From positions 500,328 to 564,327 of the forward strand of contig JAHQWG010000016.1 in the NCBI GenBank assembly GCA_029856045.1: a DNA stretch of 64,000 bases, given 5' to 3'. The stretch is from Promethearchaeia archaeon. GTDB lineage: Archaea > Asgardarchaeota > Lokiarchaeia > Sigyniarchaeales > SOKP01. The stretch's first letter is position 1; each line of letters begins with the position of its first letter. The notes below the pieces were generated by a model. It had not been told where the DNA came from and did not search any database. It was given only the letters and a program-made list of their open reading frames with translations. The position numbers and the translations under genes are program-made. Of the stretch, positions 1-64,000 are shown in pieces.

Positions 1-1
1 T

Positions 2-496
2 AGAATGAATTCTAACTGCCTCAGCTTGAGGAGTAAATTTCATAATCATAAAATCAAATCTTTGTCCCATTGCATAAAAACTAATGATATCTCCTTTTGT
101 AACTACACGATTATCTAATAAATTGGCTAATGCTTTTGAATCCCTTATAACTACGGGCCTTCCAATTGAAGCAAATGTTATACTCTCTGCGAGTTTCGCT
201 TCTATTTTTCTTATAATAACCCAATCATCAATAGAAGCGCTAAGATTTCTCCTTAATGAACTGTCTAATCTAATGATACTCGATCCAACATCTTCTTTTC
301 GGCCAGGATATAATAATCCAGATGTTCTCTTGTCCTTATATTCATTATAAACTTCAATTACATCTCCTGTTCCTAAATTGTGTTTTCTAGCTATCATTGG
401 ATCTATACGTAAAATCCCACGACCAACATCTTCTTTTAATGCATCAGCAATCCTTAGATAATCCTTCGCTTTATTTTTATTTGATATTGAACTCAA
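2..496 (-). CDS. cdc48: CDC48/p97 family AAA ATPase, N-terminal part (runs off window start)
   Basis: Not in the ORF track. Hand translation from TTG at 496 (RBS AGGTGA at 502-507) gives MSSISNKNKAKDYLRIADALKEDVGRGILRIDP...LGTGDVIEV...IRLDSSLRRNL, a typical Cdc48 N domain; frame open to the window edge. Confidence 0.9.
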   Translation of the reverse strand, partial: MSSISNKNKAKDYLRIADALKEDVGRGILRIDPMIARKHNLGTGDVIEVYNEYKDKRTSGLLYPGRKEDVGSSIIRLDSSLRRNLSASIDDWVIIRKIEAKLAESITFASIGRPVVIRDSKALANLLDNRVVTKGDIISFYAMGQRFDFMIMKFTPQAEAVRIHS

Positions 497-620
497 AATT
501 TTCACCTATAATATGATCTTTTAGATTAATTTAATTAAATTTCTTGTTAAGATTTAAATAAATATTAATTATAAAAAAAAATAATTTTCCTATTTTTTCT
601 CAAATTTTTTAATTTTACTT

Positions 621-1250
621 CTATTTTTTACGTTTCAACTTTAAAGATGCAATACCATTCTTTAATTCTAAAGTATAATCATTGATATCAAGATTTATAG
701 GCAATTTAATTTCCTTATAAAACTTTCTACCATCTCTCTTAGCCTCTACTGTTAATTCTTCTCCTTTCTCATCAAAATTCAACTTAAGATCTTCCTTTTC
801 AACGCCTGGAAGCTCTAAACAAATTTCAATTTGATCTTCAAAATCCGTAATTTCTATATATGGTTCGATATCTTCTTTCATTTTTTGACTGGCTTTTAAC
901 TCTCTTCTCTCTTCCTTACTTTCAGGTACTAATGATATTCCCTTTATCGTAGGTCGTTCTGTAATGAATTTCGGAATCCCTTTTAAGAATTTAGAAAGTG
1001 TCTCATCATCAACATCACCCTGTACTCTGATCTCAGGCTTATCCATTCCCGTCTGATAATTATATGATATAGAATACGACTTGGTATCATTATTCTTGAA
1101 ATTAAGATCATTATTAAAATCTATACTCGGAAACTCTGAGAAATCCATAAAACCGAAATTTTTATCAAAAAAATCTGAAAAACCTTCAACTAAATTACGA
1201 AGTCTTTTCGTAAATCTCTTATAATTCTCATCAAATATATCATCATTCAT
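621..1250 (-). CDS. hsp20: Archaeal small heat-shock protein Hsp20
   Basis: C-terminal alpha-crystallin domain (EPYIEI...LELPGVEKEDL...KNGI); GGAGGT RBS; lies upstream of cdc48. Confidence 0.9.
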   Translation of the reverse strand: MNDDIFDENYKRFTKRLRNLVEGFSDFFDKNFGFMDFSEFPSIDFNNDLNFKNNDTKSYSISYNYQTGMDKPEIRVQGDVDDETLSKFLKGIPKFITERPTIKGISLVPESKEERRELKASQKMKEDIEPYIEITDFEDQIEICLELPGVEKEDLKLNFDEKGEELTVEAKRDGRKFYKEIKLPINLDINDYTLELKNGIASLKLKRKK

Positions 1251-1287
1251 AGTTGTTTACCTCCATTTTTTTATTTTTCAAATTCTC

Positions 1288-1310
1288 ATTGTCAATAAAG
1301 GATTGACAAT
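1288..1310. promoter_or_regulatory. Perfect inverted repeat ATTGTCAAT-N5-ATTGACAAT, candidate operator of hsp20-cdc48
   Basis: 9-bp perfect arms with a 5-bp spacer, just downstream of a minus-strand TTTAAATA box (1337-1344). Confidence 0.6.
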
Positions 1311-1545
1311 CACTAATTATCAAATAATCAACTATATATTTAAATCTTATGATTATATTTAGAAAAATTCTAAAAGGATAAATTGGGTCAATTAATTTAA
1401 GTTCAATTACAAAAAAATCAAGATTATATAAATATTTCTACAATTCAGCATGAATTTTTAATAAAAATTCAGAGAGAGAGCTTTTAAAAAAATATAAATC
1501 TTCGAAAAATGATTATAATTTTAAGAAGAAAATGTCAATAGCGTC

Positions 1546-2409
1546 TTATTTTTTTTCCTTCAATTCTAGTATAAATCTATAAACAGAACCCCACATATAA
1601 TCATCTTCTCTTTCTTTTACTTCGAAGTTATTGGTATGTAACCAGTTTTTTAAAGCTTTCTTTGTTTTATTATCATAATCTCCAGTGATTTCTCCTTCAT
1701 AGAATCTATCGCCTTTTAGTATCTCTTTTACGATTTTCAGTACTTCTCCCTCTAACTTGATAATGTCGTTGGGATCATCTCTTTGAAGCAAGCACATATC
1801 ATAAATCTCAAATACTTTTCGCAGCTCACGGATAGGATTAGGGTGCTCATCAACTCGAATGTCAATATATCTATCTGTACCTCCATCATATGCTCCTTTT
1901 TCTTTTACTATTAGAATTGCAGCTGATTCTCGACCTCTCTTATCACCACCCTGTTCTTGTCCGGCTTCTAATGTGGCTAATAGTTTTTCTATCAAATCAC
2001 CCTTAGTCTCCAGAAATGCCTTTGACATTGCTGATACGACCTTTTCTGAAGCCAAAATATTTCCTTGGCATGCATGGTTTTTTCCGATTATATGTCCAGC
2101 CCAATCAAAGCATTCTTTTCCTGTAAATGATGCTGTGTTACCATAAGAATCTGCAACACCTACCTGTCTTTGTTCTTTTAAATCATCATGCTCAATCAAT
2201 TTTTCAATCGTTTCTTCAGCTGTGAGACCCTCTATAAGTAAAGATAATCCCTTAGGACCATAACTGGTATTAGCATAAGCTTGAGTTGCAATTGCTCCAA
2301 CACCTGCCTTTGCAAATGGGACTATTGCTCCTACAGCAACAAATTTTGATTGAACTGCAACACCCCATTCATTATTTTTTGGGTCATATGCCACAATTGA
2401 AAATGTCAT
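1546..2409 (-). CDS. DUF1028 family Ntn-hydrolase-like protein with C-terminal putative peptidoglycan-binding-type domain
   Basis: MTFSIVAYDP N-terminus, GAIATQA, QGNIL, GGDKRG and DIRVDEH motifs. Confidence 0.85.
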   Translation of the reverse strand: MTFSIVAYDPKNNEWGVAVQSKFVAVGAIVPFAKAGVGAIATQAYANTSYGPKGLSLLIEGLTAEETIEKLIEHDDLKEQRQVGVADSYGNTASFTGKECFDWAGHIIGKNHACQGNILASEKVVSAMSKAFLETKGDLIEKLLATLEAGQEQGGDKRGRESAAILIVKEKGAYDGGTDRYIDIRVDEHPNPIRELRKVFEIYDMCLLQRDDPNDIIKLEGEVLKIVKEILKGDRFYEGEITGDYDNKTKKALKNWLHTNNFEVKEREDDYMWGSVYRFILELKEKK

Positions 2410-2572
2410 AATAAATTTCAGTTATTTTATTAGATCATATTTTAAAAATGAAATTATACTTTAAAGAAGTAGCAATAAATAATGGTTATAAGTTTTTTTG
2501 ATGAATTTTAATAATATCAATATAGAAAACTAAATATTTACTATTAATTATTTTATCTTTGGAGTGACTTAG

Positions 2573-3445
2573 ATGGAGATATATTTCCGAGCATTAAAAA
2601 TTGAAGATATTCCTGCTATCAAAGATATTAGCAAATATATCTGGGAAGGTGATGATTATATCCCAAATGTTATAGAAGAGTGGCTTCAACAAAAGGAATG
2701 TATGAATTACGGAGCTTTTAAAGATGAAGAAAAAAATAATTTAATTGGATTTGGGAGGATTAAAATATTGTCAAAAGATTTAGTGTGGTTGGAAGGTGGG
2801 CGAGTAAAATTTTTACTTCAACACCAGGGGATTGGCAAGGCGATGATAAAATATGCATTAGAATATGCTAAACAAATTAAGGCAAAAACCGCTCAATATA
2901 GTACTTGGTCTAAAAATTTTGGTTCAATTTCGCTTGCTAAAAAATTTGGATTTCAAAAAAAGGAGATAATGGATATCCTTGAATCAGATATAAAGACTCT
3001 CAAGCTAATTAACAAACCCTCTTCAGAAGTTGAGAATATCTCAGCAAAAGAAGCATTAAAAATTTATAGAATTATACCAAATGGTCCAGGAGATGAATTG
3101 TGTGTTGGTTGGTCCTATATCCCCTTAAAATTAGAATATCTTGTGAATAATAACTGGCATTGGATAAAAAATTCTAGAGCAATTTTACAAATAATTGAAT
3201 TTAAAAGAACACACTTTCAAGAAGATCCAAAAAATAATGAAATTTGGATGATTGTGTATGGAGAACCAACAGCAGTTCGCGAGTTATTACAACATATTAT
3301 TCAAAATGAGCTTCAAACTAAAGATTTTGAAAAAATCATGGTTTTTTGTCATCCTAAAATTACAGCAATAATTAAAGAAATTGGATTCTCATATTATGAC
3401 GGCGATCTCTCCGGTGTGTTATTGTTTGAAAAACATTTGGGCTAA
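2573..3445 (+). CDS. GNAT family N-acetyltransferase
   Basis: WLEGGRV...QHQGIGK acetyl-CoA loop, N-x-x-S-x-x-L-x-x-K-x-GF motif; GGAGTGA RBS. Confidence 0.85.
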   Translation: MEIYFRALKIEDIPAIKDISKYIWEGDDYIPNVIEEWLQQKECMNYGAFKDEEKNNLIGFGRIKILSKDLVWLEGGRVKFLLQHQGIGKAMIKYALEYAKQIKAKTAQYSTWSKNFGSISLAKKFGFQKKEIMDILESDIKTLKLINKPSSEVENISAKEALKIYRIIPNGPGDELCVGWSYIPLKLEYLVNNNWHWIKNSRAILQIIEFKRTHFQEDPKNNEIWMIVYGEPTAVRELLQHIIQNELQTKDFEKIMVFCHPKITAIIKEIGFSYYDGDLSGVLLFEKHLG

Positions 3446-3590
3446 AAAAAACAATTTCTCTATTTCAACTTTTAGTGAATGCTTTATTATAAGTGAAATA
3501 ATTAAAATCACCTACAATATAAAGAACTTACGTAGTATCACATAGAAGTATTAGATATATAATGAAAATTTTAGAAAAATAAAAGAAGAA

Positions 3591-5324
3591 TTACATTTTT
3601 CTTAAGACTTTCTTATCTACTTTACCCACGGAAGTTAAAGGCATCTGTTCAAGAATTTTTATTATCCTAGGTACCTTATATTTGGCTAAATTATCTTCCG
3701 CAAATTTTAAAATATCTACTTTTATTTCTTCAGAGTCTTTATATCCTTCTTTTAGAAGTACAAATAATTTTACTATTTCAGAGCCTGGACGATCTGGGTC
3801 AGGAATGCCAACGGTAGATGCAAGTTCAATTGCTGGATGTTTATTTATTTTATCGTCAACCTCAACACTGAAAACTTTATAGCCGCTAACTATTATCATA
3901 TCTTTTGTACGGTCAACTATTCTTATATAACCATCCTCGTCCATTACCCCTACATCTCCAGAATAAAACCAACCCTCTTTTAGAGCATTTCTTGTCTCCT
4001 CTGGTTTATTCCAATAACCCTTAAAAATTTGGGGGCCCCTTATAACAATCTCACCAGCCTTACCAATAGGTACTTCTTTTTCTCTATCACTAACATCTAC
4101 TAATTTTACTTCTGTATTTGGAAGAGGAACACCAACAGTTCCAATTTTTTTTTCCCCAAGATAAGGGTTCATAGTAACACCGGGAGATGCCTCTGTCATA
4201 CCATAAGCTTCTAAAACTTTGCCTTTACCAACTAACCCTTCAAATTCATTGATACTTTCTGTTGCAAAAGGAGCTGCGCCAGAAATAAAACCTTTGATAG
4301 AACTGAAATCTAACTTTTTAAATTTTCGATTGGTTAAAAGCATCAAATAAAGAGTGGGAACGTTATATGCTAAGGAAATTTTACCTTCATATTCTTTCAT
4401 TTTATTTGCAATATAAGCCGTATCCCTGGGATTAGCTACTAAGATTTGAGCTGCTGCGTTATATACTGTCTGTAAATTGAATTGTAATCCCGCTAAATGA
4501 AAGAAAGGAAATCCAGAAATATAATAATCATCTCCTGGATTAGCAACTGGTTCAAACCAATGATAAACCAGTTGCATCATCGATATCATATTTTCATGTG
4601 TAAGTATTGCTCCCTTTGGAGGACCGGTGGTTCCGCCTGTATATTGAAGTAATGCGATGTCTTTTTTTGGATCAATTTTAATTTCAGGAGTTTTTTCACT
4701 TGAATAATTTGCTAAAATTTCTTTAAAGGTAAAAAATTTTATACCTTCTATTGGTACGACTTCACCACAAGGAATTTTACCGATTTTTATTAATTTTTCT
4801 TTCATTTCTGGCTCTAAATCTAAAGTATCTGCAATATTTGTTGTTATCACGATTTTAACATCTGTCCCTCCCATAGAAAGAGCTTCACGCACATTTTCTT
4901 CATAAAAAGAATCCATTGTTATTAGAGCAACTGCTCCGCTGTCTTTTAATTGATAAGCTATTTCATTTGATTTCAAGAGAAAATTCATCCCACTTTGAAC
5001 ACATCCAGCATAAAAGGTTCCAAATAAGGCTATAATATATTGAGGGCAATTAGGTAGATTTATTACAACTCTATCGCCCTTTTTAACGCCATTCTCTACA
5101 AGAAAATTAGCAAAACTAATAATTAATTTTTCTGCTTCCTGAAATGTTTTACAATCTCCTTGAAAATCGTAACAAAGGCTCTTTGGAAATTGTCTTGCTG
5201 TTTTCTTCATCATATCAGCCAAAGACATTAACTCTAAATCAATCTCTGGCTTTACATGCTCATCATAAGATTTTAACCATATTTTTGAAGCATAGGGACT
5301 TTTTTCGTTAGAATTTTTACTCAT
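3591..5324 (-). CDS. Long-chain fatty acid--CoA ligase (AMP-binding enzyme)
   Basis: YTGGTTGPPKG, YGMTE, SGD, DRTKD and GKV adenylate-forming motifs. Confidence 0.93.
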   Translation of the reverse strand: MSKNSNEKSPYASKIWLKSYDEHVKPEIDLELMSLADMMKKTARQFPKSLCYDFQGDCKTFQEAEKLIISFANFLVENGVKKGDRVVINLPNCPQYIIALFGTFYAGCVQSGMNFLLKSNEIAYQLKDSGAVALITMDSFYEENVREALSMGGTDVKIVITTNIADTLDLEPEMKEKLIKIGKIPCGEVVPIEGIKFFTFKEILANYSSEKTPEIKIDPKKDIALLQYTGGTTGPPKGAILTHENMISMMQLVYHWFEPVANPGDDYYISGFPFFHLAGLQFNLQTVYNAAAQILVANPRDTAYIANKMKEYEGKISLAYNVPTLYLMLLTNRKFKKLDFSSIKGFISGAAPFATESINEFEGLVGKGKVLEAYGMTEASPGVTMNPYLGEKKIGTVGVPLPNTEVKLVDVSDREKEVPIGKAGEIVIRGPQIFKGYWNKPEETRNALKEGWFYSGDVGVMDEDGYIRIVDRTKDMIIVSGYKVFSVEVDDKINKHPAIELASTVGIPDPDRPGSEIVKLFVLLKEGYKDSEEIKVDILKFAEDNLAKYKVPRIIKILEQMPLTSVGKVDKKVLRKM

Positions 5325-5423
5325 TTTTGATCAATTCAAAAAAAAAAATTATTGATTTTGATTAATTCTAATAATAAGATTTGCGATAAATTAATATTTA
5401 AAATTAACTAACTTTGAAGTTCG

Positions 5424-7226
5424 TTATACGGAATAATATTTAGAAATAAGTTCTTCTATTATTTTTTCATTTAAATCAAATAAAGTAAAAATTAATTTAT
5501 CAATATCTCTTTTATATAATTCTATTTTCCCTAAATCTTGCAAGGAATTAGCAATTAAATCTCTTGAAAGTTTCCGAATAGTTTTATAAATATCCCTTTT
5601 TTTTTGAGTTTTAAGATTCTCAAAACTAATAATGGGTATCTCATTTTCAAGTTTACTTTTGGATCTTTTAATTTCTAATCCTTTTGCATAAAAAATGAAC
5701 CTCATCAATTTAGAATTTAAATAAGCAATTAAAAAAAGATAATCCGCTTTCTTTCCATCATTGTGTAAAAAATAGGTATCTGATGTTGCATAAAAAGGGT
5801 TTTTTGTAAATCCAAAAATATTTTCCTTTGAAATATAAGAAAAAAATATTTTTAGTTGGTTTTCATAATAAGGTTCTAAGTATTCAATTCCACTTTCATT
5901 TCTCAAGTTATGAATTTTAAAACCACGTCTCGGAAATAACCAATTTCCTGGAGATTCTTTGCATTTAATTAAGGTATTTTTCAGGTCATCTTCAAATTGA
6001 TATAAATATCTCATTAAAACCGGGTATTTTTTATCTGGGTCAAAATTATCAGATTCAATTTCATTCTTATCAAAAAATATCATCCATCCTAAATATTCAT
6101 CTTCATTAAAACCATACTGATGAATAGATCTCCCTTTATATATTTTCTTCAAGCGATTTTTTTCAAATTCATTTAGTTTTAAATGATCTTTTTCAATTTT
6201 GAGGAAAAAATCTCCATTTTTTCTAATAATATTCTCATTTTCCTTTAAAATAAATATATTATCTTTAATGGAAATTATACCATTTCTTATTTGAAAAAAA
6301 TCTTTTAGATATATAATTCTCCCACTATCATTTTTACATGTATTTTCGATTTTATCTATAATTACTTTTACGTCCTCAGGAAAAAGAAGATTCCAACTCC
6401 CATTTTTTTTCAAACATTGATTTGTTATCGCGCTATCATATGATATAGAATTAAAATCAACAAATTGAAAAATAGAATTACAATTTTGAAATTTCGAGTG
6501 TTTCTTGAATTGAATAATTCTAATTTTTTTCTCCGTTTTATTTCTTTTTTCCTCGTTGTTTTTCTTTTGTAAGATGAAAATACAATTATGCTGCCCCGGA
6601 GCGTCTTTAAAAACTTTCAAATTTGTTAAATCTACATAAGTTTTGAGAAAGCATTCTTCTATAATATGGGGTTTTAATTTTGCTACACCTGTTTTTTCTC
6701 CCTTTTTTATCCAATAATTCGTTGTAATGAAGCATAATAAACCTCCAGGTCTTAATTTTCGAATACCTAAATGAAGAAACCAGTAAAATAAATCCATATT
6801 TCCACAAAAAAACTCTTTACAAATTGGATATTTACGAATATAACCTTGGAATATTTCTGAAGCATAATTTTGTCCAAGATATGGAGGGTTTCCTATTATT
6901 AAATCATATTTTTCATCTTCATTTGATTCTAAAAAATTAGAATTTTTTAATTTTATATTATCTCCAAATTTTTTTTTTAGCAGATTATAATAATACTTAT
7001 CAATCTCAAACGCTGTAATGTTTTTATAACCATATTCGATGAGTGTTTTAAGAAAAGCACCATCGCCAGCAGCAGGTTCTAAAAGAGATAAATTTAAAAC
7101 TTTAAAATCATCCAAGTTATTATCCTCTTTAAACACTTTCATAACTAAATTTACCATAAACTCGGTAATAGAAGTAGAGGTAAAATATTGACCAAAGTTT
7201 TGTTTTTGACAGGGTTTTAAAGTCAT
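5424..7226 (-). CDS. N6-adenine DNA methyltransferase, Eco57I/TaqI-like (gamma class)
   Basis: GQYFT, LLEPAAGDGAF (motif I), IGNPPY (motif IV); TaqI-like C-terminal region (AYLNSKL). Confidence 0.88.
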   Translation of the reverse strand: MTLKPCQKQNFGQYFTSTSITEFMVNLVMKVFKEDNNLDDFKVLNLSLLEPAAGDGAFLKTLIEYGYKNITAFEIDKYYYNLLKKKFGDNIKLKNSNFLESNEDEKYDLIIGNPPYLGQNYASEIFQGYIRKYPICKEFFCGNMDLFYWFLHLGIRKLRPGGLLCFITTNYWIKKGEKTGVAKLKPHIIEECFLKTYVDLTNLKVFKDAPGQHNCIFILQKKNNEEKRNKTEKKIRIIQFKKHSKFQNCNSIFQFVDFNSISYDSAITNQCLKKNGSWNLLFPEDVKVIIDKIENTCKNDSGRIIYLKDFFQIRNGIISIKDNIFILKENENIIRKNGDFFLKIEKDHLKLNEFEKNRLKKIYKGRSIHQYGFNEDEYLGWMIFFDKNEIESDNFDPDKKYPVLMRYLYQFEDDLKNTLIKCKESPGNWLFPRRGFKIHNLRNESGIEYLEPYYENQLKIFFSYISKENIFGFTKNPFYATSDTYFLHNDGKKADYLFLIAYLNSKLMRFIFYAKGLEIKRSKSKLENEIPIISFENLKTQKKRDIYKTIRKLSRDLIANSLQDLGKIELYKRDIDKLIFTLFDLNEKIIEELISKYYSV

Positions 7227-7518
7227 ATTTGCATTTTATTTATTTTATTCCTTTTAAAATATTGAAAATATCTTCATATGATACTAAAAAAATCTATACG
7301 ATCTATTAGAGTTCTAAAATTCTTTAAGATTAAATATATAATTATATGAATTTTTACTATATTTTTTTAATTCTATAGTTTATACACAATAAGTAAAATC
7401 TTTTTAAGCTATAGGTCTTTTTTATTAATGATAATACTAAATTCTAAAAAAGTCATACTAGATATTGAAATGTTTTTTTACTCAAGGGAAAAAGAAAACT
7501 TATGTTTAAACTATTAAA

Positions 7519-9531
7519 ATGACACATTATAAAGCATATCCTTTTACTGCTATTGTTGGACAAGATTTAATGAAATTAGCTTTGTTATTAAATGCTATAA
7601 ATCCAAAAATCAGTGGAGTTTTAATAAAAGGCACAAAAGGAACTGGAAAATCTACGGCAGTAAGGGCATTAGCAGATCTACTCCCAGAAATTGAAGTTAT
7701 AAAAGATTGTCCATTTAATTGCAATCCTTACAATTTAAAAGAAGCATGCCATGCATGTCAGGACAGAATAATTGCTGAAAATTTAAAGGAAAAAGATACA
7801 GAATTTCGAAAAATGCAAGTGATAAATCTTCCAATTAATGCTACTGAAGATAGAGTTATAGGCACAATAGATATTAAGAAAGCTTTAGAGGAAGGTTTAA
7901 AAGCTTTAGAGCCCGGAATTTTAGCAGAAGCAAATAGGAATATATTATATATTGATGAAGTTAATCTTCTTGCCGATAATGTAGCTGATGTTCTGTTAGA
8001 TAGTGCAGCAATGGGAATTAATATAATTGAAAGGGAAGGAATAAGCCTTCATCACCCATCAACTTTTATTTTGGTAGGTACGATGAATCCTGAAGAAGGA
8101 AATTTAAGACCTCAGCTTCTAGATCGTTTTGGATTAAGCATTGATGTGGAAAGAATTGAAGATATCGATAAGAGGGTTCTCATCACGAAATATGCAGAAG
8201 AATATCAAAATGATCCTAATTTATTCTATAAAAAATTCAAAAAAAAGCAAAAAGAATTAAAAAATAAAATAGTAAATGCTCGAAAAATTTTACACTCAGT
8301 AGAAATTTCAGATAACCAGCTAAAACAAACAAGTAAGATCTGTGTAAAATTAAAAGTTGACGGTCATAGAGCAGATATTACAATAAGTAGAACTGCTAAA
8401 TCAATTGCTGCATTCCATGGTCGAAAATTTGTAGAGGATGATGATATTAAGACCGCAGCAAAATTAGCTTTATCACATCGCTTAAGACGATTACCCTTTG
8501 AAGATAAAACATTAGATGAGAGCGAACTCGAAAACTTATTTGATAATAAAGAAGATGAAGTAAAAAAAGAATCAAATGATATCCAACAAGAAAAAAAACA
8601 GTTAGAAGTGGAGCCTAATCAAATTGATAACAATCTGTTAAATAATATACAGAATGATAATCAAACTTATAATTTACGGGAAGAAACATTTGAAATTAAA
8701 GAAAATGTTATAGCCGATCAAATCATAAAGAATAAAAAAATAAGAGAGGTTATGAATACTTCTGGAAAAAGAGTTATACACCCAACATATAGCCCTCATG
8801 GGAAATATGTAGGTTCTGAGAAAAAAAGAGAAATAAATATGCCTAATTCTACGGATATTGCCTTCAATGAGACATTAAATGAAGCTGCATTGGACGCTTT
8901 TAAAAATGGTAATAAATTAGAAATAAAAGGAGAGCACATTCACATTAAAAAAAGAATGGGAAAATCTAGTTATTTAATTATTTTCTGTGTAGATGCTTCA
9001 GGATCTATGGGTATTAAGGACCGAATGGAAACTGTTAAAGGAGCAATTTATTCTATTTTACAAACTAACTATATTCATCGTGATAAAGTTTCTCTTATTG
9101 TGTTTCGTCAAGATAGGGCTGAAACTATTTTACCACCCACCAGAAGTACTGACTTAGCTTATAAGTTATTAAAAGATATTCCGACAGGAGGGACTACACC
9201 TCTAGCAGCAGGATTGCTAAAGGCGTTGGATGTAGCTAAAGAAGAAATTCGAAAAAAAAGTGGTTATATCCCTTTAATTATATTATTAACTGATGCAAGA
9301 GGCAACGTCTATTTTAAAGATGCAATTGAAGATGTATTAAAAATTGGTAAGGAAATTGCTCAACAAGAAATAAATTTAATTGTTATGGATACAGAATTTT
9401 CAGATGTAAAATTGGATTTCTCTAAAAAATTAGCAAATGTTGCAAACGCCGTATATTACCATATAGATCATCTAGATCAGGAAGATTTAAATGAAATTTT
9501 AACCATTGAAGGAATTTTTGAAAATATTTAA
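7519..9531 (+). CDS. chlD: Class I chelatase subunit, ChlI-like AAA+ domain fused to vWA domain (ChlD-type)
   Basis: [38 protein letters not shown]; acidic linker; vWA MIDAS DASGS and TGGTTPL. Confidence 0.9.
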
Positions 9532-9550
9532 CTTTTTTTAGTGCATTATT

Positions 9551-12500
9551 ATGGGAAAAAAAATTAATATTGATAGAAAAATCCCAAAAATTACACTTAT
9601 TTCAGCTAGTATTTTTATGAAACATATAACTGATGGTATTCAAGAAATCTATAATGAATTAGGCAAAATTTTTGAATTTAAGAGTTATTTTTTAAATGAT
9701 GTAGATTCTGGAAAAGTCAAAAAAGAAGACTTTATCAAAAAAATCTATGAATCAGAGGTTATGCTTATTGACATTCGTGGAAATTGCCCTACTGTTGAGA
9801 TTTTAGTTGAAACATACGATAAAATGGAAAGAGAAAACCCTGAACTCTTCCAAGAAAAAACTATTGTTGCGCTTGTCGGAGGAAACAGTGAAATAAGGAG
9901 GCTTACTCAAATGGGTCCCTTTTTGGCGCGAAAAATACCTGCTCCTAAAAGCACAGAATATGGAACCGATGAGATACCCGATTTGACTACCGCGGTAAGG
10001 TTTGGGCAAAAAATGACCGAAATGATGAGGTTCTTAGGAAGAATATTGCCAATTAAATCACTTAGGCACGCGCGTTATTGGGTTCTTATGATGAATTATT
10101 GGACTTATGGCTTTGCAGGGATGGCATCAAATCATAAAAATATGATTTTATTTCTTTTAAAACATTATTTAGGACACAAGGATTTAGATGTATCTAAACC
10201 GGCAAAAATTCCATCATATGGAATTTATGATGTTAAAATGAATAAATATTTTGATAAATTAGATGATTACTTAATTGAAAAACCTTTAAACGCGAATAAA
10301 CAAACAATTGGCCTTTTTTATTATGGAGGTCTTTATTTTGAACAATCATTACCTATTGTTGAGGAATTTACTAATTATTTATCAGATTATAATATAATTC
10401 CCGTGTTTTCAGATATTTTGACTAATGTGGAAGCACATGAGAAATTCTTTTTTAAAAAAGGATTAAAAATTGTTAGCCTAATCATAAATCTTCAATATTT
10501 TCAACTAAATGGCGGACCTTTGGGAGGTGATGGCTCAGTTACATTGGAATTATTCAAAAAAATGGATATACCACATTTCAATCCAATTATTCAATTTGAT
10601 ATGTCTTACGAGGAATATCAAAATTCACAAGAAGGAATTATTCCAATTAATCAAATCATTGCGGTGGTAATGCCCGAATTGGACGGACGATTCGAAATGC
10701 TAACAGTTGGATGCATGAAAAATTTAGGTTATTCAGAAGAGATACATTCAGATGTCTTAGAAGTGGCACCATTAACAGAAAATATTAAATTCACAACTGA
10801 AAGAATAAGAAAATGGCTTAATTTACGAGAAAAATTAAATTCCGAAAAAAAAATTGCAATTATTATCTATAATTACCCCCCAGGAGAAGATAAAATAGGA
10901 AATGCTGCATATTTAGATGTTTCAGAGTCATTGAGAAATTTATTAAACACTTTAAAAAAAGAAGGATATGCTATAGAAAGTTTGCCCGAAGATAAAAACC
11001 TTGCAGAAATTTTTCTCAAAAATGGTTCTGTTAATAGTCCAAAATATACAAGTGTAGATAATTTTAATGGTACACTCTTAAGTAAAGGCAAATATTTAGA
11101 GTATTTTAATAGTTTGTCTAATAAGCTTCAACAAGAAATCATAGAATTTTGGGGTGAACCAATTGGAAAGATCATGGTTGAAAATTCAAGCATAAAATTG
11201 CCAATTACTCAACTTAAAAATATTTATATCTGTTTACAGCCTTCCAGAAGCACTGTTTCAGGTGATCCTAATGATTATCACAATAAAAATTTACCTCCTC
11301 ATCATCAATATCTCGCCTTTTATAGATATATTGAAGATATAATAAAAGCTGACGCGATAATTCACATTGGAACTCATGGAACAGAAGAATTTTTACCAGG
11401 AAAGGAATGTGCTGGAAGCTTTAATGATTATAATCTTAATTTATTAGGGTCCTTACCGAACATATATTATTATCATATAACTAATACAAGCGAATCAGCC
11501 ATTGCGAAAAGAAGGGCAAATGCACTAATAATTAATCATGCAGGACCTTCTTTTAAAAATTCTGATTTATATGAAGATCTTGAAAGACTCGAATCTTTAA
11601 TCGTAGAATATCAAAATCAGTTTTCATTAGGTTCTTCTAGCTCCGTTGAATCAGTTAAATCAGAAAGAATTCGAGATCTAGAAAAAGAAATAGACGAAAT
11701 TGCAAAAGACTTAAATTTAGAATACAGGAGTATTTCAGAGCTTGAAGATCTCTTGTATAGATATAAAATCTCAATAATCCCAATGGGATTGCATGTTTTA
11801 GGAAAAAATTATAATTTGGAAGAAAAGTTCGATTTAATACGAATGATTCTGATAAATTCTGGTGAAATACCTCCTGCTATCGAAAATATTGTTTCAAAAT
11901 TTGGAACTAATGAAAGAGAGCAATCGGAGAATATCAAAGAGTATCTAATGGATATTATTAGAAAATTATCCTTATTTGTTGAGATTAATAAGAATGTAGT
12001 TAAAAAAATTAGTAAGGAATTGGAAACTGAATATGATTTAACTCAAGAAGACCACAATTTAATGATTGAATGGATAGGAAATCTCTTGGATAGAATGGAT
12101 AATTCAATGGAAATGAGTAACATTATCCATGCATTAGAAGGGGGTTATATCGAACCGGGACTTGGAGGAGACCCAATAAGATCACCTCACATTTTTCCAA
12201 CAGGTAGAAATTCTTTTGGCTTTGATCCGCGACTTATACCTAATACAACTGCTTATCGGCGTGGAGGGGAAATCGCTGAAAAATTGATTCAAAATTATAA
12301 AAAAGAAAATAATAAATGGCCTCAAACTGTAAGTGTAGTTTTATGGGCTTTTGAAACCATGAAAACCGGTGGTGAGACAGTCGGGCAAATATTTAATTAC
12401 TTAGGCGTGAGAGCTGTTAAAAATAAATCAATTTGGACTACTGAACTCGAGGTAATACCGCTTGAAGAATTGAATCATCCTCGAATTAACGTTATAACAA

Positions 12501-13372
12501 CTATTTGTGGCATCTTTCGAGACACATTCCCATACATTTTAGATTTAATAAATCATGCAGTTGAATTGGTTGTTGATTTGGATGAACCTTTAGAGCAAAA
12601 TTATGTAAAGAAATCAGCAATGGAATTAAAAGAGCAAGGTGCTGAAAATCCAGAAGCAAGAGTTTTTGGTCCACCTCCAGGCAAATATAATACAAATTTA
12701 ACTAATATTATTTCTGCTGGTCAATGGGAAAATGAAAAAGAACTAATCGATGATTACCTTAATAATATGAGCTATGCATATATGCGAAATCAAAAAGTAA
12801 AGAGGAGTGTCAAGGCATTTTCTGAAAATATAAGAAAAATAAACCTTATGAGTCAAATTCGGGATTCAAGTGAATATCATATAACGGATTTAGACCATTA
12901 TTATGAATTTACCGGTGGATTAGCCAGAACCTATGAAGAACTAAGTGGTAAAAAGGCTAATATCTATATTGCGGATACCTCCAGTAAAAAAATTAAAGTT
13001 GACGCCATAGAAAAAAGCATAAAAGAAGGGGCAATTACAAGAACTTTAAATCCTCGCTGGATTAAAGGGTTGTTAGTTCATAAATACCATGGAGGACAAA
13101 AAATTGCAGAAAAAGTTGAAAACATATTAGGTTTGGCTGCAACAACACATAGTGTGGATAATTGGATTTGGGATAAATCATATGAACAATACTTCGAAAA
13201 TGAAGAAATACGAGAGGCTTTGATTGAAAATAATAGGTTTGCTATGATGGATATTATAAAAAATATGCTCCAAGCGGACCAAAGAGGTTATTGGGATGCA
13301 CCTGAGGAAAAGATTGATAACCTAAAGAAGCTATTCCTTGAACTAGAAAATTGGGTTGAAATGATGTATTAA
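9551..13372 (+). CDS. Class I chelatase large subunit (ChlH/BchH-CobN family)
   Basis: MPELDG, YNYPPG, HIGTHGTEEFLPGK, AKRR, PMGLH, PTGRN, LNPRWI motifs. Confidence 0.92.
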   Translation: MGKKINIDRKIPKITLISASIFMKHITDGIQEIYNELGKIFEFKSYFLNDVDSGKVKKEDFIKKIYESEVMLIDIRGNCPTVEILVETYDKMERENPELFQEKTIVALVGGNSEIRRLTQMGPFLARKIPAPKSTEYGTDEIPDLTTAVRFGQKMTEMMRFLGRILPIKSLRHARYWVLMMNYWTYGFAGMASNHKNMILFLLKHYLGHKDLDVSKPAKIPSYGIYDVKMNKYFDKLDDYLIEKPLNANKQTIGLFYYGGLYFEQSLPIVEEFTNYLSDYNIIPVFSDILTNVEAHEKFFFKKGLKIVSLIINLQYFQLNGGPLGGDGSVTLELFKKMDIPHFNPIIQFDMSYEEYQNSQEGIIPINQIIAVVMPELDGRFEMLTVGCMKNLGYSEEIHSDVLEVAPLTENIKFTTERIRKWLNLREKLNSEKKIAIIIYNYPPGEDKIGNAAYLDVSESLRNLLNTLKKEGYAIESLPEDKNLAEIFLKNGSVNSPKYTSVDNFNGTLLSKGKYLEYFNSLSNKLQQEIIEFWGEPIGKIMVENSSIKLPITQLKNIYICLQPSRSTVSGDPNDYHNKNLPPHHQYLAFYRYIEDIIKADAIIHIGTHGTEEFLPGKECAGSFNDYNLNLLGSLPNIYYYHITNTSESAIAKRRANALIINHAGPSFKNSDLYEDLERLESLIVEYQNQFSLGSSSSVESVKSERIRDLEKEIDEIAKDLNLEYRSISELEDLLYRYKISIIPMGLHVLGKNYNLEEKFDLIRMILINSGEIPPAIENIVSKFGTNEREQSENIKEYLMDIIRKLSLFVEINKNVVKKISKELETEYDLTQEDHNLMIEWIGNLLDRMDNSMEMSNIIHALEGGYIEPGLGGDPIRSPHIFPTGRNSFGFDPRLIPNTTAYRRGGEIAEKLIQNYKKENNKWPQTVSVVLWAFETMKTGGETVGQIFNYLGVRAVKNKSIWTTELEVIPLEELNHPRINVITTICGIFRDTFPYILDLINHAVELVVDLDEPLEQNYVKKSAMELKEQGAENPEARVFGPPPGKYNTNLTNIISAGQWENEKELIDDYLNNMSYAYMRNQKVKRSVKAFSENIRKINLMSQIRDSSEYHITDLDHYYEFTGGLARTYEELSGKKANIYIADTSSKKIKVDAIEKSIKEGAITRTLNPRWIKGLLVHKYHGGQKIAEKVENILGLAATTHSVDNWIWDKSYEQYFENEEIREALIENNRFAMMDIIKNMLQADQRGYWDAPEEKIDNLKKLFLELENWVEMMY

Positions 13373-13387
13373 GTTAGGAGTAAAAAA

Positions 13388-13729
13388 TTATGTTAATTTT
13401 TTAAAAAGAGCTTGGAATTCTGCTTTTACATTTGATAATCCTAGGGTTCCAAGTAAATGTATAGTCTTTTTATTTAAAGAATAGAAAGAGCGTAGTTCAT
13501 TACGCTTATATTCTTTTCTCTTTTCATTTCTAATGAAGTTCTTTTCTCTTAGTATTTTTAGATGATAATTTAATTTATTTTCTTGGACAGATGATAACAA
13601 TTTTTTTAATTGGCTGAAAGATAAAGATTGTTCACTTGCGAAGAGAGTTAGAAGAATTTTATATCTTGTTTTTTCGGAAATGATTTCTAAATCTTTTCTC
13701 ACATTCTCAAAGTTTTTGGGGGTCTGTAT
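13388..13729 (-). CDS. ArsR-like winged-helix transcriptional regulator
   Basis: TRYKILLTL...LSFSQL...LNYHLKIL. ORF track starts at GTG 13702, but the RBS AGGAGTGA points to ATA at 13729. Confidence 0.8.
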   Translation of the reverse strand: MQTPKNFENVRKDLEIISEKTRYKILLTLFASEQSLSFSQLKKLLSSVQENKLNYHLKILREKNFIRNEKRKEYKRNELRSFYSLNKKTIHLLGTLGLSNVKAEFQALFKKLT

Positions 13730-13876
13730 TTTTTCTCACTCCTATTTAAAGTTATTTTTTTTTTTAATCTAATTAATAAATATTTTAAAATATTATTTTA
13801 ACTACTTAGAAAATTTTTAAAAATTAATTTATCATTCAATTACACTAAATTAAATAATGACAAAGGTAGTTAAAAA

Positions 13877-14686
13877 ATGCCAAAAAAAGTTAAATATATT
13901 GATTTATCAATCCCCATAGCTAATGATACTTTATGTGATCCTCCACTCACGACGCCTAAAATTGAATATGGTGATCATATTAGAGGGGCTGAAGAAATGG
14001 CTTTCGCATTTCCAAAACTGAAACCTGAAGAGCACTTACCCGATGGAAAAGGATGGGTTACCGAATCAATTACTCTATCAACTCATAGCGGATCCCATAT
14101 GGACGCTCCATGGCATTATGCTCCTGTGCAAGATAGAGAGATTGGGGAAAGAAAGGCAATGACAATCGATGAAATTCCATTGGAATGGTGTGTAGGACCT
14201 TTAATTGTTCTTGATTGTACTAATTTTGAAGAAGGTTATGTAATGACATCTGAGGATATAGATCACAAATTAAATCAAATAAATCATAAATTACAGGAAG
14301 GAGATATCCTTTGTGTTCATACTAATGCTCCGAAATATTTCGGGACTAGAGAATATATTAATCATGGAGTAGGCGTTGGAAAAGAAGCAACATTACATAT
14401 TATTAGACAAGGCGTTCACGTAGTTGGAATCGATGCTTGGAGTTGGGACGCTCCGTTTTTGATTACAGCGAAAAAATGGAAGAAATCAGTTAAAGAAAAA
14501 AAACCAAACCCAAGCATTATTTGGGAGGGTCATTTTGCTGGTATCGAATTAGGATACTTCCAAATGGAAAAACTAACAAACTTAGATAAGGTTTCTCCCG
14601 TTGGAGCTACAATTTATTGCTTTCCTATAAAAATAACTGGTGCTAGCGGAGGATGGGTGCGTGCGGTAGCAACATTGCCCCAATAA
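13877..14686 (+). CDS. Cyclase family / kynurenine formamidase-like metal hydrolase
   Basis: HSGSHMDAPWH (HxGxHxDAPxH) motif, EKLTNL, PIKI..ASGGWVRAVA. Confidence 0.9.
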   Translation: MPKKVKYIDLSIPIANDTLCDPPLTTPKIEYGDHIRGAEEMAFAFPKLKPEEHLPDGKGWVTESITLSTHSGSHMDAPWHYAPVQDREIGERKAMTIDEIPLEWCVGPLIVLDCTNFEEGYVMTSEDIDHKLNQINHKLQEGDILCVHTNAPKYFGTREYINHGVGVGKEATLHIIRQGVHVVGIDAWSWDAPFLITAKKWKKSVKEKKPNPSIIWEGHFAGIELGYFQMEKLTNLDKVSPVGATIYCFPIKITGASGGWVRAVATLPQ

Positions 14687-14772
14687 TTCCATAAAAAAAG
14701 TTTTTATATTAATCAAATTTCAAAAAACTTTTGATATATTTTTTAATTCAGTTATTTCATTTTTACTTTAAA
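14472..14772 (+). repeat. Direct repeat A, copy 1 (cyclase 3' end plus trailer)
   Basis: Matches 16941-17241 with 5 mismatches in 301 bp by hand alignment. Confidence 0.95.
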
Positions 14773-14863
14773 CGGAGGTATTTCTTGGTCAATTTCAATA
14801 TCATTTGGATTTTTACTTTTCAATTTCATCTATCACCAGCCAATTTAATAAAAAATTCATGAT
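14759..14863 (-). pseudogene. Duplicated fragment of the junction between the two MaoC genes
   Basis: Matches 18615-18719 with 2 mismatches in 105 bp. Confidence 0.92.
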
Positions 14864-14943
14864 CATTATAATTTGATCACATTTCGAAATTCTGTAATCG
14901 AATAGAATACCCATTATAATGGGAATTAAAAAAAAAAGGGAAA

Positions 14944-15744
14944 TTAAAATTTGGTTTTTTTCTGAAAAATTATAATTCCTAGGATTATGAATATAAGAGT
15001 AAATCCAAAAATAATTAGAACTCCACCCCAGATAGGGATTGGAATTGCCTCGGCAGTATATCCAATCAAGGAGCTACTATATAATTGCTCTTCTAACCCA
15101 TGACCCATCACTGTGATTTGCATATAAACTTGTTTTGCCCAATATGGAGGTGTAAAATAAACTATTGGACTTTCAAATGGCATAAGGGAACCTGAAATGA
15201 AAAGGATTGGTAAATAATACATCAACGAAAAACCATTTGCGATTTGTGGGGTTTTTGAAACGCTAGCGATTATAATACCCATACCAACCGCAGAAATACC
15301 AAATAAAAGCGAAACCAAAAACCCTATCAATAAACCTAACAAATTATTGAAGTAAACTCCAAGAATAACATACCCTAGGACGAACATAATGATTATTTGA
15401 AGCGTCAATGTTATAGATTCAGAGATTAAAGATCCGAGGAAGACATTCTTCCTACCCGTTGGCATTGTATCTAATCTCTCGAGCATACCTGAACTTTTAT
15501 CTGATGCAAATCCAATTGCCGCACTTACGGTTCCAACGCTCGTTGCATATATTATCATCCCAGGAAAACCATAATCAAAGGACGATAAACCATTAGAAAT
15601 TCCTTGACTGCCAAGAATGAAATAGAACAAGAATGTAAACATAATTGGAAATCCGAGGGAAAAAAGGTAATATTCCCAGCGACGGAATGAATCTTTTAAA
15701 TTCTTGATAGCAATAACAATCATCTTTTTATCTAATATATCCAT
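14944..15744 (-). CDS. ABC-2 type exporter permease
   Basis: About 6 TM helices; PG, SGMLERLDTMP and FISGSLMP motifs. Confidence 0.9.
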   Translation of the reverse strand: MDILDKKMIVIAIKNLKDSFRRWEYYLFSLGFPIMFTFLFYFILGSQGISNGLSSFDYGFPGMIIYATSVGTVSAAIGFASDKSSGMLERLDTMPTGRKNVFLGSLISESITLTLQIIIMFVLGYVILGVYFNNLLGLLIGFLVSLLFGISAVGMGIIIASVSKTPQIANGFSLMYYLPILFISGSLMPFESPIVYFTPPYWAKQVYMQITVMGHGLEEQLYSSSLIGYTAEAIPIPIWGGVLIIFGFTLIFIILGIIIFQKKTKF

Positions 15745-16716
15745 TTAATCTCTCAACCTCCTTCCAGTTAAATTTAGAAATACATCTTCGAGAGTGTTTT
15801 GACGGAAATTCATGGTTTCGACATCATTAATATTTTCAACGAGAATTAGTTTTTGGAAAATTTCTATAAAATTCTTCATACCACCCTTAAACGAAATCAA
15901 AAGAGTTCTTTCACCAATTACATTATAATTATTTACGGATGATATATTATCACACTGATTTTTGACGATATTCAAATCCTCTTTCTCAGAAAAAGTAATT
16001 TCTATCACATTTTCACTTCCATGCTTTTCTTTTAACTCAGTTGGTGAACCTTGAGCAATAATTTTCCCGTGATCTATAATTGCAACATGATCACTGAGAG
16101 AATCAGCCTCGATCATGTCGTGTGTCATGAGAACAATTGTAACACCCTTATTCTTTAAATCACGAATAAAATCCCAAACAATTCGCCTTGCTTGAGGATC
16201 TAATCCAGCTGTGGGTTCATCAAGAAAGAGAATTTCAGGTTCATGAACTAGAGCCATTATCAGGTTTAAACGACGTTTCATGCCGCCTGAAAATTTTTTC
16301 GCCCAAATCTTTCGACCACCAATATCCAATTTTTCTAACAAGGTTTTAGCTTTCTCTTTTGCCTTCTTAAAAGGAATATCGTGCATTTGAGCGACGAAAA
16401 TAACATTTTCTTCAGCTGTTAATATGTCATAAATTACAATTTCTTGAGGACAGACGCCAATTAACTTAATAATACTACTTTTCCCTGTTTTAATACTATG
16501 TCCCTTAATTGTTGCATCACCCGATGTTGGTGTCAGAACAGTTGTTAATAGTCGAGCTAATGTTGATTTTCCAGCACCATTTGGACCTAGAATGCTAAAC
16601 AATTCTCCTTTCTGGATATTTAAAGACACACCATCAACTGCTTTAATATCTTTAAAATGCTTTTTGATATTCTGAATTTCAATAACAGTAGATTTTTCAA
16701 TAACAGTATTACTCAT
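15745..16716 (-). CDS. ABC exporter ATP-binding protein (DrrA-like)
   Basis: GPNGAGKST, FSGGMKRR, LFLDEPTAGLDP, TLEDVFL.LTGR.LRD. Confidence 0.93.
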   Translation of the reverse strand: MSNTVIEKSTVIEIQNIKKHFKDIKAVDGVSLNIQKGELFSILGPNGAGKSTLARLLTTVLTPTSGDATIKGHSIKTGKSSIIKLIGVCPQEIVIYDILTAEENVIFVAQMHDIPFKKAKEKAKTLLEKLDIGGRKIWAKKFSGGMKRRLNLIMALVHEPEILFLDEPTAGLDPQARRIVWDFIRDLKNKGVTIVLMTHDMIEADSLSDHVAIIDHGKIIAQGSPTELKEKHGSENVIEITFSEKEDLNIVKNQCDNISSVNNYNVIGERTLLISFKGGMKNFIEIFQKLILVENINDVETMNFRQNTLEDVFLNLTGRRLRD

Positions 16717-16940
16717 ATTATGACATCATATTTTAAAGAAGTGAATTTTAATATATTTAGTATATTCAAGGCTCTCTTTTTATTTTTTATTTTTTACTTT
16801 TTATTTTTTATTTTATTTAACTATTTGTAATAAATTTTTTTAAAACTATATGTAGATTAAGTTTTTAATATTAGATAATTTATTTTCATCATTATTTAAT
16901 TTGAATAGAGTTTTAAATCATAAATTAATCGCTTTCTTAT

Positions 16941-17241
16941 AAAAATGGAAGAAATCAGTTAAAGAAGAAAAACCAAACCCAAGCATTATTTGGGAGGGTC
17001 ATTTTGCTGGTATCGAATTAGGATACTTCCAAATGGAAAAACTAACAAACTTAGACAAGGTTCCTCCCGTTGGAGCTATAATTTATTGCTTTCCTATAAA
17101 AATAACTGGTGCTAGCGGAGGATGGGTGCGTGCGGTAGCAAAATTGCCCCAATAATTCCATAAAAAAAGTTTTTATATTAATCAAATTTCAAAAAACTTT
17201 TGATATATTTTTTAATTCAGTTATTTCATTTTTACTTTAAA
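16941..17241 (+). repeat. Direct repeat A, copy 2; contains a 5'-truncated cyclase remnant (16941-17155)
   Basis: About 98% identical to 14472-14772; encodes only the last ~70 codons of the cyclase. Confidence 0.95.
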
Positions 17242-17482
17242 TACTCAATTAACAATAAAAAAAAAATATCAAGAACCCTTTTGTTTGAGAAGAAAAGACT
17301 TCTTTACAAAATACTTACTTCAAAATGGATATATTTCTTTTGTATTTTAAAAAAAAAGCGTAATAAATTATGTTTAATTTTGAAAAAGCTATAAATACCT
17401 CTTATAATAATTATCTAATTGGTTTAATAAAACTAGAATAACAATAAAAAAGTCCTTAAACATATGTAAAAAGGTTGGAAAA

Positions 17483-18175
17483 TTGAAAAAATATATAAAA
17501 ATTAATCTAACTTTCATTTTAATAATATTCCAATTCTTGTTGGTTTTTTATATACCTGTGAATGCCCAAGTAAATAAATCCTTCTATCCAGTTGCCGATT
17601 CATATGTCAGAGATCATTATCAAGAAAATAATTATGGAAATTTAGATTACCTAATGATTGCCAACTATACAGATAAAATAGCTTTCAGCTTCATTATGTT
17701 TGATCTTTCTGATCTTCCTAATGATGCTTATATAAATTTGGGAACTTTAAAACTAAAATCAAAATATATCGGTCGAGGTCTTATAAAATATGACCTTCTT
17801 TCCCCTAATTCTATTGGAGTTTGCAAATCAGAAAATATTACTTGGATAGAAACTGATATCAATTGGAATAACAAACCTGAGTTCTCCCAAGAAACAATCT
17901 CAATAGATGGTGTTTACAGTCCTGATACTTGGGGAACTTGGAAGATAACCGAAGTTATTATACCAGGGGAAAAATTAACAATAGTATTGAAAGCATATCA
18001 TGAAGAAACTGGTTTTTATTCGAGGGAATCAGATTATTGCCCTGAGTTAGAGATAGAATATCTAGAAAGGGGTTTCATAATTATAGTTCAAATAATAGTA
18101 GCAGTAAGTGCAATTAGTGTAATAATACTCGTAAGTTTTATATATATGCGTCGGAGAAGAAGCAAAAAAAAATAA
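17483..18175 (+). CDS. Secreted, C-terminally anchored DNRLRE/CBM96-like domain protein
   Basis: Signal peptide; PVADSYV...NYG...FIMFDLS...W.E..INWNNKP...FYSRE...PELEI; C-terminal TM helix followed by RRRRSKKK. Confidence 0.75.
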   Translation: MKKYIKINLTFILIIFQFLLVFYIPVNAQVNKSFYPVADSYVRDHYQENNYGNLDYLMIANYTDKIAFSFIMFDLSDLPNDAYINLGTLKLKSKYIGRGLIKYDLLSPNSIGVCKSENITWIETDINWNNKPEFSQETISIDGVYSPDTWGTWKITEVIIPGEKLTIVLKAYHEETGFYSRESDYCPELEIEYLERGFIIIVQIIVAVSAISVIILVSFIYMRRRRSKKK

Positions 18176-18252
18176 ATTCTTATGCTATTTTTACTATTAG
18201 CCAAATTTCTATAAAATTTTTAATATATTTTTTAATTTAGTTATTTCATTTT
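18176..18252 (+). repeat. Third, diverged copy of the intergenic trailer (core ATATATTTTTTAATTYAGTTATTTCATTTT)
   Basis: The 30-bp core at 18223-18252 matches 14734-14763 and 17203-17232 at 29/30; weaker similarity extends back toward the stop codon. Confidence 0.8.
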
Positions 18253-18685
18253 ATCTATTTTTTATAAAAATAAGATTTATAATACCATTCATTACTGTTT
18301 CCCCACTTAATTTTTCAACTAAATACTTGCAGATTATTATCTTTTTATTACCAATATTCTGGATCTCCACAACTTTTCCCTTACAAACTATTTCCTCATC
18401 AATATAAACGGGTTTTCCAAATTGCATGGTAATATTTTTTATTAATTTTATATCAACAACCCAATCAATTATCCACTTGGTTATAAAAGAAAATAAAAAA
18501 TTACCAGCAATAACAATATTATCAAAACCCAATTTTTTAGCATAATTTAAATTAAAATGAAGAGGATTAATCTCATGAATCAATCTATTATACTTTCCGT
18601 ATACTTTTTTTTCAATTTTTGCTTTAAACGGAGGTATTTCTTGGCCAATTTCAATATCATTTGGATTTTTACTTTTCAATTTCAT
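18251..18685 (-). CDS. MaoC family (hot-dog fold) dehydratase
   Basis: EINPLHFN..YAK.LGF..IVIAG, F.KPVYIDE. Confidence 0.85.
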   Translation of the reverse strand: MKLKSKNPNDIEIGQEIPPFKAKIEKKVYGKYNRLIHEINPLHFNLNYAKKLGFDNIVIAGNFLFSFITKWIIDWVVDIKLIKNITMQFGKPVYIDEEIVCKGKVVEIQNIGNKKIIICKYLVEKLSGETVMNGIINLIFIKNR

Positions 18686-19185
18686 CTATCACCAGCCAAT
18701 TTAATAAAAAATTCATGATTATCTATCGCATAAATTGTATCATTCTCGCCTAAAACAGATGTTTTAAAAATAACAGAATAATAAGTTCCTTTTTTACCTG
18801 TTTTTTTAACCGGTTCCGTTAAATCAATTTTTACTTTATATTTTTTATTCAATAACATTGGACTATAAAATTCAACTTCCGAACTTGTATGTATAACTCC
18901 AATAGCTAATTTTTGATAAAATTCAGGTCCTATTATAATAAAGAATTGATTTATTGCCCTGTTAGTTATGCTCATAAAATAACCCGGTGGAATTAATCTA
19001 CCTTGATAACCCTTTTTTATTGCTACTGCATCATCTAGGTAAATTGGATTATTATCATCAATCAACTCACAGAATTTATTAATTTCTCTTTCATCTATGT
19101 TAATCTCTTGAGTTCCCATTTCTCTTACTACTTCTTTTATTCGAATCTTAAATTTTTTTACTAATTGAGTTTTACTTCCCGCCAT
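18682..19185 (-). CDS. MaoC_dehydrat_N / hot-dog fold partner subunit
   Basis: DDNNPIYLD..A...GY...IPP, H...EVEFY.P; overlaps the next gene by 4 nt. Confidence 0.85.
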   Translation of the reverse strand: MAGSKTQLVKKFKIRIKEVVREMGTQEINIDEREINKFCELIDDNNPIYLDDAVAIKKGYQGRLIPPGYFMSITNRAINQFFIIIGPEFYQKLAIGVIHTSSEVEFYSPMLLNKKYKVKIDLTEPVKKTGKKGTYYSVIFKTSVLGENDTIYAIDNHEFFIKLAGDR

Positions 19186-19357
19186 TATTTTACTTCTGTT
19201 AAATAATTGGATAATTTAATAAAAGTTAAATTTAGATATTTAAAAAAATTCTTTATCTAACTTATTTGATAAATGGATTCTATAGAATTTTTTTATTTAA
19301 TATTTATACGTTTTTTTCTAAAATATAAATATATAATTAAGAAAAAAGAAAAAAAAT

Positions 19358-20545
19358 ATGTTTGATGTAATAGTTTCAGGAGCAGGACCAGCAGGGTCAA
19401 AGTGTGCCGAAATCTTGGCTAAAAATGGTTTTAAAGTAGCCCTAATTGAAAAAGATATTAATTGGCGAAAACCTGGTGGCGGAGGTTCAAGTGTAAGGCT
19501 TTTTAAATATTACCCCCAATTAAGAAGCTTGAATCTTCATAAAAAACATACAATTAAGATGTATTCCGCTGATTTTCATAAATTGGAATATAAATATAAA
19601 GGGTTTGAGGATTACTCAGTAGTAATTGATCGATTGGAATTAGATAATTTGATGAGAGAAGTAGCAGTTAACGCTGGTGCAGAACTCTTTGATAAAAATC
19701 TTTCATTTGATTTTATAACTAAAAACCAACAGAAAATTGGAATTAAAACAAAAACCTCTTCAGGGATGAAAGAATATTTTGGAAAAGTGATTATCATTGC
19801 TGATGGGATGAGTTCTAAATTAGCAATAAAATCTGGTTTAAGAAAACGTTGGAAAACCGAAGAATTAGGTATATCAAAATGTGCGATAATGGAAGGGGAA
19901 AATTCAATGGATATTAATACCGTATATTTTTTTTACAAACCATTTTATGGTTATGGCTGGATTTTTCCTATTGATCAAAAACGTTTCAACATTGGCGTTA
20001 TCACATTCTATGAAGATAATTATAATCATAATCTAAATAAACTTTATAATGATTTCTTAAAAGAACCGAAAGTAAAAAAGCTATTATTTAAATCAGATTA
20101 TAAACAAATTTGGATGAGTTCCTATCCTTTACCAAGTACAGGAGTGTTAGAGAAAAGCTTATATGGAAATAATTTAATGATCGTGGGTGATGCTGCAGGT
20201 TTTACATCTCCAATAAGTGGAGAAGGGCTACATGCTTGTGTAGTATCTGGAAAGGTTGCAGCTGAAACAGCGATTAATGCTTTTAAAATAGAGGATTTCT
20301 CCGAAAAGGCACTAAAAAAATACAAGTTTAATGCAAATATAAAAAAAATAATTAGGAGTTTTAAATTAAAGCGCTCGCTTGCAGATTTTTTTTATGAACA
20401 AGGGGGCATTAATCTAAATATAATTTTTAAATTGGCTGAAAACGATTCAAAATTTAGAAAAACGACAACGGATATCTTTTTATTTAACGCAACTCCTCCA
20501 AAAGACTTTTTTTCAAGAATTAAAAAAGCAAATTTTAAATTTTAA
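19358..20545 (+). CDS. Geranylgeranyl reductase family FAD-dependent oxidoreductase
   Basis: GAGPAG, ADG, YGWIFP, GDAAG...PISGEG. Confidence 0.88.
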   Translation: MFDVIVSGAGPAGSKCAEILAKNGFKVALIEKDINWRKPGGGGSSVRLFKYYPQLRSLNLHKKHTIKMYSADFHKLEYKYKGFEDYSVVIDRLELDNLMREVAVNAGAELFDKNLSFDFITKNQQKIGIKTKTSSGMKEYFGKVIIIADGMSSKLAIKSGLRKRWKTEELGISKCAIMEGENSMDINTVYFFYKPFYGYGWIFPIDQKRFNIGVITFYEDNYNHNLNKLYNDFLKEPKVKKLLFKSDYKQIWMSSYPLPSTGVLEKSLYGNNLMIVGDAAGFTSPISGEGLHACVVSGKVAAETAINAFKIEDFSEKALKKYKFNANIKKIIRSFKLKRSLADFFYEQGGINLNIIFKLAENDSKFRKTTTDIFLFNATPPKDFFSRIKKANFKF

Positions 20546-20807
20546 TTTTTTTTTATTAAAAAAAAGTAATAATAATTCAACTAATTTCTCGTAATAATTC
20601 ATCAATTAAGTCTAAACCAGCTAATAAGTGTTCCTTTTTGGTACCAATACCGATGCGGATATAACTATCCATCCCGAAACAGTCTCCTGCCACTATGAAA
20701 ACATCCTTCTCTTCTCTGAGTTTATTAGAGAGTTCTGTGGAATTGATTTTCATATTATATCGCAAGAACGCCAGACCTCCTGCACTAGGCGGAACGAATT
20801 GAAAGAG
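20458..20807. repeat. Composite direct repeat B, copy 1 (GGR 3' end plus convergent aminotransferase 3' end)
   Basis: 20458-20533 aligns to 25457-25532, and 20570-20807 aligns to 25589-25826. Confidence 0.92.
20577..20807 (-). pseudogene. 5'-truncated aminotransferase remnant (last ~76 codons)
   Basis: About 83% nt identity, without indels, to the 3' end of 25596-26708. Confidence 0.9.
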
Positions 20808-20841
20808 ATTTTATCTTAGTTAATAATAATTTAAGGGTTTT

Positions 20842-21822
20842 TCAATCTTTACTAGTCTGTTCTGTTCTTAAAATCTCCTGAAACAAGGAGTTTTCAATAT
20901 TTCCTCCACTCACCACGGCCACCACATTCTTTTTTGCGAATTTCCGCTTTTCTTCAAGGATGTGGGCAATGACCGTTGCTCCCGCTCCTTCAACGATCTG
21001 CCCCTCTTTCTTCCATAAAAGGCGGATTGCTTCTTCGATACTTTTCTCCTTGACTAAGACCAACTCATCTACATACTTTTGTACCAATTCCAAGGTGATA
21101 GCTTCGGGATCAAGACCACCCAATAAGCCTTCCGCTAATGTATGATACTCTTCAACTTTTACCACTTTTCTAGCTTTCCAAGATTCATACATTGTGGAAG
21201 CTCCCTCCGTTTGAACCCCTATTATCTCGACATTAGGGTTCAAAGATTTTACTGCGATGGCAATTCCAGAAATTAAGCTTCCTCCACCAACAGGAACAAT
21301 AATTAAATCTACCCGTCCAATCTCTTCATAAATCTCAAGACCTATTGTTCCTTGACCCGCTATAACCTCCAGATCATTGTATGAACTGATGTAGGGTATA
21401 TTTTTGCTTATAGATATCTCTCTTGCTTTTGTATAGATCTCTTCAAAGTCTCCTTCTTGAATAACTTTGATATCATACTCCTTCATCTTGTTTAGCTTGG
21501 CTTTTGATACATTCGTTGGAACTACAATTATGGCAAAGATACCTAAATGTTTTGCAGCTAAGGATACTGCCAATGCATGATTCCCTGATGAAGCGGTAAC
21601 AACACCACGAGACCTCTCTTCTGTACTTAATTGCATCATTAGGTTAAATGCTCCTCGTATCTTGAAAGAGTTGGTAATTTGTTGATTCTCCAACTTGAGA
21701 TAGATTGTGCCATTACATAGCTCACTAAAAAACTCTGAATAGACAAGAGGTGTTCTCTTGACAAACTCGTTGATTCTCTTTTGCGCATCCTTTATTTTTT
21801 TTAGATTAATTATTTCAGATAT
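20842..21822 (-). CDS. PLP-dependent threonine/serine dehydratase (no ACT domain; EutB/serine racemase-like size)
   Basis: SFKIRGA, SSGNH, GQGTIGLE, PVGGG, SGGN. The conserved N-terminus (RI...RTPL...IYLKLE) is in frame upstream of the track start at 21693. Confidence 0.9.
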   Translation of the reverse strand: MSEIINLKKIKDAQKRINEFVKRTPLVYSEFFSELCNGTIYLKLENQQITNSFKIRGAFNLMMQLSTEERSRGVVTASSGNHALAVSLAAKHLGIFAIIVVPTNVSKAKLNKMKEYDIKVIQEGDFEEIYTKAREISISKNIPYISSYNDLEVIAGQGTIGLEIYEEIGRVDLIIVPVGGGSLISGIAIAVKSLNPNVEIIGVQTEGASTMYESWKARKVVKVEEYHTLAEGLLGGLDPEAITLELVQKYVDELVLVKEKSIEEAIRLLWKKEGQIVEGAGATVIAHILEEKRKFAKKNVVAVVSGGNIENSLFQEILRTEQTSKD

Positions 21823-22130
21823 ATGAAACCACCATCTGATTATGAATTTAGTTATTTCTTAATAATTAACTCTAACAATTTTACTTCTTATAAATTTTTT
21901 TACAGATACAAATCATGGAAAGTCAAGTTATCGGCAAATTAATCCCTTTACTACAGGTTTTAATTTAATAATAAAATTTGGGTATAACCTATCTTCAAAC
22001 CTATTACTACTTGTTTTATCTAACGTTATAAAAAAAAATATTAAAATTTAGAAATACTTTTAAGATTACCTTGATAACTAGAAACTCCGTGTGCTCATTT
22101 TACTCAATAATACATAGATTATTTGACTAA

Positions 22131-22910
22131 CTATACTCCAGGAATACTTGTCCGTTTGTGGATGAAGTCCAGTGCCTTGGAGACAATTGTGATCAGAGCT
22201 AGAAAAATGAGAGCGATAAAAACATATGTGGTGAGTGTGCGAAATGTATTTGCAACGATAAAATGTGCCTCGCCAAAGAGGTCCACCACTCCAATGAAAA
22301 ATACAACAACGGTGTACTTCGGAAGATAAGCAGCTTCGTTGGACCACGCAGGAATAACACGACGCAGAGCCTGCGGTAACACGACATGACGAATGGCAGC
22401 CAGGCGAGACATACCCAGCGATTGGGCAGCCAATAATTGTCCAGTTCCAACAGACTTAATGGCTCCACGGATGTATTCAGCCTGATAGGCTGCACTATTA
22501 AGACCTAACGTGAGGAGACCGACAAGCATTCGGTGATCAAAGATGGTGTAAGTAATAATCCGGTCTAGGATTATGATGTCGGTCTGGATATTCCACTTCC
22601 CAATGGGTATGGGGGAAAGACCTTGTGCCTCCAAAATAGAATTCATGCTGTAGGGGAGAAAGTAGATGAAGAACAACTGCGCGAGTAAGGGTGTACCACG
22701 TATAATTTCAATGTACCCAGTAGCAATCCGTGAAAGAATTATCCCTCCATACTGGCGGAGAAGAGCGAGCAGAAGACCAAGGAAAAAACCCATCACAAGT
22801 GCCCCTCCATACAATTCCATCGTAGTCAGGAACCCTGCGAGGATATGATCCCAGTATTCCAGTACGCGGAGAATGTCCTCTATCGGTTGAGGGAGTACTT
22901 GGAACATCAC
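22131..22910 (-). CDS. Polar amino acid ABC transporter permease
   Basis: [25 protein letters not shown]. Confidence 0.92.
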
Positions 22911-23686
22911 TTGCTTTCCTCCTCGTTTGAACGCTTCAGAAGTTCTTTATGGCTTCCGTATAAAATATCAAGCTGTTTGAGAAAGTGTTTCACCCGCTCG
23001 GATTTGGGCGAGACGAAGAAGTGCTGGGGGGTCCCCCGTTCTACAATGATTCCATTATCGAGGAAGAGCATTTCTGATGCTACGGCTTTAGCAAATCCCA
23101 TTTCGTGAGTTACGACTATCATTGTAGTACCAGATTTAGCGATGTCTAACATCACTTGAAGCACTTCGCCGATCAGTTCGGGATCCAAGGCAGATGTAGG
23201 CTCATCAAATAAAATTACATCTGGCTTCATGGACAAAGCACGTGCAATACCCACACGTTGTTGTTGACCACCAGATAATTGTGCAGGATAGTGGTCTGCC
23301 CACTTCGCCATTTTGACACGACCCAACATCTCTAATGCCTTTGCTCGAGCCTCTTCCTTTGGTAACTTTTTTACCCGGCGAAGACCAATACTGACATTAT
23401 CTATCGCTTTGAGGTGGGCAAACAAGTTAAAATGCTGGAATACCATGCCGATTCTCGCCCGCATCATATTAGGATTGACTCCAGGTGCTATAAGATTCTG
23501 TTCGTGGAGATATACTTCACCCTTGTCTAGTGGGTCCAGCATATTTATGCAACGAAGCAACGTGCTCTTGCCAGAGCCACTTGGCCCAAAGATGACCTTG
23601 ACCTCTTGCTCCCCCACCTCGAATGAGACTCCCTTAAGGACCTGTAAATCCCCATATGACTTCCAACCATCAACTATACGTATCAC
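22907..23686 (-). CDS. Polar amino acid ABC transporter ATP-binding protein (GlnQ-like)
   Basis: [36 protein letters not shown]. Confidence 0.95.
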
Positions 23687-23700
23687 AGATTTAACGATAT

Positions 23701-24390
23701 CTAATCCCCTCCCATTCCCAACTTCTTAAGTTTCTTGGTTTGTCGTTCGCCAAACATCTTTGTTATAGGGAAAGTAAAGATAAAGTATATAATCGCAACA
23801 ACAACCATCGTTGGAGCCCAGAGCAGCGGATAATTAGCAGATACACGAAATGCCACCTTTAGCATCTCAATAATTCCAAATCCATAGGCGTAGGACGAAT
23901 CCTTGATGACCACCGCATATTCATTAGACCAGCTGGGTATTGCCAACCGTAGGGCTTGGGGCAACACAATGTGTCGAAAAGCTTGAAACTGGTTCATACC
24001 TAGTGCACGAGCAGCCATCATCTGCCCTGGGTCCACGGATAAGATAGCCCCGCGAAAAAGTTGAGATTGGTAAGCCCCACTGCGAAGGCCAAGCGCCAAA
24101 ATTACGCCGAAAAACGGTCTCATAAGAGGGTCTATAAACCAAAATATACCCGGTATTCCAAAGACGAAGATGCTTATCAAAATCAGAAGTGGGATGCCGC
24201 GCAACACTTTCTCGTAAGCGCTCGCTATCCAACCGAGTTCTATACCGCCGTAGACACGCATTATTGCCAGCGATAGACCTAGCACAAACCCCCCCAACAG
24301 ACCTAGGGCAGTGAGTAATAAGGTTGTAGGCAATCCATTCACAAGAATATAAAAAAAAATAGAAGGGAGATCTGGCGTCTCCACCATCAC
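23701..24390 (-). CDS. Polar amino acid ABC transporter permease
   Basis: [30 protein letters not shown]. Confidence 0.92.
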
Positions 24391-24397
24391 TCACCCC

Positions 24398-25183
24398 CTA
24401 AAACCACTTTGCGATGAGAGTATCCATCGTCCCGTCTTTAAAGGCTTCAAGCAGGGCTTTATTGATTGTCGCCATCAATTCTGGTTCTTCCCATTTACAC
24501 CATAATGCTGTAGGCTCAGCTGGTACTATAAAAATGGACTTGAAGCCGTATGCCGAATACTGGCCTAAGACTGGCTCGTCTATGAATGCTACATCGATAC
24601 CACCAGCGTCTAAGTCGGCGAGCATTAAAAGTGCGCTAACGTATGACGCATAATCTACATTAGCGTCTGTTAACTCTTCCTCTTGGGTGGTCCCCGCTTG
24701 ACAACCGACCGATTTGTCGGGAAGAGCTGCTAAATCCTCTAATTTAGTAATTGTAAGGCTTGAATCACCCCTAACAATGATTAATTCGTTTACACGAATG
24801 TAGGGCACGGAATGCGCGAGAACCTCTGCGCGTTTTGGAGTGACCATTATTGCGGCTGCAATCATATCGATTGTGCCTCCAGTACAAGCACCAACCAGCA
24901 AGTCAAAATCCATGTCTTTCCATTGGATAGTAACATTGAGTTCTGCTGCAACCAATTCTGATATGTCAATGTCGAAGCCTTCCAACTCTTCTGTTGTTGT
25001 ATTGTAAATCTCGAAGGGTGGCCAATCAGAACTAGTTCCAACAATGATATAACCTCGCGCCTTAATCTGATCAACTAGCGATACGCGTGTTACCCCAGCA
25101 AGAAATGGGGAAAAAAGCCATCCAGCTGCGAACCCTGCCACAACGCAGACTATTATCACTATTGCTGTAATTCCTTTCCTCAT
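24398..25183 (-). CDS. Polar amino acid ABC transporter substrate-binding protein (family 3)
   Basis: N-terminal anchor, GTSSDWPPFE, GFDIDI, TPKR, QAGTT. Confidence 0.92.
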   Translation of the reverse strand: MRKGITAIVIIVCVVAGFAAGWLFSPFLAGVTRVSLVDQIKARGYIIVGTSSDWPPFEIYNTTTEELEGFDIDISELVAAELNVTIQWKDMDFDLLVGACTGGTIDMIAAAIMVTPKRAEVLAHSVPYIRVNELIIVRGDSSLTITKLEDLAALPDKSVGCQAGTTQEEELTDANVDYASYVSALLMLADLDAGGIDVAFIDEPVLGQYSAYGFKSIFIVPAEPTALWCKWEEPELMATINKALLEAFKDGTMDTLIAKWF

Positions 25184-25456
25184 TTTATTTCATTTCTTTT
25201 TATTTTATTTTAATTTATTTTATTAAATTTAATTTTTTTTATATAAATATTATATAAATATATAAAGATTTCGTTCTTTATTTATTAACTGTGAATTATC
25301 TTTAATCTCAAAATTTTTATTGCTCACCAACAAGATGTAGTATAAAACGTTAATTCATTAATTGCAACAGTATTATAAAATATTAGATTGCATTATCATA
25401 TATTTTGAGTATAAATCTAGATAAAAATGCTTAAAATCCCAATACGATGATTGGGA

Positions 25457-25826
25457 AAAAACAGTAACAGATATCTTTTTATTTAACGCAACTCCTCCAA
25501 AAGATTTTTTTTCAAGAATAAAAAATGCAAATAGAAATAAGCTAGAATTAAATAAATAAAAATGAAAATTCTTTCTCCATCTTCTTTATAATAATTCAAC
25601 TAATTTCTCGCAACAATTCATCAATTAGGTCTAAACCAGCTAAAAAATATTTTTTTTCAGAACCAATACCAAGGCGTATATAGTTGTCCATCCCGAAACA
25701 GTCGCCGGCTACAACAAAAACATCCTTTTCTTCCCTGAGTTTAGTGGAGAGCTCTGTGGAATTGATTTTTATATTATACCGCAAAAATGCCATACCTCCT
25801 GCATGCGGGGGTATGAAATGAAAGAG
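25457..25826. repeat. Composite direct repeat B, copy 2
   Basis: Aligns to 20458-20807 with a different spacer between the two gene ends. Confidence 0.92.
25458..25559 (+). pseudogene. Remnant GGR C-terminus
   Basis: Translates KTVTDIFLFNATPPKDFFSRIKNANRNKLELNK*, versus KTTTDIFLFNATPPKDFFSRIKKANFKF* in the intact gene. Confidence 0.88.
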
Positions 25827-26708
25827 CTCCTTATGATTTTTAACCCATTCCACTAATGTACCTAGATTTCCACTCAATAATTTCCGATTACGACTTAATA
25901 CTTTCTTTCTTAATTCGGGTTGCAAAACTAAAGTTGCAACACGTTGGCTAATAAGATTTGTAGCAATAGTTGTATAATCACTATAACTCCATGCTTTCTC
26001 AATAAACTTTTTTAGTCCAACCAACCAACCAATCCTTAAACCTTGAAGCGCATAGGCTTTAGCGAGTCCGCCGTTTACAATAACTTTTTCATATTGTCCC
26101 CAAAAAGTAGGTGTTTCCTTACCACTTAATTCTGCACCACGGTATATTTCATCAACATATAACCAAACATTTGCCTTTCTCGCTAAATAAACAATAGATT
26201 TCATTGCTTCTTCACTTAATACAGCCCCTGTGGGATTATTCGGATTGCAGATGGCTATCATTTTTGTTTTGGGTGTTATTTGAGATTTTAATTCTTCGAT
26301 ATCAGGTTGCCAATTCAAATCTTCTTTTAGATGAAAGGGTTTAATTTTGACCCCAAAAGAACGAGCAAGTCCAAAAATTTGCATGTAGTTTGGCAACATG
26401 AATATTAATTCATCATTTGGTTCTAAAAGGCTCCAAATAGTTAAAAAATTTGCTTCAGCAGAACCATTTGTCACTAAAACATTATCTATATCTGCCCCCA
26501 GATATAAAGAACTGATTGTTTTTCTTAATTCTACGGGACCATTTGTCTGACCATATCCAAGTCGCATGGAAAGTATTTTTTCTAATTCATCCTCGTTTAA
26601 TAACTCTTTTAGTGAATAAGGGTGAACACCACTTTCAGTCAAATTGTATTTAACTGTATTTTCCCATAATGATTGGGTTCTTTCAAGCATAAATTCTTCT
26701 AATTTCAT
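25596..26708 (-). CDS. Class I/II PLP-dependent aminotransferase
   Basis: NPNNPTG, DEIY, GLAKAYALQGLRIGW. Confidence 0.92.
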   Translation of the reverse strand: MKLEEFMLERTQSLWENTVKYNLTESGVHPYSLKELLNEDELEKILSMRLGYGQTNGPVELRKTISSLYLGADIDNVLVTNGSAEANFLTIWSLLEPNDELIFMLPNYMQIFGLARSFGVKIKPFHLKEDLNWQPDIEELKSQITPKTKMIAICNPNNPTGAVLSEEAMKSIVYLARKANVWLYVDEIYRGAELSGKETPTFWGQYEKVIVNGGLAKAYALQGLRIGWLVGLKKFIEKAWSYSDYTTIATNLISQRVATLVLQPELRKKVLSRNRKLLSGNLGTLVEWVKNHKELFHFIPPHAGGMAFLRYNIKINSTELSTKLREEKDVFVVAGDCFGMDNYIRLGIGSEKKYFLAGLDLIDELLREIS

Positions 26709-26758
26709 GAAATTTTCTCTTTTTTATCAATTTGATTTATTATAAAATTTTATCACTC

Positions 26759-27727
26759 CTAACTAGTAGATGGTAAAGATTCATATATTGCTTTTGAAAT
26801 TTGAATATCTTGAACAGCCACTCCGGTTAAATCTGCAACGGTAATTTCTTCATCTGAAGCACGTTGCAATGTTTTATTAGAAATCATAACTCCTAATTCA
26901 ATTAAATCTTCCTTATTAATCATACCATTTTTAATTGCACGAAAACATTCCCCACGTGATTGAGACTGATCGATGCTGTCAACTATTACCCTATCTGCTT
27001 TTTTTAAGATTGCAGAATCTAACTCTTGTTTTTCGGGAGTATCCGATCCCATAGCTGTGATATGAGTACCTTTCTGAATTTGATCCGCATATATCAACGG
27101 AGTCTTTGAAGGTGTGCATGTGACGACAAAATTACAAGTCGAAGTTACATCCTCTGTATTTAAAGTCGTTTTAATATTATAACCTAATAGGTCCATATCT
27201 TTTTTATATGCATCTAATTCCTGTTGCGTTATCCCACAGGCAATAACATCCTTACAATCTATAATAGTTTTTAAATATTGTAGCTGCATTCTTCCCTGAA
27301 CGCCAGGACCAATAATTCCTATTCGATGAACCTTTTTTGGAGCCATATATTTAGCTACAACTGCACCCGCAGCCGCAGTTCTCACATTGGTAAGATGCCC
27401 CTCATCAAGTAAGATGCAAACTAATTCTCCTGTTTTTTGACTAAACAACAGCATAAGCCCACTATATCCAGGAAGCCCTATTTTTGGATTATCGTAAAAC
27501 CCAGCAGCAATTTTAATAATATAATAATCATCTCCTTTAATGTATCCGTATTTAATATGGCAATCGCCCGGAGGATTCTCAAAAATCATTTCACCAATCG
27601 GGGGTACTACTACTTTACCCTGAGAATAAGCAACAAATCCTTCTTCAATTTTTTGTATCGGATCAATTGATTTCAAAATTTCTTTAATTTGTTCTAATTT
27701 TATTATTTTACTCATTTTTTTATTCAT
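26759..27727 (-). CDS. Ornithine cyclodeaminase / mu-crystallin family protein
   Basis: LTNVRTAAAG, GPGVQG, MGSD, DLTGVAVQD. Confidence 0.92.
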   Translation of the reverse strand: MNKKMSKIIKLEQIKEILKSIDPIQKIEEGFVAYSQGKVVVPPIGEMIFENPPGDCHIKYGYIKGDDYYIIKIAAGFYDNPKIGLPGYSGLMLLFSQKTGELVCILLDEGHLTNVRTAAAGAVVAKYMAPKKVHRIGIIGPGVQGRMQLQYLKTIIDCKDVIACGITQQELDAYKKDMDLLGYNIKTTLNTEDVTSTCNFVVTCTPSKTPLIYADQIQKGTHITAMGSDTPEKQELDSAILKKADRVIVDSIDQSQSRGECFRAIKNGMINKEDLIELGVMISNKTLQRASDEEITVADLTGVAVQDIQISKAIYESLPSTS

Positions 27728-28446
27728 ATATTTCTCTCTTTTTAAGGGGATTTAAATATTATTATCAATATCAATTTAAATTTTTTAAGATTATAAATCT
27801 ACCAGAATGAATTTATTAAACTAGTTATAATTATATAAATTGATTTTTCTTCTATTGTATTCCTTAAAATAAAGTATAATTGAAATTATAAATTGTTTTT
27901 CTAGTTTCATATATTACCATTTTTAAAAACATCAATGAATATTTTTGATCTTGATCAATAAAAAAACTAACATTTATGCAATTTTTAGGAAAAATGGTTT
28001 TAAAAAAATCTAAAAAGAATATTCTTCATTCCGATTTCATTTCTCTTTCCTTACTTTTTTGACTAATTTGGGAATAATTTCATATATATTGAAATTTTTT
28101 TGGAATAATTTTTCAATACCACAATTTTCCCATTATGACAATTTCTATTAAATTCAATTTGAATATTCTTATTTTCCCATTTAACGATGTATCAAGTTAT
28201 AATTCAACGATTTTATTAGTATTCAATCTTATTTTGTAAGGTAAACCTGTTTGATATGTGGATTTTCAAAAATACGAAATTCTTATACAAAAAAATTAAA
28301 TTATGGAAATGAAAAAGTAAAAAATGTGAATGAAAAAGGAATAAAAATTAAGAAATTTCATGATTTATCTAAAATCAATCAATTTTCTGCTCCAAAAGCT
28401 TTAAATACTTGATTGTTGTTAATAATTTTAAATAATAAAAAAAATT

Positions 28447-28800
28447 ATGAGTGAAAAAAATATGAGTCAAAAAGTTGAACCAAAAATTGAAAGTGTTTTA
28501 ACTGAAATTCAGAAAGTTAAAATTTTCAATTTGGTTAGATATGTTTCAAAAAACACTTGCGAACGAGTTTGTCCTGAAATCTTAGATATGCTTTTAAATA
28601 GTGAAAAAGGAAAGTTAAAAAGCAACTTAGGTAAAACTATATTTCATTTACAGCGAGTAGAAAGACTTAACTCAACTATTGGGTTAGAAAGATTAATTGA
28701 AGCAGGATTATTAGTTGATACTGATGGACTTCTCAAAATTTTAGAATCATCTGAGCAAGATGCAAAAGACTTAGCAAGTGAAATGAGAGAAATTCTCTAA
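28447..28800 (+). CDS. Hypothetical helical protein
   Basis: 117-aa ORF with normal composition; no motif recognised. Confidence 0.7.
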   Translation: MSEKNMSQKVEPKIESVLTEIQKVKIFNLVRYVSKNTCERVCPEILDMLLNSEKGKLKSNLGKTIFHLQRVERLNSTIGLERLIEAGLLVDTDGLLKILESSEQDAKDLASEMREIL

Positions 28801-28884
28801 TAATAAACAAAATTTTTTTAATTTCTTTTACATTTTTATCTTTAATTTTAGATCTACTATTTAAAAAATTAAAGGAGTATTGAA

Positions 28885-29451
28885 ATGTTTCAGGGATTTA
28901 ATGAACAAATGTCAGCTTTAGTTTCACCTGTTAGATTTGATACATTTTCATCTTCTATCTTGTGTGAACTTAAAATAAAAAGTTCTGAGCAAATTAATCT
29001 TAATAAAGGTGATTTTGTTAAAATTTTTGGAAAAAAAAGGGTAACTGTATGCAAGATTAAAAAAATATCATATGAACATAAAGATAATATTATATGCATT
29101 CCATATAAGATAAGAAATAAGTATGGCATTAATCTAAATGATTTCATACGAATTCAAACTTTTCCTAAAAAGACTGCTAAATATGTCAAGATAACTCCAG
29201 TAGGTTTGGATTTTAAATCCACAAAAAAAATAATTAAATATATTAGAAAAAAGCTTTTAGACATGCCATTGGTAAAAAATGATATAATCTCTATTAATAT
29301 TGGTTTTAGAAGACATATTGATTTCGAAGTTTTGAATATTCAACCCACAAGTCCTGCACAAATATCTACAGGTACTGTTTTTGATATGGTTTTATCATAT
29401 CATCAAGAAAAGAAAATTAAGGAAAAACTAATTTTAACTCTAACTATTTAA
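28885..29451 (+). CDS. Stand-alone Cdc48 N-domain-like protein (double-psi barrel plus CDC48_2), no ATPase domain
   Basis: LNKGDFVKIFGKK.T..., I.IP.KIR...GINLND.I, AKYVKITP, L.DMPLVKND.I, F.VLNIQP...I...T; AAGGAG RBS. Confidence 0.78.
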   Translation: MFQGFNEQMSALVSPVRFDTFSSSILCELKIKSSEQINLNKGDFVKIFGKKRVTVCKIKKISYEHKDNIICIPYKIRNKYGINLNDFIRIQTFPKKTAKYVKITPVGLDFKSTKKIIKYIRKKLLDMPLVKNDIISINIGFRRHIDFEVLNIQPTSPAQISTGTVFDMVLSYHQEKKIKEKLILTLTI

Positions 29452-30389
29452 ACATTTTTTAATTGCCAAATTTTAATTGTTTTGTCTAAACTCCCGCTTA
29501 TTATATAATATTTAGGAGCTTGAGTTTTGTATTGTTCAATTTTAATTAATTTTATTGATTCAATTTTATCCTCATGAGCAGGAATTTTCAATATTTCTTG
29601 AACTGGTGAAATTGAATAAATATATAAATTGGTACCTCCTAATATTAAAAAAAATCTTCCATCATTTTGAAATATCTCTAACGAATTTAAAGGTTCTTCA
29701 AGTTGTTTGGAAAATAATAATTTAATATTGTTGATATCCCAGCCAAATATCCCTCCATAATTATCAATTCCAACTAGGAGATTTTGATTCGATATAAATT
29801 TAAGATCCATAATTGGACCTTCTCCTCTTAGAAACATTTTCTCTTCATTCATTTTCAAGTCCCATAGTATTATTTTAGAGTCAAAAGTTCCTAAAAATAA
29901 CGTTAATTCGTTTTCTGTGCAAGAAATTGAAAGAATAGGAGAATTATATTCATCAATACTTGATAAGATGTGGAAATATTTAAGATCCCAAAATATAATT
30001 TGACAATCAAATCCAGTCGAAATTAATTGATTCGATTTTTCAAGATAAAAAAGTTTTTGAACATAATCTAAATGACTTTCTAAAGATAAATCACAATACA
30101 ATGTATTTGCCTTATTCTCCCAGATTTTTATAGTCTTATCTAAGCTAGATGAAAAAAGAGTCGAATATTTCTTAATAAACAGTATATCGGTTATCCATTT
30201 CTTATGTGCATTGATAGAATTTAATAGTTTTGGTGTTCCAATAGAATTATCTTTATTTATATTTAAATCCCAAATTTTTATCGTTTTATCTAATGATCCA
30301 CTATATAAAATCCCCTTTTCTTCATCATAAGCTAAAGAACTTATCCCTAATGCATGTTCCTGTAATTGATAAATTTGAGATAACTCCAT
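29448..30389 (-). CDS. WD40 repeat beta-propeller protein
   Basis: Repeated H...I..L...SGSLDKTIKIW units, about 7 blades. Confidence 0.92.
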   Translation of the reverse strand: MELSQIYQLQEHALGISSLAYDEEKGILYSGSLDKTIKIWDLNINKDNSIGTPKLLNSINAHKKWITDILFIKKYSTLFSSSLDKTIKIWENKANTLYCDLSLESHLDYVQKLFYLEKSNQLISTGFDCQIIFWDLKYFHILSSIDEYNSPILSISCTENELTLFLGTFDSKIILWDLKMNEEKMFLRGEGPIMDLKFISNQNLLVGIDNYGGIFGWDINNIKLLFSKQLEEPLNSLEIFQNDGRFFLILGGTNLYIYSISPVQEILKIPAHEDKIESIKLIKIEQYKTQAPKYYIISGSLDKTIKIWQLKNV

Positions 30390-30421
30390 TTTAAACTTTA
30401 TATTATTTTTTTTATAATGAA

Positions 30422-31222
30422 TTAATTGGAATTGTTAAATAGGTATTTTTTAATTAATAGATTTTTCTCATCAGGAAGAATTAAAAATAAACCATCGATC
30501 TCAAGAATACTTAAAAAATTTAAATATTCTTTTGCAAATTTTAAACTGACATTTAATTGATTTTCTGAATCTTTCATATCTTTTAATAATTCATCTGGAA
30601 TATTTAAATTCAAAAATTTTTGAGCAAATTTTACCTGTTGCGCATCTAAAAAAACTCCAAGTTTGATAAATACTGATAAATCTAATGATTTCGCCTCTTG
30701 GATGAAAGGAATGAAAATCGAGGGTTCATAATTTTCAGGTAAAAGGATAAAATCAAATCCTGCAATTTTTAAATCGCTAAAGAACATTGTATCTTCGGTA
30801 ATCTCATCAAAAGATAAACCAAAACAAATATTTGAGATGTCGCTTGTTAAATCCGATTTGATTTCTGATACTATATCAAGTAAATCTTCATAATCATCCT
30901 TTTCAGAAAAAAATAATACTGTTTTTACACCTAACTCATTCGCAGTATAAATATTTGAAATAGCCACATTAATATCTCTATTATCTAAATTAATCTCATA
31001 TATGAGATTTTTATAATCTTTAATAAGCAATTCAATAGTAGAAAGTGGAGCTAATAAAAACCGATTTTCTACATTTTCATCTATTATTGCTATACCATCA
31101 ACAGAATTTATGATTTTTTCAATTTGTTGAAGAAATATCTCTTGGTTATTTTTCTCTGGAGGATCCAGAAATTCTATAAGAACTAACTCTTCTCTTTCAG
31201 TTGCTAAATCATTTAGGTTGAT
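30422..31222 (-). CDS. Degenerate MetF/MTHFR-like TIM-barrel protein
   Basis: In-frame extension gives IEFLDPP...; also NRDIN...A.ELGVK.VL, K..AG.DFI, IPDELL and DGL. Track start is 31030; open frame reaches ATC at 31222. Confidence 0.7.
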   Translation of the reverse strand: MNLNDLATEREELVLIEFLDPPEKNNQEIFLQQIEKIINSVDGIAIIDENVENRFLLAPLSTIELLIKDYKNLIYEINLDNRDINVAISNIYTANELGVKTVLFFSEKDDYEDLLDIVSEIKSDLTSDISNICFGLSFDEITEDTMFFSDLKIAGFDFILLPENYEPSIFIPFIQEAKSLDLSVFIKLGVFLDAQQVKFAQKFLNLNIPDELLKDMKDSENQLNVSLKFAKEYLNFLSILEIDGLFLILPDEKNLLIKKYLFNNSN

Positions 31223-31334
31223 CTATTTTTCACCAAATATAGAATTAATAAAAATTCAGAATTCAAATGTAATTAATATTCAAGATAAATTAAATCTATT
31301 ATTTTGCAAAAACAATACGAAAATAAAACATGGT

Positions 31335-31871
31335 TTAAATCTTATAATAATTGAATATTAAACCATCTTCAATTGAACCCCAATGAGCCATAGGTACCTG
31401 AAATTTCCTTTTAAAAACAATATTGTTTTTAATTAATTGATTATTAACTTCTTCTAAATCTACATCGTACTCTTTAGTATGAGTTATATAATAAGATAGA
31501 AAACCTCCTATCTTTAAAAGACGATTAACTTCTTGTAAAAACAAATGCCGGTCCTCTTTATTTAAAAGGTGAAACACATCATAAATTAAAATAACATTGA
31601 GCGAATTATTTTCCAAGGAAACTGGAATCTCACCAGTAGTCACAATAATTTCAATATTTTTTATTTTTAAAGAATTGATCTTTCTTCTTAATTCCTTTAT
31701 TTTTTCTCCATTCTTATCAAGAGCAAAAATTTTACCAGTAGAACCGACAATTTTTGACGCAATTATTGAATATATTCCTGAACCACACCCAAAATCCAAT
31801 ACCTTTTGTCCTTTCCTAATTCCTACTTGCTTAAGAATATTTTCTCCTTCTGATTTTAACCATTTTTCCAT
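31335..31871 (-). CDS. Class I SAM-dependent methyltransferase
   Basis: VLDFGCGSG, RLLK.GG. Confidence 0.88.
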   Translation of the reverse strand: MEKWLKSEGENILKQVGIRKGQKVLDFGCGSGIYSIIASKIVGSTGKIFALDKNGEKIKELRRKINSLKIKNIEIIVTTGEIPVSLENNSLNVILIYDVFHLLNKEDRHLFLQEVNRLLKIGGFLSYYITHTKEYDVDLEEVNNQLIKNNIVFKRKFQVPMAHWGSIEDGLIFNYYKI

Positions 31872-31960
31872 AATATTGACAAATCTTAAAAAATAATTAT
31901 TTTTTCTATAAAGTTTAATAATGGAATAAAAATAAAAAATAAAAAATTTTAAAATCTTTA

Positions 31961-32407
31961 CTAAAAATTTCTATCTTCCTTTATAGAGCGTAGAACCACA
32001 CAAACACTTTCGACTTGTTCTATATCTCCTCTTGCCTTGAATGATTCGACTAAAGCATCTAATTCTGCTAAATCCGAGACATTTACTTTAATTAATAACC
32101 CACATCTTCCCGCTAAAGAGAAAATCTCAGCCAATTCTGGATATGGTCTTATATCTCTTATTAAATCTTTTAAATTCTCAGATTTAGGGATTAGCGTCAG
32201 AAATGCACTGATTTTTTTTTCATCAAGATCTTCAGCTAACATAATTGTGAATTTATCAATGACTCCTTCTTCTTGAAGTTTAATGACTCTCTTTCTCACT
32301 GTGGATTCCGAGAGACCCACTTCATCCGCAATCTCTCTATATGGTCTTCTGGAATCTTCCATTAGCATTGTGATTATTTTTCTATCAGTTTTATCTAATT
32401 TTTTCAT
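31961..32407 (-). CDS. Lrp/AsnC family transcriptional regulator
   Basis: LDKTDRKII..L..DSR.PYREIA..VGLSESTVRKRV. Confidence 0.93.
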   Translation of the reverse strand: MKKLDKTDRKIITMLMEDSRRPYREIADEVGLSESTVRKRVIKLQEEGVIDKFTIMLAEDLDEKKISAFLTLIPKSENLKDLIRDIRPYPELAEIFSLAGRCGLLIKVNVSDLAELDALVESFKARGDIEQVESVCVVLRSIKEDRNF

Positions 32408-32456
32408 CTTCGAAATAAACGCTCTGTTTGCTTTAATCTTTTAATTTTTATTAGTT

Positions 32457-33389
32457 TTATCTAAATTCCTTCAGTAAGGGCTCAAATAAGCGTTCATAAT
32501 GGACTGCCATACAATGAATTCCTGCCGCGGCTGTAGATTTCTTAATCTCACGAATAAATGGAACAAAGAATTCAAGGTTTATCTCATCGATTTTTACTTT
32601 TCTTTCCTTTTTATCCTTAATGTTTTTCTTCACATGCTTTAAATTTTTTAGTAAATCTTCTGGAACTGACACTCCTGGTATAAATTTGTCGAAGTACGAA
32701 GCAATACCGTAATTTTTTAATGGGAATAATCCTAATAAAATTGGACAATTATATCGTGACAATTCTTTAATAAAATCTTTTGCATCATCTATATCAAATG
32801 CAGTTTGAGTTTGTATATAATCTGCACCAACTGCTACTTTTCTTCCGACCTTAAGAATTTCTGCTTCTCTGGGACTTGCATTTGGATTGGCTGCAATCCC
32901 TACATTCATCTCAACTTTTCCAGTTTCAATTTCATTTCCATATATATCCGTATTCTCATCAATCATTTTACCTAGTAGATAAACAAATTGGGTAGAATCC
33001 AAATCATATACGGACTTCGCGCCGGGATTATCACCTAAGGCACTGTGATCACCAGTTAGAGCAAGTACATTTTTAATTCCTACACAAGCGGCAGCTAAGA
33101 TATCCCCAAATAATGCAATACGATTTCTATCACGAACAGTCATCTGATATACTGTTTCAAGACCAACCTTTTCTTGAACTAGATATGATGGGATTAAACT
33201 ATTAATATATGCCATTCCTTGTGGACCGTCAGTAACATTAGCTGCCACAACATATTCTTTCATAGCTTCTGCCGAGTGAATGATTTCACTTATATCAACC
33301 ATTTTGGTTGGTTCAAGCTCTCCAGTAAAGACAAATTTGCCAGTTTTTATTTCCTTCATCAGATTACTGAAAGCTGGACGATCTCCCAT
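32457..33389 (-). CDS. metF: Methylenetetrahydrofolate reductase catalytic subunit (copy 1)
   Basis: GELEP, NVTD, TVRDRN, LTGDH, YDLDS, QTQ. Confidence 0.9.
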   Translation of the reverse strand: MGDRPAFSNLMKEIKTGKFVFTGELEPTKMVDISEIIHSAEAMKEYVVAANVTDGPQGMAYINSLIPSYLVQEKVGLETVYQMTVRDRNRIALFGDILAAACVGIKNVLALTGDHSALGDNPGAKSVYDLDSTQFVYLLGKMIDENTDIYGNEIETGKVEMNVGIAANPNASPREAEILKVGRKVAVGADYIQTQTAFDIDDAKDFIKELSRYNCPILLGLFPLKNYGIASYFDKFIPGVSVPEDLLKNLKHVKKNIKDKKERKVKIDEINLEFFVPFIREIKKSTAAAGIHCMAVHYERLFEPLLKEFR

Positions 33390-33390
33390 T

Positions 33391-34086
33391 TTACTTCTCC
33401 ACCTCCTCTTCTTCTATTGCATTGGTATATTCTTGGATTAACTCCAAATGACCAGGTGATGTCATTAATCGATAATCCTTTGGGGGCCTAAATTTATTAA
33501 AAAGGTCCAACCTATTAAACTTTTTTAATCGTTCGTAAATTTGTATCCATGCACAAGGATATTTATATCCTCCTACTTCGCAAAAACCGTCAACTTGTCC
33601 ACCGCATGGACCATTATGGAGCCCTTTCGCGCAACTAGCTACTGGACAAATTCCCGCTGTTTCACCAAGCAAACATTCTCCACAAGTATCACAATATTGT
33701 TCATAACGATTATCCCCGTGATTTTCAGAAGCTCCAAACATACTATCTTGAGCTGGAAAGGTAAGTGTATCCTCAAAAATCCTATTGAGCATAGAAACAC
33801 CTAATCCACATGCAAGTGATACAATTGCCTCATATTCATCTAGATAGGGTCTAACTGTTGAGCCTGCAATTCTGTCATCACATTGTCGTAGTACTGTCAT
33901 TGCTTTCCATGTCAATTTTTTACCATTCATTTTTGATTTAAGTTCCAACATTTGGCCTAAAACTTTTGCTTCGTTTATACTTCTTGGAGGTTGACAACAA
34001 CCATCACAACCTGCAATGAGGATCTTTGAATATGGTTTAATCATTTCATAGATCTCATCAATATCTTTTAGTTTTGTAATTATCAT
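33391..34086 (-). CDS. metV: MTHFR-associated Fe-S/Zn subunit MetV (copy 1)
   Basis: CDTCGECLL...ICP...CAKGLHNGPCGG...CEV...CAW. Confidence 0.88.
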   Translation of the reverse strand: MIITKLKDIDEIYEMIKPYSKILIAGCDGCCQPPRSINEAKVLGQMLELKSKMNGKKLTWKAMTVLRQCDDRIAGSTVRPYLDEYEAIVSLACGLGVSMLNRIFEDTLTFPAQDSMFGASENHGDNRYEQYCDTCGECLLGETAGICPVASCAKGLHNGPCGGQVDGFCEVGGYKYPCAWIQIYERLKKFNRLDLFNKFRPPKDYRLMTSPGHLELIQEYTNAIEEEEVEK

Positions 34087-34184
34087 CTATCTACACATTT
34101 TTAGTTTTTTCTCACAACTTAATATTTTAAAATATATTATCTTTTTTGATTAAATTTTTTTACTTATAAAACAAATTAAATAAT

Positions 34185-35072
34185 TTAAATTTCTATTTTC
34201 AATTTTTCCAGTAATTTTCTTGGTTTAATTGCTCTTTTCATTATGTCCATATTTTCACTTTTTGGATTGATTCCAAATGCTAGAGCCATAATCTCTGGTA
34301 AATGGATAACTGGAATCTCCATCGGTTTATCTGATTTTCGTGCAATTTTTCTTCCATGTAAATCATATTGACTTGTACATGCTGGGCAGACTGTTATTAG
34401 AGCATCTATTTGATTTTTAACCAAATCATTAAATTTTATCTCGCATAAGTTATCTCCAATATCTTCATTTAACCTTGCACAATAACCGCAACAAGTGACT
34501 TTTTCAGCATATTGTTTAACCTCAGCACCTAATGTCTTTAAAATTTTATCCATCACTTCAGGACGTTCGGGATCATCGAATTCCAAAATTTTACTTGGTC
34601 GAATTAAATGACATCCTGGATGTGAAGCTAATGTTATGCCTTCCAATGGAACTTTTACCGAATCCTTTATTTTTTCTAACATTTTTTTATCCGAAAGAAT
34701 TTCTGTGATATGATATACCTTAGATGTTCCTCTAAATTCATAACCAATTTTACCTAAAATTTCATTAACCATGTCAAAGTATCTTTTATCTCTTTTTAAC
34801 ATCACATGAACGGTTTTTAATGTTTCAAAACATCCTGAACAAATAGTCATCACATTCAATCCCATCTTTTCTGCAATACAAAGATTCCTTGCACCTATTG
34901 TTAACCATGTTTCTATTCCTAACGATTGGATGGCAACAGGATCTGGGCAACAACTTGCTCCGTGCATCTCTTTTAATCCTATGCCTAAAATCTCACAATC
35001 CTTTCTAGCTGCTGCTTCTAATTGTGGAGATCTTAAAGGTATCATACATCCTAAGAAAAATGCATAATCCAT
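34185..35072 (-). CDS. hdrB: Heterodisulfide reductase subunit B-like
   Basis: Two CCG domains: GC, CCP, CSGC; HPGCH, CCG, CPAC. Confidence 0.92.
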   Translation of the reverse strand: MDYAFFLGCMIPLRSPQLEAAARKDCEILGIGLKEMHGASCCPDPVAIQSLGIETWLTIGARNLCIAEKMGLNVMTICSGCFETLKTVHVMLKRDKRYFDMVNEILGKIGYEFRGTSKVYHITEILSDKKMLEKIKDSVKVPLEGITLASHPGCHLIRPSKILEFDDPERPEVMDKILKTLGAEVKQYAEKVTCCGYCARLNEDIGDNLCEIKFNDLVKNQIDALITVCPACTSQYDLHGRKIARKSDKPMEIPVIHLPEIMALAFGINPKSENMDIMKRAIKPRKLLEKLKIEI

Positions 35073-35626
35073 TATGTCTTAACCTCCTTTTTTTTTCCTT
35101 TCTTAGCATCTTCAAGAATTTTTTTTAGCCCTGTCTCTTTAACAATAAATTCAATTTCTTCTAAATTTGGTGTAACAATCTCTGGTAAATTAAATTTTTC
35201 TCTGTTTCTATCAATAGATTTTTTCATCATTCCAGCATAAGGGACCGTGAATCCATGTTCTAGGAGATTATTTATGGTTATTTCATATTCTGGTGGCATA
35301 TTTCCCTCCTTTACAGCCATATTTCGTAACAATGCTAGTATAAATGAATAATCTACATTTTTTGGACACCGTTCGGTACAGCGATGACATAAAGAGCAAT
35401 ACCATATTGCGTTACTATTAAGGATTTTATCTTTTAAACCCAGCAATAGACAAGCAACAACTCTATGGGGCTGTAAATCTATATACTCCGATACTGTACA
35501 GCTACTACTACAGATACCACATTGAATGCATGCTAAAAGAGATTTAGCGCCAATCTGATTACTAATCTGGTATCTTAAATCAGAAATTAAATCTGTTGAT
35601 TTAATTATTTCTTGTGTTTTTTCCAT
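35072..35626 (-). CDS. hdrC: Heterodisulfide reductase subunit C-like
   Basis: CIQCGICSSSC and WYCSLCHRCTERCP. Confidence 0.92.
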   Translation of the reverse strand: MEKTQEIIKSTDLISDLRYQISNQIGAKSLLACIQCGICSSSCTVSEYIDLQPHRVVACLLLGLKDKILNSNAIWYCSLCHRCTERCPKNVDYSFILALLRNMAVKEGNMPPEYEITINNLLEHGFTVPYAGMMKKSIDRNREKFNLPEIVTPNLEEIEFIVKETGLKKILEDAKKGKKKEVKT

Positions 35627-35627
35627 T

Positions 35628-38600
35628 TTATGCCTTCACCTCCGGTGTTAAAGGACCTATTTCTTTAACTTTATTTATAAATTCTTTCATAACCTCTGCA
35701 AATATTTTACCTTCACTCGCTGAAATCCATTCAAGCCGGAGTCTTTCAGTGTCAATACCTAATTTTGTAATTATATTTTTAATCTCATTAACTCTCCTTA
35801 ATGTATCATAATTTCCCGCAATATAATGGCAATCACCAATGTGACACCCACCAATAAATACCCCATCAGCTCCGTTCAAAAATGCTTGTAAAATGAAACT
35901 TTTAGGAAGGCGTCCAGAACACATTACTCTTATTGGTCTGACATTTGTTGGGTATTGAAATCTACTCACTCCGCATGTATCTGCACCTGCATAACTACAC
36001 CAATTACAGAGAAAAGCTACAATTCTTGGGCGTTCATCTACAAAATCGCCTTTCACAGCTTCAATGATCATGGGCTCAATTTGTTCGTCACTAAAGTGGC
36101 TCATTGTAATTGCATCTGCTGGACATTCTGCAGAACAATCACCACACCCTTTGCATAATAGTGGATTTACTTCAGAAATCATCTTACTACCATCAAGAGG
36201 AACTCCTATTGCACCAAAACTGCAAACTTCAGCACATCTATTACAACCAATACATAACGCAGGATTCACATGAGAAATAATGGGCTCATTTTCTACTTCT
36301 CCTGTTATTAATGGAATTAATGCATGAGATGCTGCAGCTCGTCCTTGACTAATCGAATCAGCAATACCCTTTGGACCATGTGCAGTACCACATAAGAATA
36401 TTCCATCCGTTGCAAAATCAATTGGTCTTAATTTGATATGTGCTTCAAAAAAGAATCCATGTTCATCAAGTGGAACTTTTAATAACTCTGCCAATCTTTT
36501 ATTTCCTTCGTTTGGAATTAATGGTGCAGATAAAACGACTTTATCAGCCTTAATATGCAAATTTGTTTGAGTTAACATATCATGTACTTTTACAGTTATA
36601 TTATCATCATTAAAATCCAACTCAGGATATTCTGAAAATCGAAGATAATTAATATTTTCTCTCGCTTTCCAATAATATTGCTCTTCCTCAGTTCCAATTC
36701 TAATATCACGATATAATACAAAAATATTCGAATTAGGATAATTTTCTTTCACATACAATGCATGACGTATAGATTCACTACAACATATGAGAGAACAATA
36801 AGTCCTTCCCGTTTCTTGTCTTGAACCGACACAGTGAATGAATACCAAAGTTTCTCCATCTTTTAATTCATTATTGCGTAATTTCTCTGATAATTCTAAT
36901 TGCGTAAAAACCCTTGGATCTTTCCCGTAATTATACCAATCCGTAGGTTTATATTCTGAAGCACCAGTTGAAACTATAATAGCACCAACATTGACCTCTG
37001 TACGTTTTTTATCTGAATCTTCAATTGTGACTGTAAACTTACCGATTGATCCCTTTACATCAATGACATTTGAAGATAAATATACATTGATATTTTTCTT
37101 ATCCTCATTAACCTCCTTGATAACTTTTGAAATAAATTCTCTGGAATCAATTCTATCAAAATTTATTTTGTATATAAGATTCAATTGACCTCCCAACTTA
37201 TCCTCTTTTTCGACTAAATGAACTTTTAAACCGTGTTTTGCTATTTCTAAAGCTGCACTCATTCCACTTATACCACCACCAATAACTAACGCTTCACGTA
37301 CTACTTCTCCCTTAATTTTATACTCTGCACGTAAATTTCTAGCTCTTGCGACCCCCATTCTTATTAAATCTTTAGCCTTATCAGTCGCTTTTGCCATATC
37401 ATTCATATGAACCCAAGAATCAAGTTCCCGAATACTCACGAAATTAAACAAATACGGATTTAACCCAACTTCAAGTAATGTATTTTGAAATAAGGGTTCG
37501 TGAGTTCTAGGAGTACAAGCGGCTACAATGACTCGATTTAAATTTTCTTCTACAATTTTTTCTTTTATTATCTCTTGTGTTTTTTCAGAACAACTATACA
37601 TATTATACATTGCAAAAACAACATTAGGAAGCGTCTTTACATATTCTACAATTTCTTCAATATTCATATATCCCCCGATATTTGTGCCACATTCACATAC
37701 AAAAACCCCAATTTTCGGTTCATCAAATGGAGAAATATATCTTAACGGGGGCAATTCTAATACTTTTTCCTCTTCAGGGATTGGAATTGCATACTGTGCA
37801 GCTAAAGCTGCAGCACCACTGGCTTTCGCTACTGAATTTGCAATATCATCTGGACTTTGACATGAACCTGTAATAAATATACCTGGGATAGTAGATTTCA
37901 AATCTTCTAATGAATTTGCTGTTTTAAAGAATCCCAAATCATTAATTTCAATTCCAAGTATTTTGGCTAATTCTTTAGCATCTTTTCTTGGAATTACCGC
38001 GTTAGCCAAAATAACTAAATCAAACGTTTTTTCTTCTACTTCACCAGTATCTAAGTTTGCGTATTTAACTATTAAGTCATGAGTGATTGGGTCTTCTCTT
38101 ATATCTCCGGGAATTCCCCGATTATATTTAACTCCATATTCCTCTTTTGCACGTTCAATAAATTCCTCTTGATTTTTTCCAATAGTTCTTGTATCATTAA
38201 AGAATATTGTTGCAGAAACATCTGCAGCATGCTCTCTTGCAACAACGGATTCCTTGACCATATACATACAACAGAATTTAGAACAATATGCACAGATATC
38301 TACATTTCTTGAACCTACGCATGCAATAAATGCTAGATTTTTTGCGTGCTTTTTATCAGATATTCGAATTATCTCACCTCCAGTAGGTCCAGAAGCGCTT
38401 AATAATCGTTCAAACTGCATTCCAGTAATAATATTTTTATATTCACCGTAGTGATATCGAGCTAAAATACTCGGATCAATTAAATCAAAACCTGTTGCAA
38501 CAATAATCGAAGCTATACCATATTCAATAATTTCATCTTTTTGTTCAAAATCGATTGCATCTGCAGTACATACATCAAGACATAGTTTACAAGCATTTTT

Positions 38601-39074
38601 TGTCAACCATAAACACTTTTCAGGGTCAACTGTTGCTTTTCGTGGAACCGCCTGAGGAAATGGAATGTATATAGCTCTTCTATCTCCCATACCTTCTTCA
38701 AATTCATTAGGTATTTTTCTCATTGGACATTTCTCAGAACACTCTTCACAGCCTGTGCATTTATCTACATCTACATATCGTGCTTTTTTTATTACTTTCA
38801 CTTTAAAATCTCCAACTTTCCCCGAAACTTCACTAACTTCTGAATATGTTAAAAGTTCAATATTAGGATGTCGCGCAACTTCAACCATTTTAGGAGCTAA
38901 AATGCAAATAGAACAGTCTAAAGTAGGAAATGTTTTATCCAATTGAGCCATTCTTCCTCCGACAGAAGGAGATTTCTCCACTAATATCACGCGATATCCT
39001 TGTTCGGCTAAATCTAAAGATGCACTTATTCCCGAAATTCCACCACCAATAACTAAAATATTACTGCTTTTCAT
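35628..39074 (-). CDS. hdrA: Double-FAD HdrA fused to C-terminal MvhD domain
   Basis: Two GGGISG FAD modules, two CSxxCC motifs, ferredoxin inserts; MvhD domain FLCNWCSY...VMCSGR...GCHIGDCHY...WISASEG. Confidence 0.93.
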   Translation of the reverse strand: MKSSNILVIGGGISGISASLDLAEQGYRVILVEKSPSVGGRMAQLDKTFPTLDCSICILAPKMVEVARHPNIELLTYSEVSEVSGKVGDFKVKVIKKARYVDVDKCTGCEECSEKCPMRKIPNEFEEGMGDRRAIYIPFPQAVPRKATVDPEKCLWLTKNACKLCLDVCTADAIDFEQKDEIIEYGIASIIVATGFDLIDPSILARYHYGEYKNIITGMQFERLLSASGPTGGEIIRISDKKHAKNLAFIACVGSRNVDICAYCSKFCCMYMVKESVVAREHAADVSATIFFNDTRTIGKNQEEFIERAKEEYGVKYNRGIPGDIREDPITHDLIVKYANLDTGEVEEKTFDLVILANAVIPRKDAKELAKILGIEINDLGFFKTANSLEDLKSTIPGIFITGSCQSPDDIANSVAKASGAAALAAQYAIPIPEEEKVLELPPLRYISPFDEPKIGVFVCECGTNIGGYMNIEEIVEYVKTLPNVVFAMYNMYSCSEKTQEIIKEKIVEENLNRVIVAACTPRTHEPLFQNTLLEVGLNPYLFNFVSIRELDSWVHMNDMAKATDKAKDLIRMGVARARNLRAEYKIKGEVVREALVIGGGISGMSAALEIAKHGLKVHLVEKEDKLGGQLNLIYKINFDRIDSREFISKVIKEVNEDKKNINVYLSSNVIDVKGSIGKFTVTIEDSDKKRTEVNVGAIIVSTGASEYKPTDWYNYGKDPRVFTQLELSEKLRNNELKDGETLVFIHCVGSRQETGRTYCSLICCSESIRHALYVKENYPNSNIFVLYRDIRIGTEEEQYYWKARENINYLRFSEYPELDFNDDNITVKVHDMLTQTNLHIKADKVVLSAPLIPNEGNKRLAELLKVPLDEHGFFFEAHIKLRPIDFATDGIFLCGTAHGPKGIADSISQGRAAASHALIPLITGEVENEPIISHVNPALCIGCNRCAEVCSFGAIGVPLDGSKMISEVNPLLCKGCGDCSAECPADAITMSHFSDEQIEPMIIEAVKGDFVDERPRIVAFLCNWCSYAGADTCGVSRFQYPTNVRPIRVMCSGRLPKSFILQAFLNGADGVFIGGCHIGDCHYIAGNYDTLRRVNEIKNIITKLGIDTERLRLEWISASEGKIFAEVMKEFINKVKEIGPLTPEVKA

Positions 39075-39145
39075 AATAACTCAATTTTTTTCAAGGTTTT
39101 TTAAAATTAAATCAAATTATTTAATAGTTAATACTAAATTAAATT

Positions 39146-39161
39146 AATTAAGTACTTAATT
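39146..39161. promoter_or_regulatory. Perfect 16-bp palindrome AATTAAGTACTTAATT upstream of hdrA
   Basis: Lies between a minus-strand TTTAAATA box (~39182-39189) and the hdrA start. Confidence 0.35.
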
Positions 39162-39670
39162 TTATACAAGATCGTTAGTTATATTTAAAATTTATTCTTT
39201 TTTTTGTAAAATTTCGATTTTTTTAGTAATTCTTTTTCCTATTTTTGTATATAATTAATAAAAAGTATATTATTGACTTATTAAAATGAGAAAAAAAATA
39301 TGCTCTAATTTGATCTTTTATGATAAATTTAATGGCGAGATCTAAAAATAAAATTTAAAATCCTCGACATAATTTTTAAATTATTTTAAAGATTGATTTA
39401 TTAATCTCAAGGTTGATCTGTTAATTGCTAGAATGATATGTTTAATATTAGAATTATTAAATGTATATTATCAATGATATAAAAATTAATTTCAAATATG
39501 ACTCTTTTTTGAGTTTTTGAAATAAGATATTATTTGATCTTTTCCAAAATTGATCATTTTATTATCGTAACTTAAAATTAAAATTATCAAAAAACTTAAA
39601 TTGACTATTTTATTTTCCTACATAGTTATTCTATTATAATTATAAAAAGAAAAAGAATATTGTCGTAAAT

Positions 39671-40336
39671 ATGATTGTTACAACTAAAAAAGATTTTGAA
39701 GAAATTGAAGATGCACTAAAAAGCTATAACAATATTATGTTGATATATTGTGGTACATGTTCTGTTACTTCTCAATGTTCAGATGAAAAATCTGTAAATG
39801 AAATGTTGGAAAATCTCAAAAATGCAGGAAAAAACGTAGTTTATCATCAAGAGTTTAAAGAACCTTGCGATTTTAGACAGGATCTTCAAGATTGGAGGAA
39901 TGTTCCACAAGAGGCCTTAGATAAAGTTGATGCATTTCTCATTTTATCTTGTGGAGCTGGTCTTCAAGCAATGCTTGATTTGTTTGATAGAAAAAACATT
40001 GCTAAGCCAATCTTTATAGGTTTAAATACGCATGGAATTGCTGAAACCGAACGTATCGGTCGTTTTCACGTAAAATGTGCTGGTTGTGGTGATTGTTTGT
40101 TAAATTACACCGGTGGAATATGTCCAGTAACCTCTTGCGCAAAAGGTCTAATGAACGGTCCTTGTGGCGGTCAACTCGATGGCAAGTGCGAAGTAGGAAA
40201 ATACGAAAAGGATTGCGGGTGGATTTTAATATATGAGCGTTTGAAAAAAATTGGGCGTTTGGATTTATTTGGACAGCTTAGACCTGCTTTCAATTGGGCT
40301 GATAGAGGTCATCAAAAAAGTGTAGTATTTAGGTAG
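39671..40336 (+). CDS. metV: MTHFR-associated subunit MetV (copy 2)
   Basis: CAGCGDCLL...ICPVTSCAKGLMNGPCGG...CEV...CGW. Confidence 0.88.
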   Translation: MIVTTKKDFEEIEDALKSYNNIMLIYCGTCSVTSQCSDEKSVNEMLENLKNAGKNVVYHQEFKEPCDFRQDLQDWRNVPQEALDKVDAFLILSCGAGLQAMLDLFDRKNIAKPIFIGLNTHGIAETERIGRFHVKCAGCGDCLLNYTGGICPVTSCAKGLMNGPCGGQLDGKCEVGKYEKDCGWILIYERLKKIGRLDLFGQLRPAFNWADRGHQKSVVFR

Positions 40337-40350
40337 GAGGTTAGAAAAAA

Positions 40351-41283
40351 ATGGCAGAAAAAAAAGTTTATTCAAAATTGGGCGAAATGTTAGCTAAAGG
40401 AGAATTTATTTTAACTGGAGAATTGGAGCCAGAAAAAACTTGTGACCTCTCTCATACAATTCAGGAAGCTAAGGAAATGGCGCCTTATGTGGTAGCTGCA
40501 AATGTAACTGATAGTCCTTTAGGGATCGTTACAATTAATTCATTGGCAGCTTCTCATATCATCCAAAAGGAAGCAAATATTGAGGTTATTTGGCAATTAA
40601 CCGTTAGAGATGTTAACAAGCTTGGCATTGCTGGCATGATCATGGGCGGACACGCTTTGGGGTTAAGAAATATCCTCTCACTCACTGGGGATCATCCTAA
40701 CATGGGTGACATGCCTGAAAGCAAACCAGTTTTTGACCTTGATTCCGCAACATTATGCATGCTTGTGAGGGAAATGGTCGACAAGGGCACAATAAACGGT
40801 TACGAGATCGAGTCTCCTCCAAAGTTTCATGTTGGGGCTGCTGCAAACCCCAATTCGAACCCCATGGAGGCGGAAGTCTTGAAAATTGGGCGTAAGGTAG
40901 AGGCGGGATGCGAATTTATTCAAACCCAAGTTGCGTATGATCTCGAAAAAACAATAGAATTTCTTACCGCACTTAAAAAATATAACATTCCAGTGTTATT
41001 GGGCATCTTTCCAATGAAGTCGTACGCTATGGCAAAAGGTTTTGATACTTTTGTTCCTGGAGTTGATGTACCTAAGGACATTCTTGCGAAATGGAAATCC
41101 ATCAAAAATGATTATAAAACGGACAAATCCAAGCAAAAAGAAATGTATGACCAAGCTAACTATGAATTTTTCAACCCTTTCATAACAGAGCTCAAGAAAA
41201 AAGAATTATTAGGTGGCGTTCATTGTATGGCTGTTCATTATCCGCGCATATTTCCGAAATTAATAGAAGTAATTAAGGATTAA
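40351..41283 (+). CDS. metF: Methylenetetrahydrofolate reductase catalytic subunit (copy 2)
   Basis: GELEP, NVTD, TVRDVN, LTGDHP, FDLDS, QTQ; AGGAGGT RBS. Confidence 0.9.
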   Translation: MAEKKVYSKLGEMLAKGEFILTGELEPEKTCDLSHTIQEAKEMAPYVVAANVTDSPLGIVTINSLAASHIIQKEANIEVIWQLTVRDVNKLGIAGMIMGGHALGLRNILSLTGDHPNMGDMPESKPVFDLDSATLCMLVREMVDKGTINGYEIESPPKFHVGAAANPNSNPMEAEVLKIGRKVEAGCEFIQTQVAYDLEKTIEFLTALKKYNIPVLLGIFPMKSYAMAKGFDTFVPGVDVPKDILAKWKSIKNDYKTDKSKQKEMYDQANYEFFNPFITELKKKELLGGVHCMAVHYPRIFPKLIEVIKD

Positions 41284-41287
41284 ACTC

Positions 41288-41303
41288 TTTTTTTTCTTTT
41301 TTT
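41288..41303 (+). terminator. Oligo-T tract, likely archaeal intrinsic terminator
   Basis: T8-C-T7 immediately after the metF stop codon. Confidence 0.5.
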
Positions 41304-41473
41304 CCTAATCTATGAAAATTTAATGGAGATTTAAAGCTTGAAAAAAATTAAATTCTTTATTTTTAATCGATTCTTTCTCCGAAATTGAAAGTAGGTTTTA
41401 TAAACTTTACCAAATCCTCCTTTCTGAGAAAAATCATTTATTTTATATATTTTGCAATATTCACCTAAATGTA

Positions 41474-43363
41474 ATGAAAGACTTTGATTTAGATAACCTA
41501 ACTGAAACAACAAAAACCCTTTTATCTGAAGAAGATCTCCAAAAATTGGGTGCTCTTAAGAACCCAAAAATATTTAAAATTGTAAATGAATTTGTAGATT
41601 TATTAAAACCAGCGAAAGTTACAGTAATTACTGATAATCCAAAAGAAATTGAATATGTCCGCCAAGGTGCGCTTAGGGAGGGGGAAGAAGAAAAGTTGAC
41701 TATGGAAGGTCATACAATCCATTATGATGGGTATTATGACCAAGCCAGAGATGTAGGAAATACTGCTGTATTAATACGGAAAGGAACTAAATTAAGTAAA
41801 GTAATTAATACAAAAAGTAGAGAAGAAGGATTAGATGAAATATTTCAGATTATGGATGGTTTAATGAGAGGTAAGGAAGTTCTTGTTCGTTTTTTTTGTC
41901 TTGGTCCAACAAATTCTCGTTTTTCAATATGTGCTCTCCAATTAACAGATTCATTTTATGTTGCTCATTCTGAAGATCTCTTATATAGAACAGGATATGA
42001 AGAGTTTAAACGTCTTAAAGGATCTGAAGACTTTTTTTATTTTATTCACTCAGCGGGACCTTTAGAAAAAAATGTTTCAAAAAATATCGATGATAGAAGA
42101 ATCTATATTGACTTAAAAGAAAGTCGTGTTTTATCTGTAAATAATCAATATGCAGGTAATAGCATAGGTTTGAAGAAGTTAGCATTAAGACTTGGAATAT
42201 ATAAAGCAAATCATGAGGATTGGTTAACAGAGCATATGTTTATTATGGGTGTAAAACCTGAGAGGAAAAATCGCATAACTTATTTTACTGGTGCTTATCC
42301 AAGTGCATGTGGGAAAACATCTACTGCAATGATTCCCGGACAACAAATTGTTGGAGATGATATTGCTTACATTAGAGAAGATAATGAAGGATATACTCGT
42401 GCAGTCAATATAGAGTCAGGAATTTTTGGAATTATAAGAGATGTTAATGAGATTGATGATCCATTAATTTTTAAAGCCTTAAAATCACCAAGAGAATTAA
42501 TTTTTTCTAATGTGTTAATTAATGATGGAACTCCATATTGGCTTGGTGATGGTCGAAAACCGTTAAAATCGGGAACTAACCACTCTGGTGAATGGTTTGA
42601 AGGAAAGAAAGATAAAGAAGGAAATAAAATTCCTCTTGCGCATCCTAACGCTCGTTATACAATGAGAATAAAAGAGCTTGAAAATTTTGATCCCGCATTA
42701 AATGATCCAGACGGAATCAGAGTGAGCGGTATTTTATATGGGGGTAGAGATTCAGATACATCGGTACCAATTCTTGAAAGTCTTAATTGGGAGCATGGAG
42801 TATTTTATGGCGCAATTATTGAGTCTGAATCTACTTCTGCAACTCTTGGAAAGGTTGGGGTAAGAAAAGCGAGTCCGATGGCTAACTTAGATTTTATGGT
42901 TATTCCTTTAGGGTTATACCTTGAAAATCATCGAAAATTTGGAAATCGATTAACTCATTGTCCAAAAATTTTTGCCACAAATTATTTCTTAAAAAAAGAT
43001 GGTAAATATTGTAATGGAATGCTTGATAAGAAAGTTTGGGTTTTATGGGCAGAGGGTAGGTGTCATGGTGAATTTAATGCAATAAAAACACCCATAGGAT
43101 TTATTCCAAAATATGAAGATTTAAAAGAACTCTTCCGAACTGTTCTAAATCAAAAATATAAAGAAGAAGATTACAATTATCAATTCTCAATTCGCGTTTC
43201 TAAATGGTTAGAGAAATATGATCGAATGGAAAAAATGTATCAAGAAGAAATTCAAATACCTAAATTTTTCTGGAGATTATTAAAATCCCAAAAAAAGGAA
43301 ATTCTTGAAATAAAACAGAAATTTAATTTGAATATTATTCCGCCAAATTACTATTCTAATTAA
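41474..43363 (+). CDS. pckG: Phosphoenolpyruvate carboxykinase (GTP)
   Basis: YAGNSIGLKK, WLTEHM, PSACGKTSTAM, VGDDIA, HPNARY, YGGRD. Confidence 0.95.
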   Translation: MKDFDLDNLTETTKTLLSEEDLQKLGALKNPKIFKIVNEFVDLLKPAKVTVITDNPKEIEYVRQGALREGEEEKLTMEGHTIHYDGYYDQARDVGNTAVLIRKGTKLSKVINTKSREEGLDEIFQIMDGLMRGKEVLVRFFCLGPTNSRFSICALQLTDSFYVAHSEDLLYRTGYEEFKRLKGSEDFFYFIHSAGPLEKNVSKNIDDRRIYIDLKESRVLSVNNQYAGNSIGLKKLALRLGIYKANHEDWLTEHMFIMGVKPERKNRITYFTGAYPSACGKTSTAMIPGQQIVGDDIAYIREDNEGYTRAVNIESGIFGIIRDVNEIDDPLIFKALKSPRELIFSNVLINDGTPYWLGDGRKPLKSGTNHSGEWFEGKKDKEGNKIPLAHPNARYTMRIKELENFDPALNDPDGIRVSGILYGGRDSDTSVPILESLNWEHGVFYGAIIESESTSATLGKVGVRKASPMANLDFMVIPLGLYLENHRKFGNRLTHCPKIFATNYFLKKDGKYCNGMLDKKVWVLWAEGRCHGEFNAIKTPIGFIPKYEDLKELFRTVLNQKYKEEDYNYQFSIRVSKWLEKYDRMEKMYQEEIQIPKFFWRLLKSQKKEILEIKQKFNLNIIPPNYYSN

Positions 43364-43401
43364 CCTAAATTTTTAATAAAAAAGAAAAAAAATAAAAAAT
43401 T

Positions 43402-45009
43402 TTACATTCCACCAGGTGGCATACCTCCTGCTCCTGGTCCTTCCATTTTTTTAGAAGATATAATATTGTCAATCCTAAGAATTAAGATGGCTAATTCTGT
43501 TGCACCCTTGAACAATTGTGATTTTATTGCTGCAGGTTCAATTATTCCTTTTTTAAAGTTATCTCCGATTTTCCCATCTGAAATATCAATACCGATGAAC
43601 TCATTTCCCAGCTTGGCATGTGCAGCACTTAACTCGCCGATTACATTGATTTCATCCATTCCAGCATTCCTTACTAATGTTTTTGGAAGTTCCTCTATTG
43701 CATCAGCATATACTTGAATAGCAATTTGTTCTTTACCTCCTGCATTAATGGCAAAATCTCTAATCCTTTTTGCAAGTTCCATTTCAAAAGCTCCACCACC
43801 ACCAACAATTTTCTTAGTATCTAGAAGTTTAGCTAAAACCTTAATTGCACTTTTAACTGCAATTTCTGCCTCATTTATGCTATGTTCTAATCCACCGCGT
43901 AATAGTAAAGTCGCTGCTTTTGGATTTTTACATTTTGTAATAAAGCAATAATCATTTTCCCCTAATTTAGTAAATTCTACTCTCCCGGCAAATCCTAAAT
44001 CATCCTCAGTTAAATCATCAATCTTTTCCAGTTTTTTTGCCCCTGTAGCTTTGACAATTGCTTTAACATCAGATGATTTAACAGACTTAATGGCAGCAAT
44101 ACCTGCTTCACTTAAATAATCTGCGACCTTATCATCAATCGAATTCTCATTAATCACTAAATTAACTCCTAAATTGGAAAATGTCTCAGCATAACCTTTC
44201 ATAAATTCTACTTCTTGGTTAATGAATTTTTGAATATCCTCAGGTTTATAAATTTGGATTTCCGCTCCAAATTCTGTTTTCTTCACTTCTAATGACTTCT
44301 TTATAACTGCGATCTTGGCATCATTAATGATATCTGGCATACCTACGTTGATTTTTTCTTTTTGTATATAGATTCCATTGATTAATTCTGATTCTTGTAA
44401 AGATTTTCCCTTTTCCTTTACAATGCCTATATTTTCAACTTTTGTAAAAATATCTCCTTCCTCTTTAATTATTTTAACTGCACCTAGAACTATTTTAGCG
44501 AAATATTCATTCAAGCCAGTAATACTTTTTGTATTTAAGGTTGTTTTAACAATATTAATAAGTGATTTTTCATCATCTTCTGAAATATCTCGTCCAATTT
44601 CTTCAAATTCCTTTAAAGTTCTTTTTAACGCGAGATTAAAACCTTTAATTATAATCGATGGATGTACCCCTCTTTCTATTAACTCTAAAGCCCTTCTTAA
44701 TAAATCACCAGCAAATATCACAACACTTGTTGTTCCATCGCCCATCTTTTCATTTTGCACTTTTGATAAATCAACTGCCATTTTTGCTGAAGCATTTTCA
44801 ATATCTATGCTATCAAGAATAGTAAATCCATCATTCGTAATTTTAATGTCTCCCAGCGACTCCACAATCATTTTATCCATACCTTTTGGACCATATGTTG
44901 ATTTTATTGATTCAGAAACCGCCATAATAGCATTAACGTTTGCTTTTAAAGCATTTCTCTTGCCAGATTCTTCAGTTCCTTCTCTTAATATAATAATTTG
45001 TTGTCCCAT
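43402..45009 (-). CDS. Thermosome / group II chaperonin subunit
   Basis: GPKGMDKM, TNDG, GDGTTSVV, GGGAFE, LRID, Gly-Met tail. Confidence 0.95.
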   Translation of the reverse strand: MGQQIIILREGTEESGKRNALKANVNAIMAVSESIKSTYGPKGMDKMIVESLGDIKITNDGFTILDSIDIENASAKMAVDLSKVQNEKMGDGTTSVVIFAGDLLRRALELIERGVHPSIIIKGFNLALKRTLKEFEEIGRDISEDDEKSLINIVKTTLNTKSITGLNEYFAKIVLGAVKIIKEEGDIFTKVENIGIVKEKGKSLQESELINGIYIQKEKINVGMPDIINDAKIAVIKKSLEVKKTEFGAEIQIYKPEDIQKFINQEVEFMKGYAETFSNLGVNLVINENSIDDKVADYLSEAGIAAIKSVKSSDVKAIVKATGAKKLEKIDDLTEDDLGFAGRVEFTKLGENDYCFITKCKNPKAATLLLRGGLEHSINEAEIAVKSAIKVLAKLLDTKKIVGGGGAFEMELAKRIRDFAINAGGKEQIAIQVYADAIEELPKTLVRNAGMDEINVIGELSAAHAKLGNEFIGIDISDGKIGDNFKKGIIEPAAIKSQLFKGATELAILILRIDNIISSKKMEGPGAGGMPPGGM

Positions 45010-45270
45010 TTTTTTGAATTCCTCTAATAAATTATAATTTATTTCTATATATTGCTATGATATTATTTTTAATTTCTAAAATGCACCTTAAATTAAAAAT
45101 TTTTTGTCGATAAGAATTTTAGTACTTCTTATAAAAAAAGCAAACAAGTTTTTATTTTAATCTTCAACTGGTTGCTTTCTGGGTAAACTTTGAAACTTTT
45201 TACTTATAAAATGATTAAAATGAAATGAAAAAAAAAAAAAATTAATATTTTTCTTTTTTATTTTGAGATT

Positions 45271-45837
45271 TTAATCAGTTGTCCAGTCATAAGGTTTTGG
45301 ACCCATAAAAATTAATAATAATGCCGGAATAATAATTGGAAGACCGCCCCACCAATTTCCGAATATTTCAATTATTATTCCCCAAATTAACATCCATGGA
45401 ATTCTAAAATTTCCGAGTGTCAAGACATCATTTAGCAGATAATCCCAATCCTTGGCAGCACATTTACTTGAAAATCTTGGTTTTACAATGATGATAGCGA
45501 GTATTATTACAACTATTCCGCCAATTATATTCCAGATCGTAGATATGCCTAATGTAGCTCCATATGGTATAGCAGGAATTGTCCAAATTAAGCCCCATAT
45601 TCCCGAAAAGATGTAGATCAGTCCATTTATAATTACAATTACCCATGCCCATTTCCCAAGAATAGTAACAAATGATTCTATGTTTTCCCAATTGGGATTA
45701 CCTTCGCCACTTGGAGTTGGTTGGGTCTTTGCTTCCTTTTTTACAGTTTGAGAAGTTTCATATCCGCATTTTTCACATATTTTATTTTCACCCAATTCCG
45801 CTCCGCACTCGGGACAGAATTTTGGTGCTTTTGCCAT
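45271..45837 (-). CDS. Zinc-ribbon plus multi-TM membrane protein
   Basis: CPECG...CEKCG followed by about 4 hydrophobic segments. Confidence 0.8.
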   Translation of the reverse strand: MAKAPKFCPECGAELGENKICEKCGYETSQTVKKEAKTQPTPSGEGNPNWENIESFVTILGKWAWVIVIINGLIYIFSGIWGLIWTIPAIPYGATLGISTIWNIIGGIVVIILAIIIVKPRFSSKCAAKDWDYLLNDVLTLGNFRIPWMLIWGIIIEIFGNWWGGLPIIIPALLLIFMGPKPYDWTTD

Positions 45838-45967
45838 AAAATTTTCACATCTTTTTTTAAATATATTTAAATTGCTATAAATAAAAGTATATATTAAAAC
45901 TTTATAACATTCTGATATTTAAACTTGTATTGAATTGATAATCTCTTTTAAACATTATATTAAATTA

Positions 45968-46420
45968 TCATAATAGAACATTTGATGAATTTTTATACTC
46001 CTTTAGTACCATATTTGAAACTGTACGAAGAATATATTTATTTTTATTCAACTCCCGAATAAAATTTTGCACATCTTCCAAATTTTCGAATCGACAAATT
46101 AAAGCAGCACTTTGCTTTCCTGTAATATTAAAACAAGTTAAAATCTCTTTTCTATCACTTAATTCCTCAAGCACTTCAACAACATGTTTTCCATCAATTC
46201 TGAGTAAAATTAAAAAACAGAGATTATAACCTAATTTTTCATTATTTAAAATTATTGAAAAGCCATTAATTATTTCCTTTTTTTTTAATTTTGAAATCCG
46301 ATTGTGTATTGTTCCAATTGAAACTCCTACGTCATTGGCAATCTCCTTATATGGTTTCCTACCATCCTTTTGGAGTAATGAAATTATCTCATAATCCAAA
46401 TCATCGGTTTTTACTTTCAT
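45968..46420 (-). CDS. Lrp/AsnC family transcriptional regulator
   Basis: DDLDYEII.LLQKDGR.PYKEIA..VGVS.GTIHNRI. Confidence 0.92.
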   Translation of the reverse strand: MKVKTDDLDYEIISLLQKDGRKPYKEIANDVGVSIGTIHNRISKLKKKEIINGFSIILNNEKLGYNLCFLILLRIDGKHVVEVLEELSDRKEILTCFNITGKQSAALICRFENLEDVQNFIRELNKNKYILRTVSNMVLKEYKNSSNVLL

Positions 46421-46667
46421 GTGAGTGTTTTTAAAAATAATTTAATTATATTTCAAAAAATATTTGTATATATTTAATTGGTTAGATTTATTAAAATATT
46501 CTTCAATTAATTGCAATTGAATTAAAAAACTTAAAGCAAAAAGTTAAAAATATAAAAATTTTCAAAGAGAATAAAGTAGTTAAAAACAATTTTTTTATTT
46601 TTTATTATCTTCTATCAATCAATTATTCAGATTTTAAAAAACTTATAAATGAAAAGCTTGAGAAAAA

Positions 46668-47768
46668 TTGCCTGATGATTTCAGAATTGATCCATGGGGC
46701 TCATCCGTCCTTTATGATGAAGACTATGAGCGATTAATTAAAGAATTTGGTATTCAAGAAGTTAGTTTTACGGATAAGGAAAAAATGAGCGCAAATCGAT
46801 TTTTTAGGAGAAAAATAATTTTTGGACATCGTGATATGGATGAAATATTTAAAGCTATAGATAATAAAAAACATTGGGCAGTCATGTCAGGAATTAAACC
46901 TAGTGGTCCTTTTCATCTAGGAACGCTCACAACTGCATTAGAAATTATAGAATTCCAAAAAATGGGCGCCCGAGCGTATTATTGTGTAGCCGATATTGAA
47001 TCTTATGAAGATAATGGAATCCCTTATAAAGAAGCTGAGCAAGATGCCGTTGATAACATTGCAGATATCTTGGCATTAGGTTTAGATCCTGACCCAAAAA
47101 AAGCCTATATTTGGCGTCAATCTGAAGAAAGAATAGTAAAGGATGTAGCGTTTAAAGTAGGAAGATTAGTAACACAAAATATGCTAAATGCTATCTATGG
47201 AGAAAAACCTTTTGGATTATATTTAGCGGCGTTGATTCAAGTTGGTGATATTGTTTTACCACAAGTGTTAGATGGACCCCAACCTACAATTGTTCCCGTC
47301 GGAATTGATCAAGACCCTCATCTTAGACTAACCAGAGATTTAACACGACGTTATTATAAAAACTTTTTTGTGCCAGGAGCCACATATCATAAATTACTTC
47401 AAGGGCTTGATGGCTCTGAAAAAATGGCTAAGAGAAATCCGAATAGCTATTTTGATTTCAACGAATCCTTAGAATCTATTGAAAAGAAAATAAAAGGTGC
47501 GTTTACTGGTGGGCGTAAAGATAAAAAGGAGCAAGAACAATTAGGTGGTCAACCTGACATTTGTATGATCTATAAAATTGAAATGTATCATTTTGAAGAA
47601 GATGATGCAAAATTAGAAGAAATCTATAAAAAATGTGTCTCAGGCCAATTAATGTGTGGAGATCATAAGAAACAATGCGTTGAGAAGGTTTTGAAATTTA
47701 TTGAGGATCATAGGAAAAAGAAAGAAAAATTAATTGACAGAGCTAGAGAGCTTTTAAATATAGAATAA
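46668..47768 (+). CDS. trpS: Tryptophan--tRNA ligase (archaeal type, atypical signature motifs)
   Basis: IDPWG, RRKIIFGHRD, QVGDI, VPVGIDQDPH, AFTGG, G.LMCG..K. Confidence 0.88.
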   Translation: MPDDFRIDPWGSSVLYDEDYERLIKEFGIQEVSFTDKEKMSANRFFRRKIIFGHRDMDEIFKAIDNKKHWAVMSGIKPSGPFHLGTLTTALEIIEFQKMGARAYYCVADIESYEDNGIPYKEAEQDAVDNIADILALGLDPDPKKAYIWRQSEERIVKDVAFKVGRLVTQNMLNAIYGEKPFGLYLAALIQVGDIVLPQVLDGPQPTIVPVGIDQDPHLRLTRDLTRRYYKNFFVPGATYHKLLQGLDGSEKMAKRNPNSYFDFNESLESIEKKIKGAFTGGRKDKKEQEQLGGQPDICMIYKIEMYHFEEDDAKLEEIYKKCVSGQLMCGDHKKQCVEKVLKFIEDHRKKKEKLIDRARELLNIE

Positions 47769-47776
47769 AATAATAA

Positions 47777-48712
47777 CTATGTTATCTCTTTTAAAATTGC
47801 AATAGTTTCATCTTTTAAATTTACAAATTCTTTTTCAAACTTATCTTTTGAATCTTTATCAAAAAGACTTGATATGAAAAAATTCTCATTCCCCACTTCG
47901 ATTCTGTGTAAATAGGAAATAATATTCCCCTCCATATCTGTAAGTTCGTTCATTAAAGTGTTTTCCTCTTCCATTCTTTTCAATAAAAAGAGATGTTCTC
48001 TAATTTCTTCTAGAAACTCAACATACATTTCTGCACTTATCTCATCATTATAAAATTCACTTATAATTATTCCATTTTTGTCAAATAGAATTAGTGATAA
48101 ACAATTTAAAACCTCTACATATTTTTCTAATAACTCTGATAGATCAAAAAATTTCTCATCAAATAGAGAGAGTCCATATGAAACTAATTGCACTATGGAA
48201 ATTATATCATAAATGGATGTCTGTTGATATAAAATTTTAAAATTAGGAAAATCATCTGAAATCTTTTGTTTTAATTCCATAACCCAATTTATTAACTTAT
48301 CATCAATTTTTATGTCGGGATCAAATTTATGAAATGTTACAATTATAGGAACGTCCATATCATTATCTGAAAAAAATTTTAGAATCTCACCTAAATATTC
48401 TAGTGATTGGGGGATTCTGGGTTTATCCTGAATATCTATTAAATAAACCAATAAATCAGTATCCGCAAAATAAAATACTGCTTTCGCCTTATATAGCTCA
48501 CGATACTTACTCTGACCACCCATATCCCAAAATTTTACGTCATTTCCCAAAAATTTTGTGCTCTGATAATTTACTCTAATTGTTGGTTTTAATTCCGATA
48601 CTTCCTTTTCAAAATTATATTTCCTCTCTAAAGCAGTGAGAATACTCGTCTTACCCGCATTGTCCAAGCCTGAAAAAATGATTTTAACAAAATTATCTTT
48701 ACTTTCACTCAA
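47777..48712 (-). CDS. Rag/Gtr-like small GTPase with C-terminal roadblock/longin-type domain
   Basis: GLDNAGKT, PT, WDMGGQ, HKFD, TSIYD; C-terminal LILFDKNGIIISE. Confidence 0.85.
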   Translation of the reverse strand: MSESKDNFVKIIFSGLDNAGKTSILTALERKYNFEKEVSELKPTIRVNYQSTKFLGNDVKFWDMGGQSKYRELYKAKAVFYFADTDLLVYLIDIQDKPRIPQSLEYLGEILKFFSDNDMDVPIIVTFHKFDPDIKIDDKLINWVMELKQKISDDFPNFKILYQQTSIYDIISIVQLVSYGLSLFDEKFFDLSELLEKYVEVLNCLSLILFDKNGIIISEFYNDEISAEMYVEFLEEIREHLFLLKRMEEENTLMNELTDMEGNIISYLHRIEVGNENFFISSLFDKDSKDKFEKEFVNLKDETIAILKEIT

Positions 48713-48802
48713 AATATTTTACCTTTAAAAATAATATTCTAGTTTTAAATCATATATAAAAAAATTGCTTTATATTATTATCATTTTAAATAATTCTAAT
48801 CA

Positions 48803-49150
48803 TCAATCATAATCATCAATATCAAAATCCTTAACAACCTTAATCTTTTCATCAATTCCAAAAACAATCGCCGTTAACTTTTCACTCTCGGGATCTGGGT
48901 CTTCCATAACAAAATAAAACTCATTATCTCTAATATTAATGCCGATTTCCATATCCCCGCACCTTTCTGGTAATATTTTTGCAACCTCTGGAGTAGCCTT
49001 CTCTTTTAATATCTCATAAACTGCATCTTCAGTCTTGCTTTGTTCCATTCTAAGCTTTTTTACCTCAGTCATTTCGAATGACCCTAATTTCTCTCCTACT
49101 TTTATATTAAGATCTTTCCAGAAATTAAATAACTCCTCAATTTCATTCAT
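48803..49150 (-). CDS. Hypothetical acidic protein
   Basis: 115-aa ORF; no recognised motif. Confidence 0.7.
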   Translation of the reverse strand: MNEIEELFNFWKDLNIKVGEKLGSFEMTEVKKLRMEQSKTEDAVYEILKEKATPEVAKILPERCGDMEIGINIRDNEFYFVMEDPDPESEKLTAIVFGIDEKIKVVKDFDIDDYD

Positions 49151-49324
49151 AAATAATTTGTCTTTTCCATATTATTTTTAATTTTCTATTTATATCGTAA
49201 TACCCAAATAATATATCGTATTATGTGCAAGACATCCAAATATTTTGTTCTTTTATAAATAGAGTTGAGAAATGTTCTATAACTCAAAATTTAATAAGTA
49301 AAAAAAAATAAAAGGTGGTTATGG

Positions 49325-49540
49325 GTGAGTTATTCTACAAATAGCTTTTTAGAATCACTTCAATATCAAATATTTTTAATGAAAAATGTGCTCGTTAAAG
49401 ACCACTCCTATAAGAGTCAATTAGAAAAAATGAAAAAATCTGTTCAAGAAATAGGTGAAAATCTGGAATTAATCAGGCGTCGAAGTGATTTTAAGTTAGT
49501 CATGACCGAATTAGAAAAAATGATTGAAAAACTTAATTAA
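49325..49540 (+). CDS. Small hypothetical helical protein
   Basis: 71 aa, AAGGTGG upstream, poly-T after the stop. Confidence 0.55.
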   Translation: MSYSTNSFLESLQYQIFLMKNVLVKDHSYKSQLEKMKKSVQEIGENLELIRRRSDFKLVMTELEKMIEKLN

Positions 49541-49569
49541 TTTTTTTTTTCCTTTATAGAGAAAATTAG

Positions 49570-49992
49570 TTATTCCCCAATTATTGTAATGTAAATTTTT
49601 CTCTGTCGACTTTTCTCATCACACTCTATAAAAATTAGTTGCTGCCACGTTCCCAGTAGTAGTCTTCTATTGTTAATTGGAACTGTGATTGAAGTCTTTA
49701 AGAGGAAACTTCTCAAATGCCCTGCTCCGTTATGATCACCCCAAGTATTATGATGCTTATAGTTCTGATCATATGGAATAATCCTTTCTAAAAATTCTTC
49801 TATATCATGTTTAACTAATCCAGGTTCATATTCTACAGTTGAGATGGCTCCAGTAGAGCCAGCGACATGAATATTTACGATTCCATTTTCTATAGAGCTT
49901 TCTTTTACAGTTTTACTAACTTGTTCCGTAATATTAATTACATCACAATAGCTTTTTGTTCGAATTGAGAATGTTTTAGTTTGAACAGTCAT
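49570..49992 (-). CDS. yjbQ: YjbQ / UPF0047 family protein
   Basis: GSTGAIST.EYEPG, Y.H...DHNG..HLRS, LGTWQ. Confidence 0.92.
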   Translation of the reverse strand: MTVQTKTFSIRTKSYCDVINITEQVSKTVKESSIENGIVNIHVAGSTGAISTVEYEPGLVKHDIEEFLERIIPYDQNYKHHNTWGDHNGAGHLRSFLLKTSITVPINNRRLLLGTWQQLIFIECDEKSRQRKIYITIIGE

Positions 49993-50095
49993 TTAAACAT
50001 ACACCTATTGAATTTATTTATAATATTAATTTAATTAGTTTGTAATATTAATTTAATCAATAAGTATATTTAATAAAATTAATTTTGATTGGATT

Positions 50096-50521
50096 TTGAG
50101 CGAAGATAAACTCAAGGAATTTTTAAGTAAAATAACAAATCCTAAGAATGACCTACCTTATTATTTGAATATCTTAGTCAAAACAGGTAAGAAATTATTT
50201 GATTTTAAAATAAAAAAATTGTCTTCAAATATTCTTAAGCTTACAGCGCATGATGAGAAAGGTGGTTGGTTTGTACGCTCTTATCATATTCCTCTAGATA
50301 ATTTAGTTCTTACATTAGATTCGAAAAAAAAAGAAGTTTTAAGATTATTAAATGAGCCAAAACAAGTTTTTAATCGAGATACAAGAGAAATATTAGAAGA
50401 TATTTTAAGAAGATATGAGGAAATACTTCAAGGAAGTGGAATAGGGAAATTTAATTTTAAAACTTCACGCTTTAAAAAAAAGAAAGAGTGGAAAATGGGA
50501 GTTCAAAAGAAAGGTTTTTGA
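50096..50521 (+). CDS. Hypothetical basic protein
   Basis: 141-aa ORF with TTG start; no motif recognised. Confidence 0.7.
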   Translation: MSEDKLKEFLSKITNPKNDLPYYLNILVKTGKKLFDFKIKKLSSNILKLTAHDEKGGWFVRSYHIPLDNLVLTLDSKKKEVLRLLNEPKQVFNRDTREILEDILRRYEEILQGSGIGKFNFKTSRFKKKKEWKMGVQKKGF

Positions 50522-50525
50522 ATTT

Positions 50526-50864
50526 TCATCTAATTTTGCTTCCAGGCGGAACTAAATCTTTTTTATCTTCCTCTAATTTAAGTAGAAATGGTTTATCTTC
50601 CACATCTGCCGCTAATACCATGCCATTAGATTGAACTCCCATTAATTTTCTCGGTTTTAAATTCAGGAGTACCACGACTTTTTGACCGATAAGCTCTTCG
50701 GGAGTATAATTTTGAGCCATGCCTGCAACTATTTGACGATGTTGGTCTTCCCCACAATCAATCATCATTGTTAATAAATTTCTCGATTTGGGGATTCTTT
50801 CACATTCTTTAATTAGACCTATTCGAAGATCTAGTTTCATAAATTCTTCATAAGTTACTTCCAT
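50526..50864 (-). CDS. Stand-alone tRNA-binding OB-fold (MetG C-terminal/Trbp111-like)
   Basis: F.KLDLRIG.I, RQIVAG, NLKPRKLMGV.S.GMVLAA, PGSKIR. Confidence 0.92.
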   Translation of the reverse strand: MEVTYEEFMKLDLRIGLIKECERIPKSRNLLTMMIDCGEDQHRQIVAGMAQNYTPEELIGQKVVVLLNLKPRKLMGVQSNGMVLAADVEDKPFLLKLEEDKKDLVPPGSKIR

Positions 50865-50893
50865 AACTACAACCTTTTATTATTTAAATAAAA

Positions 50894-51745
50894 TTATATA
50901 GATTTTATTGGTAAATCTGATAAATCGACCTTTTCTGCTTTTTCGGGTTTTTTTGCTTGATAAGGGTTTTCAATTTCTTGAATCCTTCGAGCAAATGTTA
51001 AATATCCAGTATGACCAACCATTCTTGTTGTTGGTCTGGTTGCATTTTCTTTTACAATAATTTTTCTTTTAATTAATTCAAAGGTATTTATGTCATAAAA
51101 ATCCTCTTCTTCCAAGGCTAATACGGTTTTTTTAACTTGTTCTATCGTAGGAGAAAATGAACATAGAACTCCGCTCAATCTCAGAAAACTCTTCACTTTT
51201 TTAACCGCTAACCATGGAGTTGCAAGATCTAAAACAATAGCATCAAGATCACTGTGGTCAACATCTATTAAAATATCGCCATATTCAATCGAAACAAAAT
51301 CTTCTAAGTGAGCTTTTTGAACATTATTTCTTGCTTGTTTTAATGATTTCTCTCTTATATCATACGAATAAACATGACCATTAGGTTTAATATAATTACC
51401 TAAGATACATGTTAAAGCTCCAGAGCCTGTTCCTGCTTCTAAAACTAAAGATCCGGGACCAATCCCAGTATACATCAAAATTAATCCACAATCTTCGGGA
51501 TAAAGAATTTGTGTAGTTCTCCCCATTTTGATAATAAAATCACTTGGCAGTGGCTTAAAAACTCTCATTTTAAACCCTTGAGGCTTTGTGAAGATACAAG
51601 TTCCATATTGTTTTCCAATTATGTCATCAAAATAGACTTTTCCCTTATGAGTAGCAAAATTCTCACCTTGTCGAACTTTTAATAACCATTTCCTTTTTCT
51701 ATCATACATAAGTAAGATATGGTCAGAATCCTTAATTATATTCAA
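50894..51745 (-). CDS. trmI: tRNA (adenine-57/58-N1) methyltransferase
   Basis: THKG, TQILYP.D, EAGTGSG, LDLATPW, FSP.IEQ, GHTGYL. Confidence 0.95.
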   Translation of the reverse strand: MNIIKDSDHILLMYDRKRKWLLKVRQGENFATHKGKVYFDDIIGKQYGTCIFTKPQGFKMRVFKPLPSDFIIKMGRTTQILYPEDCGLILMYTGIGPGSLVLEAGTGSGALTCILGNYIKPNGHVYSYDIREKSLKQARNNVQKAHLEDFVSIEYGDILIDVDHSDLDAIVLDLATPWLAVKKVKSFLRLSGVLCSFSPTIEQVKKTVLALEEEDFYDINTFELIKRKIIVKENATRPTTRMVGHTGYLTFARRIQEIENPYQAKKPEKAEKVDLSDLPIKSI

Positions 51746-51893
51746 ATTTAGGTCGATTTATTATTTTATTTTTATATTATTTAATTGTTAGGTTTTGTAA
51801 TGGTTTAAATTTTTTCAATATTTTAATAATCATATACTCAATCTATACTTATAGAATTGAAAATAAAATTCAAATTCACTATTAAGTCAATAT

Positions 51894-52136
51894 ATGGAAA
51901 ACATCAAAAATATCAAAGTCATTAAGGCTTCAAATTTATTAGGCCTTCAATGTTATGATATTACCACCGGAAACATCATCGGTAAGGTTATTGATCTCAA
52001 TTATAATCCCCAATCTGGTAAAATTGAGGATATACAAATTAAATTGGCTAAAAAAATAGAAGATAAAAAAAAATTAATTGTAAATTTTAACAAAGTCACA
52101 ACCATTGGAGATATTTTATTGATTGATTTGTTCTAA
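51894..52136 (+). CDS. PRC-barrel domain protein
   Basis: AS.LLG...Y...G..IGKV.D...GKI...V..IGDILLI. Confidence 0.85.
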   Translation: MENIKNIKVIKASNLLGLQCYDITTGNIIGKVIDLNYNPQSGKIEDIQIKLAKKIEDKKKLIVNFNKVTTIGDILLIDLF

Positions 52137-52244
52137 TAATTTTATTCTCAAATAATAATTTGTAAAATTTAAAAAATAATGGAAAATTCTTTCACAATAG
52201 AGAATGCAAATTTTTTCTTTTTCTGATTAAAGGTATTTTAATAA

Positions 52245-53132
52245 ATGAGTAAAAACAATTCTCGTAAGCAGTCGCAACAACTCTCATTCGGTGAAATTCA
52301 GTCTCAAGCAGAGGACTACAAAAGACTTCGCGACGAACACAATATTAAAACCAAAGAACTATTTAAATATCTTAATTCAACAAATAAAGAGATTGAACAA
52401 TACAGAAAAGAGGCAAAAGATTTAAGGAAAAATAGAGACGAAATAAATCAAAAGATAAAATCGATAAAAAAAAAGAAGTATGAATTAATAGATAAAATCA
52501 AGGAACTTAAAAATAAAAGAAATAATCTGAAAAATAAAGACAAAGCTAATGGTAATAATTATTCATTAATAAAAAAATATGAAGCAGAAACTGAATATTT
52601 AGAAAGAAGTATTGAAACTGATCAATTAACCATTAAAGAAGAGAATCGTATAATTGAACGAATTACTGAATTAGGGGAAAAAGGGAAGGAATTATTAAAA
52701 TATATGGAAGAAAACGACGAATTATTTCAAATCGAAAAGGATATTGAATCTATTGAAATCGAGCTGGATAATATTAAAGAAAATTTTGACGTTTTATCAA
52801 AAGAATCTCAAGAATACCATGAGAAAATGGTAACACTCTATAAAGAAATAGATTACACTAATGATCAGAGGAAGATTAAAGAAGAAGAATTAATCAACAA
52901 TAAAGTAAAAGCGGATGAATACCATGAATTATTTATAAAAATGCTAAATCAAAAGAAGAGAGTTAGGAAACCAAAAAAACCCTACGCTTATAAGAAACAA
53001 ATGGAAAGAAAAACAATAGAAAATGAAATTATTAAAAAAAATTTAGCTACTGCTATTGAAAAACAAAAGAAGGGGGAAAGGTTGAGTATGTTTGAAGCAC
53101 GCCTCTTATTAGAGAAAGGATCTAAAGAATAA
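52245..53132 (+). CDS. Archaeal coiled-coil protein (COG1340-like)
   Basis: RDE.N repeats, T..L....E..II..I..L, SQEYHE.M, ADEYHE, K.GERLS..E. Confidence 0.85.
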   Translation: MSKNNSRKQSQQLSFGEIQSQAEDYKRLRDEHNIKTKELFKYLNSTNKEIEQYRKEAKDLRKNRDEINQKIKSIKKKKYELIDKIKELKNKRNNLKNKDKANGNNYSLIKKYEAETEYLERSIETDQLTIKEENRIIERITELGEKGKELLKYMEENDELFQIEKDIESIEIELDNIKENFDVLSKESQEYHEKMVTLYKEIDYTNDQRKIKEEELINNKVKADEYHELFIKMLNQKKRVRKPKKPYAYKKQMERKTIENEIIKKNLATAIEKQKKGERLSMFEARLLLEKGSKE

Positions 53133-53311
53133 TAAAAATATTCTTTTAGGCAATTTGCATCTTTTTTTAAGAAATTACCCATAATTGGAATTTATTTAAT
53201 AAAATTGTGAGTTTGATAATTAAAAATTTTAAGGATAAACTTTAATTTCAGTTTTACTTATTCTTAAAAAATTATTTATCCATTTAAAAAAACGAAGGAA
53301 TTGAGTTATTT

Positions 53312-54640
53312 TTGAAAAAAACAATTGAAAATATAAGAAATATTTTGCAAACTCATCATGAGTTATTTCAAAATTCCATCCCTCTGATTGCTTCTGAAAA
53401 TATTACAAGCCCTGCTGTGAAGGAAGCATGTACTTGCGACTTCTCTCACAGATATGCAGAGGGTTGGAGTGGACAACGTGTTTATGCTGGCTGTAAATAC
53501 ATTGATGAAATTGAAGATTTATGTATGGAGCTTGCCAGAAAGTTTTTTAAAGTAAAATTTGCTGATGTAAGACCAATATCTGGTGTAGTTGCTAATTTAG
53601 CGTTATATAATGCATTTACATCTCGTAACAATGGGAAAATGATGGTAATGCCAATTCCTAAGGGTGGTCATATCAGTCACGCACCCATGTTTACCAAATC
53701 AGGTATGCAAATCAATGGAACAGCAGGAACTGTTCGAGGATTAGAGATTGAATATTTTAAATTTGATCAAGACAAGATGAATCTAGACATAGATGGTTCT
53801 GCTGAGTTAATGAGAGAATTTAAGCCCGAATTAATTCTTTTTGGAGGATCTGTTTTCTTATTTCCACACCCGGTAAAGGAGTTAAGTGAAGTCGCAAAAG
53901 AAATAGGAGCTCATGTTGCATACGATGCCGCACATGTTGCTGGATTGATTGGTGCTGGATTCTTTCAAGACCCACTACGCGAAGGAGCTGAAGTAATGAG
54001 TTTAAGCACTCATAAAACACTTCCTGGACCTCAACATGGTATGGTTGTAGCTGATGATGAAAATCTTGTTGAAAATTTGAAATTCTCAGCATTTCCGGCA
54101 TTATTGTCAAATCATCATCTACATAACGTTGCTGGGTTAGCCGTAACATTAGCTGAAATGATTGAATTTGGTAAAGAATATTGTGGACAAGTAATAAAGA
54201 ATGCGAAGGCATTAGGTAAAAAATTATATGATAAAGGGATCAATGTTCTTCAAAAAGAAAATGATTTTACTGCTTCACATCAAATTGTTGTAGATATTAC
54301 TAGTTTTGAAAAAACAGTAGGCTTAGGTGGAGATATTGAAAAACTTTTAGAAAGAGCCAATATTATTCTCAATCGAAATCTTCTTCCATGGGATATTATG
54401 CAAGGAAGGCATTACCAGAATCCTGGAGGATTACGTATAGGAACATCAGAAATTACCCGTTTGGGAATGAAAGAAAAGGAAATGGACCAAATAGCTGTAT
54501 TTATAAAACAAGTTCTCATCGATAAAAAAGACCCAAAAAAAGTAAAAGAAGAGATTAAAGAGTTTCGGAAAGATTTTCAAGAAGTAAAATATTGTTTCCA
54601 ATCACCCAATGAAGCATATGAATATTACAAGTTATATTAA
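53312..54640 (+). CDS. glyA: Serine hydroxymethyltransferase
   Basis: LIASEN, YAEG, GGHISH, YDAAHVAGL, STHKTLPGPQ, GLRIGT. Confidence 0.96.
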   Translation: MKKTIENIRNILQTHHELFQNSIPLIASENITSPAVKEACTCDFSHRYAEGWSGQRVYAGCKYIDEIEDLCMELARKFFKVKFADVRPISGVVANLALYNAFTSRNNGKMMVMPIPKGGHISHAPMFTKSGMQINGTAGTVRGLEIEYFKFDQDKMNLDIDGSAELMREFKPELILFGGSVFLFPHPVKELSEVAKEIGAHVAYDAAHVAGLIGAGFFQDPLREGAEVMSLSTHKTLPGPQHGMVVADDENLVENLKFSAFPALLSNHHLHNVAGLAVTLAEMIEFGKEYCGQVIKNAKALGKKLYDKGINVLQKENDFTASHQIVVDITSFEKTVGLGGDIEKLLERANIILNRNLLPWDIMQGRHYQNPGGLRIGTSEITRLGMKEKEMDQIAVFIKQVLIDKKDPKKVKEEIKEFRKDFQEVKYCFQSPNEAYEYYKLY

Positions 54641-54642
54641 AC

Positions 54643-54663
54643 TTTTTTTTTCAATTTTTTTTT
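54643..54663 (+). terminator. Oligo-T tract after glyA
   Basis: T9-CAA-T9 directly after the stop codon. Confidence 0.5.
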
Positions 54664-54790
54664 CGATTATTGTTAATAGAGAATTTCTTTAATAGCTGTG
54701 AAATTGAAGAGTTCTAAACCGAAATAAAAAAGAAATTTTAAAATAGTAGTTGAATTTTTAATTGTAATTAAAAAAAGTTGGTTATTTGAA

Positions 54791-55237
54791 ATGAAATTAA
54801 AAAAAGAACAATTTAAAATTTACAACTTTTTTATTCTACTAATAAATTTTATAACAATAATTCTTGGGATCATATATTTTACTTACCCAATTTACACAAT
54901 ACTGTGGGATATTCTCGGAATTATAATTATAATCGCTTGGTTTGGGACTTTTGGGCTAGTTTTTATTAATGATCTAATTCTCATAAAGACTGACAAGATT
55001 GGTAAAAAAATCAATCATTTCTGTTATTACTGTCTTGCATTTTATGTTTTAGCTTGGATTTTCTTATTAATAAACACCGGTTTATTAAGTATAGTTCACA
55101 CTGCGGATATGGCTATGTTTACAATACTTGGTCTTATAACTTACATTGGGTTTTTCGGTATGGCTCTTTTTGGGATGTATTTAGCTTATCTTGATATTAA
55201 GTATCTAGAGAATCGAGATGTATGGAATCTTGAATAA
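54791..55237 (+). CDS. Four-TM membrane protein
   Basis: Four hydrophobic segments; overlaps the next ORF. Confidence 0.75.
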   Translation: MKLKKEQFKIYNFFILLINFITIILGIIYFTYPIYTILWDILGIIIIIAWFGTFGLVFINDLILIKTDKIGKKINHFCYYCLAFYVLAWIFLLINTGLLSIVHTADMAMFTILGLITYIGFFGMALFGMYLAYLDIKYLENRDVWNLE

Positions 55238-56507
55238 ATTAGGGATTGTAAAGATCATTTTAGCAATTCTCTGCGCTTTAGCATTTATCATAGGGATTTT
55301 TTCCGTTTTTCAGATATATGTGGGCGGGACGGATGCAATTTCTCGAGTTGCTAATTGGTTTATGGCACAAATTGGAGAATTTCTCTTATTCATCGTGATT
55401 GCTGCAACATTTATTTTATTAAAATTAACAGGTAAAAAAAATCATCCAAAAATATATTTTGCGATTATGATAATTGGCTTTTTAATTGCAGGATTAAACT
55501 CAGTACCACTTCTTTTAACACCGGTCTCAATTTCTAATGCAAATGTCGAATTTAACGCAGGATTTGGTGAAAATTGGGAATCGACAATTCCAGATGATGT
55601 TAAACCGTTTTTTATGCCTTCGCCTTTTAATATTCCACAACAATTTTTAGGAGTTCCACATAAAGAATGCCAGATCATAGAAAATGTACTATATTATGAA
55701 GATCCTGATGAGAAAGTTTCCCTATATTTCGATGTATATATGCCTAAGGAACCTGATGAAAATTTACCGGGGAATAGGAGCACAATCATAAAAATTCACG
55801 GAGGATCTTGGGTTGCGGGAGATAAAAGTACTGGCAATATGCCAGTTGTAAATAAATATCTTGCAGCTCAGGGATATGTAGTATTTGATATTCAGTATGG
55901 CTTAAGAGATACAGGTTCATTAGGTGCATTGGCAATTATTACACCAGAAAACGTTATTGGGAATTATACTTTTATTGATATGGTTAATCAAATTGGAATT
56001 TTCACGAAACTCTTAGAAAACAATTATGCTGCAGAATATAATGCAAATCTTGAAAGTGTTTATATTATGGGAGGTTCTGCAGGAGGTCATTTAACCTGTG
56101 TTACTGGATTTGGTTATAATGAGGATTATTTTAATGGAACTTTTAGTGAAAACATAAATATAAAAGGAATAATTCCGCTATATCCTCCAAGTAGTATTTC
56201 TTGGGCTGGAGCGAGTGGACTTTTACCAGGTAGTCCTGAAACTGACCCCGAACTATTCGATAAATATTCACCAACCGCGAATATCGATTCTAATGACCCT
56301 CCATGTCTGATTTACCAAGGTACAGGTGATAAACTTGTTGATGTTTCTAATTCTATTGAAATTAAAAGTAGGTGCGACAATGTGGGAGTAACATGCTGTA
56401 ATTTATTATTTCCCCTAGCGGGACATGCAAGTGATATATTTTTTAATACAAATTTTGGTCAAGTCTGGTTGTATTATTTAGAACGATTCTTATTTTTGAC
56501 CCAGTAA
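55218..56507 (+). CDS. Membrane-anchored alpha/beta hydrolase (HSL/BD-FAE-like esterase)
   Basis: HGGSW, GGSAGG nucleophile elbow, G..D.LV, GH; about 3 N-terminal TM helices. Confidence 0.88.
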   Translation: MYGILNKLGIVKIILAILCALAFIIGIFSVFQIYVGGTDAISRVANWFMAQIGEFLLFIVIAATFILLKLTGKKNHPKIYFAIMIIGFLIAGLNSVPLLLTPVSISNANVEFNAGFGENWESTIPDDVKPFFMPSPFNIPQQFLGVPHKECQIIENVLYYEDPDEKVSLYFDVYMPKEPDENLPGNRSTIIKIHGGSWVAGDKSTGNMPVVNKYLAAQGYVVFDIQYGLRDTGSLGALAIITPENVIGNYTFIDMVNQIGIFTKLLENNYAAEYNANLESVYIMGGSAGGHLTCVTGFGYNEDYFNGTFSENINIKGIIPLYPPSSISWAGASGLLPGSPETDPELFDKYSPTANIDSNDPPCLIYQGTGDKLVDVSNSIEIKSRCDNVGVTCCNLLFPLAGHASDIFFNTNFGQVWLYYLERFLFLTQ

Positions 56508-56631
56508 AGAAAAAAATAATTTTTACATTTTTTTTTCGCATTTTAAGTCAGTTCAACAGAAGCTTAAATGAATAAATTAGTAAAAAAACCACAAATTTTA
56601 TCTTTATTGCCACTTTTACAATACTTATAAT

Positions 56632-57468
56632 ATGAGTATTGAAATTATAGAAAAGGACGATCGTCTTTATCGTTTTGTACTTTCGACATCGATTGAAATG
56701 GCTAATGCCTTCAGGAGAATAATCTTAATTGAAGTTCCTGTAATGGCAATTGATGAAGTAATAATGTTAAGGAATGATAGTCCACTTTACGATGAAATTC
56801 TTACACATAGACTTGCAATGATTCCAATAATTACAGACCTAAAAAATTATAATTTTCAACAAGAATGTTCTTGTGGAGGTGCCGGGTGCTCATTATGTTC
56901 AGTTACGTTGACATGTGATATAAAAAACGATACAGGTGAAATCATTCTCGTCACCTCGGGAGATTTAATCTCAAATGATCCAAAAATTGTCCCAGTAAGT
57001 CCTAATATACCAATTGTAAAATTAGAACATGGTTCTTCATTAACATTTGAAGCATTTGCATTATTAGGAAGGGCTAAAGACCACGCTAAATTCCAAAGTG
57101 TTGCGGCTATTGGATACAAATTTTATCCTAAAATTAAAATTGATGAAAATAAATGTAAAAAATGTGTTCAAAAATGTATAGCTTCACAATATTGCCCAAA
57201 AAACTTATTCAAAGTTGGAACTGAAGTAAGCAGTCCTAAATTAATTCCAGATTTTTGGAAATATTGCGATTTGTGTGAATCATGTTCACGTGAATGTCCT
57301 GAAGGGGCTATTAATGTCGAATATGATGATAATAAGTTTATTTTTTCAATTGAATCTGATGGAGTTCTCCCATTAGATACTATTATGAAAAAAGGTTGGG
57401 AAATATTTAAAGAAAAAATTGATGATTTTAAAGATCAATTAGAAAAATTAGAAATAGAAATAATCTGA
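56632..57468 (+). CDS. rpoD: DNA-directed RNA polymerase subunit D (Rpo3)
   Basis: ANAFRR...EVP.MAID, NDS.LYDE.L.HRL..IP, HAKFQ; Zn and ferredoxin-like Cys motifs. Confidence 0.95.
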   Translation: MSIEIIEKDDRLYRFVLSTSIEMANAFRRIILIEVPVMAIDEVIMLRNDSPLYDEILTHRLAMIPIITDLKNYNFQQECSCGGAGCSLCSVTLTCDIKNDTGEIILVTSGDLISNDPKIVPVSPNIPIVKLEHGSSLTFEAFALLGRAKDHAKFQSVAAIGYKFYPKIKIDENKCKKCVQKCIASQYCPKNLFKVGTEVSSPKLIPDFWKYCDLCESCSRECPEGAINVEYDDNKFIFSIESDGVLPLDTIMKKGWEIFKEKIDDFKDQLEKLEIEII

Positions 57469-57545
57469 TTACCAAAGATATATATTCATAAATTTAAAAA
57501 ATAATGCTAAATATTAAAGTTCATAAATTTTAAGGGAATAATATT

Positions 57546-57908
57546 ATGTCTCATAAACCAACCGGTCCAAGTGATTATTATACTAGGAAAATAGCTCGAA
57601 CTCTCTGGAAAACTAAGAGAAGGATCTGGAAGGATGTTTCTAAAAGAATTACTAAGCCAAAAAAGAATAAAGTAGAAATAAATCTCTATAAGATTAATAA
57701 TAAGACTAAAAACGGAGATTTAATTATTGTTCCCGGGAAAATTCTTGGTATGGGAAGTCTGGACCACACGGTAATAATTGCATGTTTAAAGGCTTCGAAA
57801 TCAGCTAAAAAAATTGTCGAAAATTCATCAACTGAAAGTAAAATTATATCTATTGAAGAGTTATTAGAGAAGAATCCTAGCGGTTCCAACGTGAAAATAA
57901 TTGTTTAA
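57546..57908 (+). CDS. rpl18e: 50S ribosomal protein L18e
   Basis: IW..V...I.KP, INL.KIN, VPGKILG.G, NP.GSNVKII. Confidence 0.93.
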   Translation: MSHKPTGPSDYYTRKIARTLWKTKRRIWKDVSKRITKPKKNKVEINLYKINNKTKNGDLIIVPGKILGMGSLDHTVIIACLKASKSAKKIVENSSTESKIISIEELLEKNPSGSNVKIIV

Positions 57909-57928
57909 ATGCAAAAAATGAATCCATA

Positions 57929-58390
57929 ATGGTTGAATATAAATTAATAGATGTAAAAGATAAAATACTTGGAAGAGCTTGCACTCAAATCGCAAAAAGG
58001 GCGCTCTTAGGGGAATATATTATCGTCATTAATGCAAAAGACTGTGTGATTTCAGGCAAAAAAGATCAAATTCAAAAGAAATATCTAGAGAAGCTTAATA
58101 TTCATACTGCTACAAATCCTAGGCGCGGTCCTTTTTGGCCGAGACGTCCGGATCGTTTTTTTAGAAAAATTGTTTGGGGCATGCTCCCAAGAAATAGAAG
58201 AGGTCGGGATGCATTAGCGAGAATTCATGTTTATATTTCAGATGTTCCTGAACGATTTAAACATCGATATCAAAAATTAACTCCGCTTGATATACAAAAT
58301 GCCGACGTTTCTCGATTGCAAAATAAATTTATTCATCTTGAAACTATATGCTCTCGAATTGGATGGAAAAATAAAGAGGTTGAGATTTAA
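57929..58390 (+). CDS. rpl13: 50S ribosomal protein L13
   Basis: ILGR...IAK, NP.RGPF.PRRP, V.GMLP. Confidence 0.95.
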   Translation: MVEYKLIDVKDKILGRACTQIAKRALLGEYIIVINAKDCVISGKKDQIQKKYLEKLNIHTATNPRRGPFWPRRPDRFFRKIVWGMLPRNRRGRDALARIHVYISDVPERFKHRYQKLTPLDIQNADVSRLQNKFIHLETICSRIGWKNKEVEI

Positions 58391-58394
58391 ATAA

Positions 58395-58802
58395 ATGGTT
58401 AAATATATTAATGCATCAGGTAAAAGAAAAACTGCAATTGCTCGAGCTGTTTTAAATACCGAAGGAAAGGGAATAGTTAATATAAATTCTGTTCCACTAG
58501 AAGCACACAAACCGAGTATTGCTAAAGAACGGATTAAAGAATTATTTAAAATCCTTGATGAACCAAAACTTAAAGAAGTTGATATTAAAGTAAAAGTTAA
58601 ATCTGGTGGAATAATGGCTCAAACTGATGCTATTAGAATGGCTTTAGCAAGAGTGATTTATAAATATTTAAGACGCAAAAACACTGCCAATTTATTTAAA
58701 GAATATGATAGTTCATTATTAAGTGGAGACAGTCGAAGGAAAGAGTCAAAGAAATTCGGAGGGAAGGGAGCGAGAGCAAGACGCCAAAAATCTTTCCGAT
58801 AA
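58395..58802 (+). CDS. rps9: 30S ribosomal protein S9
   Basis: GKRKTAIARA, GG...Q..A.R, D.RRKESKKFGG.GARARRQKSFR. Confidence 0.96.
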   Translation: MVKYINASGKRKTAIARAVLNTEGKGIVNINSVPLEAHKPSIAKERIKELFKILDEPKLKEVDIKVKVKSGGIMAQTDAIRMALARVIYKYLRRKNTANLFKEYDSSLLSGDSRRKESKKFGGKGARARRQKSFR

Positions 58803-58807
58803 TTATT

Positions 58808-60130
58808 CTATTTTATTTTAAAGTGTGCTCCTAATTTTTGCAAATCCTCTATAAATGTTGGATAAGAATCTTCAATGATCTCTACATTTGAGATATGGGA
58901 GTTTGATTCTGCAAACATTGCGGCAATAATTAATGCCATGGCTATTCGATGATCATCACCATGATTTAAATCTGCCCCGTTTAATTTTGTATTCTTTTTT
59001 AAAATTAATTCATCTTCTTTTTCTTCTAAATTTGCTCCCATTTTTTTCAATTCTCGTGATATCCCAGAAACTCTATCCGATTCTTTACTCCTAAGATTCT
59101 TGATATTATATAATTTCATAACTTTATTAGTGAAACAACCCATTACTGCTAGAATTGGAAATAAATCAGGAGTTTCTCTGCAATCAATTGAAATGTCTTC
59201 TGAAGAATTTCTATTTATTCCCCTTTTTATTTTAACCATCTTCTCATGAGGATTTATCAATATTTTGGCTCCCAGCTCGCTTAAATATGTAATTATTTCT
59301 CTATCACCTTGAGGACTAGTACTATCCAGATTATTAAAAATAACTTCAAGTTCATTCTCCACTAATGCTGCAGCTCCTAAAATATAAGCTGCCGATGAGA
59401 AATCTCCAGGAATATCATATATTTGACCACGATAGTACTGAGAACATGGAATTACTAAATTTCCCATTAAACTTTCTGAAATTTCTTGCTTAATTGTTAT
59501 TCCAGCTTGATCCAACATATCCAATGTTAAATAGATATATGGATGAGATGTAAGCGGGGAAGTTAACTCTATAATCGTAGCATCACTACCTTTACATTTC
59601 AATAGTGGTGTAATAAGTAGTAATGCTGTTATAAATTGAGAACTGACATCTCCCGGAAGTTTTATTTTTTTAGGAGTTACATTTACGGGTTTGATACTAA
59701 TTTCATCCTCACTAACCTCAATTTCTGCACCTAATTGTCTTATTGCTTCTAATAATGGTAAGATTGGACGTTTTTTTTTTAAAAATTCCCCTGATAGTCG
59801 AATTCCATTTTCCGTTAATAATCCCAGAACACATAGGATCCTAAAAGTTGTACCAGAATTTCTACAATCTATCGGCTTTTCGGGAGCAATAAGTTTGGCT
59901 TTATGAAAATCTATTAAAAATTTATTCTCCTTTTCTTTTAGAATTTTGACTCCTAAGCTTTTAAGAGCATTGATTGTTACCTCCACATCTCCTACTGTTA
60001 GAGGATTATTTATAACTGAAATTGACTCAGTTAACCCTGCAATAAAAAATGCTCTATGAGAATAACTTTTTGAGGGAGGAACTTTAATTTTGCCGCTTAA
60101 AGTTTTGATTGGAAATATTTCTAAGTCCAT
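58808..60130 (-). CDS. aroA: 3-phosphoshikimate 1-carboxyvinyltransferase
   Basis: PPSKS..HR, NSGTT.R, SSQFITALL, LR.KESDR, DHRIAM, SYP.F. Confidence 0.96.
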   Translation of the reverse strand: MDLEIFPIKTLSGKIKVPPSKSYSHRAFFIAGLTESISVINNPLTVGDVEVTINALKSLGVKILKEKENKFLIDFHKAKLIAPEKPIDCRNSGTTFRILCVLGLLTENGIRLSGEFLKKKRPILPLLEAIRQLGAEIEVSEDEISIKPVNVTPKKIKLPGDVSSQFITALLLITPLLKCKGSDATIIELTSPLTSHPYIYLTLDMLDQAGITIKQEISESLMGNLVIPCSQYYRGQIYDIPGDFSSAAYILGAAALVENELEVIFNNLDSTSPQGDREIITYLSELGAKILINPHEKMVKIKRGINRNSSEDISIDCRETPDLFPILAVMGCFTNKVMKLYNIKNLRSKESDRVSGISRELKKMGANLEEKEDELILKKNTKLNGADLNHGDDHRIAMALIIAAMFAESNSHISNVEIIEDSYPTFIEDLQKLGAHFKIK

Positions 60131-60223
60131 AATTTTATTAAGTATAAAAAAAGTAATTAAGATTTTTTAATATATACTATAATTTCAATTTACTACAACA
60201 AAAGCAAAAAAAAATAGTTTAAT

Positions 60224-60547
60224 TCATTCATCATCTTGAATAAATAATTTCAATTTTTGTAATATAGTCTCAGTTGTATCATATTCTTTATCCAAATCTG
60301 GAATTTTAATCTTTGGTTTAGACTTAGTCTCCTGTATTACAATTTCTACTCTTCTTCCTTTAAATTTGCGGTATATTTCCTCAAGCTTAGTATTTAATAT
60401 AGTTGCTTCCTTCTCGTCTATAAGAAAAAATAAAGTATCTTTAATCTTTTCCCATAATTTTTGGATCTTATCATCATTTTTTGCCCATTTTGAAATATCT
60501 CTCTTGATTAAAGTTCCTCTATATTTTAATATCTTTTTTCTGGCCAT
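60224..60547 (-). CDS. Hypothetical protein
   Basis: 107-aa ORF co-oriented with its neighbours. Confidence 0.65.
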   Translation of the reverse strand: MARKKILKYRGTLIKRDISKWAKNDDKIQKLWEKIKDTLFFLIDEKEATILNTKLEEIYRKFKGRRVEIVIQETKSKPKIKIPDLDKEYDTTETILQKLKLFIQDDE

Positions 60548-60587
60548 TATTTTTCGCTCTTCCGAGATTTTATTTTAATGTTAGATT

Positions 60588-61607
60588 CTATCGCCTTAGA
60601 GCCCTAGGGTTCCGATATAATTTTGTTTCTTGAGCAGAAACATTCAAAGAAATTTTCCCGTCTTTAAGTAATTTTCTAGTTCTTTGTAATTTGTTTTTAA
60701 TTGGGTCCAAAAATTTGAGCATCATTGCAAATAATAATATAATACTCTTTAATGCTTCATTTTCATATGCTTTTTCCTTGTAAAATTTGACAACATACTT
60801 TCCCCCTACATTAACAACTTTCTCATCAATTTTTGCAATCAAATTATCCTGTCCATCAAAAATATCCCAATCACTACCAATAGATAGCACATCTTCATCA
60901 AATGTAAAAATTTCCCATTCCTTTTTCTTCTCATTTATTAAAAGTGGAAATGTATGAATTTCTCCAAATAATCTCTTTGGGAATCGCAGATTTTGCTTAG
61001 CTAAATCAACGATATATTTATAATCTGAAACCATCACTTTAAATTCAGGAAGTGAATATTCTGCACCAAATGTAGCTTTTAAACTATTTAAAACCATTTC
61101 CTCTATCGTACCTTGCCAAGCAATCGAGTCGGAGTCAAACCATTTGATTACTAATCTCTTTTTACAAGGATTATCTTCTTGCTCTTCCCAATCTTTCTTC
61201 ATAAAACCAAAAAATCCCACAGTATCATTATCTTCCTTCACAGAACCACAAAGATCTAAGTTTTTAGGAAATTGACGGGATTTAGCCATAAGTCTCTGTT
61301 TTTGGAATATTCCAATTTCCGGACCGTGTAAATCTGTTAACCAGAAGTCAATTGTAATTTTTTTAAGGTATTTCTTCTTGGCTTTCTTTGGTTTTTCAAC
61401 TTTTTCCTTTTCAATTTTTGTCTCTCCCCTGGTTTCTCCCAATATTTTTTCCTCAATATAAGATTCCAAATCTTCTTCTTTTTTCTTCCTAACTGACTTC
61501 TTCTTTTCATAATCTGGGTTGAGTCTACAATAAGGTAGATGGGAATTCAATCTCCTATATCGCCTTCCACAATACGGACATTTTTCAAGTTCTATAGATT
61601 CAGACAT
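60588..61607 (-). CDS. N-terminal C2HC zinc finger plus C-terminal tubby/LURP-one/scramblase-like domain
   Basis: CPYC-x9-H-x3-C; Lys/Glu linker; LSIGSDWDIFD....IAKIDEK....GGKY.V strand pattern. Confidence 0.65.
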   Translation of the reverse strand: MSESIELEKCPYCGRRYRRLNSHLPYCRLNPDYEKKKSVRKKKEEDLESYIEEKILGETRGETKIEKEKVEKPKKAKKKYLKKITIDFWLTDLHGPEIGIFQKQRLMAKSRQFPKNLDLCGSVKEDNDTVGFFGFMKKDWEEQEDNPCKKRLVIKWFDSDSIAWQGTIEEMVLNSLKATFGAEYSLPEFKVMVSDYKYIVDLAKQNLRFPKRLFGEIHTFPLLINEKKKEWEIFTFDEDVLSIGSDWDIFDGQDNLIAKIDEKVVNVGGKYVVKFYKEKAYENEALKSIILLFAMMLKFLDPIKNKLQRTRKLLKDGKISLNVSAQETKLYRNPRALRR

Positions 61608-61786
61608 AGTTTATTAGTAGGTAATTATGATATAAAAAATTTATTAGATAATGGTTTAATAAAATATAAGATGTTGATTCTTTTGGCAAAACCATGGAAA
61701 ATTAATGGGAATAACCATCTTTAGACTTTCTGTTTATCCAAAAATTGCTTAAAATTAAAAAAAAAATTAAAATAATTTAAGTGGGT

Positions 61787-63175
61787 TTAACGTTTTTCAG
61801 ACATCTTTAGGTAAAAGATTATTATCAATCCTAATCCTATTGTACCAGTTATAAGAACGATTAGTTGAAGTATTGCACTGAGTGCAAGATCTAAAGTTAA
61901 GATATCAAAAATCGTTCCAAAAATATCAACAAGACTAATAATAGTAAACAACAATACAATTGCGTTTATAGAATCATCTACTTTTTCCTTTTGTCTCTGA
62001 AATAGATCTTGAAGAAAGTTTTCAATCATATTTAATTTTTCTTGAAGTTTTTCAAATATTTCAGAAGTGTGCCAACGATCATTTAATTCTTGAAGTAAAT
62101 TTCTTTTTTCAGTATCAAAAGTTATTTTTATTCCACTAAAAGTATCTAAAACTCTGTTAATTGACCTATTAAACTCCCGAATGTTGTATATTGCCCTTTT
62201 AATCCTTTTTAATTTCATTTCTTTAAAATGGAAATTGAACCAAACCACAGCGTAATCGACTAAATTAATTAATATTTCTAAAGATCTCCAATGTGTCTGT
62301 GCAATTTCAATTAAGCGAACATAATCATCGTAAACCTTATAAGTGGTTTGAGAAAATTTACTTTTCTTATTAGATGTAAGGATTATTGAATGGCCCCAAC
62401 CAAAGTAGATATATCTATTATCGTAGATTGAAAAATCATTTACATCCATTTTTTTTGCAGGTGTAACTAAAAATTTAAATGGATCACCCGGATTTTCCAA
62501 CTCAAAAAGGTGATCGTCGTTTATATGATAAATTCGGTGTGTCCAAGGTAATATATGTTCAGATTTTTCATCATCACTAAATGTACTTGGTTCTGGAAAA
62601 AAATCAAATGTAAAATTCGGAATATTTAATTTCTTTATTGTCTGAGCATATTTTAAAGAAATTTTATAACAAATTTCTTCAAAATATTTTTTATATAGTT
62701 TATTTAGCTTTTCCGATATTTTTTCTAATTGTAAAATTTTAATACCTTCCCTCTTTTCAATTTCAACATCTACACTACAGCACCCTACCCCAGCTGTATC
62801 TATATAAAATTTAACATTTGTAAATTTTAAAGAATTCTCAGGAAATATCCCAGCAACTTCTTCTTCTATTGGCATAAAACAATCCTCTGTTTTATCACTA
62901 ATTAGCCAACCCAGAAGATAAGAACCTTCTTTACTTACTGGGGTAAAAACTCCCTTCGCTCTATGAAGTTTTTCTGTAGTTTTAGCTTCCCATTGAATTT
63001 TGTATTGTTTGCCGTTTATATTTATCGGAATTTTACCAATTTCTTCAATAATTCGATTCTTTAAGAAAGAATCGTATTTAAATCTAATCTCATCAACATC
63101 TAAAAAAACAAATGTGTTAAAAGGAGCAAATATATATTCTGTAATTTTCTGAAATTTCATATTATTATCATTCAT
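61787..63175 (-). CDS. Large soluble domain plus helical stalk and two C-terminal TM helices (CorA-like architecture)
   Basis: Long helical region with W...L..KL...L, then two TM segments; no GMN motif. Confidence 0.65.
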   Translation of the reverse strand: MNDNNMKFQKITEYIFAPFNTFVFLDVDEIRFKYDSFLKNRIIEEIGKIPININGKQYKIQWEAKTTEKLHRAKGVFTPVSKEGSYLLGWLISDKTEDCFMPIEEEVAGIFPENSLKFTNVKFYIDTAGVGCCSVDVEIEKREGIKILQLEKISEKLNKLYKKYFEEICYKISLKYAQTIKKLNIPNFTFDFFPEPSTFSDDEKSEHILPWTHRIYHINDDHLFELENPGDPFKFLVTPAKKMDVNDFSIYDNRYIYFGWGHSIILTSNKKSKFSQTTYKVYDDYVRLIEIAQTHWRSLEILINLVDYAVVWFNFHFKEMKLKRIKRAIYNIREFNRSINRVLDTFSGIKITFDTEKRNLLQELNDRWHTSEIFEKLQEKLNMIENFLQDLFQRQKEKVDDSINAIVLLFTIISLVDIFGTIFDILTLDLALSAILQLIVLITGTIGLGLIIIFYLKMSEKR

Positions 63176-63291
63176 TTCTTTAAGCCTTTAAACAGTAATA
63201 CAGGGAAAAAAGATAAAAAAATTATTTTGTTTAATTTTTGCACTATTTTTAACTTTTCTAATTTAAATTTAATAATGCTTTAATAGAAAAT

Positions 63292-64000
63292 ATGGCTGGA
63301 AATTCTATAGGTACTATTTTTAAAATCACCTCATTTGGAGAAAGTCATGGCGAACTAATTGGCGTAATTATAGATGGCTGCCCTACTGGCTTGAAAATCA
63401 GTAAAGAGCTAATTCAGAAAGAATTGGAAAGAAGGCGTCCCGGTCAATCGGAGTTAACAACATCCCGTTCCGAAGAAGATGAAGTCGAAATACTTTCGGG
63501 TATATTTAATAATTTTACAACTGGTGCCCCCATCTGCCTAATTGTCAAAAATAAAGATGTAGATTCTTCTAAATATGAGAAAATGAAGAATATATTGAGA
63601 CCATCTCATGCAGACTTTTCTAGATTGATGCGATATGGTGATTTTGCGGATTATCGCGGCGGGGGGCGATTTTCCGGAAGAATAACAGCGGGTTTTGTAA
63701 TGGCGGGAGCCATAGCAAAACAAATATTATCTTTAAATAATATCGAAATTATCGCTTATACTATAGAAATTGGTGGAATTATAGATAATAAAGAATATGA
63801 TCTCAAAAAGTTAAAAATTCTTAGGGATAAATCTGATGTTGGGGTGTTGGATAGTGATAATTCTCAGAAAATCAGTGAATTAATTCTTCAAATGAAAGAG
63901 GAAAAGAATTCAGTAGGAGGTATTGTAAAATGTATCGTGGATAATTTTCCTGCCGGTGTAGGTGAACCAATTTTCAATAATCTCCAATCTGCTATAAGTA
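63292..64000 (+). CDS. aroC: Chorismate synthase (runs off window end)
   Basis: Not in the ORF track. MAGNSIG...TSFGESHG...IDGCP.G...RRRPGQS...RPSHAD...RGGGRFSGRIT. Confidence 0.96.
   Translation, partial: MAGNSIGTIFKITSFGESHGELIGVIIDGCPTGLKISKELIQKELERRRPGQSELTTSRSEEDEVEILSGIFNNFTTGAPICLIVKNKDVDSSKYEKMKNILRPSHADFSRLMRYGDFADYRGGGRFSGRITAGFVMAGAIAKQILSLNNIEIIAYTIEIGGIIDNKEYDLKKLKILRDKSDVGVLDSDNSQKISELILQMKEEKNSVGGIVKCIVDNFPAGVGEPIFNNLQSAIS

Follow-up and report, generated by a model that had tools for sequence, protein, structure and literature searches.

The process closest to the structures described here is insertion with long target duplication, of which an earlier study in Helicobacter pylori by the Kobayashi group is reportedly that of Nobusato et al. 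2000. It was described for bacterial restriction-modification genes by authors who also suggested a cycle of amplification and departure of the unit via its repeats, and whose screen retained nothing from archaea (Furuta, Abe & Kobayashi 2010, PMC2853133). A further described process is homology-facilitated illegitimate recombination, by which C-termini or effectors are displaced in Rhs, CDI and T6SS loci (PMC5361080 and references therein). For Asgard archaea, the literature on mobile elements yielded integrase- or tRNA-linked elements only, such as aloposons. Campbell-type or 'ends-in' integration is textbook knowledge, familiar from the integration of suicide vectors in the laboratory, and some integrative elements, such as e14 and phage 21 in icd, reportedly enter at tRNA genes or at the 3' ends of genes and bring a replacement end.

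Our study revealed that in the genome of a Loki-type Asgard archaeon (G000) transporter and enzyme genes have been inserted between neighbouring genes without an integrase, and that at both loci considered here each insert is flanked by a duplicated piece of its target (Table 1). We give a probability of roughly 0.55 to the reading that insertion with long target duplication, without an integrase, left the scars seen at both loci, and that homologous recombination among related Lokiarchaeia reshaped them later. The window, that is, the whole 64-kb stretch of DNA that was analysed, contains no N; the G000 assembly consists of 55 contigs with an estimated contamination of 3.5%, and the genomes compared with it are apparently all multi-contig and probably metagenome-derived, several of them fragmented.

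Table 1. Features of the cyclase/maoC junction (locus 1) and the GGR/AT junction (locus 2), in positions of the window
Feature	Positions	Strand	Evidence
Cyclase-family gene, intact left neighbour of locus 1	13877-14686	+	PF04199, 1.2e-33
Target duplication 1, left copy: last 215 nt of cyclase and 85-nt spacer	14472-14771	.	vs 16941-17240, 98%
Remnant of maoC start and maoC2 end in left copy	14752-14866	.	vs 18608-18722, 95%
Cargo 1, DrrA/DrrB-type ABC-2 exporter and upstream region	14867-16940	-	Pfam and NCBIfam
DrrAB-type ABC-2 exporter genes together	14944-16716	-	Pfam and NCBIfam
Cargo 1 permease	14944-15744	-	Pfam and NCBIfam
Cargo 1 ATPase	15745-16716	-	Pfam and NCBIfam
Target duplication 1, right copy: dead cyclase 3' fragment and spacer	16941-17240	.	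Repeat comparison
Nested older insert with CBM96/DNRLRE-domain gene	17241-18203	+	Domain matches and flanking repeats
CBM96/DNRLRE protein gene	17483-18175	+	Domain matches
Two MaoC-type dehydratase genes, intact right neighbours of locus 1	18251-19185	-	PF01575, PF13452
Geranylgeranyl reductase (GGR) family gene, intact left neighbour of locus 2	19358-20545	+	TIGR02032, 1.9e-51
Target duplication 2, left copy: GGR 3' end, G004-type spacer, foreign-type AT 3' stub	20458-20807	.	Repeat and allele comparison
Foreign-type AT 3' stub	20577-20807	-	Within left copy of target duplication 2
Cargo 2 (45% G+C)	20808-25456	-	Domain matches; span matched in G004
Threonine/serine-dehydratase-like PALP gene, N-terminally short	20842-21693	-	Domain matches
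Polar amino-acid ABC transporter, SBP-permease-ATPase-permease	22131-25183	-	Domain matches
Target duplication 2, right copy: dead GGR 3' fragment, second spacer type, live AT 3' end	25457-25826	.	Repeat and allele comparison
Aminotransferase (AT), intact right neighbour of locus 2	25596-26708	-	Domain matches
Ornithine cyclodeaminase-family gene (OCD), second intact right neighbour of locus 2	26759-27727	-	Domain matches

As in the restriction-modification cases, a related genome lacks the insert at the collinear site, the direct repeats are long (>30 bp), variable in length, align to one target and often overlap gene ends, and the inserts (2.1, about 1.0 and 4.65 kb, thus <20 kb) carry no integrase or transposase. 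An earlier note on this DNA had put the loci forward as a candidate for an undescribed system, and the bacterial precedent overturns that claim. Our loci differ from the precedent in their cargo, which comprises an ABC-2 exporter, a CBM96 protein, a dehydratase and an amino-acid ABC transporter and no restriction-modification genes, so that the double-strand cutting invoked by the Kobayashi group is not available here. The structures seen in this genome and its relatives differ also in their host, an Asgard archaeon, in duplications that reach about 850-1800 nt, in repeat arms that carry foreign alleles, and in that one cassette bears a copy of a former target.

The same note had reported the absence of a recombinase, a tRNA and terminal inverted repeats, and our searches agreed. 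No recombinase domain was found in any cargo gene (the Pfam and NCBIfam matches of the cargo ORFs were all non-mobility), no tRNA gene in the window, no Rfam family match in 12000-29000 and no inverted repeat at the cargo ends, those of cargo 2 giving only chance matches of 8-13 nt. Across the whole genome one tyrosine recombinase (PF00589, Xer-like, contig C8) and one TnpB-like gene (C47) were detected, and no serine recombinase (PF00239). An integrase-borne integrative element or genomic island was rejected on the basis that no recombinase lies in or beside the insert and that there is no tRNA gene or fixed att core, and a DNA transposon or casposon on the basis of the missing inverted ends, the varying duplication lengths and a cargo with no transposase. 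With elements that target gene 3' ends the loci share direct repeats made of a gene end and a displaced copy that differs mostly at synonymous sites; however, neither the inserts nor their surroundings contain an integrase, a fixed core site is missing, the repeats vary in length, and 5' ends and spacers are used as well.

Both junctions are empty, with the neighbours directly adjacent, in the same-genus genome G004 and in a metagenome contig (L059). The cyclase gene also adjoins maoC directly in G001 and G002, cargo 1 being missing from the site in all four, and G002 is probably empty at the GGR/AT junction too. Both repeat copies of locus 1 map onto one target, made of the cyclase end, the spacer and a maoC piece, and those of locus 2 onto a single L022 target, where the left copy reaches to position 7456 and the right copy begins at 7107, so that the two overlap by 350 nt. 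Judged from these sequence comparisons, both loci are true gene gains. The repeats were recovered also by genome self-BLAST (E<=1e-10), and are thus not chance matches. The earlier description of cargo between direct repeats that hold pieces of both neighbours, each copy preserving the gene on its own side whole (left copy, left gene; right copy, right gene), was accurate at both loci; the left copy of locus 1 does contain maoC sequence, although this is not the maoC tail but the start of maoC and the end of maoC2.

At locus 1 the copies of the 300-nt target duplication differ at five coding sites, spread across codon positions (2, 2 and 1); with 98% identity and no codon bias, they are therefore uninformative on foreign origin. 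For a swap of the cyclase C-terminus, an outcome that the earlier note had thought possible, the signs are mixed: identity of the cyclase gene to G004 is 94-95%, falling to 88% in the last 215 nt, whereas against G002 it falls only to 92.6%. The MaoC genes are 96% identical to G002 and G004. The remnant (115 nt) meets the spacer at an internal deletion with CTTTAAA microhomology (TACTTTAAA/TGCTTTAAA), and this joint carries 9 nt from the start of the CBM96 cassette. Two insertions are nested at this locus, since a separate pair of spacer repeats brackets the CBM96 gene (17184-17232 and 18204-18252, 86%; roughly 50-63 nt), and a 49-mer is present three times, at 14715, 17184 and 18204. The CBM96 insert had no DNA match among 30 relatives, and the best relative of cargo 1 elsewhere, in G014, was 72% identical, with no cyclase or maoC near it.

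At locus 2 the repeat copies are 78-91% identical overall (91% and 83% in their two segments), with a 20-nt indel in the repeat comparison. The left spacer differs by 1 nt from that of G004, the right spacer, which has a 23-nt indel, is of a different type common to G001, and the switch of spacer type falls at the AT stop codon. Measured against G004 and G001, the copies form a reciprocal mosaic, the left one being resident then incoming and the right one incoming then resident, as homologous recombination with a diverged relative would predict. The live AT and GGR genes are 93-96% identical to relatives and the AT stub 83%; AT and OCD (25596-27727) are co-oriented with cargo 2 and 94-96% identical to relatives. 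Frame and stop are intact in the stub, and its differences from the live AT are uneven across codon positions (10, 3 and 27; chi-square p=1e-5), with a pN/pS of 0.164 that equals that of the G000-G004 orthologue pair, at a pS of 0.51 vs 0.11 for that pair. On the tree it forms a sister branch to all AT genes of the genus. This pattern of substitution indicates that the stub diverged as a working gene under purifying selection, and it upholds the earlier claim that DNA from a relative, here a diverged one, was involved. No intact copy of the foreign-type allele was found in 135 family genomes, nor any exact 21-mer of it in the metagenome collection, in which the best relatives were of the genus type; as the donor lineage was not found, the stub could be left over from a resident allele of older date and not an import.

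The exact span of cargo 2, with a G+C content well above that of the genome (about 29%), is 90.5% identical to a different locus of G004 (C7:53875-58522). G004 and G002 carry this 4.65-kb cassette at their GTPase/phosphoesterase junction, flanked by repeats of about 145 nt, and that junction is empty in G000 and G001. In G001 the cassette is at the GGR/AT junction, where it retains about 165 nt of the GTPase/phosphoesterase junction and a further 336 nt that adjoin this junction in G004, and where the GGR fragment is longer (570 nt). The same joint between GGR fragment and other-site sequence was seen in an independent metagenome contig (L060), and the joint between AT stub and cargo was found again in G001; contigs of G001 and G002 end within the cassette. 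Taken together, these comparisons indicate that the cargo 2 cassette moves between sites.

The novel joints in G000 (14866/14867, 16940/16941, 20807/20808 and 25456/25457, placed from BLAST boundaries that in A/T-rich DNA are accurate to a few bases only) show about 0-9 nt of microhomology. The cargo/target joints are not homologous, and the homology arms that the earlier note had seen as the origin of the structures therefore cannot explain how they first arose. The dehydratase-side end of cargo 2 is identical within 1-2 bases at two different sites, and three right-copy starts begin with AAAAA. A shared element upstream of both cargo operons was considered and rejected, as these upstream regions match many A/T-rich promoter-like stretches genome-wide.

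A survey of this one genome identified 27 similar structures per 3.3 Mb, with duplications of about 50 to about 1800 nt and with 3' ends, 5' ends and spacers among the targets. A route specific to convergent terminators had been proposed, with enrichment at convergent junctions expected genome-wide. The enrichment was present, but weak (9/25 classifiable structures, p=0.04), and the specificity fell away, most structures being at tandem (13) or divergent (3) junctions; only the cyclase/maoC and GGR/AT structures span both gene ends. Four further structures (C27:76249, C36:46055, C8:15660 and C49:37495) have a confirmed empty counterpart in relatives, and no clear empty site was found in relatives for C29:20208, C49:80768 and C51:83924. 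Twelve other events, when pooled, differ by codon position (136, 74 and 285; p=1e-31). No source site could be defined for the C8 cargo gene, which relatives carry in regions with no G000 counterpart. At C27:76249 and C36:46055 the foreign allele extends through the whole gene past the repeat, which is a displacement pattern and resembles the Rhs, CDI and T6SS loci in that stubs of the displaced old allele lie beside the new genes. One homologous anchor, one illegitimate joint and the lack of an integrase are further likenesses to those systems; in contrast, at our two loci the stubs are of foreign type and the live genes of resident type, which is the reverse, and the cargo is not toxin/immunity.

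It is possible, although we consider it less likely than not, that a circular DNA made of cargo and a junction-spanning arm of a relative integrated by one reciprocal crossover of the Campbell type, such circles arising in the donor by repeat-repeat recombination. The earlier note had favoured single-crossover integration, and this is partly supported: the outcome is additive, as in Campbell-type integration, a copy of the homology region standing on each side and neither neighbour being lost; the mosaic of locus 2 is the exact reciprocal pattern that crossing-over at the AT stop codon gives; foreign alleles of functional type form the arms; the G001 and L060 cassettes include a piece that spans the junction of the other site, and in G002 and G004 the cassette lies between repeats of that very piece. 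However, a double crossover importing a ready-made repeat-cargo-repeat block yields an identical mosaic, and other events show displacement past the repeat. The cargo/arm joints in the assemblies are illegitimate and must predate any crossover. The carried arm of G001 includes about 20-45 nt beyond the repeated segment, which argues against a repeat-repeat circle, because such a circle could not contain sequence outside the repeat.

In-situ tandem duplication by slippage or unequal exchange, followed by cargo capture, internal deletions and neutral decay within one lineage, would give the same topology if the insert lay at the novel joint, and both the near-identity and unbiased differences of the locus 1 repeats and the microhomology deletions in the copies are in keeping with it. 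We consider it improbable, as the constraint and open frame of the AT stub are not those of neutral decay, locus 2 has two spacer types of which one is nearly that of G004, a bias towards third positions runs through the other diverged events, and cargo 2 has a distinct G+C content and occupies another site in relatives. Insertion in trans by some unrecognised enzyme (recombinase, transposase or nuclease) with its gene at another place in the genome could account for the many events in one genome, the recurrent dehydratase-side end of cargo 2 and the AAAAA starts, but is very doubtful given the absence of terminal inverted repeats and of any common core sequence, the variable duplications, the mixed targets and a genome with a single Xer-like recombinase and a single TnpB-like gene. 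Misassembly, a possibility that the earlier note itself had raised, would mean that strain variants had been joined, and the contig number, the estimated contamination, the assembly-breaking kind of repeat and the ends of G001 and G002 contigs inside the cassette are compatible with it. It can be almost wholly discounted, since the structures recur in independent assemblies (the AT-stub/cargo joint in G001, the GGR-fragment/other-site joint in G001 and L060 and the other-site repeats in G004 and G002), the window has no N, and the substitutions and deletions that set the copies apart are not of a kind that an assembler would create.

Under the preferred reading of integrase-free insertion with long target duplication, we infer that a segment would be pasted or copied into a gene junction via two non-homologous joints, duplicating tens to about 1800 nt of the target; replication-linked template switching or the repair of widely staggered breaks would be a likelier cause than a dedicated recombinase. 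The repeat-flanked cassette would then spread between related lineages by ordinary homologous recombination, as is seen at locus 2, its arms being the flanks and the gene ends that were duplicated, leaving foreign-allele stubs and mosaic spacers while a functional copy of each neighbour is retained. The direct repeats would subsequently permit clean loss of the cassette, secondary deletions would trim the copies, and the cassette could reappear at another junction, as cargo 2 appears to have done, still with a copy of its earlier target. More speculatively, and in our view unlikely, Asgard archaea may have a dedicated, hitherto undescribed pathway that moves units of target copy plus cargo between gene junctions with duplications of 50-1800 nt, whether by a link to the replication fork or through the action in trans of a nuclease or primase-polymerase. 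If true, this would be a general integrase-free mobility system for gene cassettes that also builds functionally related clusters.

In summary, Asgard genomes hold many foreign genes, and in G000 classical integrases and transposases are nearly absent, which makes the entry and movement of its genes a question in its own right. The stubs are datable records of earlier hosts and sites, and single transfers can therefore be followed. The route has put a transporter and a dehydratase next to AT and a cyclodeaminase-family gene at locus 2, all on one strand, which shows how a catabolic gene cluster can come together with no mobile element. A class of insertion previously known only from bacterial restriction-modification genes would, on this evidence, now extend to ordinary cargo and to archaea.

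Our analysis of the G000 genome (55 contigs, 3.34 Mb, G+C 29.4%) placed the two loci in a run of genes comprising a cyclase (+), a DrrAB-type ABC-2 exporter (-), a CBM96 protein (+), two MaoC genes (-), a geranylgeranyl reductase (GGR, +), a threonine/serine-dehydratase-like gene (-), an SBP-permease-ATPase-permease amino-acid transporter (-), an aminotransferase (AT, -) and an ornithine-cyclodeaminase-family gene (-). The window occupies C27:500328-564327 of this genome, and the genes observed are compatible with an archaeal source. The repeat positions given by an earlier note proved exact and were recovered also by genome self-BLAST. In G004, a genome of the same genus, cyclase, maoC, maoC2, GGR and AT lie uninterrupted on one contig, where a single target copy receives both copies of each repeat, with an overlap of 350 nt at the GGR/AT junction (locus 2). 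The cyclase/maoC site (locus 1) is also empty in the related genomes G001 and G002, and a metagenome contig (L059) has both sites empty. Both loci are insertions, and the inserts at both are real. No tRNA gene was found in the 64-kb window, no Rfam match in its positions 12000-29000, no recombinase domain among the cargo genes and no terminal inverted repeat at the cargo ends; serine recombinases are absent from the whole genome, which has a single tyrosine recombinase and a single TnpB-like gene. The published Asgard mobile elements that we found are tied to tRNA genes or integrases (PMC8813620). The empty sites, these absences and the mosaic at locus 2 bear out the earlier note's view of an integrase-free, additive gain involving DNA of relatives. 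Elsewhere, comparison with G004 shows a 5.5-kb insert on contig C8 of G000, where the overlap is only ~9 nt, and the interval from the HTH regulator to the cyclase is ~670 nt longer in G004 than in G000. Three right-hand repeat copies (window 16941 and 25457, and stretch L024 at ~1060) start with AAAAA (AAAAATGG, AAAAACAG, AAAAACGC), which may be chance, given such A/T-rich DNA.

Coordinates of the two loci, of neighbouring or related features and of named G000 structures (list of structures incomplete)
Feature	Location	Position	Remark
Locus 1 repeats	window	14472-14771; 16941-17240	
Nested CBM96 insert	window	17241-18203	
Locus 2 repeats	window	20458-20807; 25457-25826	
AT stub	window	20577-20807 (-)	
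Cargo 2 cassette	window	20808-25456	
Cassette in G004	G004:C7	53875-58522	
Gene set after insertion	window	20842-27727	
Cyclase	window	13877-14686	compared with L022, L025
Regulator-cyclase interval	window; L022	13703-13876; 3264-3937	
Additional G001 cassette	L023 (G001:C23)	3975-5875	
Shared metagenomic joint	L060 (JABUBO010002016.1)	3826-5639	
1001-aa gene	L021 (G004:C7:46000-65999)	2890-5895	
ABC-2 block	L021	13209-16263	
Second GGR-family gene	G000:C27	87871-89081	
5.5-kb insert	G000:C8	8513-13991	
Structure	C27	76249-84231	empty site; displacement pattern
Structure	C27	454967-463784	
Structure	C29	3806-6743	
Structure	C29	20208-29221	no clear empty site
Structure	C36	46055-54134	empty site; displacement pattern
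Structure	C8	15660-18440	empty site
Structure	C49	37495-40352	empty site
Structure	C49	80768-86296	no clear empty site
Structure	C51	83924-86510	no clear empty site
Structure	C42	15814-17521	

Locus 1 was found to contain nested inserts. Its 85-nt spacer, unrelated to the ~22-nt spacer at this junction in G002 and G004, has its 49-mer present three times, and the CBM96 gene sits between spacer copies 2 and 3 (copies 86% identical). The left repeat copy holds 9 nt of the CBM96 cassette start, after which its sequence switches, at a CTTTAAA microhomology, to the start of maoC; this arrangement indicates that the CBM96 insertion preceded that of the exporter, and that the latter duplicated a target of ~1.8 kb, trimmed later by deletion or template switch. 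The two cyclase-end copies share 97.7% identity with no codon bias among their differences, which suggests that the exporter insertion is recent or that the copies were homogenised; they are uninformative on foreign origin. Between G004 and G001 the cyclase gene is 99% identical in its first 200 nt and 83-87% identical in its last 400 nt, a pattern that indicates within-gene recombination between species and a gene that is a mosaic among them.

At locus 2 the partial AT in the left copy (AT stub, 77 codons) retains its frame and stop codon, and its differences from the live AT are distributed by codon position as [10,3,27] (chi-square p=1e-5). The pN/pS of this pair is 0.164 at a pS of 0.51, compared with 0.164 at a pS of 0.11 for the full-length AT of G000 and G004, so the stub built up its differences while still functional, and its divergence has several times the depth of the species split. 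In a tree, the G000 and G001 stubs form a sister branch to all AT genes of the genus, which are 98% identical to one another over this stretch, and an intact AT of the stub type was absent from 135 family genomes and the metagenome collection. The left spacer is 1 base off that of G004; the right spacer is of a different type, with a 23-nt indel, and is common to G001. The switch in spacer type coincides with the AT stop codon, and this mosaic is the outcome expected of a crossover there. Judged from these sequences, locus 2 preserves the trace of an exchange by recombination with a relative that had diverged, although the stub may instead be a fossil of an older resident allele.

The cassette at locus 2 has a G+C content of 45%, against ~29% in its surroundings, and exactly the same span is present in G004 at 90.5% identity, at a junction of genes for a small GTPase and a phosphoesterase, with direct repeats of ~145 nt (83% identical) on either side. 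G002 has the same arrangement, divided over contig ends, and this site is empty in G000 and G001. G001 carries the cassette at GGR/AT with the AT-stub/cargo joint seen in G000, and its other cassette end keeps 336 nt that adjoin the cassette in G004, ~165 nt of the GTPase/phosphoesterase junction and a 570-nt GGR fragment; G000 has lost ~1 kb of these extra pieces. An independent metagenome contig (L060) shows AT, the second spacer type, the 570-nt GGR fragment and the other-junction joint as in G001 (95.6% identity at the joint), followed by an MttB-family methyltransferase gene where the transporter would be; the junction piece that this contig carries extends into a diverged phosphoesterase-side flank. 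These carried pieces indicate that cargo and target copy travel together, and the differing contents across genomes mark the GGR/AT junction as a hotspot. Cargo/target joints share at most ~0-9 nt of sequence.

Several features accompany these sites. After insertion, an EutC-like cyclodeaminase-family gene, the aminotransferase, an EhuA/GlnQ-like transporter and an EutB/TdcB-like dehydratase lie on one strand, resembling an ectoine- or amino-acid-catabolism cluster put together by rearrangement. The dehydratase has 326 aa in G001 and is N-terminally short in G000 and G004 (283 aa, TTG start). In G001 an additional cassette, encoding a 403-aa PALP enzyme and a RidA/L-PSP protein, separates GGR from the AT stub and truncates the GGR reading frame, now ending ...SRI; a second GGR-family gene in G000 (75% DNA identity to the window GGR) is conserved in G001, G002 and G004. 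Two features beside the G004 cassette are missing from the matching G000 site on C36: an N6-methyltransferase/Eco57I-like gene of 1001 aa, which probably encodes a type IIG restriction-modification enzyme, and a block of three ABC-2 transporter genes that seems to be flanked by a ~34-56-nt repeat.

The earlier note attributed the gain to a single crossover through a junction-spanning homology arm. Single crossover of a circle would yield the locus 2 mosaic, but so would a double crossover bringing in a ready-made repeat-cargo-repeat block, and the mosaic cannot tell the two apart. The carried junction piece, moreover, contains bases beyond the repeated segment, which could not be contained in a circle made by repeat-repeat recombination. 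On the single-crossover mechanism the earlier note overreached.

Our self-BLAST survey (direct repeats of 60-700 nt, identity >=75%, 0.6-12 kb apart, within-gene repeats excluded) identified 27 pairs in G000, with a junction class assignable for 25. Convergent junctions accounted for 9/25 (genome background 19.4%), divergent for 3/25 (18.6%) and tandem for 13/25 (62%). The expected enrichment at convergent junctions was thus weakly present (binomial p=0.04, the two prompting loci counted in), and specificity for them was not. Structures spanning both gene ends were limited to the two window loci, and gene 3' ends were used ~3x as often as 5' ends (contexts read by eye). Differences pooled over 12 other diverged events again followed codon position ([136,74,285], p=1e-31). 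Seven further events were compared with relatives, in which four have empty sites and three have no clear one. Two events show a displacement pattern, with a resident-type stub and a live gene that is of the foreign allele throughout. The C8:15660 repeats are 577 nt long and 98% identical, and their sole cargo gene is found at other places in G001, G002 and G004 (identity 92-96%).

Insertion with long target duplication is a class described for bacterial restriction-modification genes, and the published screen for it retained no archaeal case (PMC2853133). The structure of the G000 loci matches this class, so that proposing a candidate undescribed system, as the earlier note did, goes too far; the G000 cargo, however, consists of ordinary genes, and restriction-enzyme cutting therefore cannot be the cause. 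Related processes include Campbell-type integration, transformation-induced merodiploidy through alternative pairing (PMC3784515) and homology-facilitated illegitimate recombination and displacement (PMC5361080), the last of which is resembled by the two displacement-pattern events. Taken together, we infer that gene gain at these junctions would begin with an illegitimate insertion that duplicates its target; recombinational spread and trimming follow, and these are seen at locus 2.
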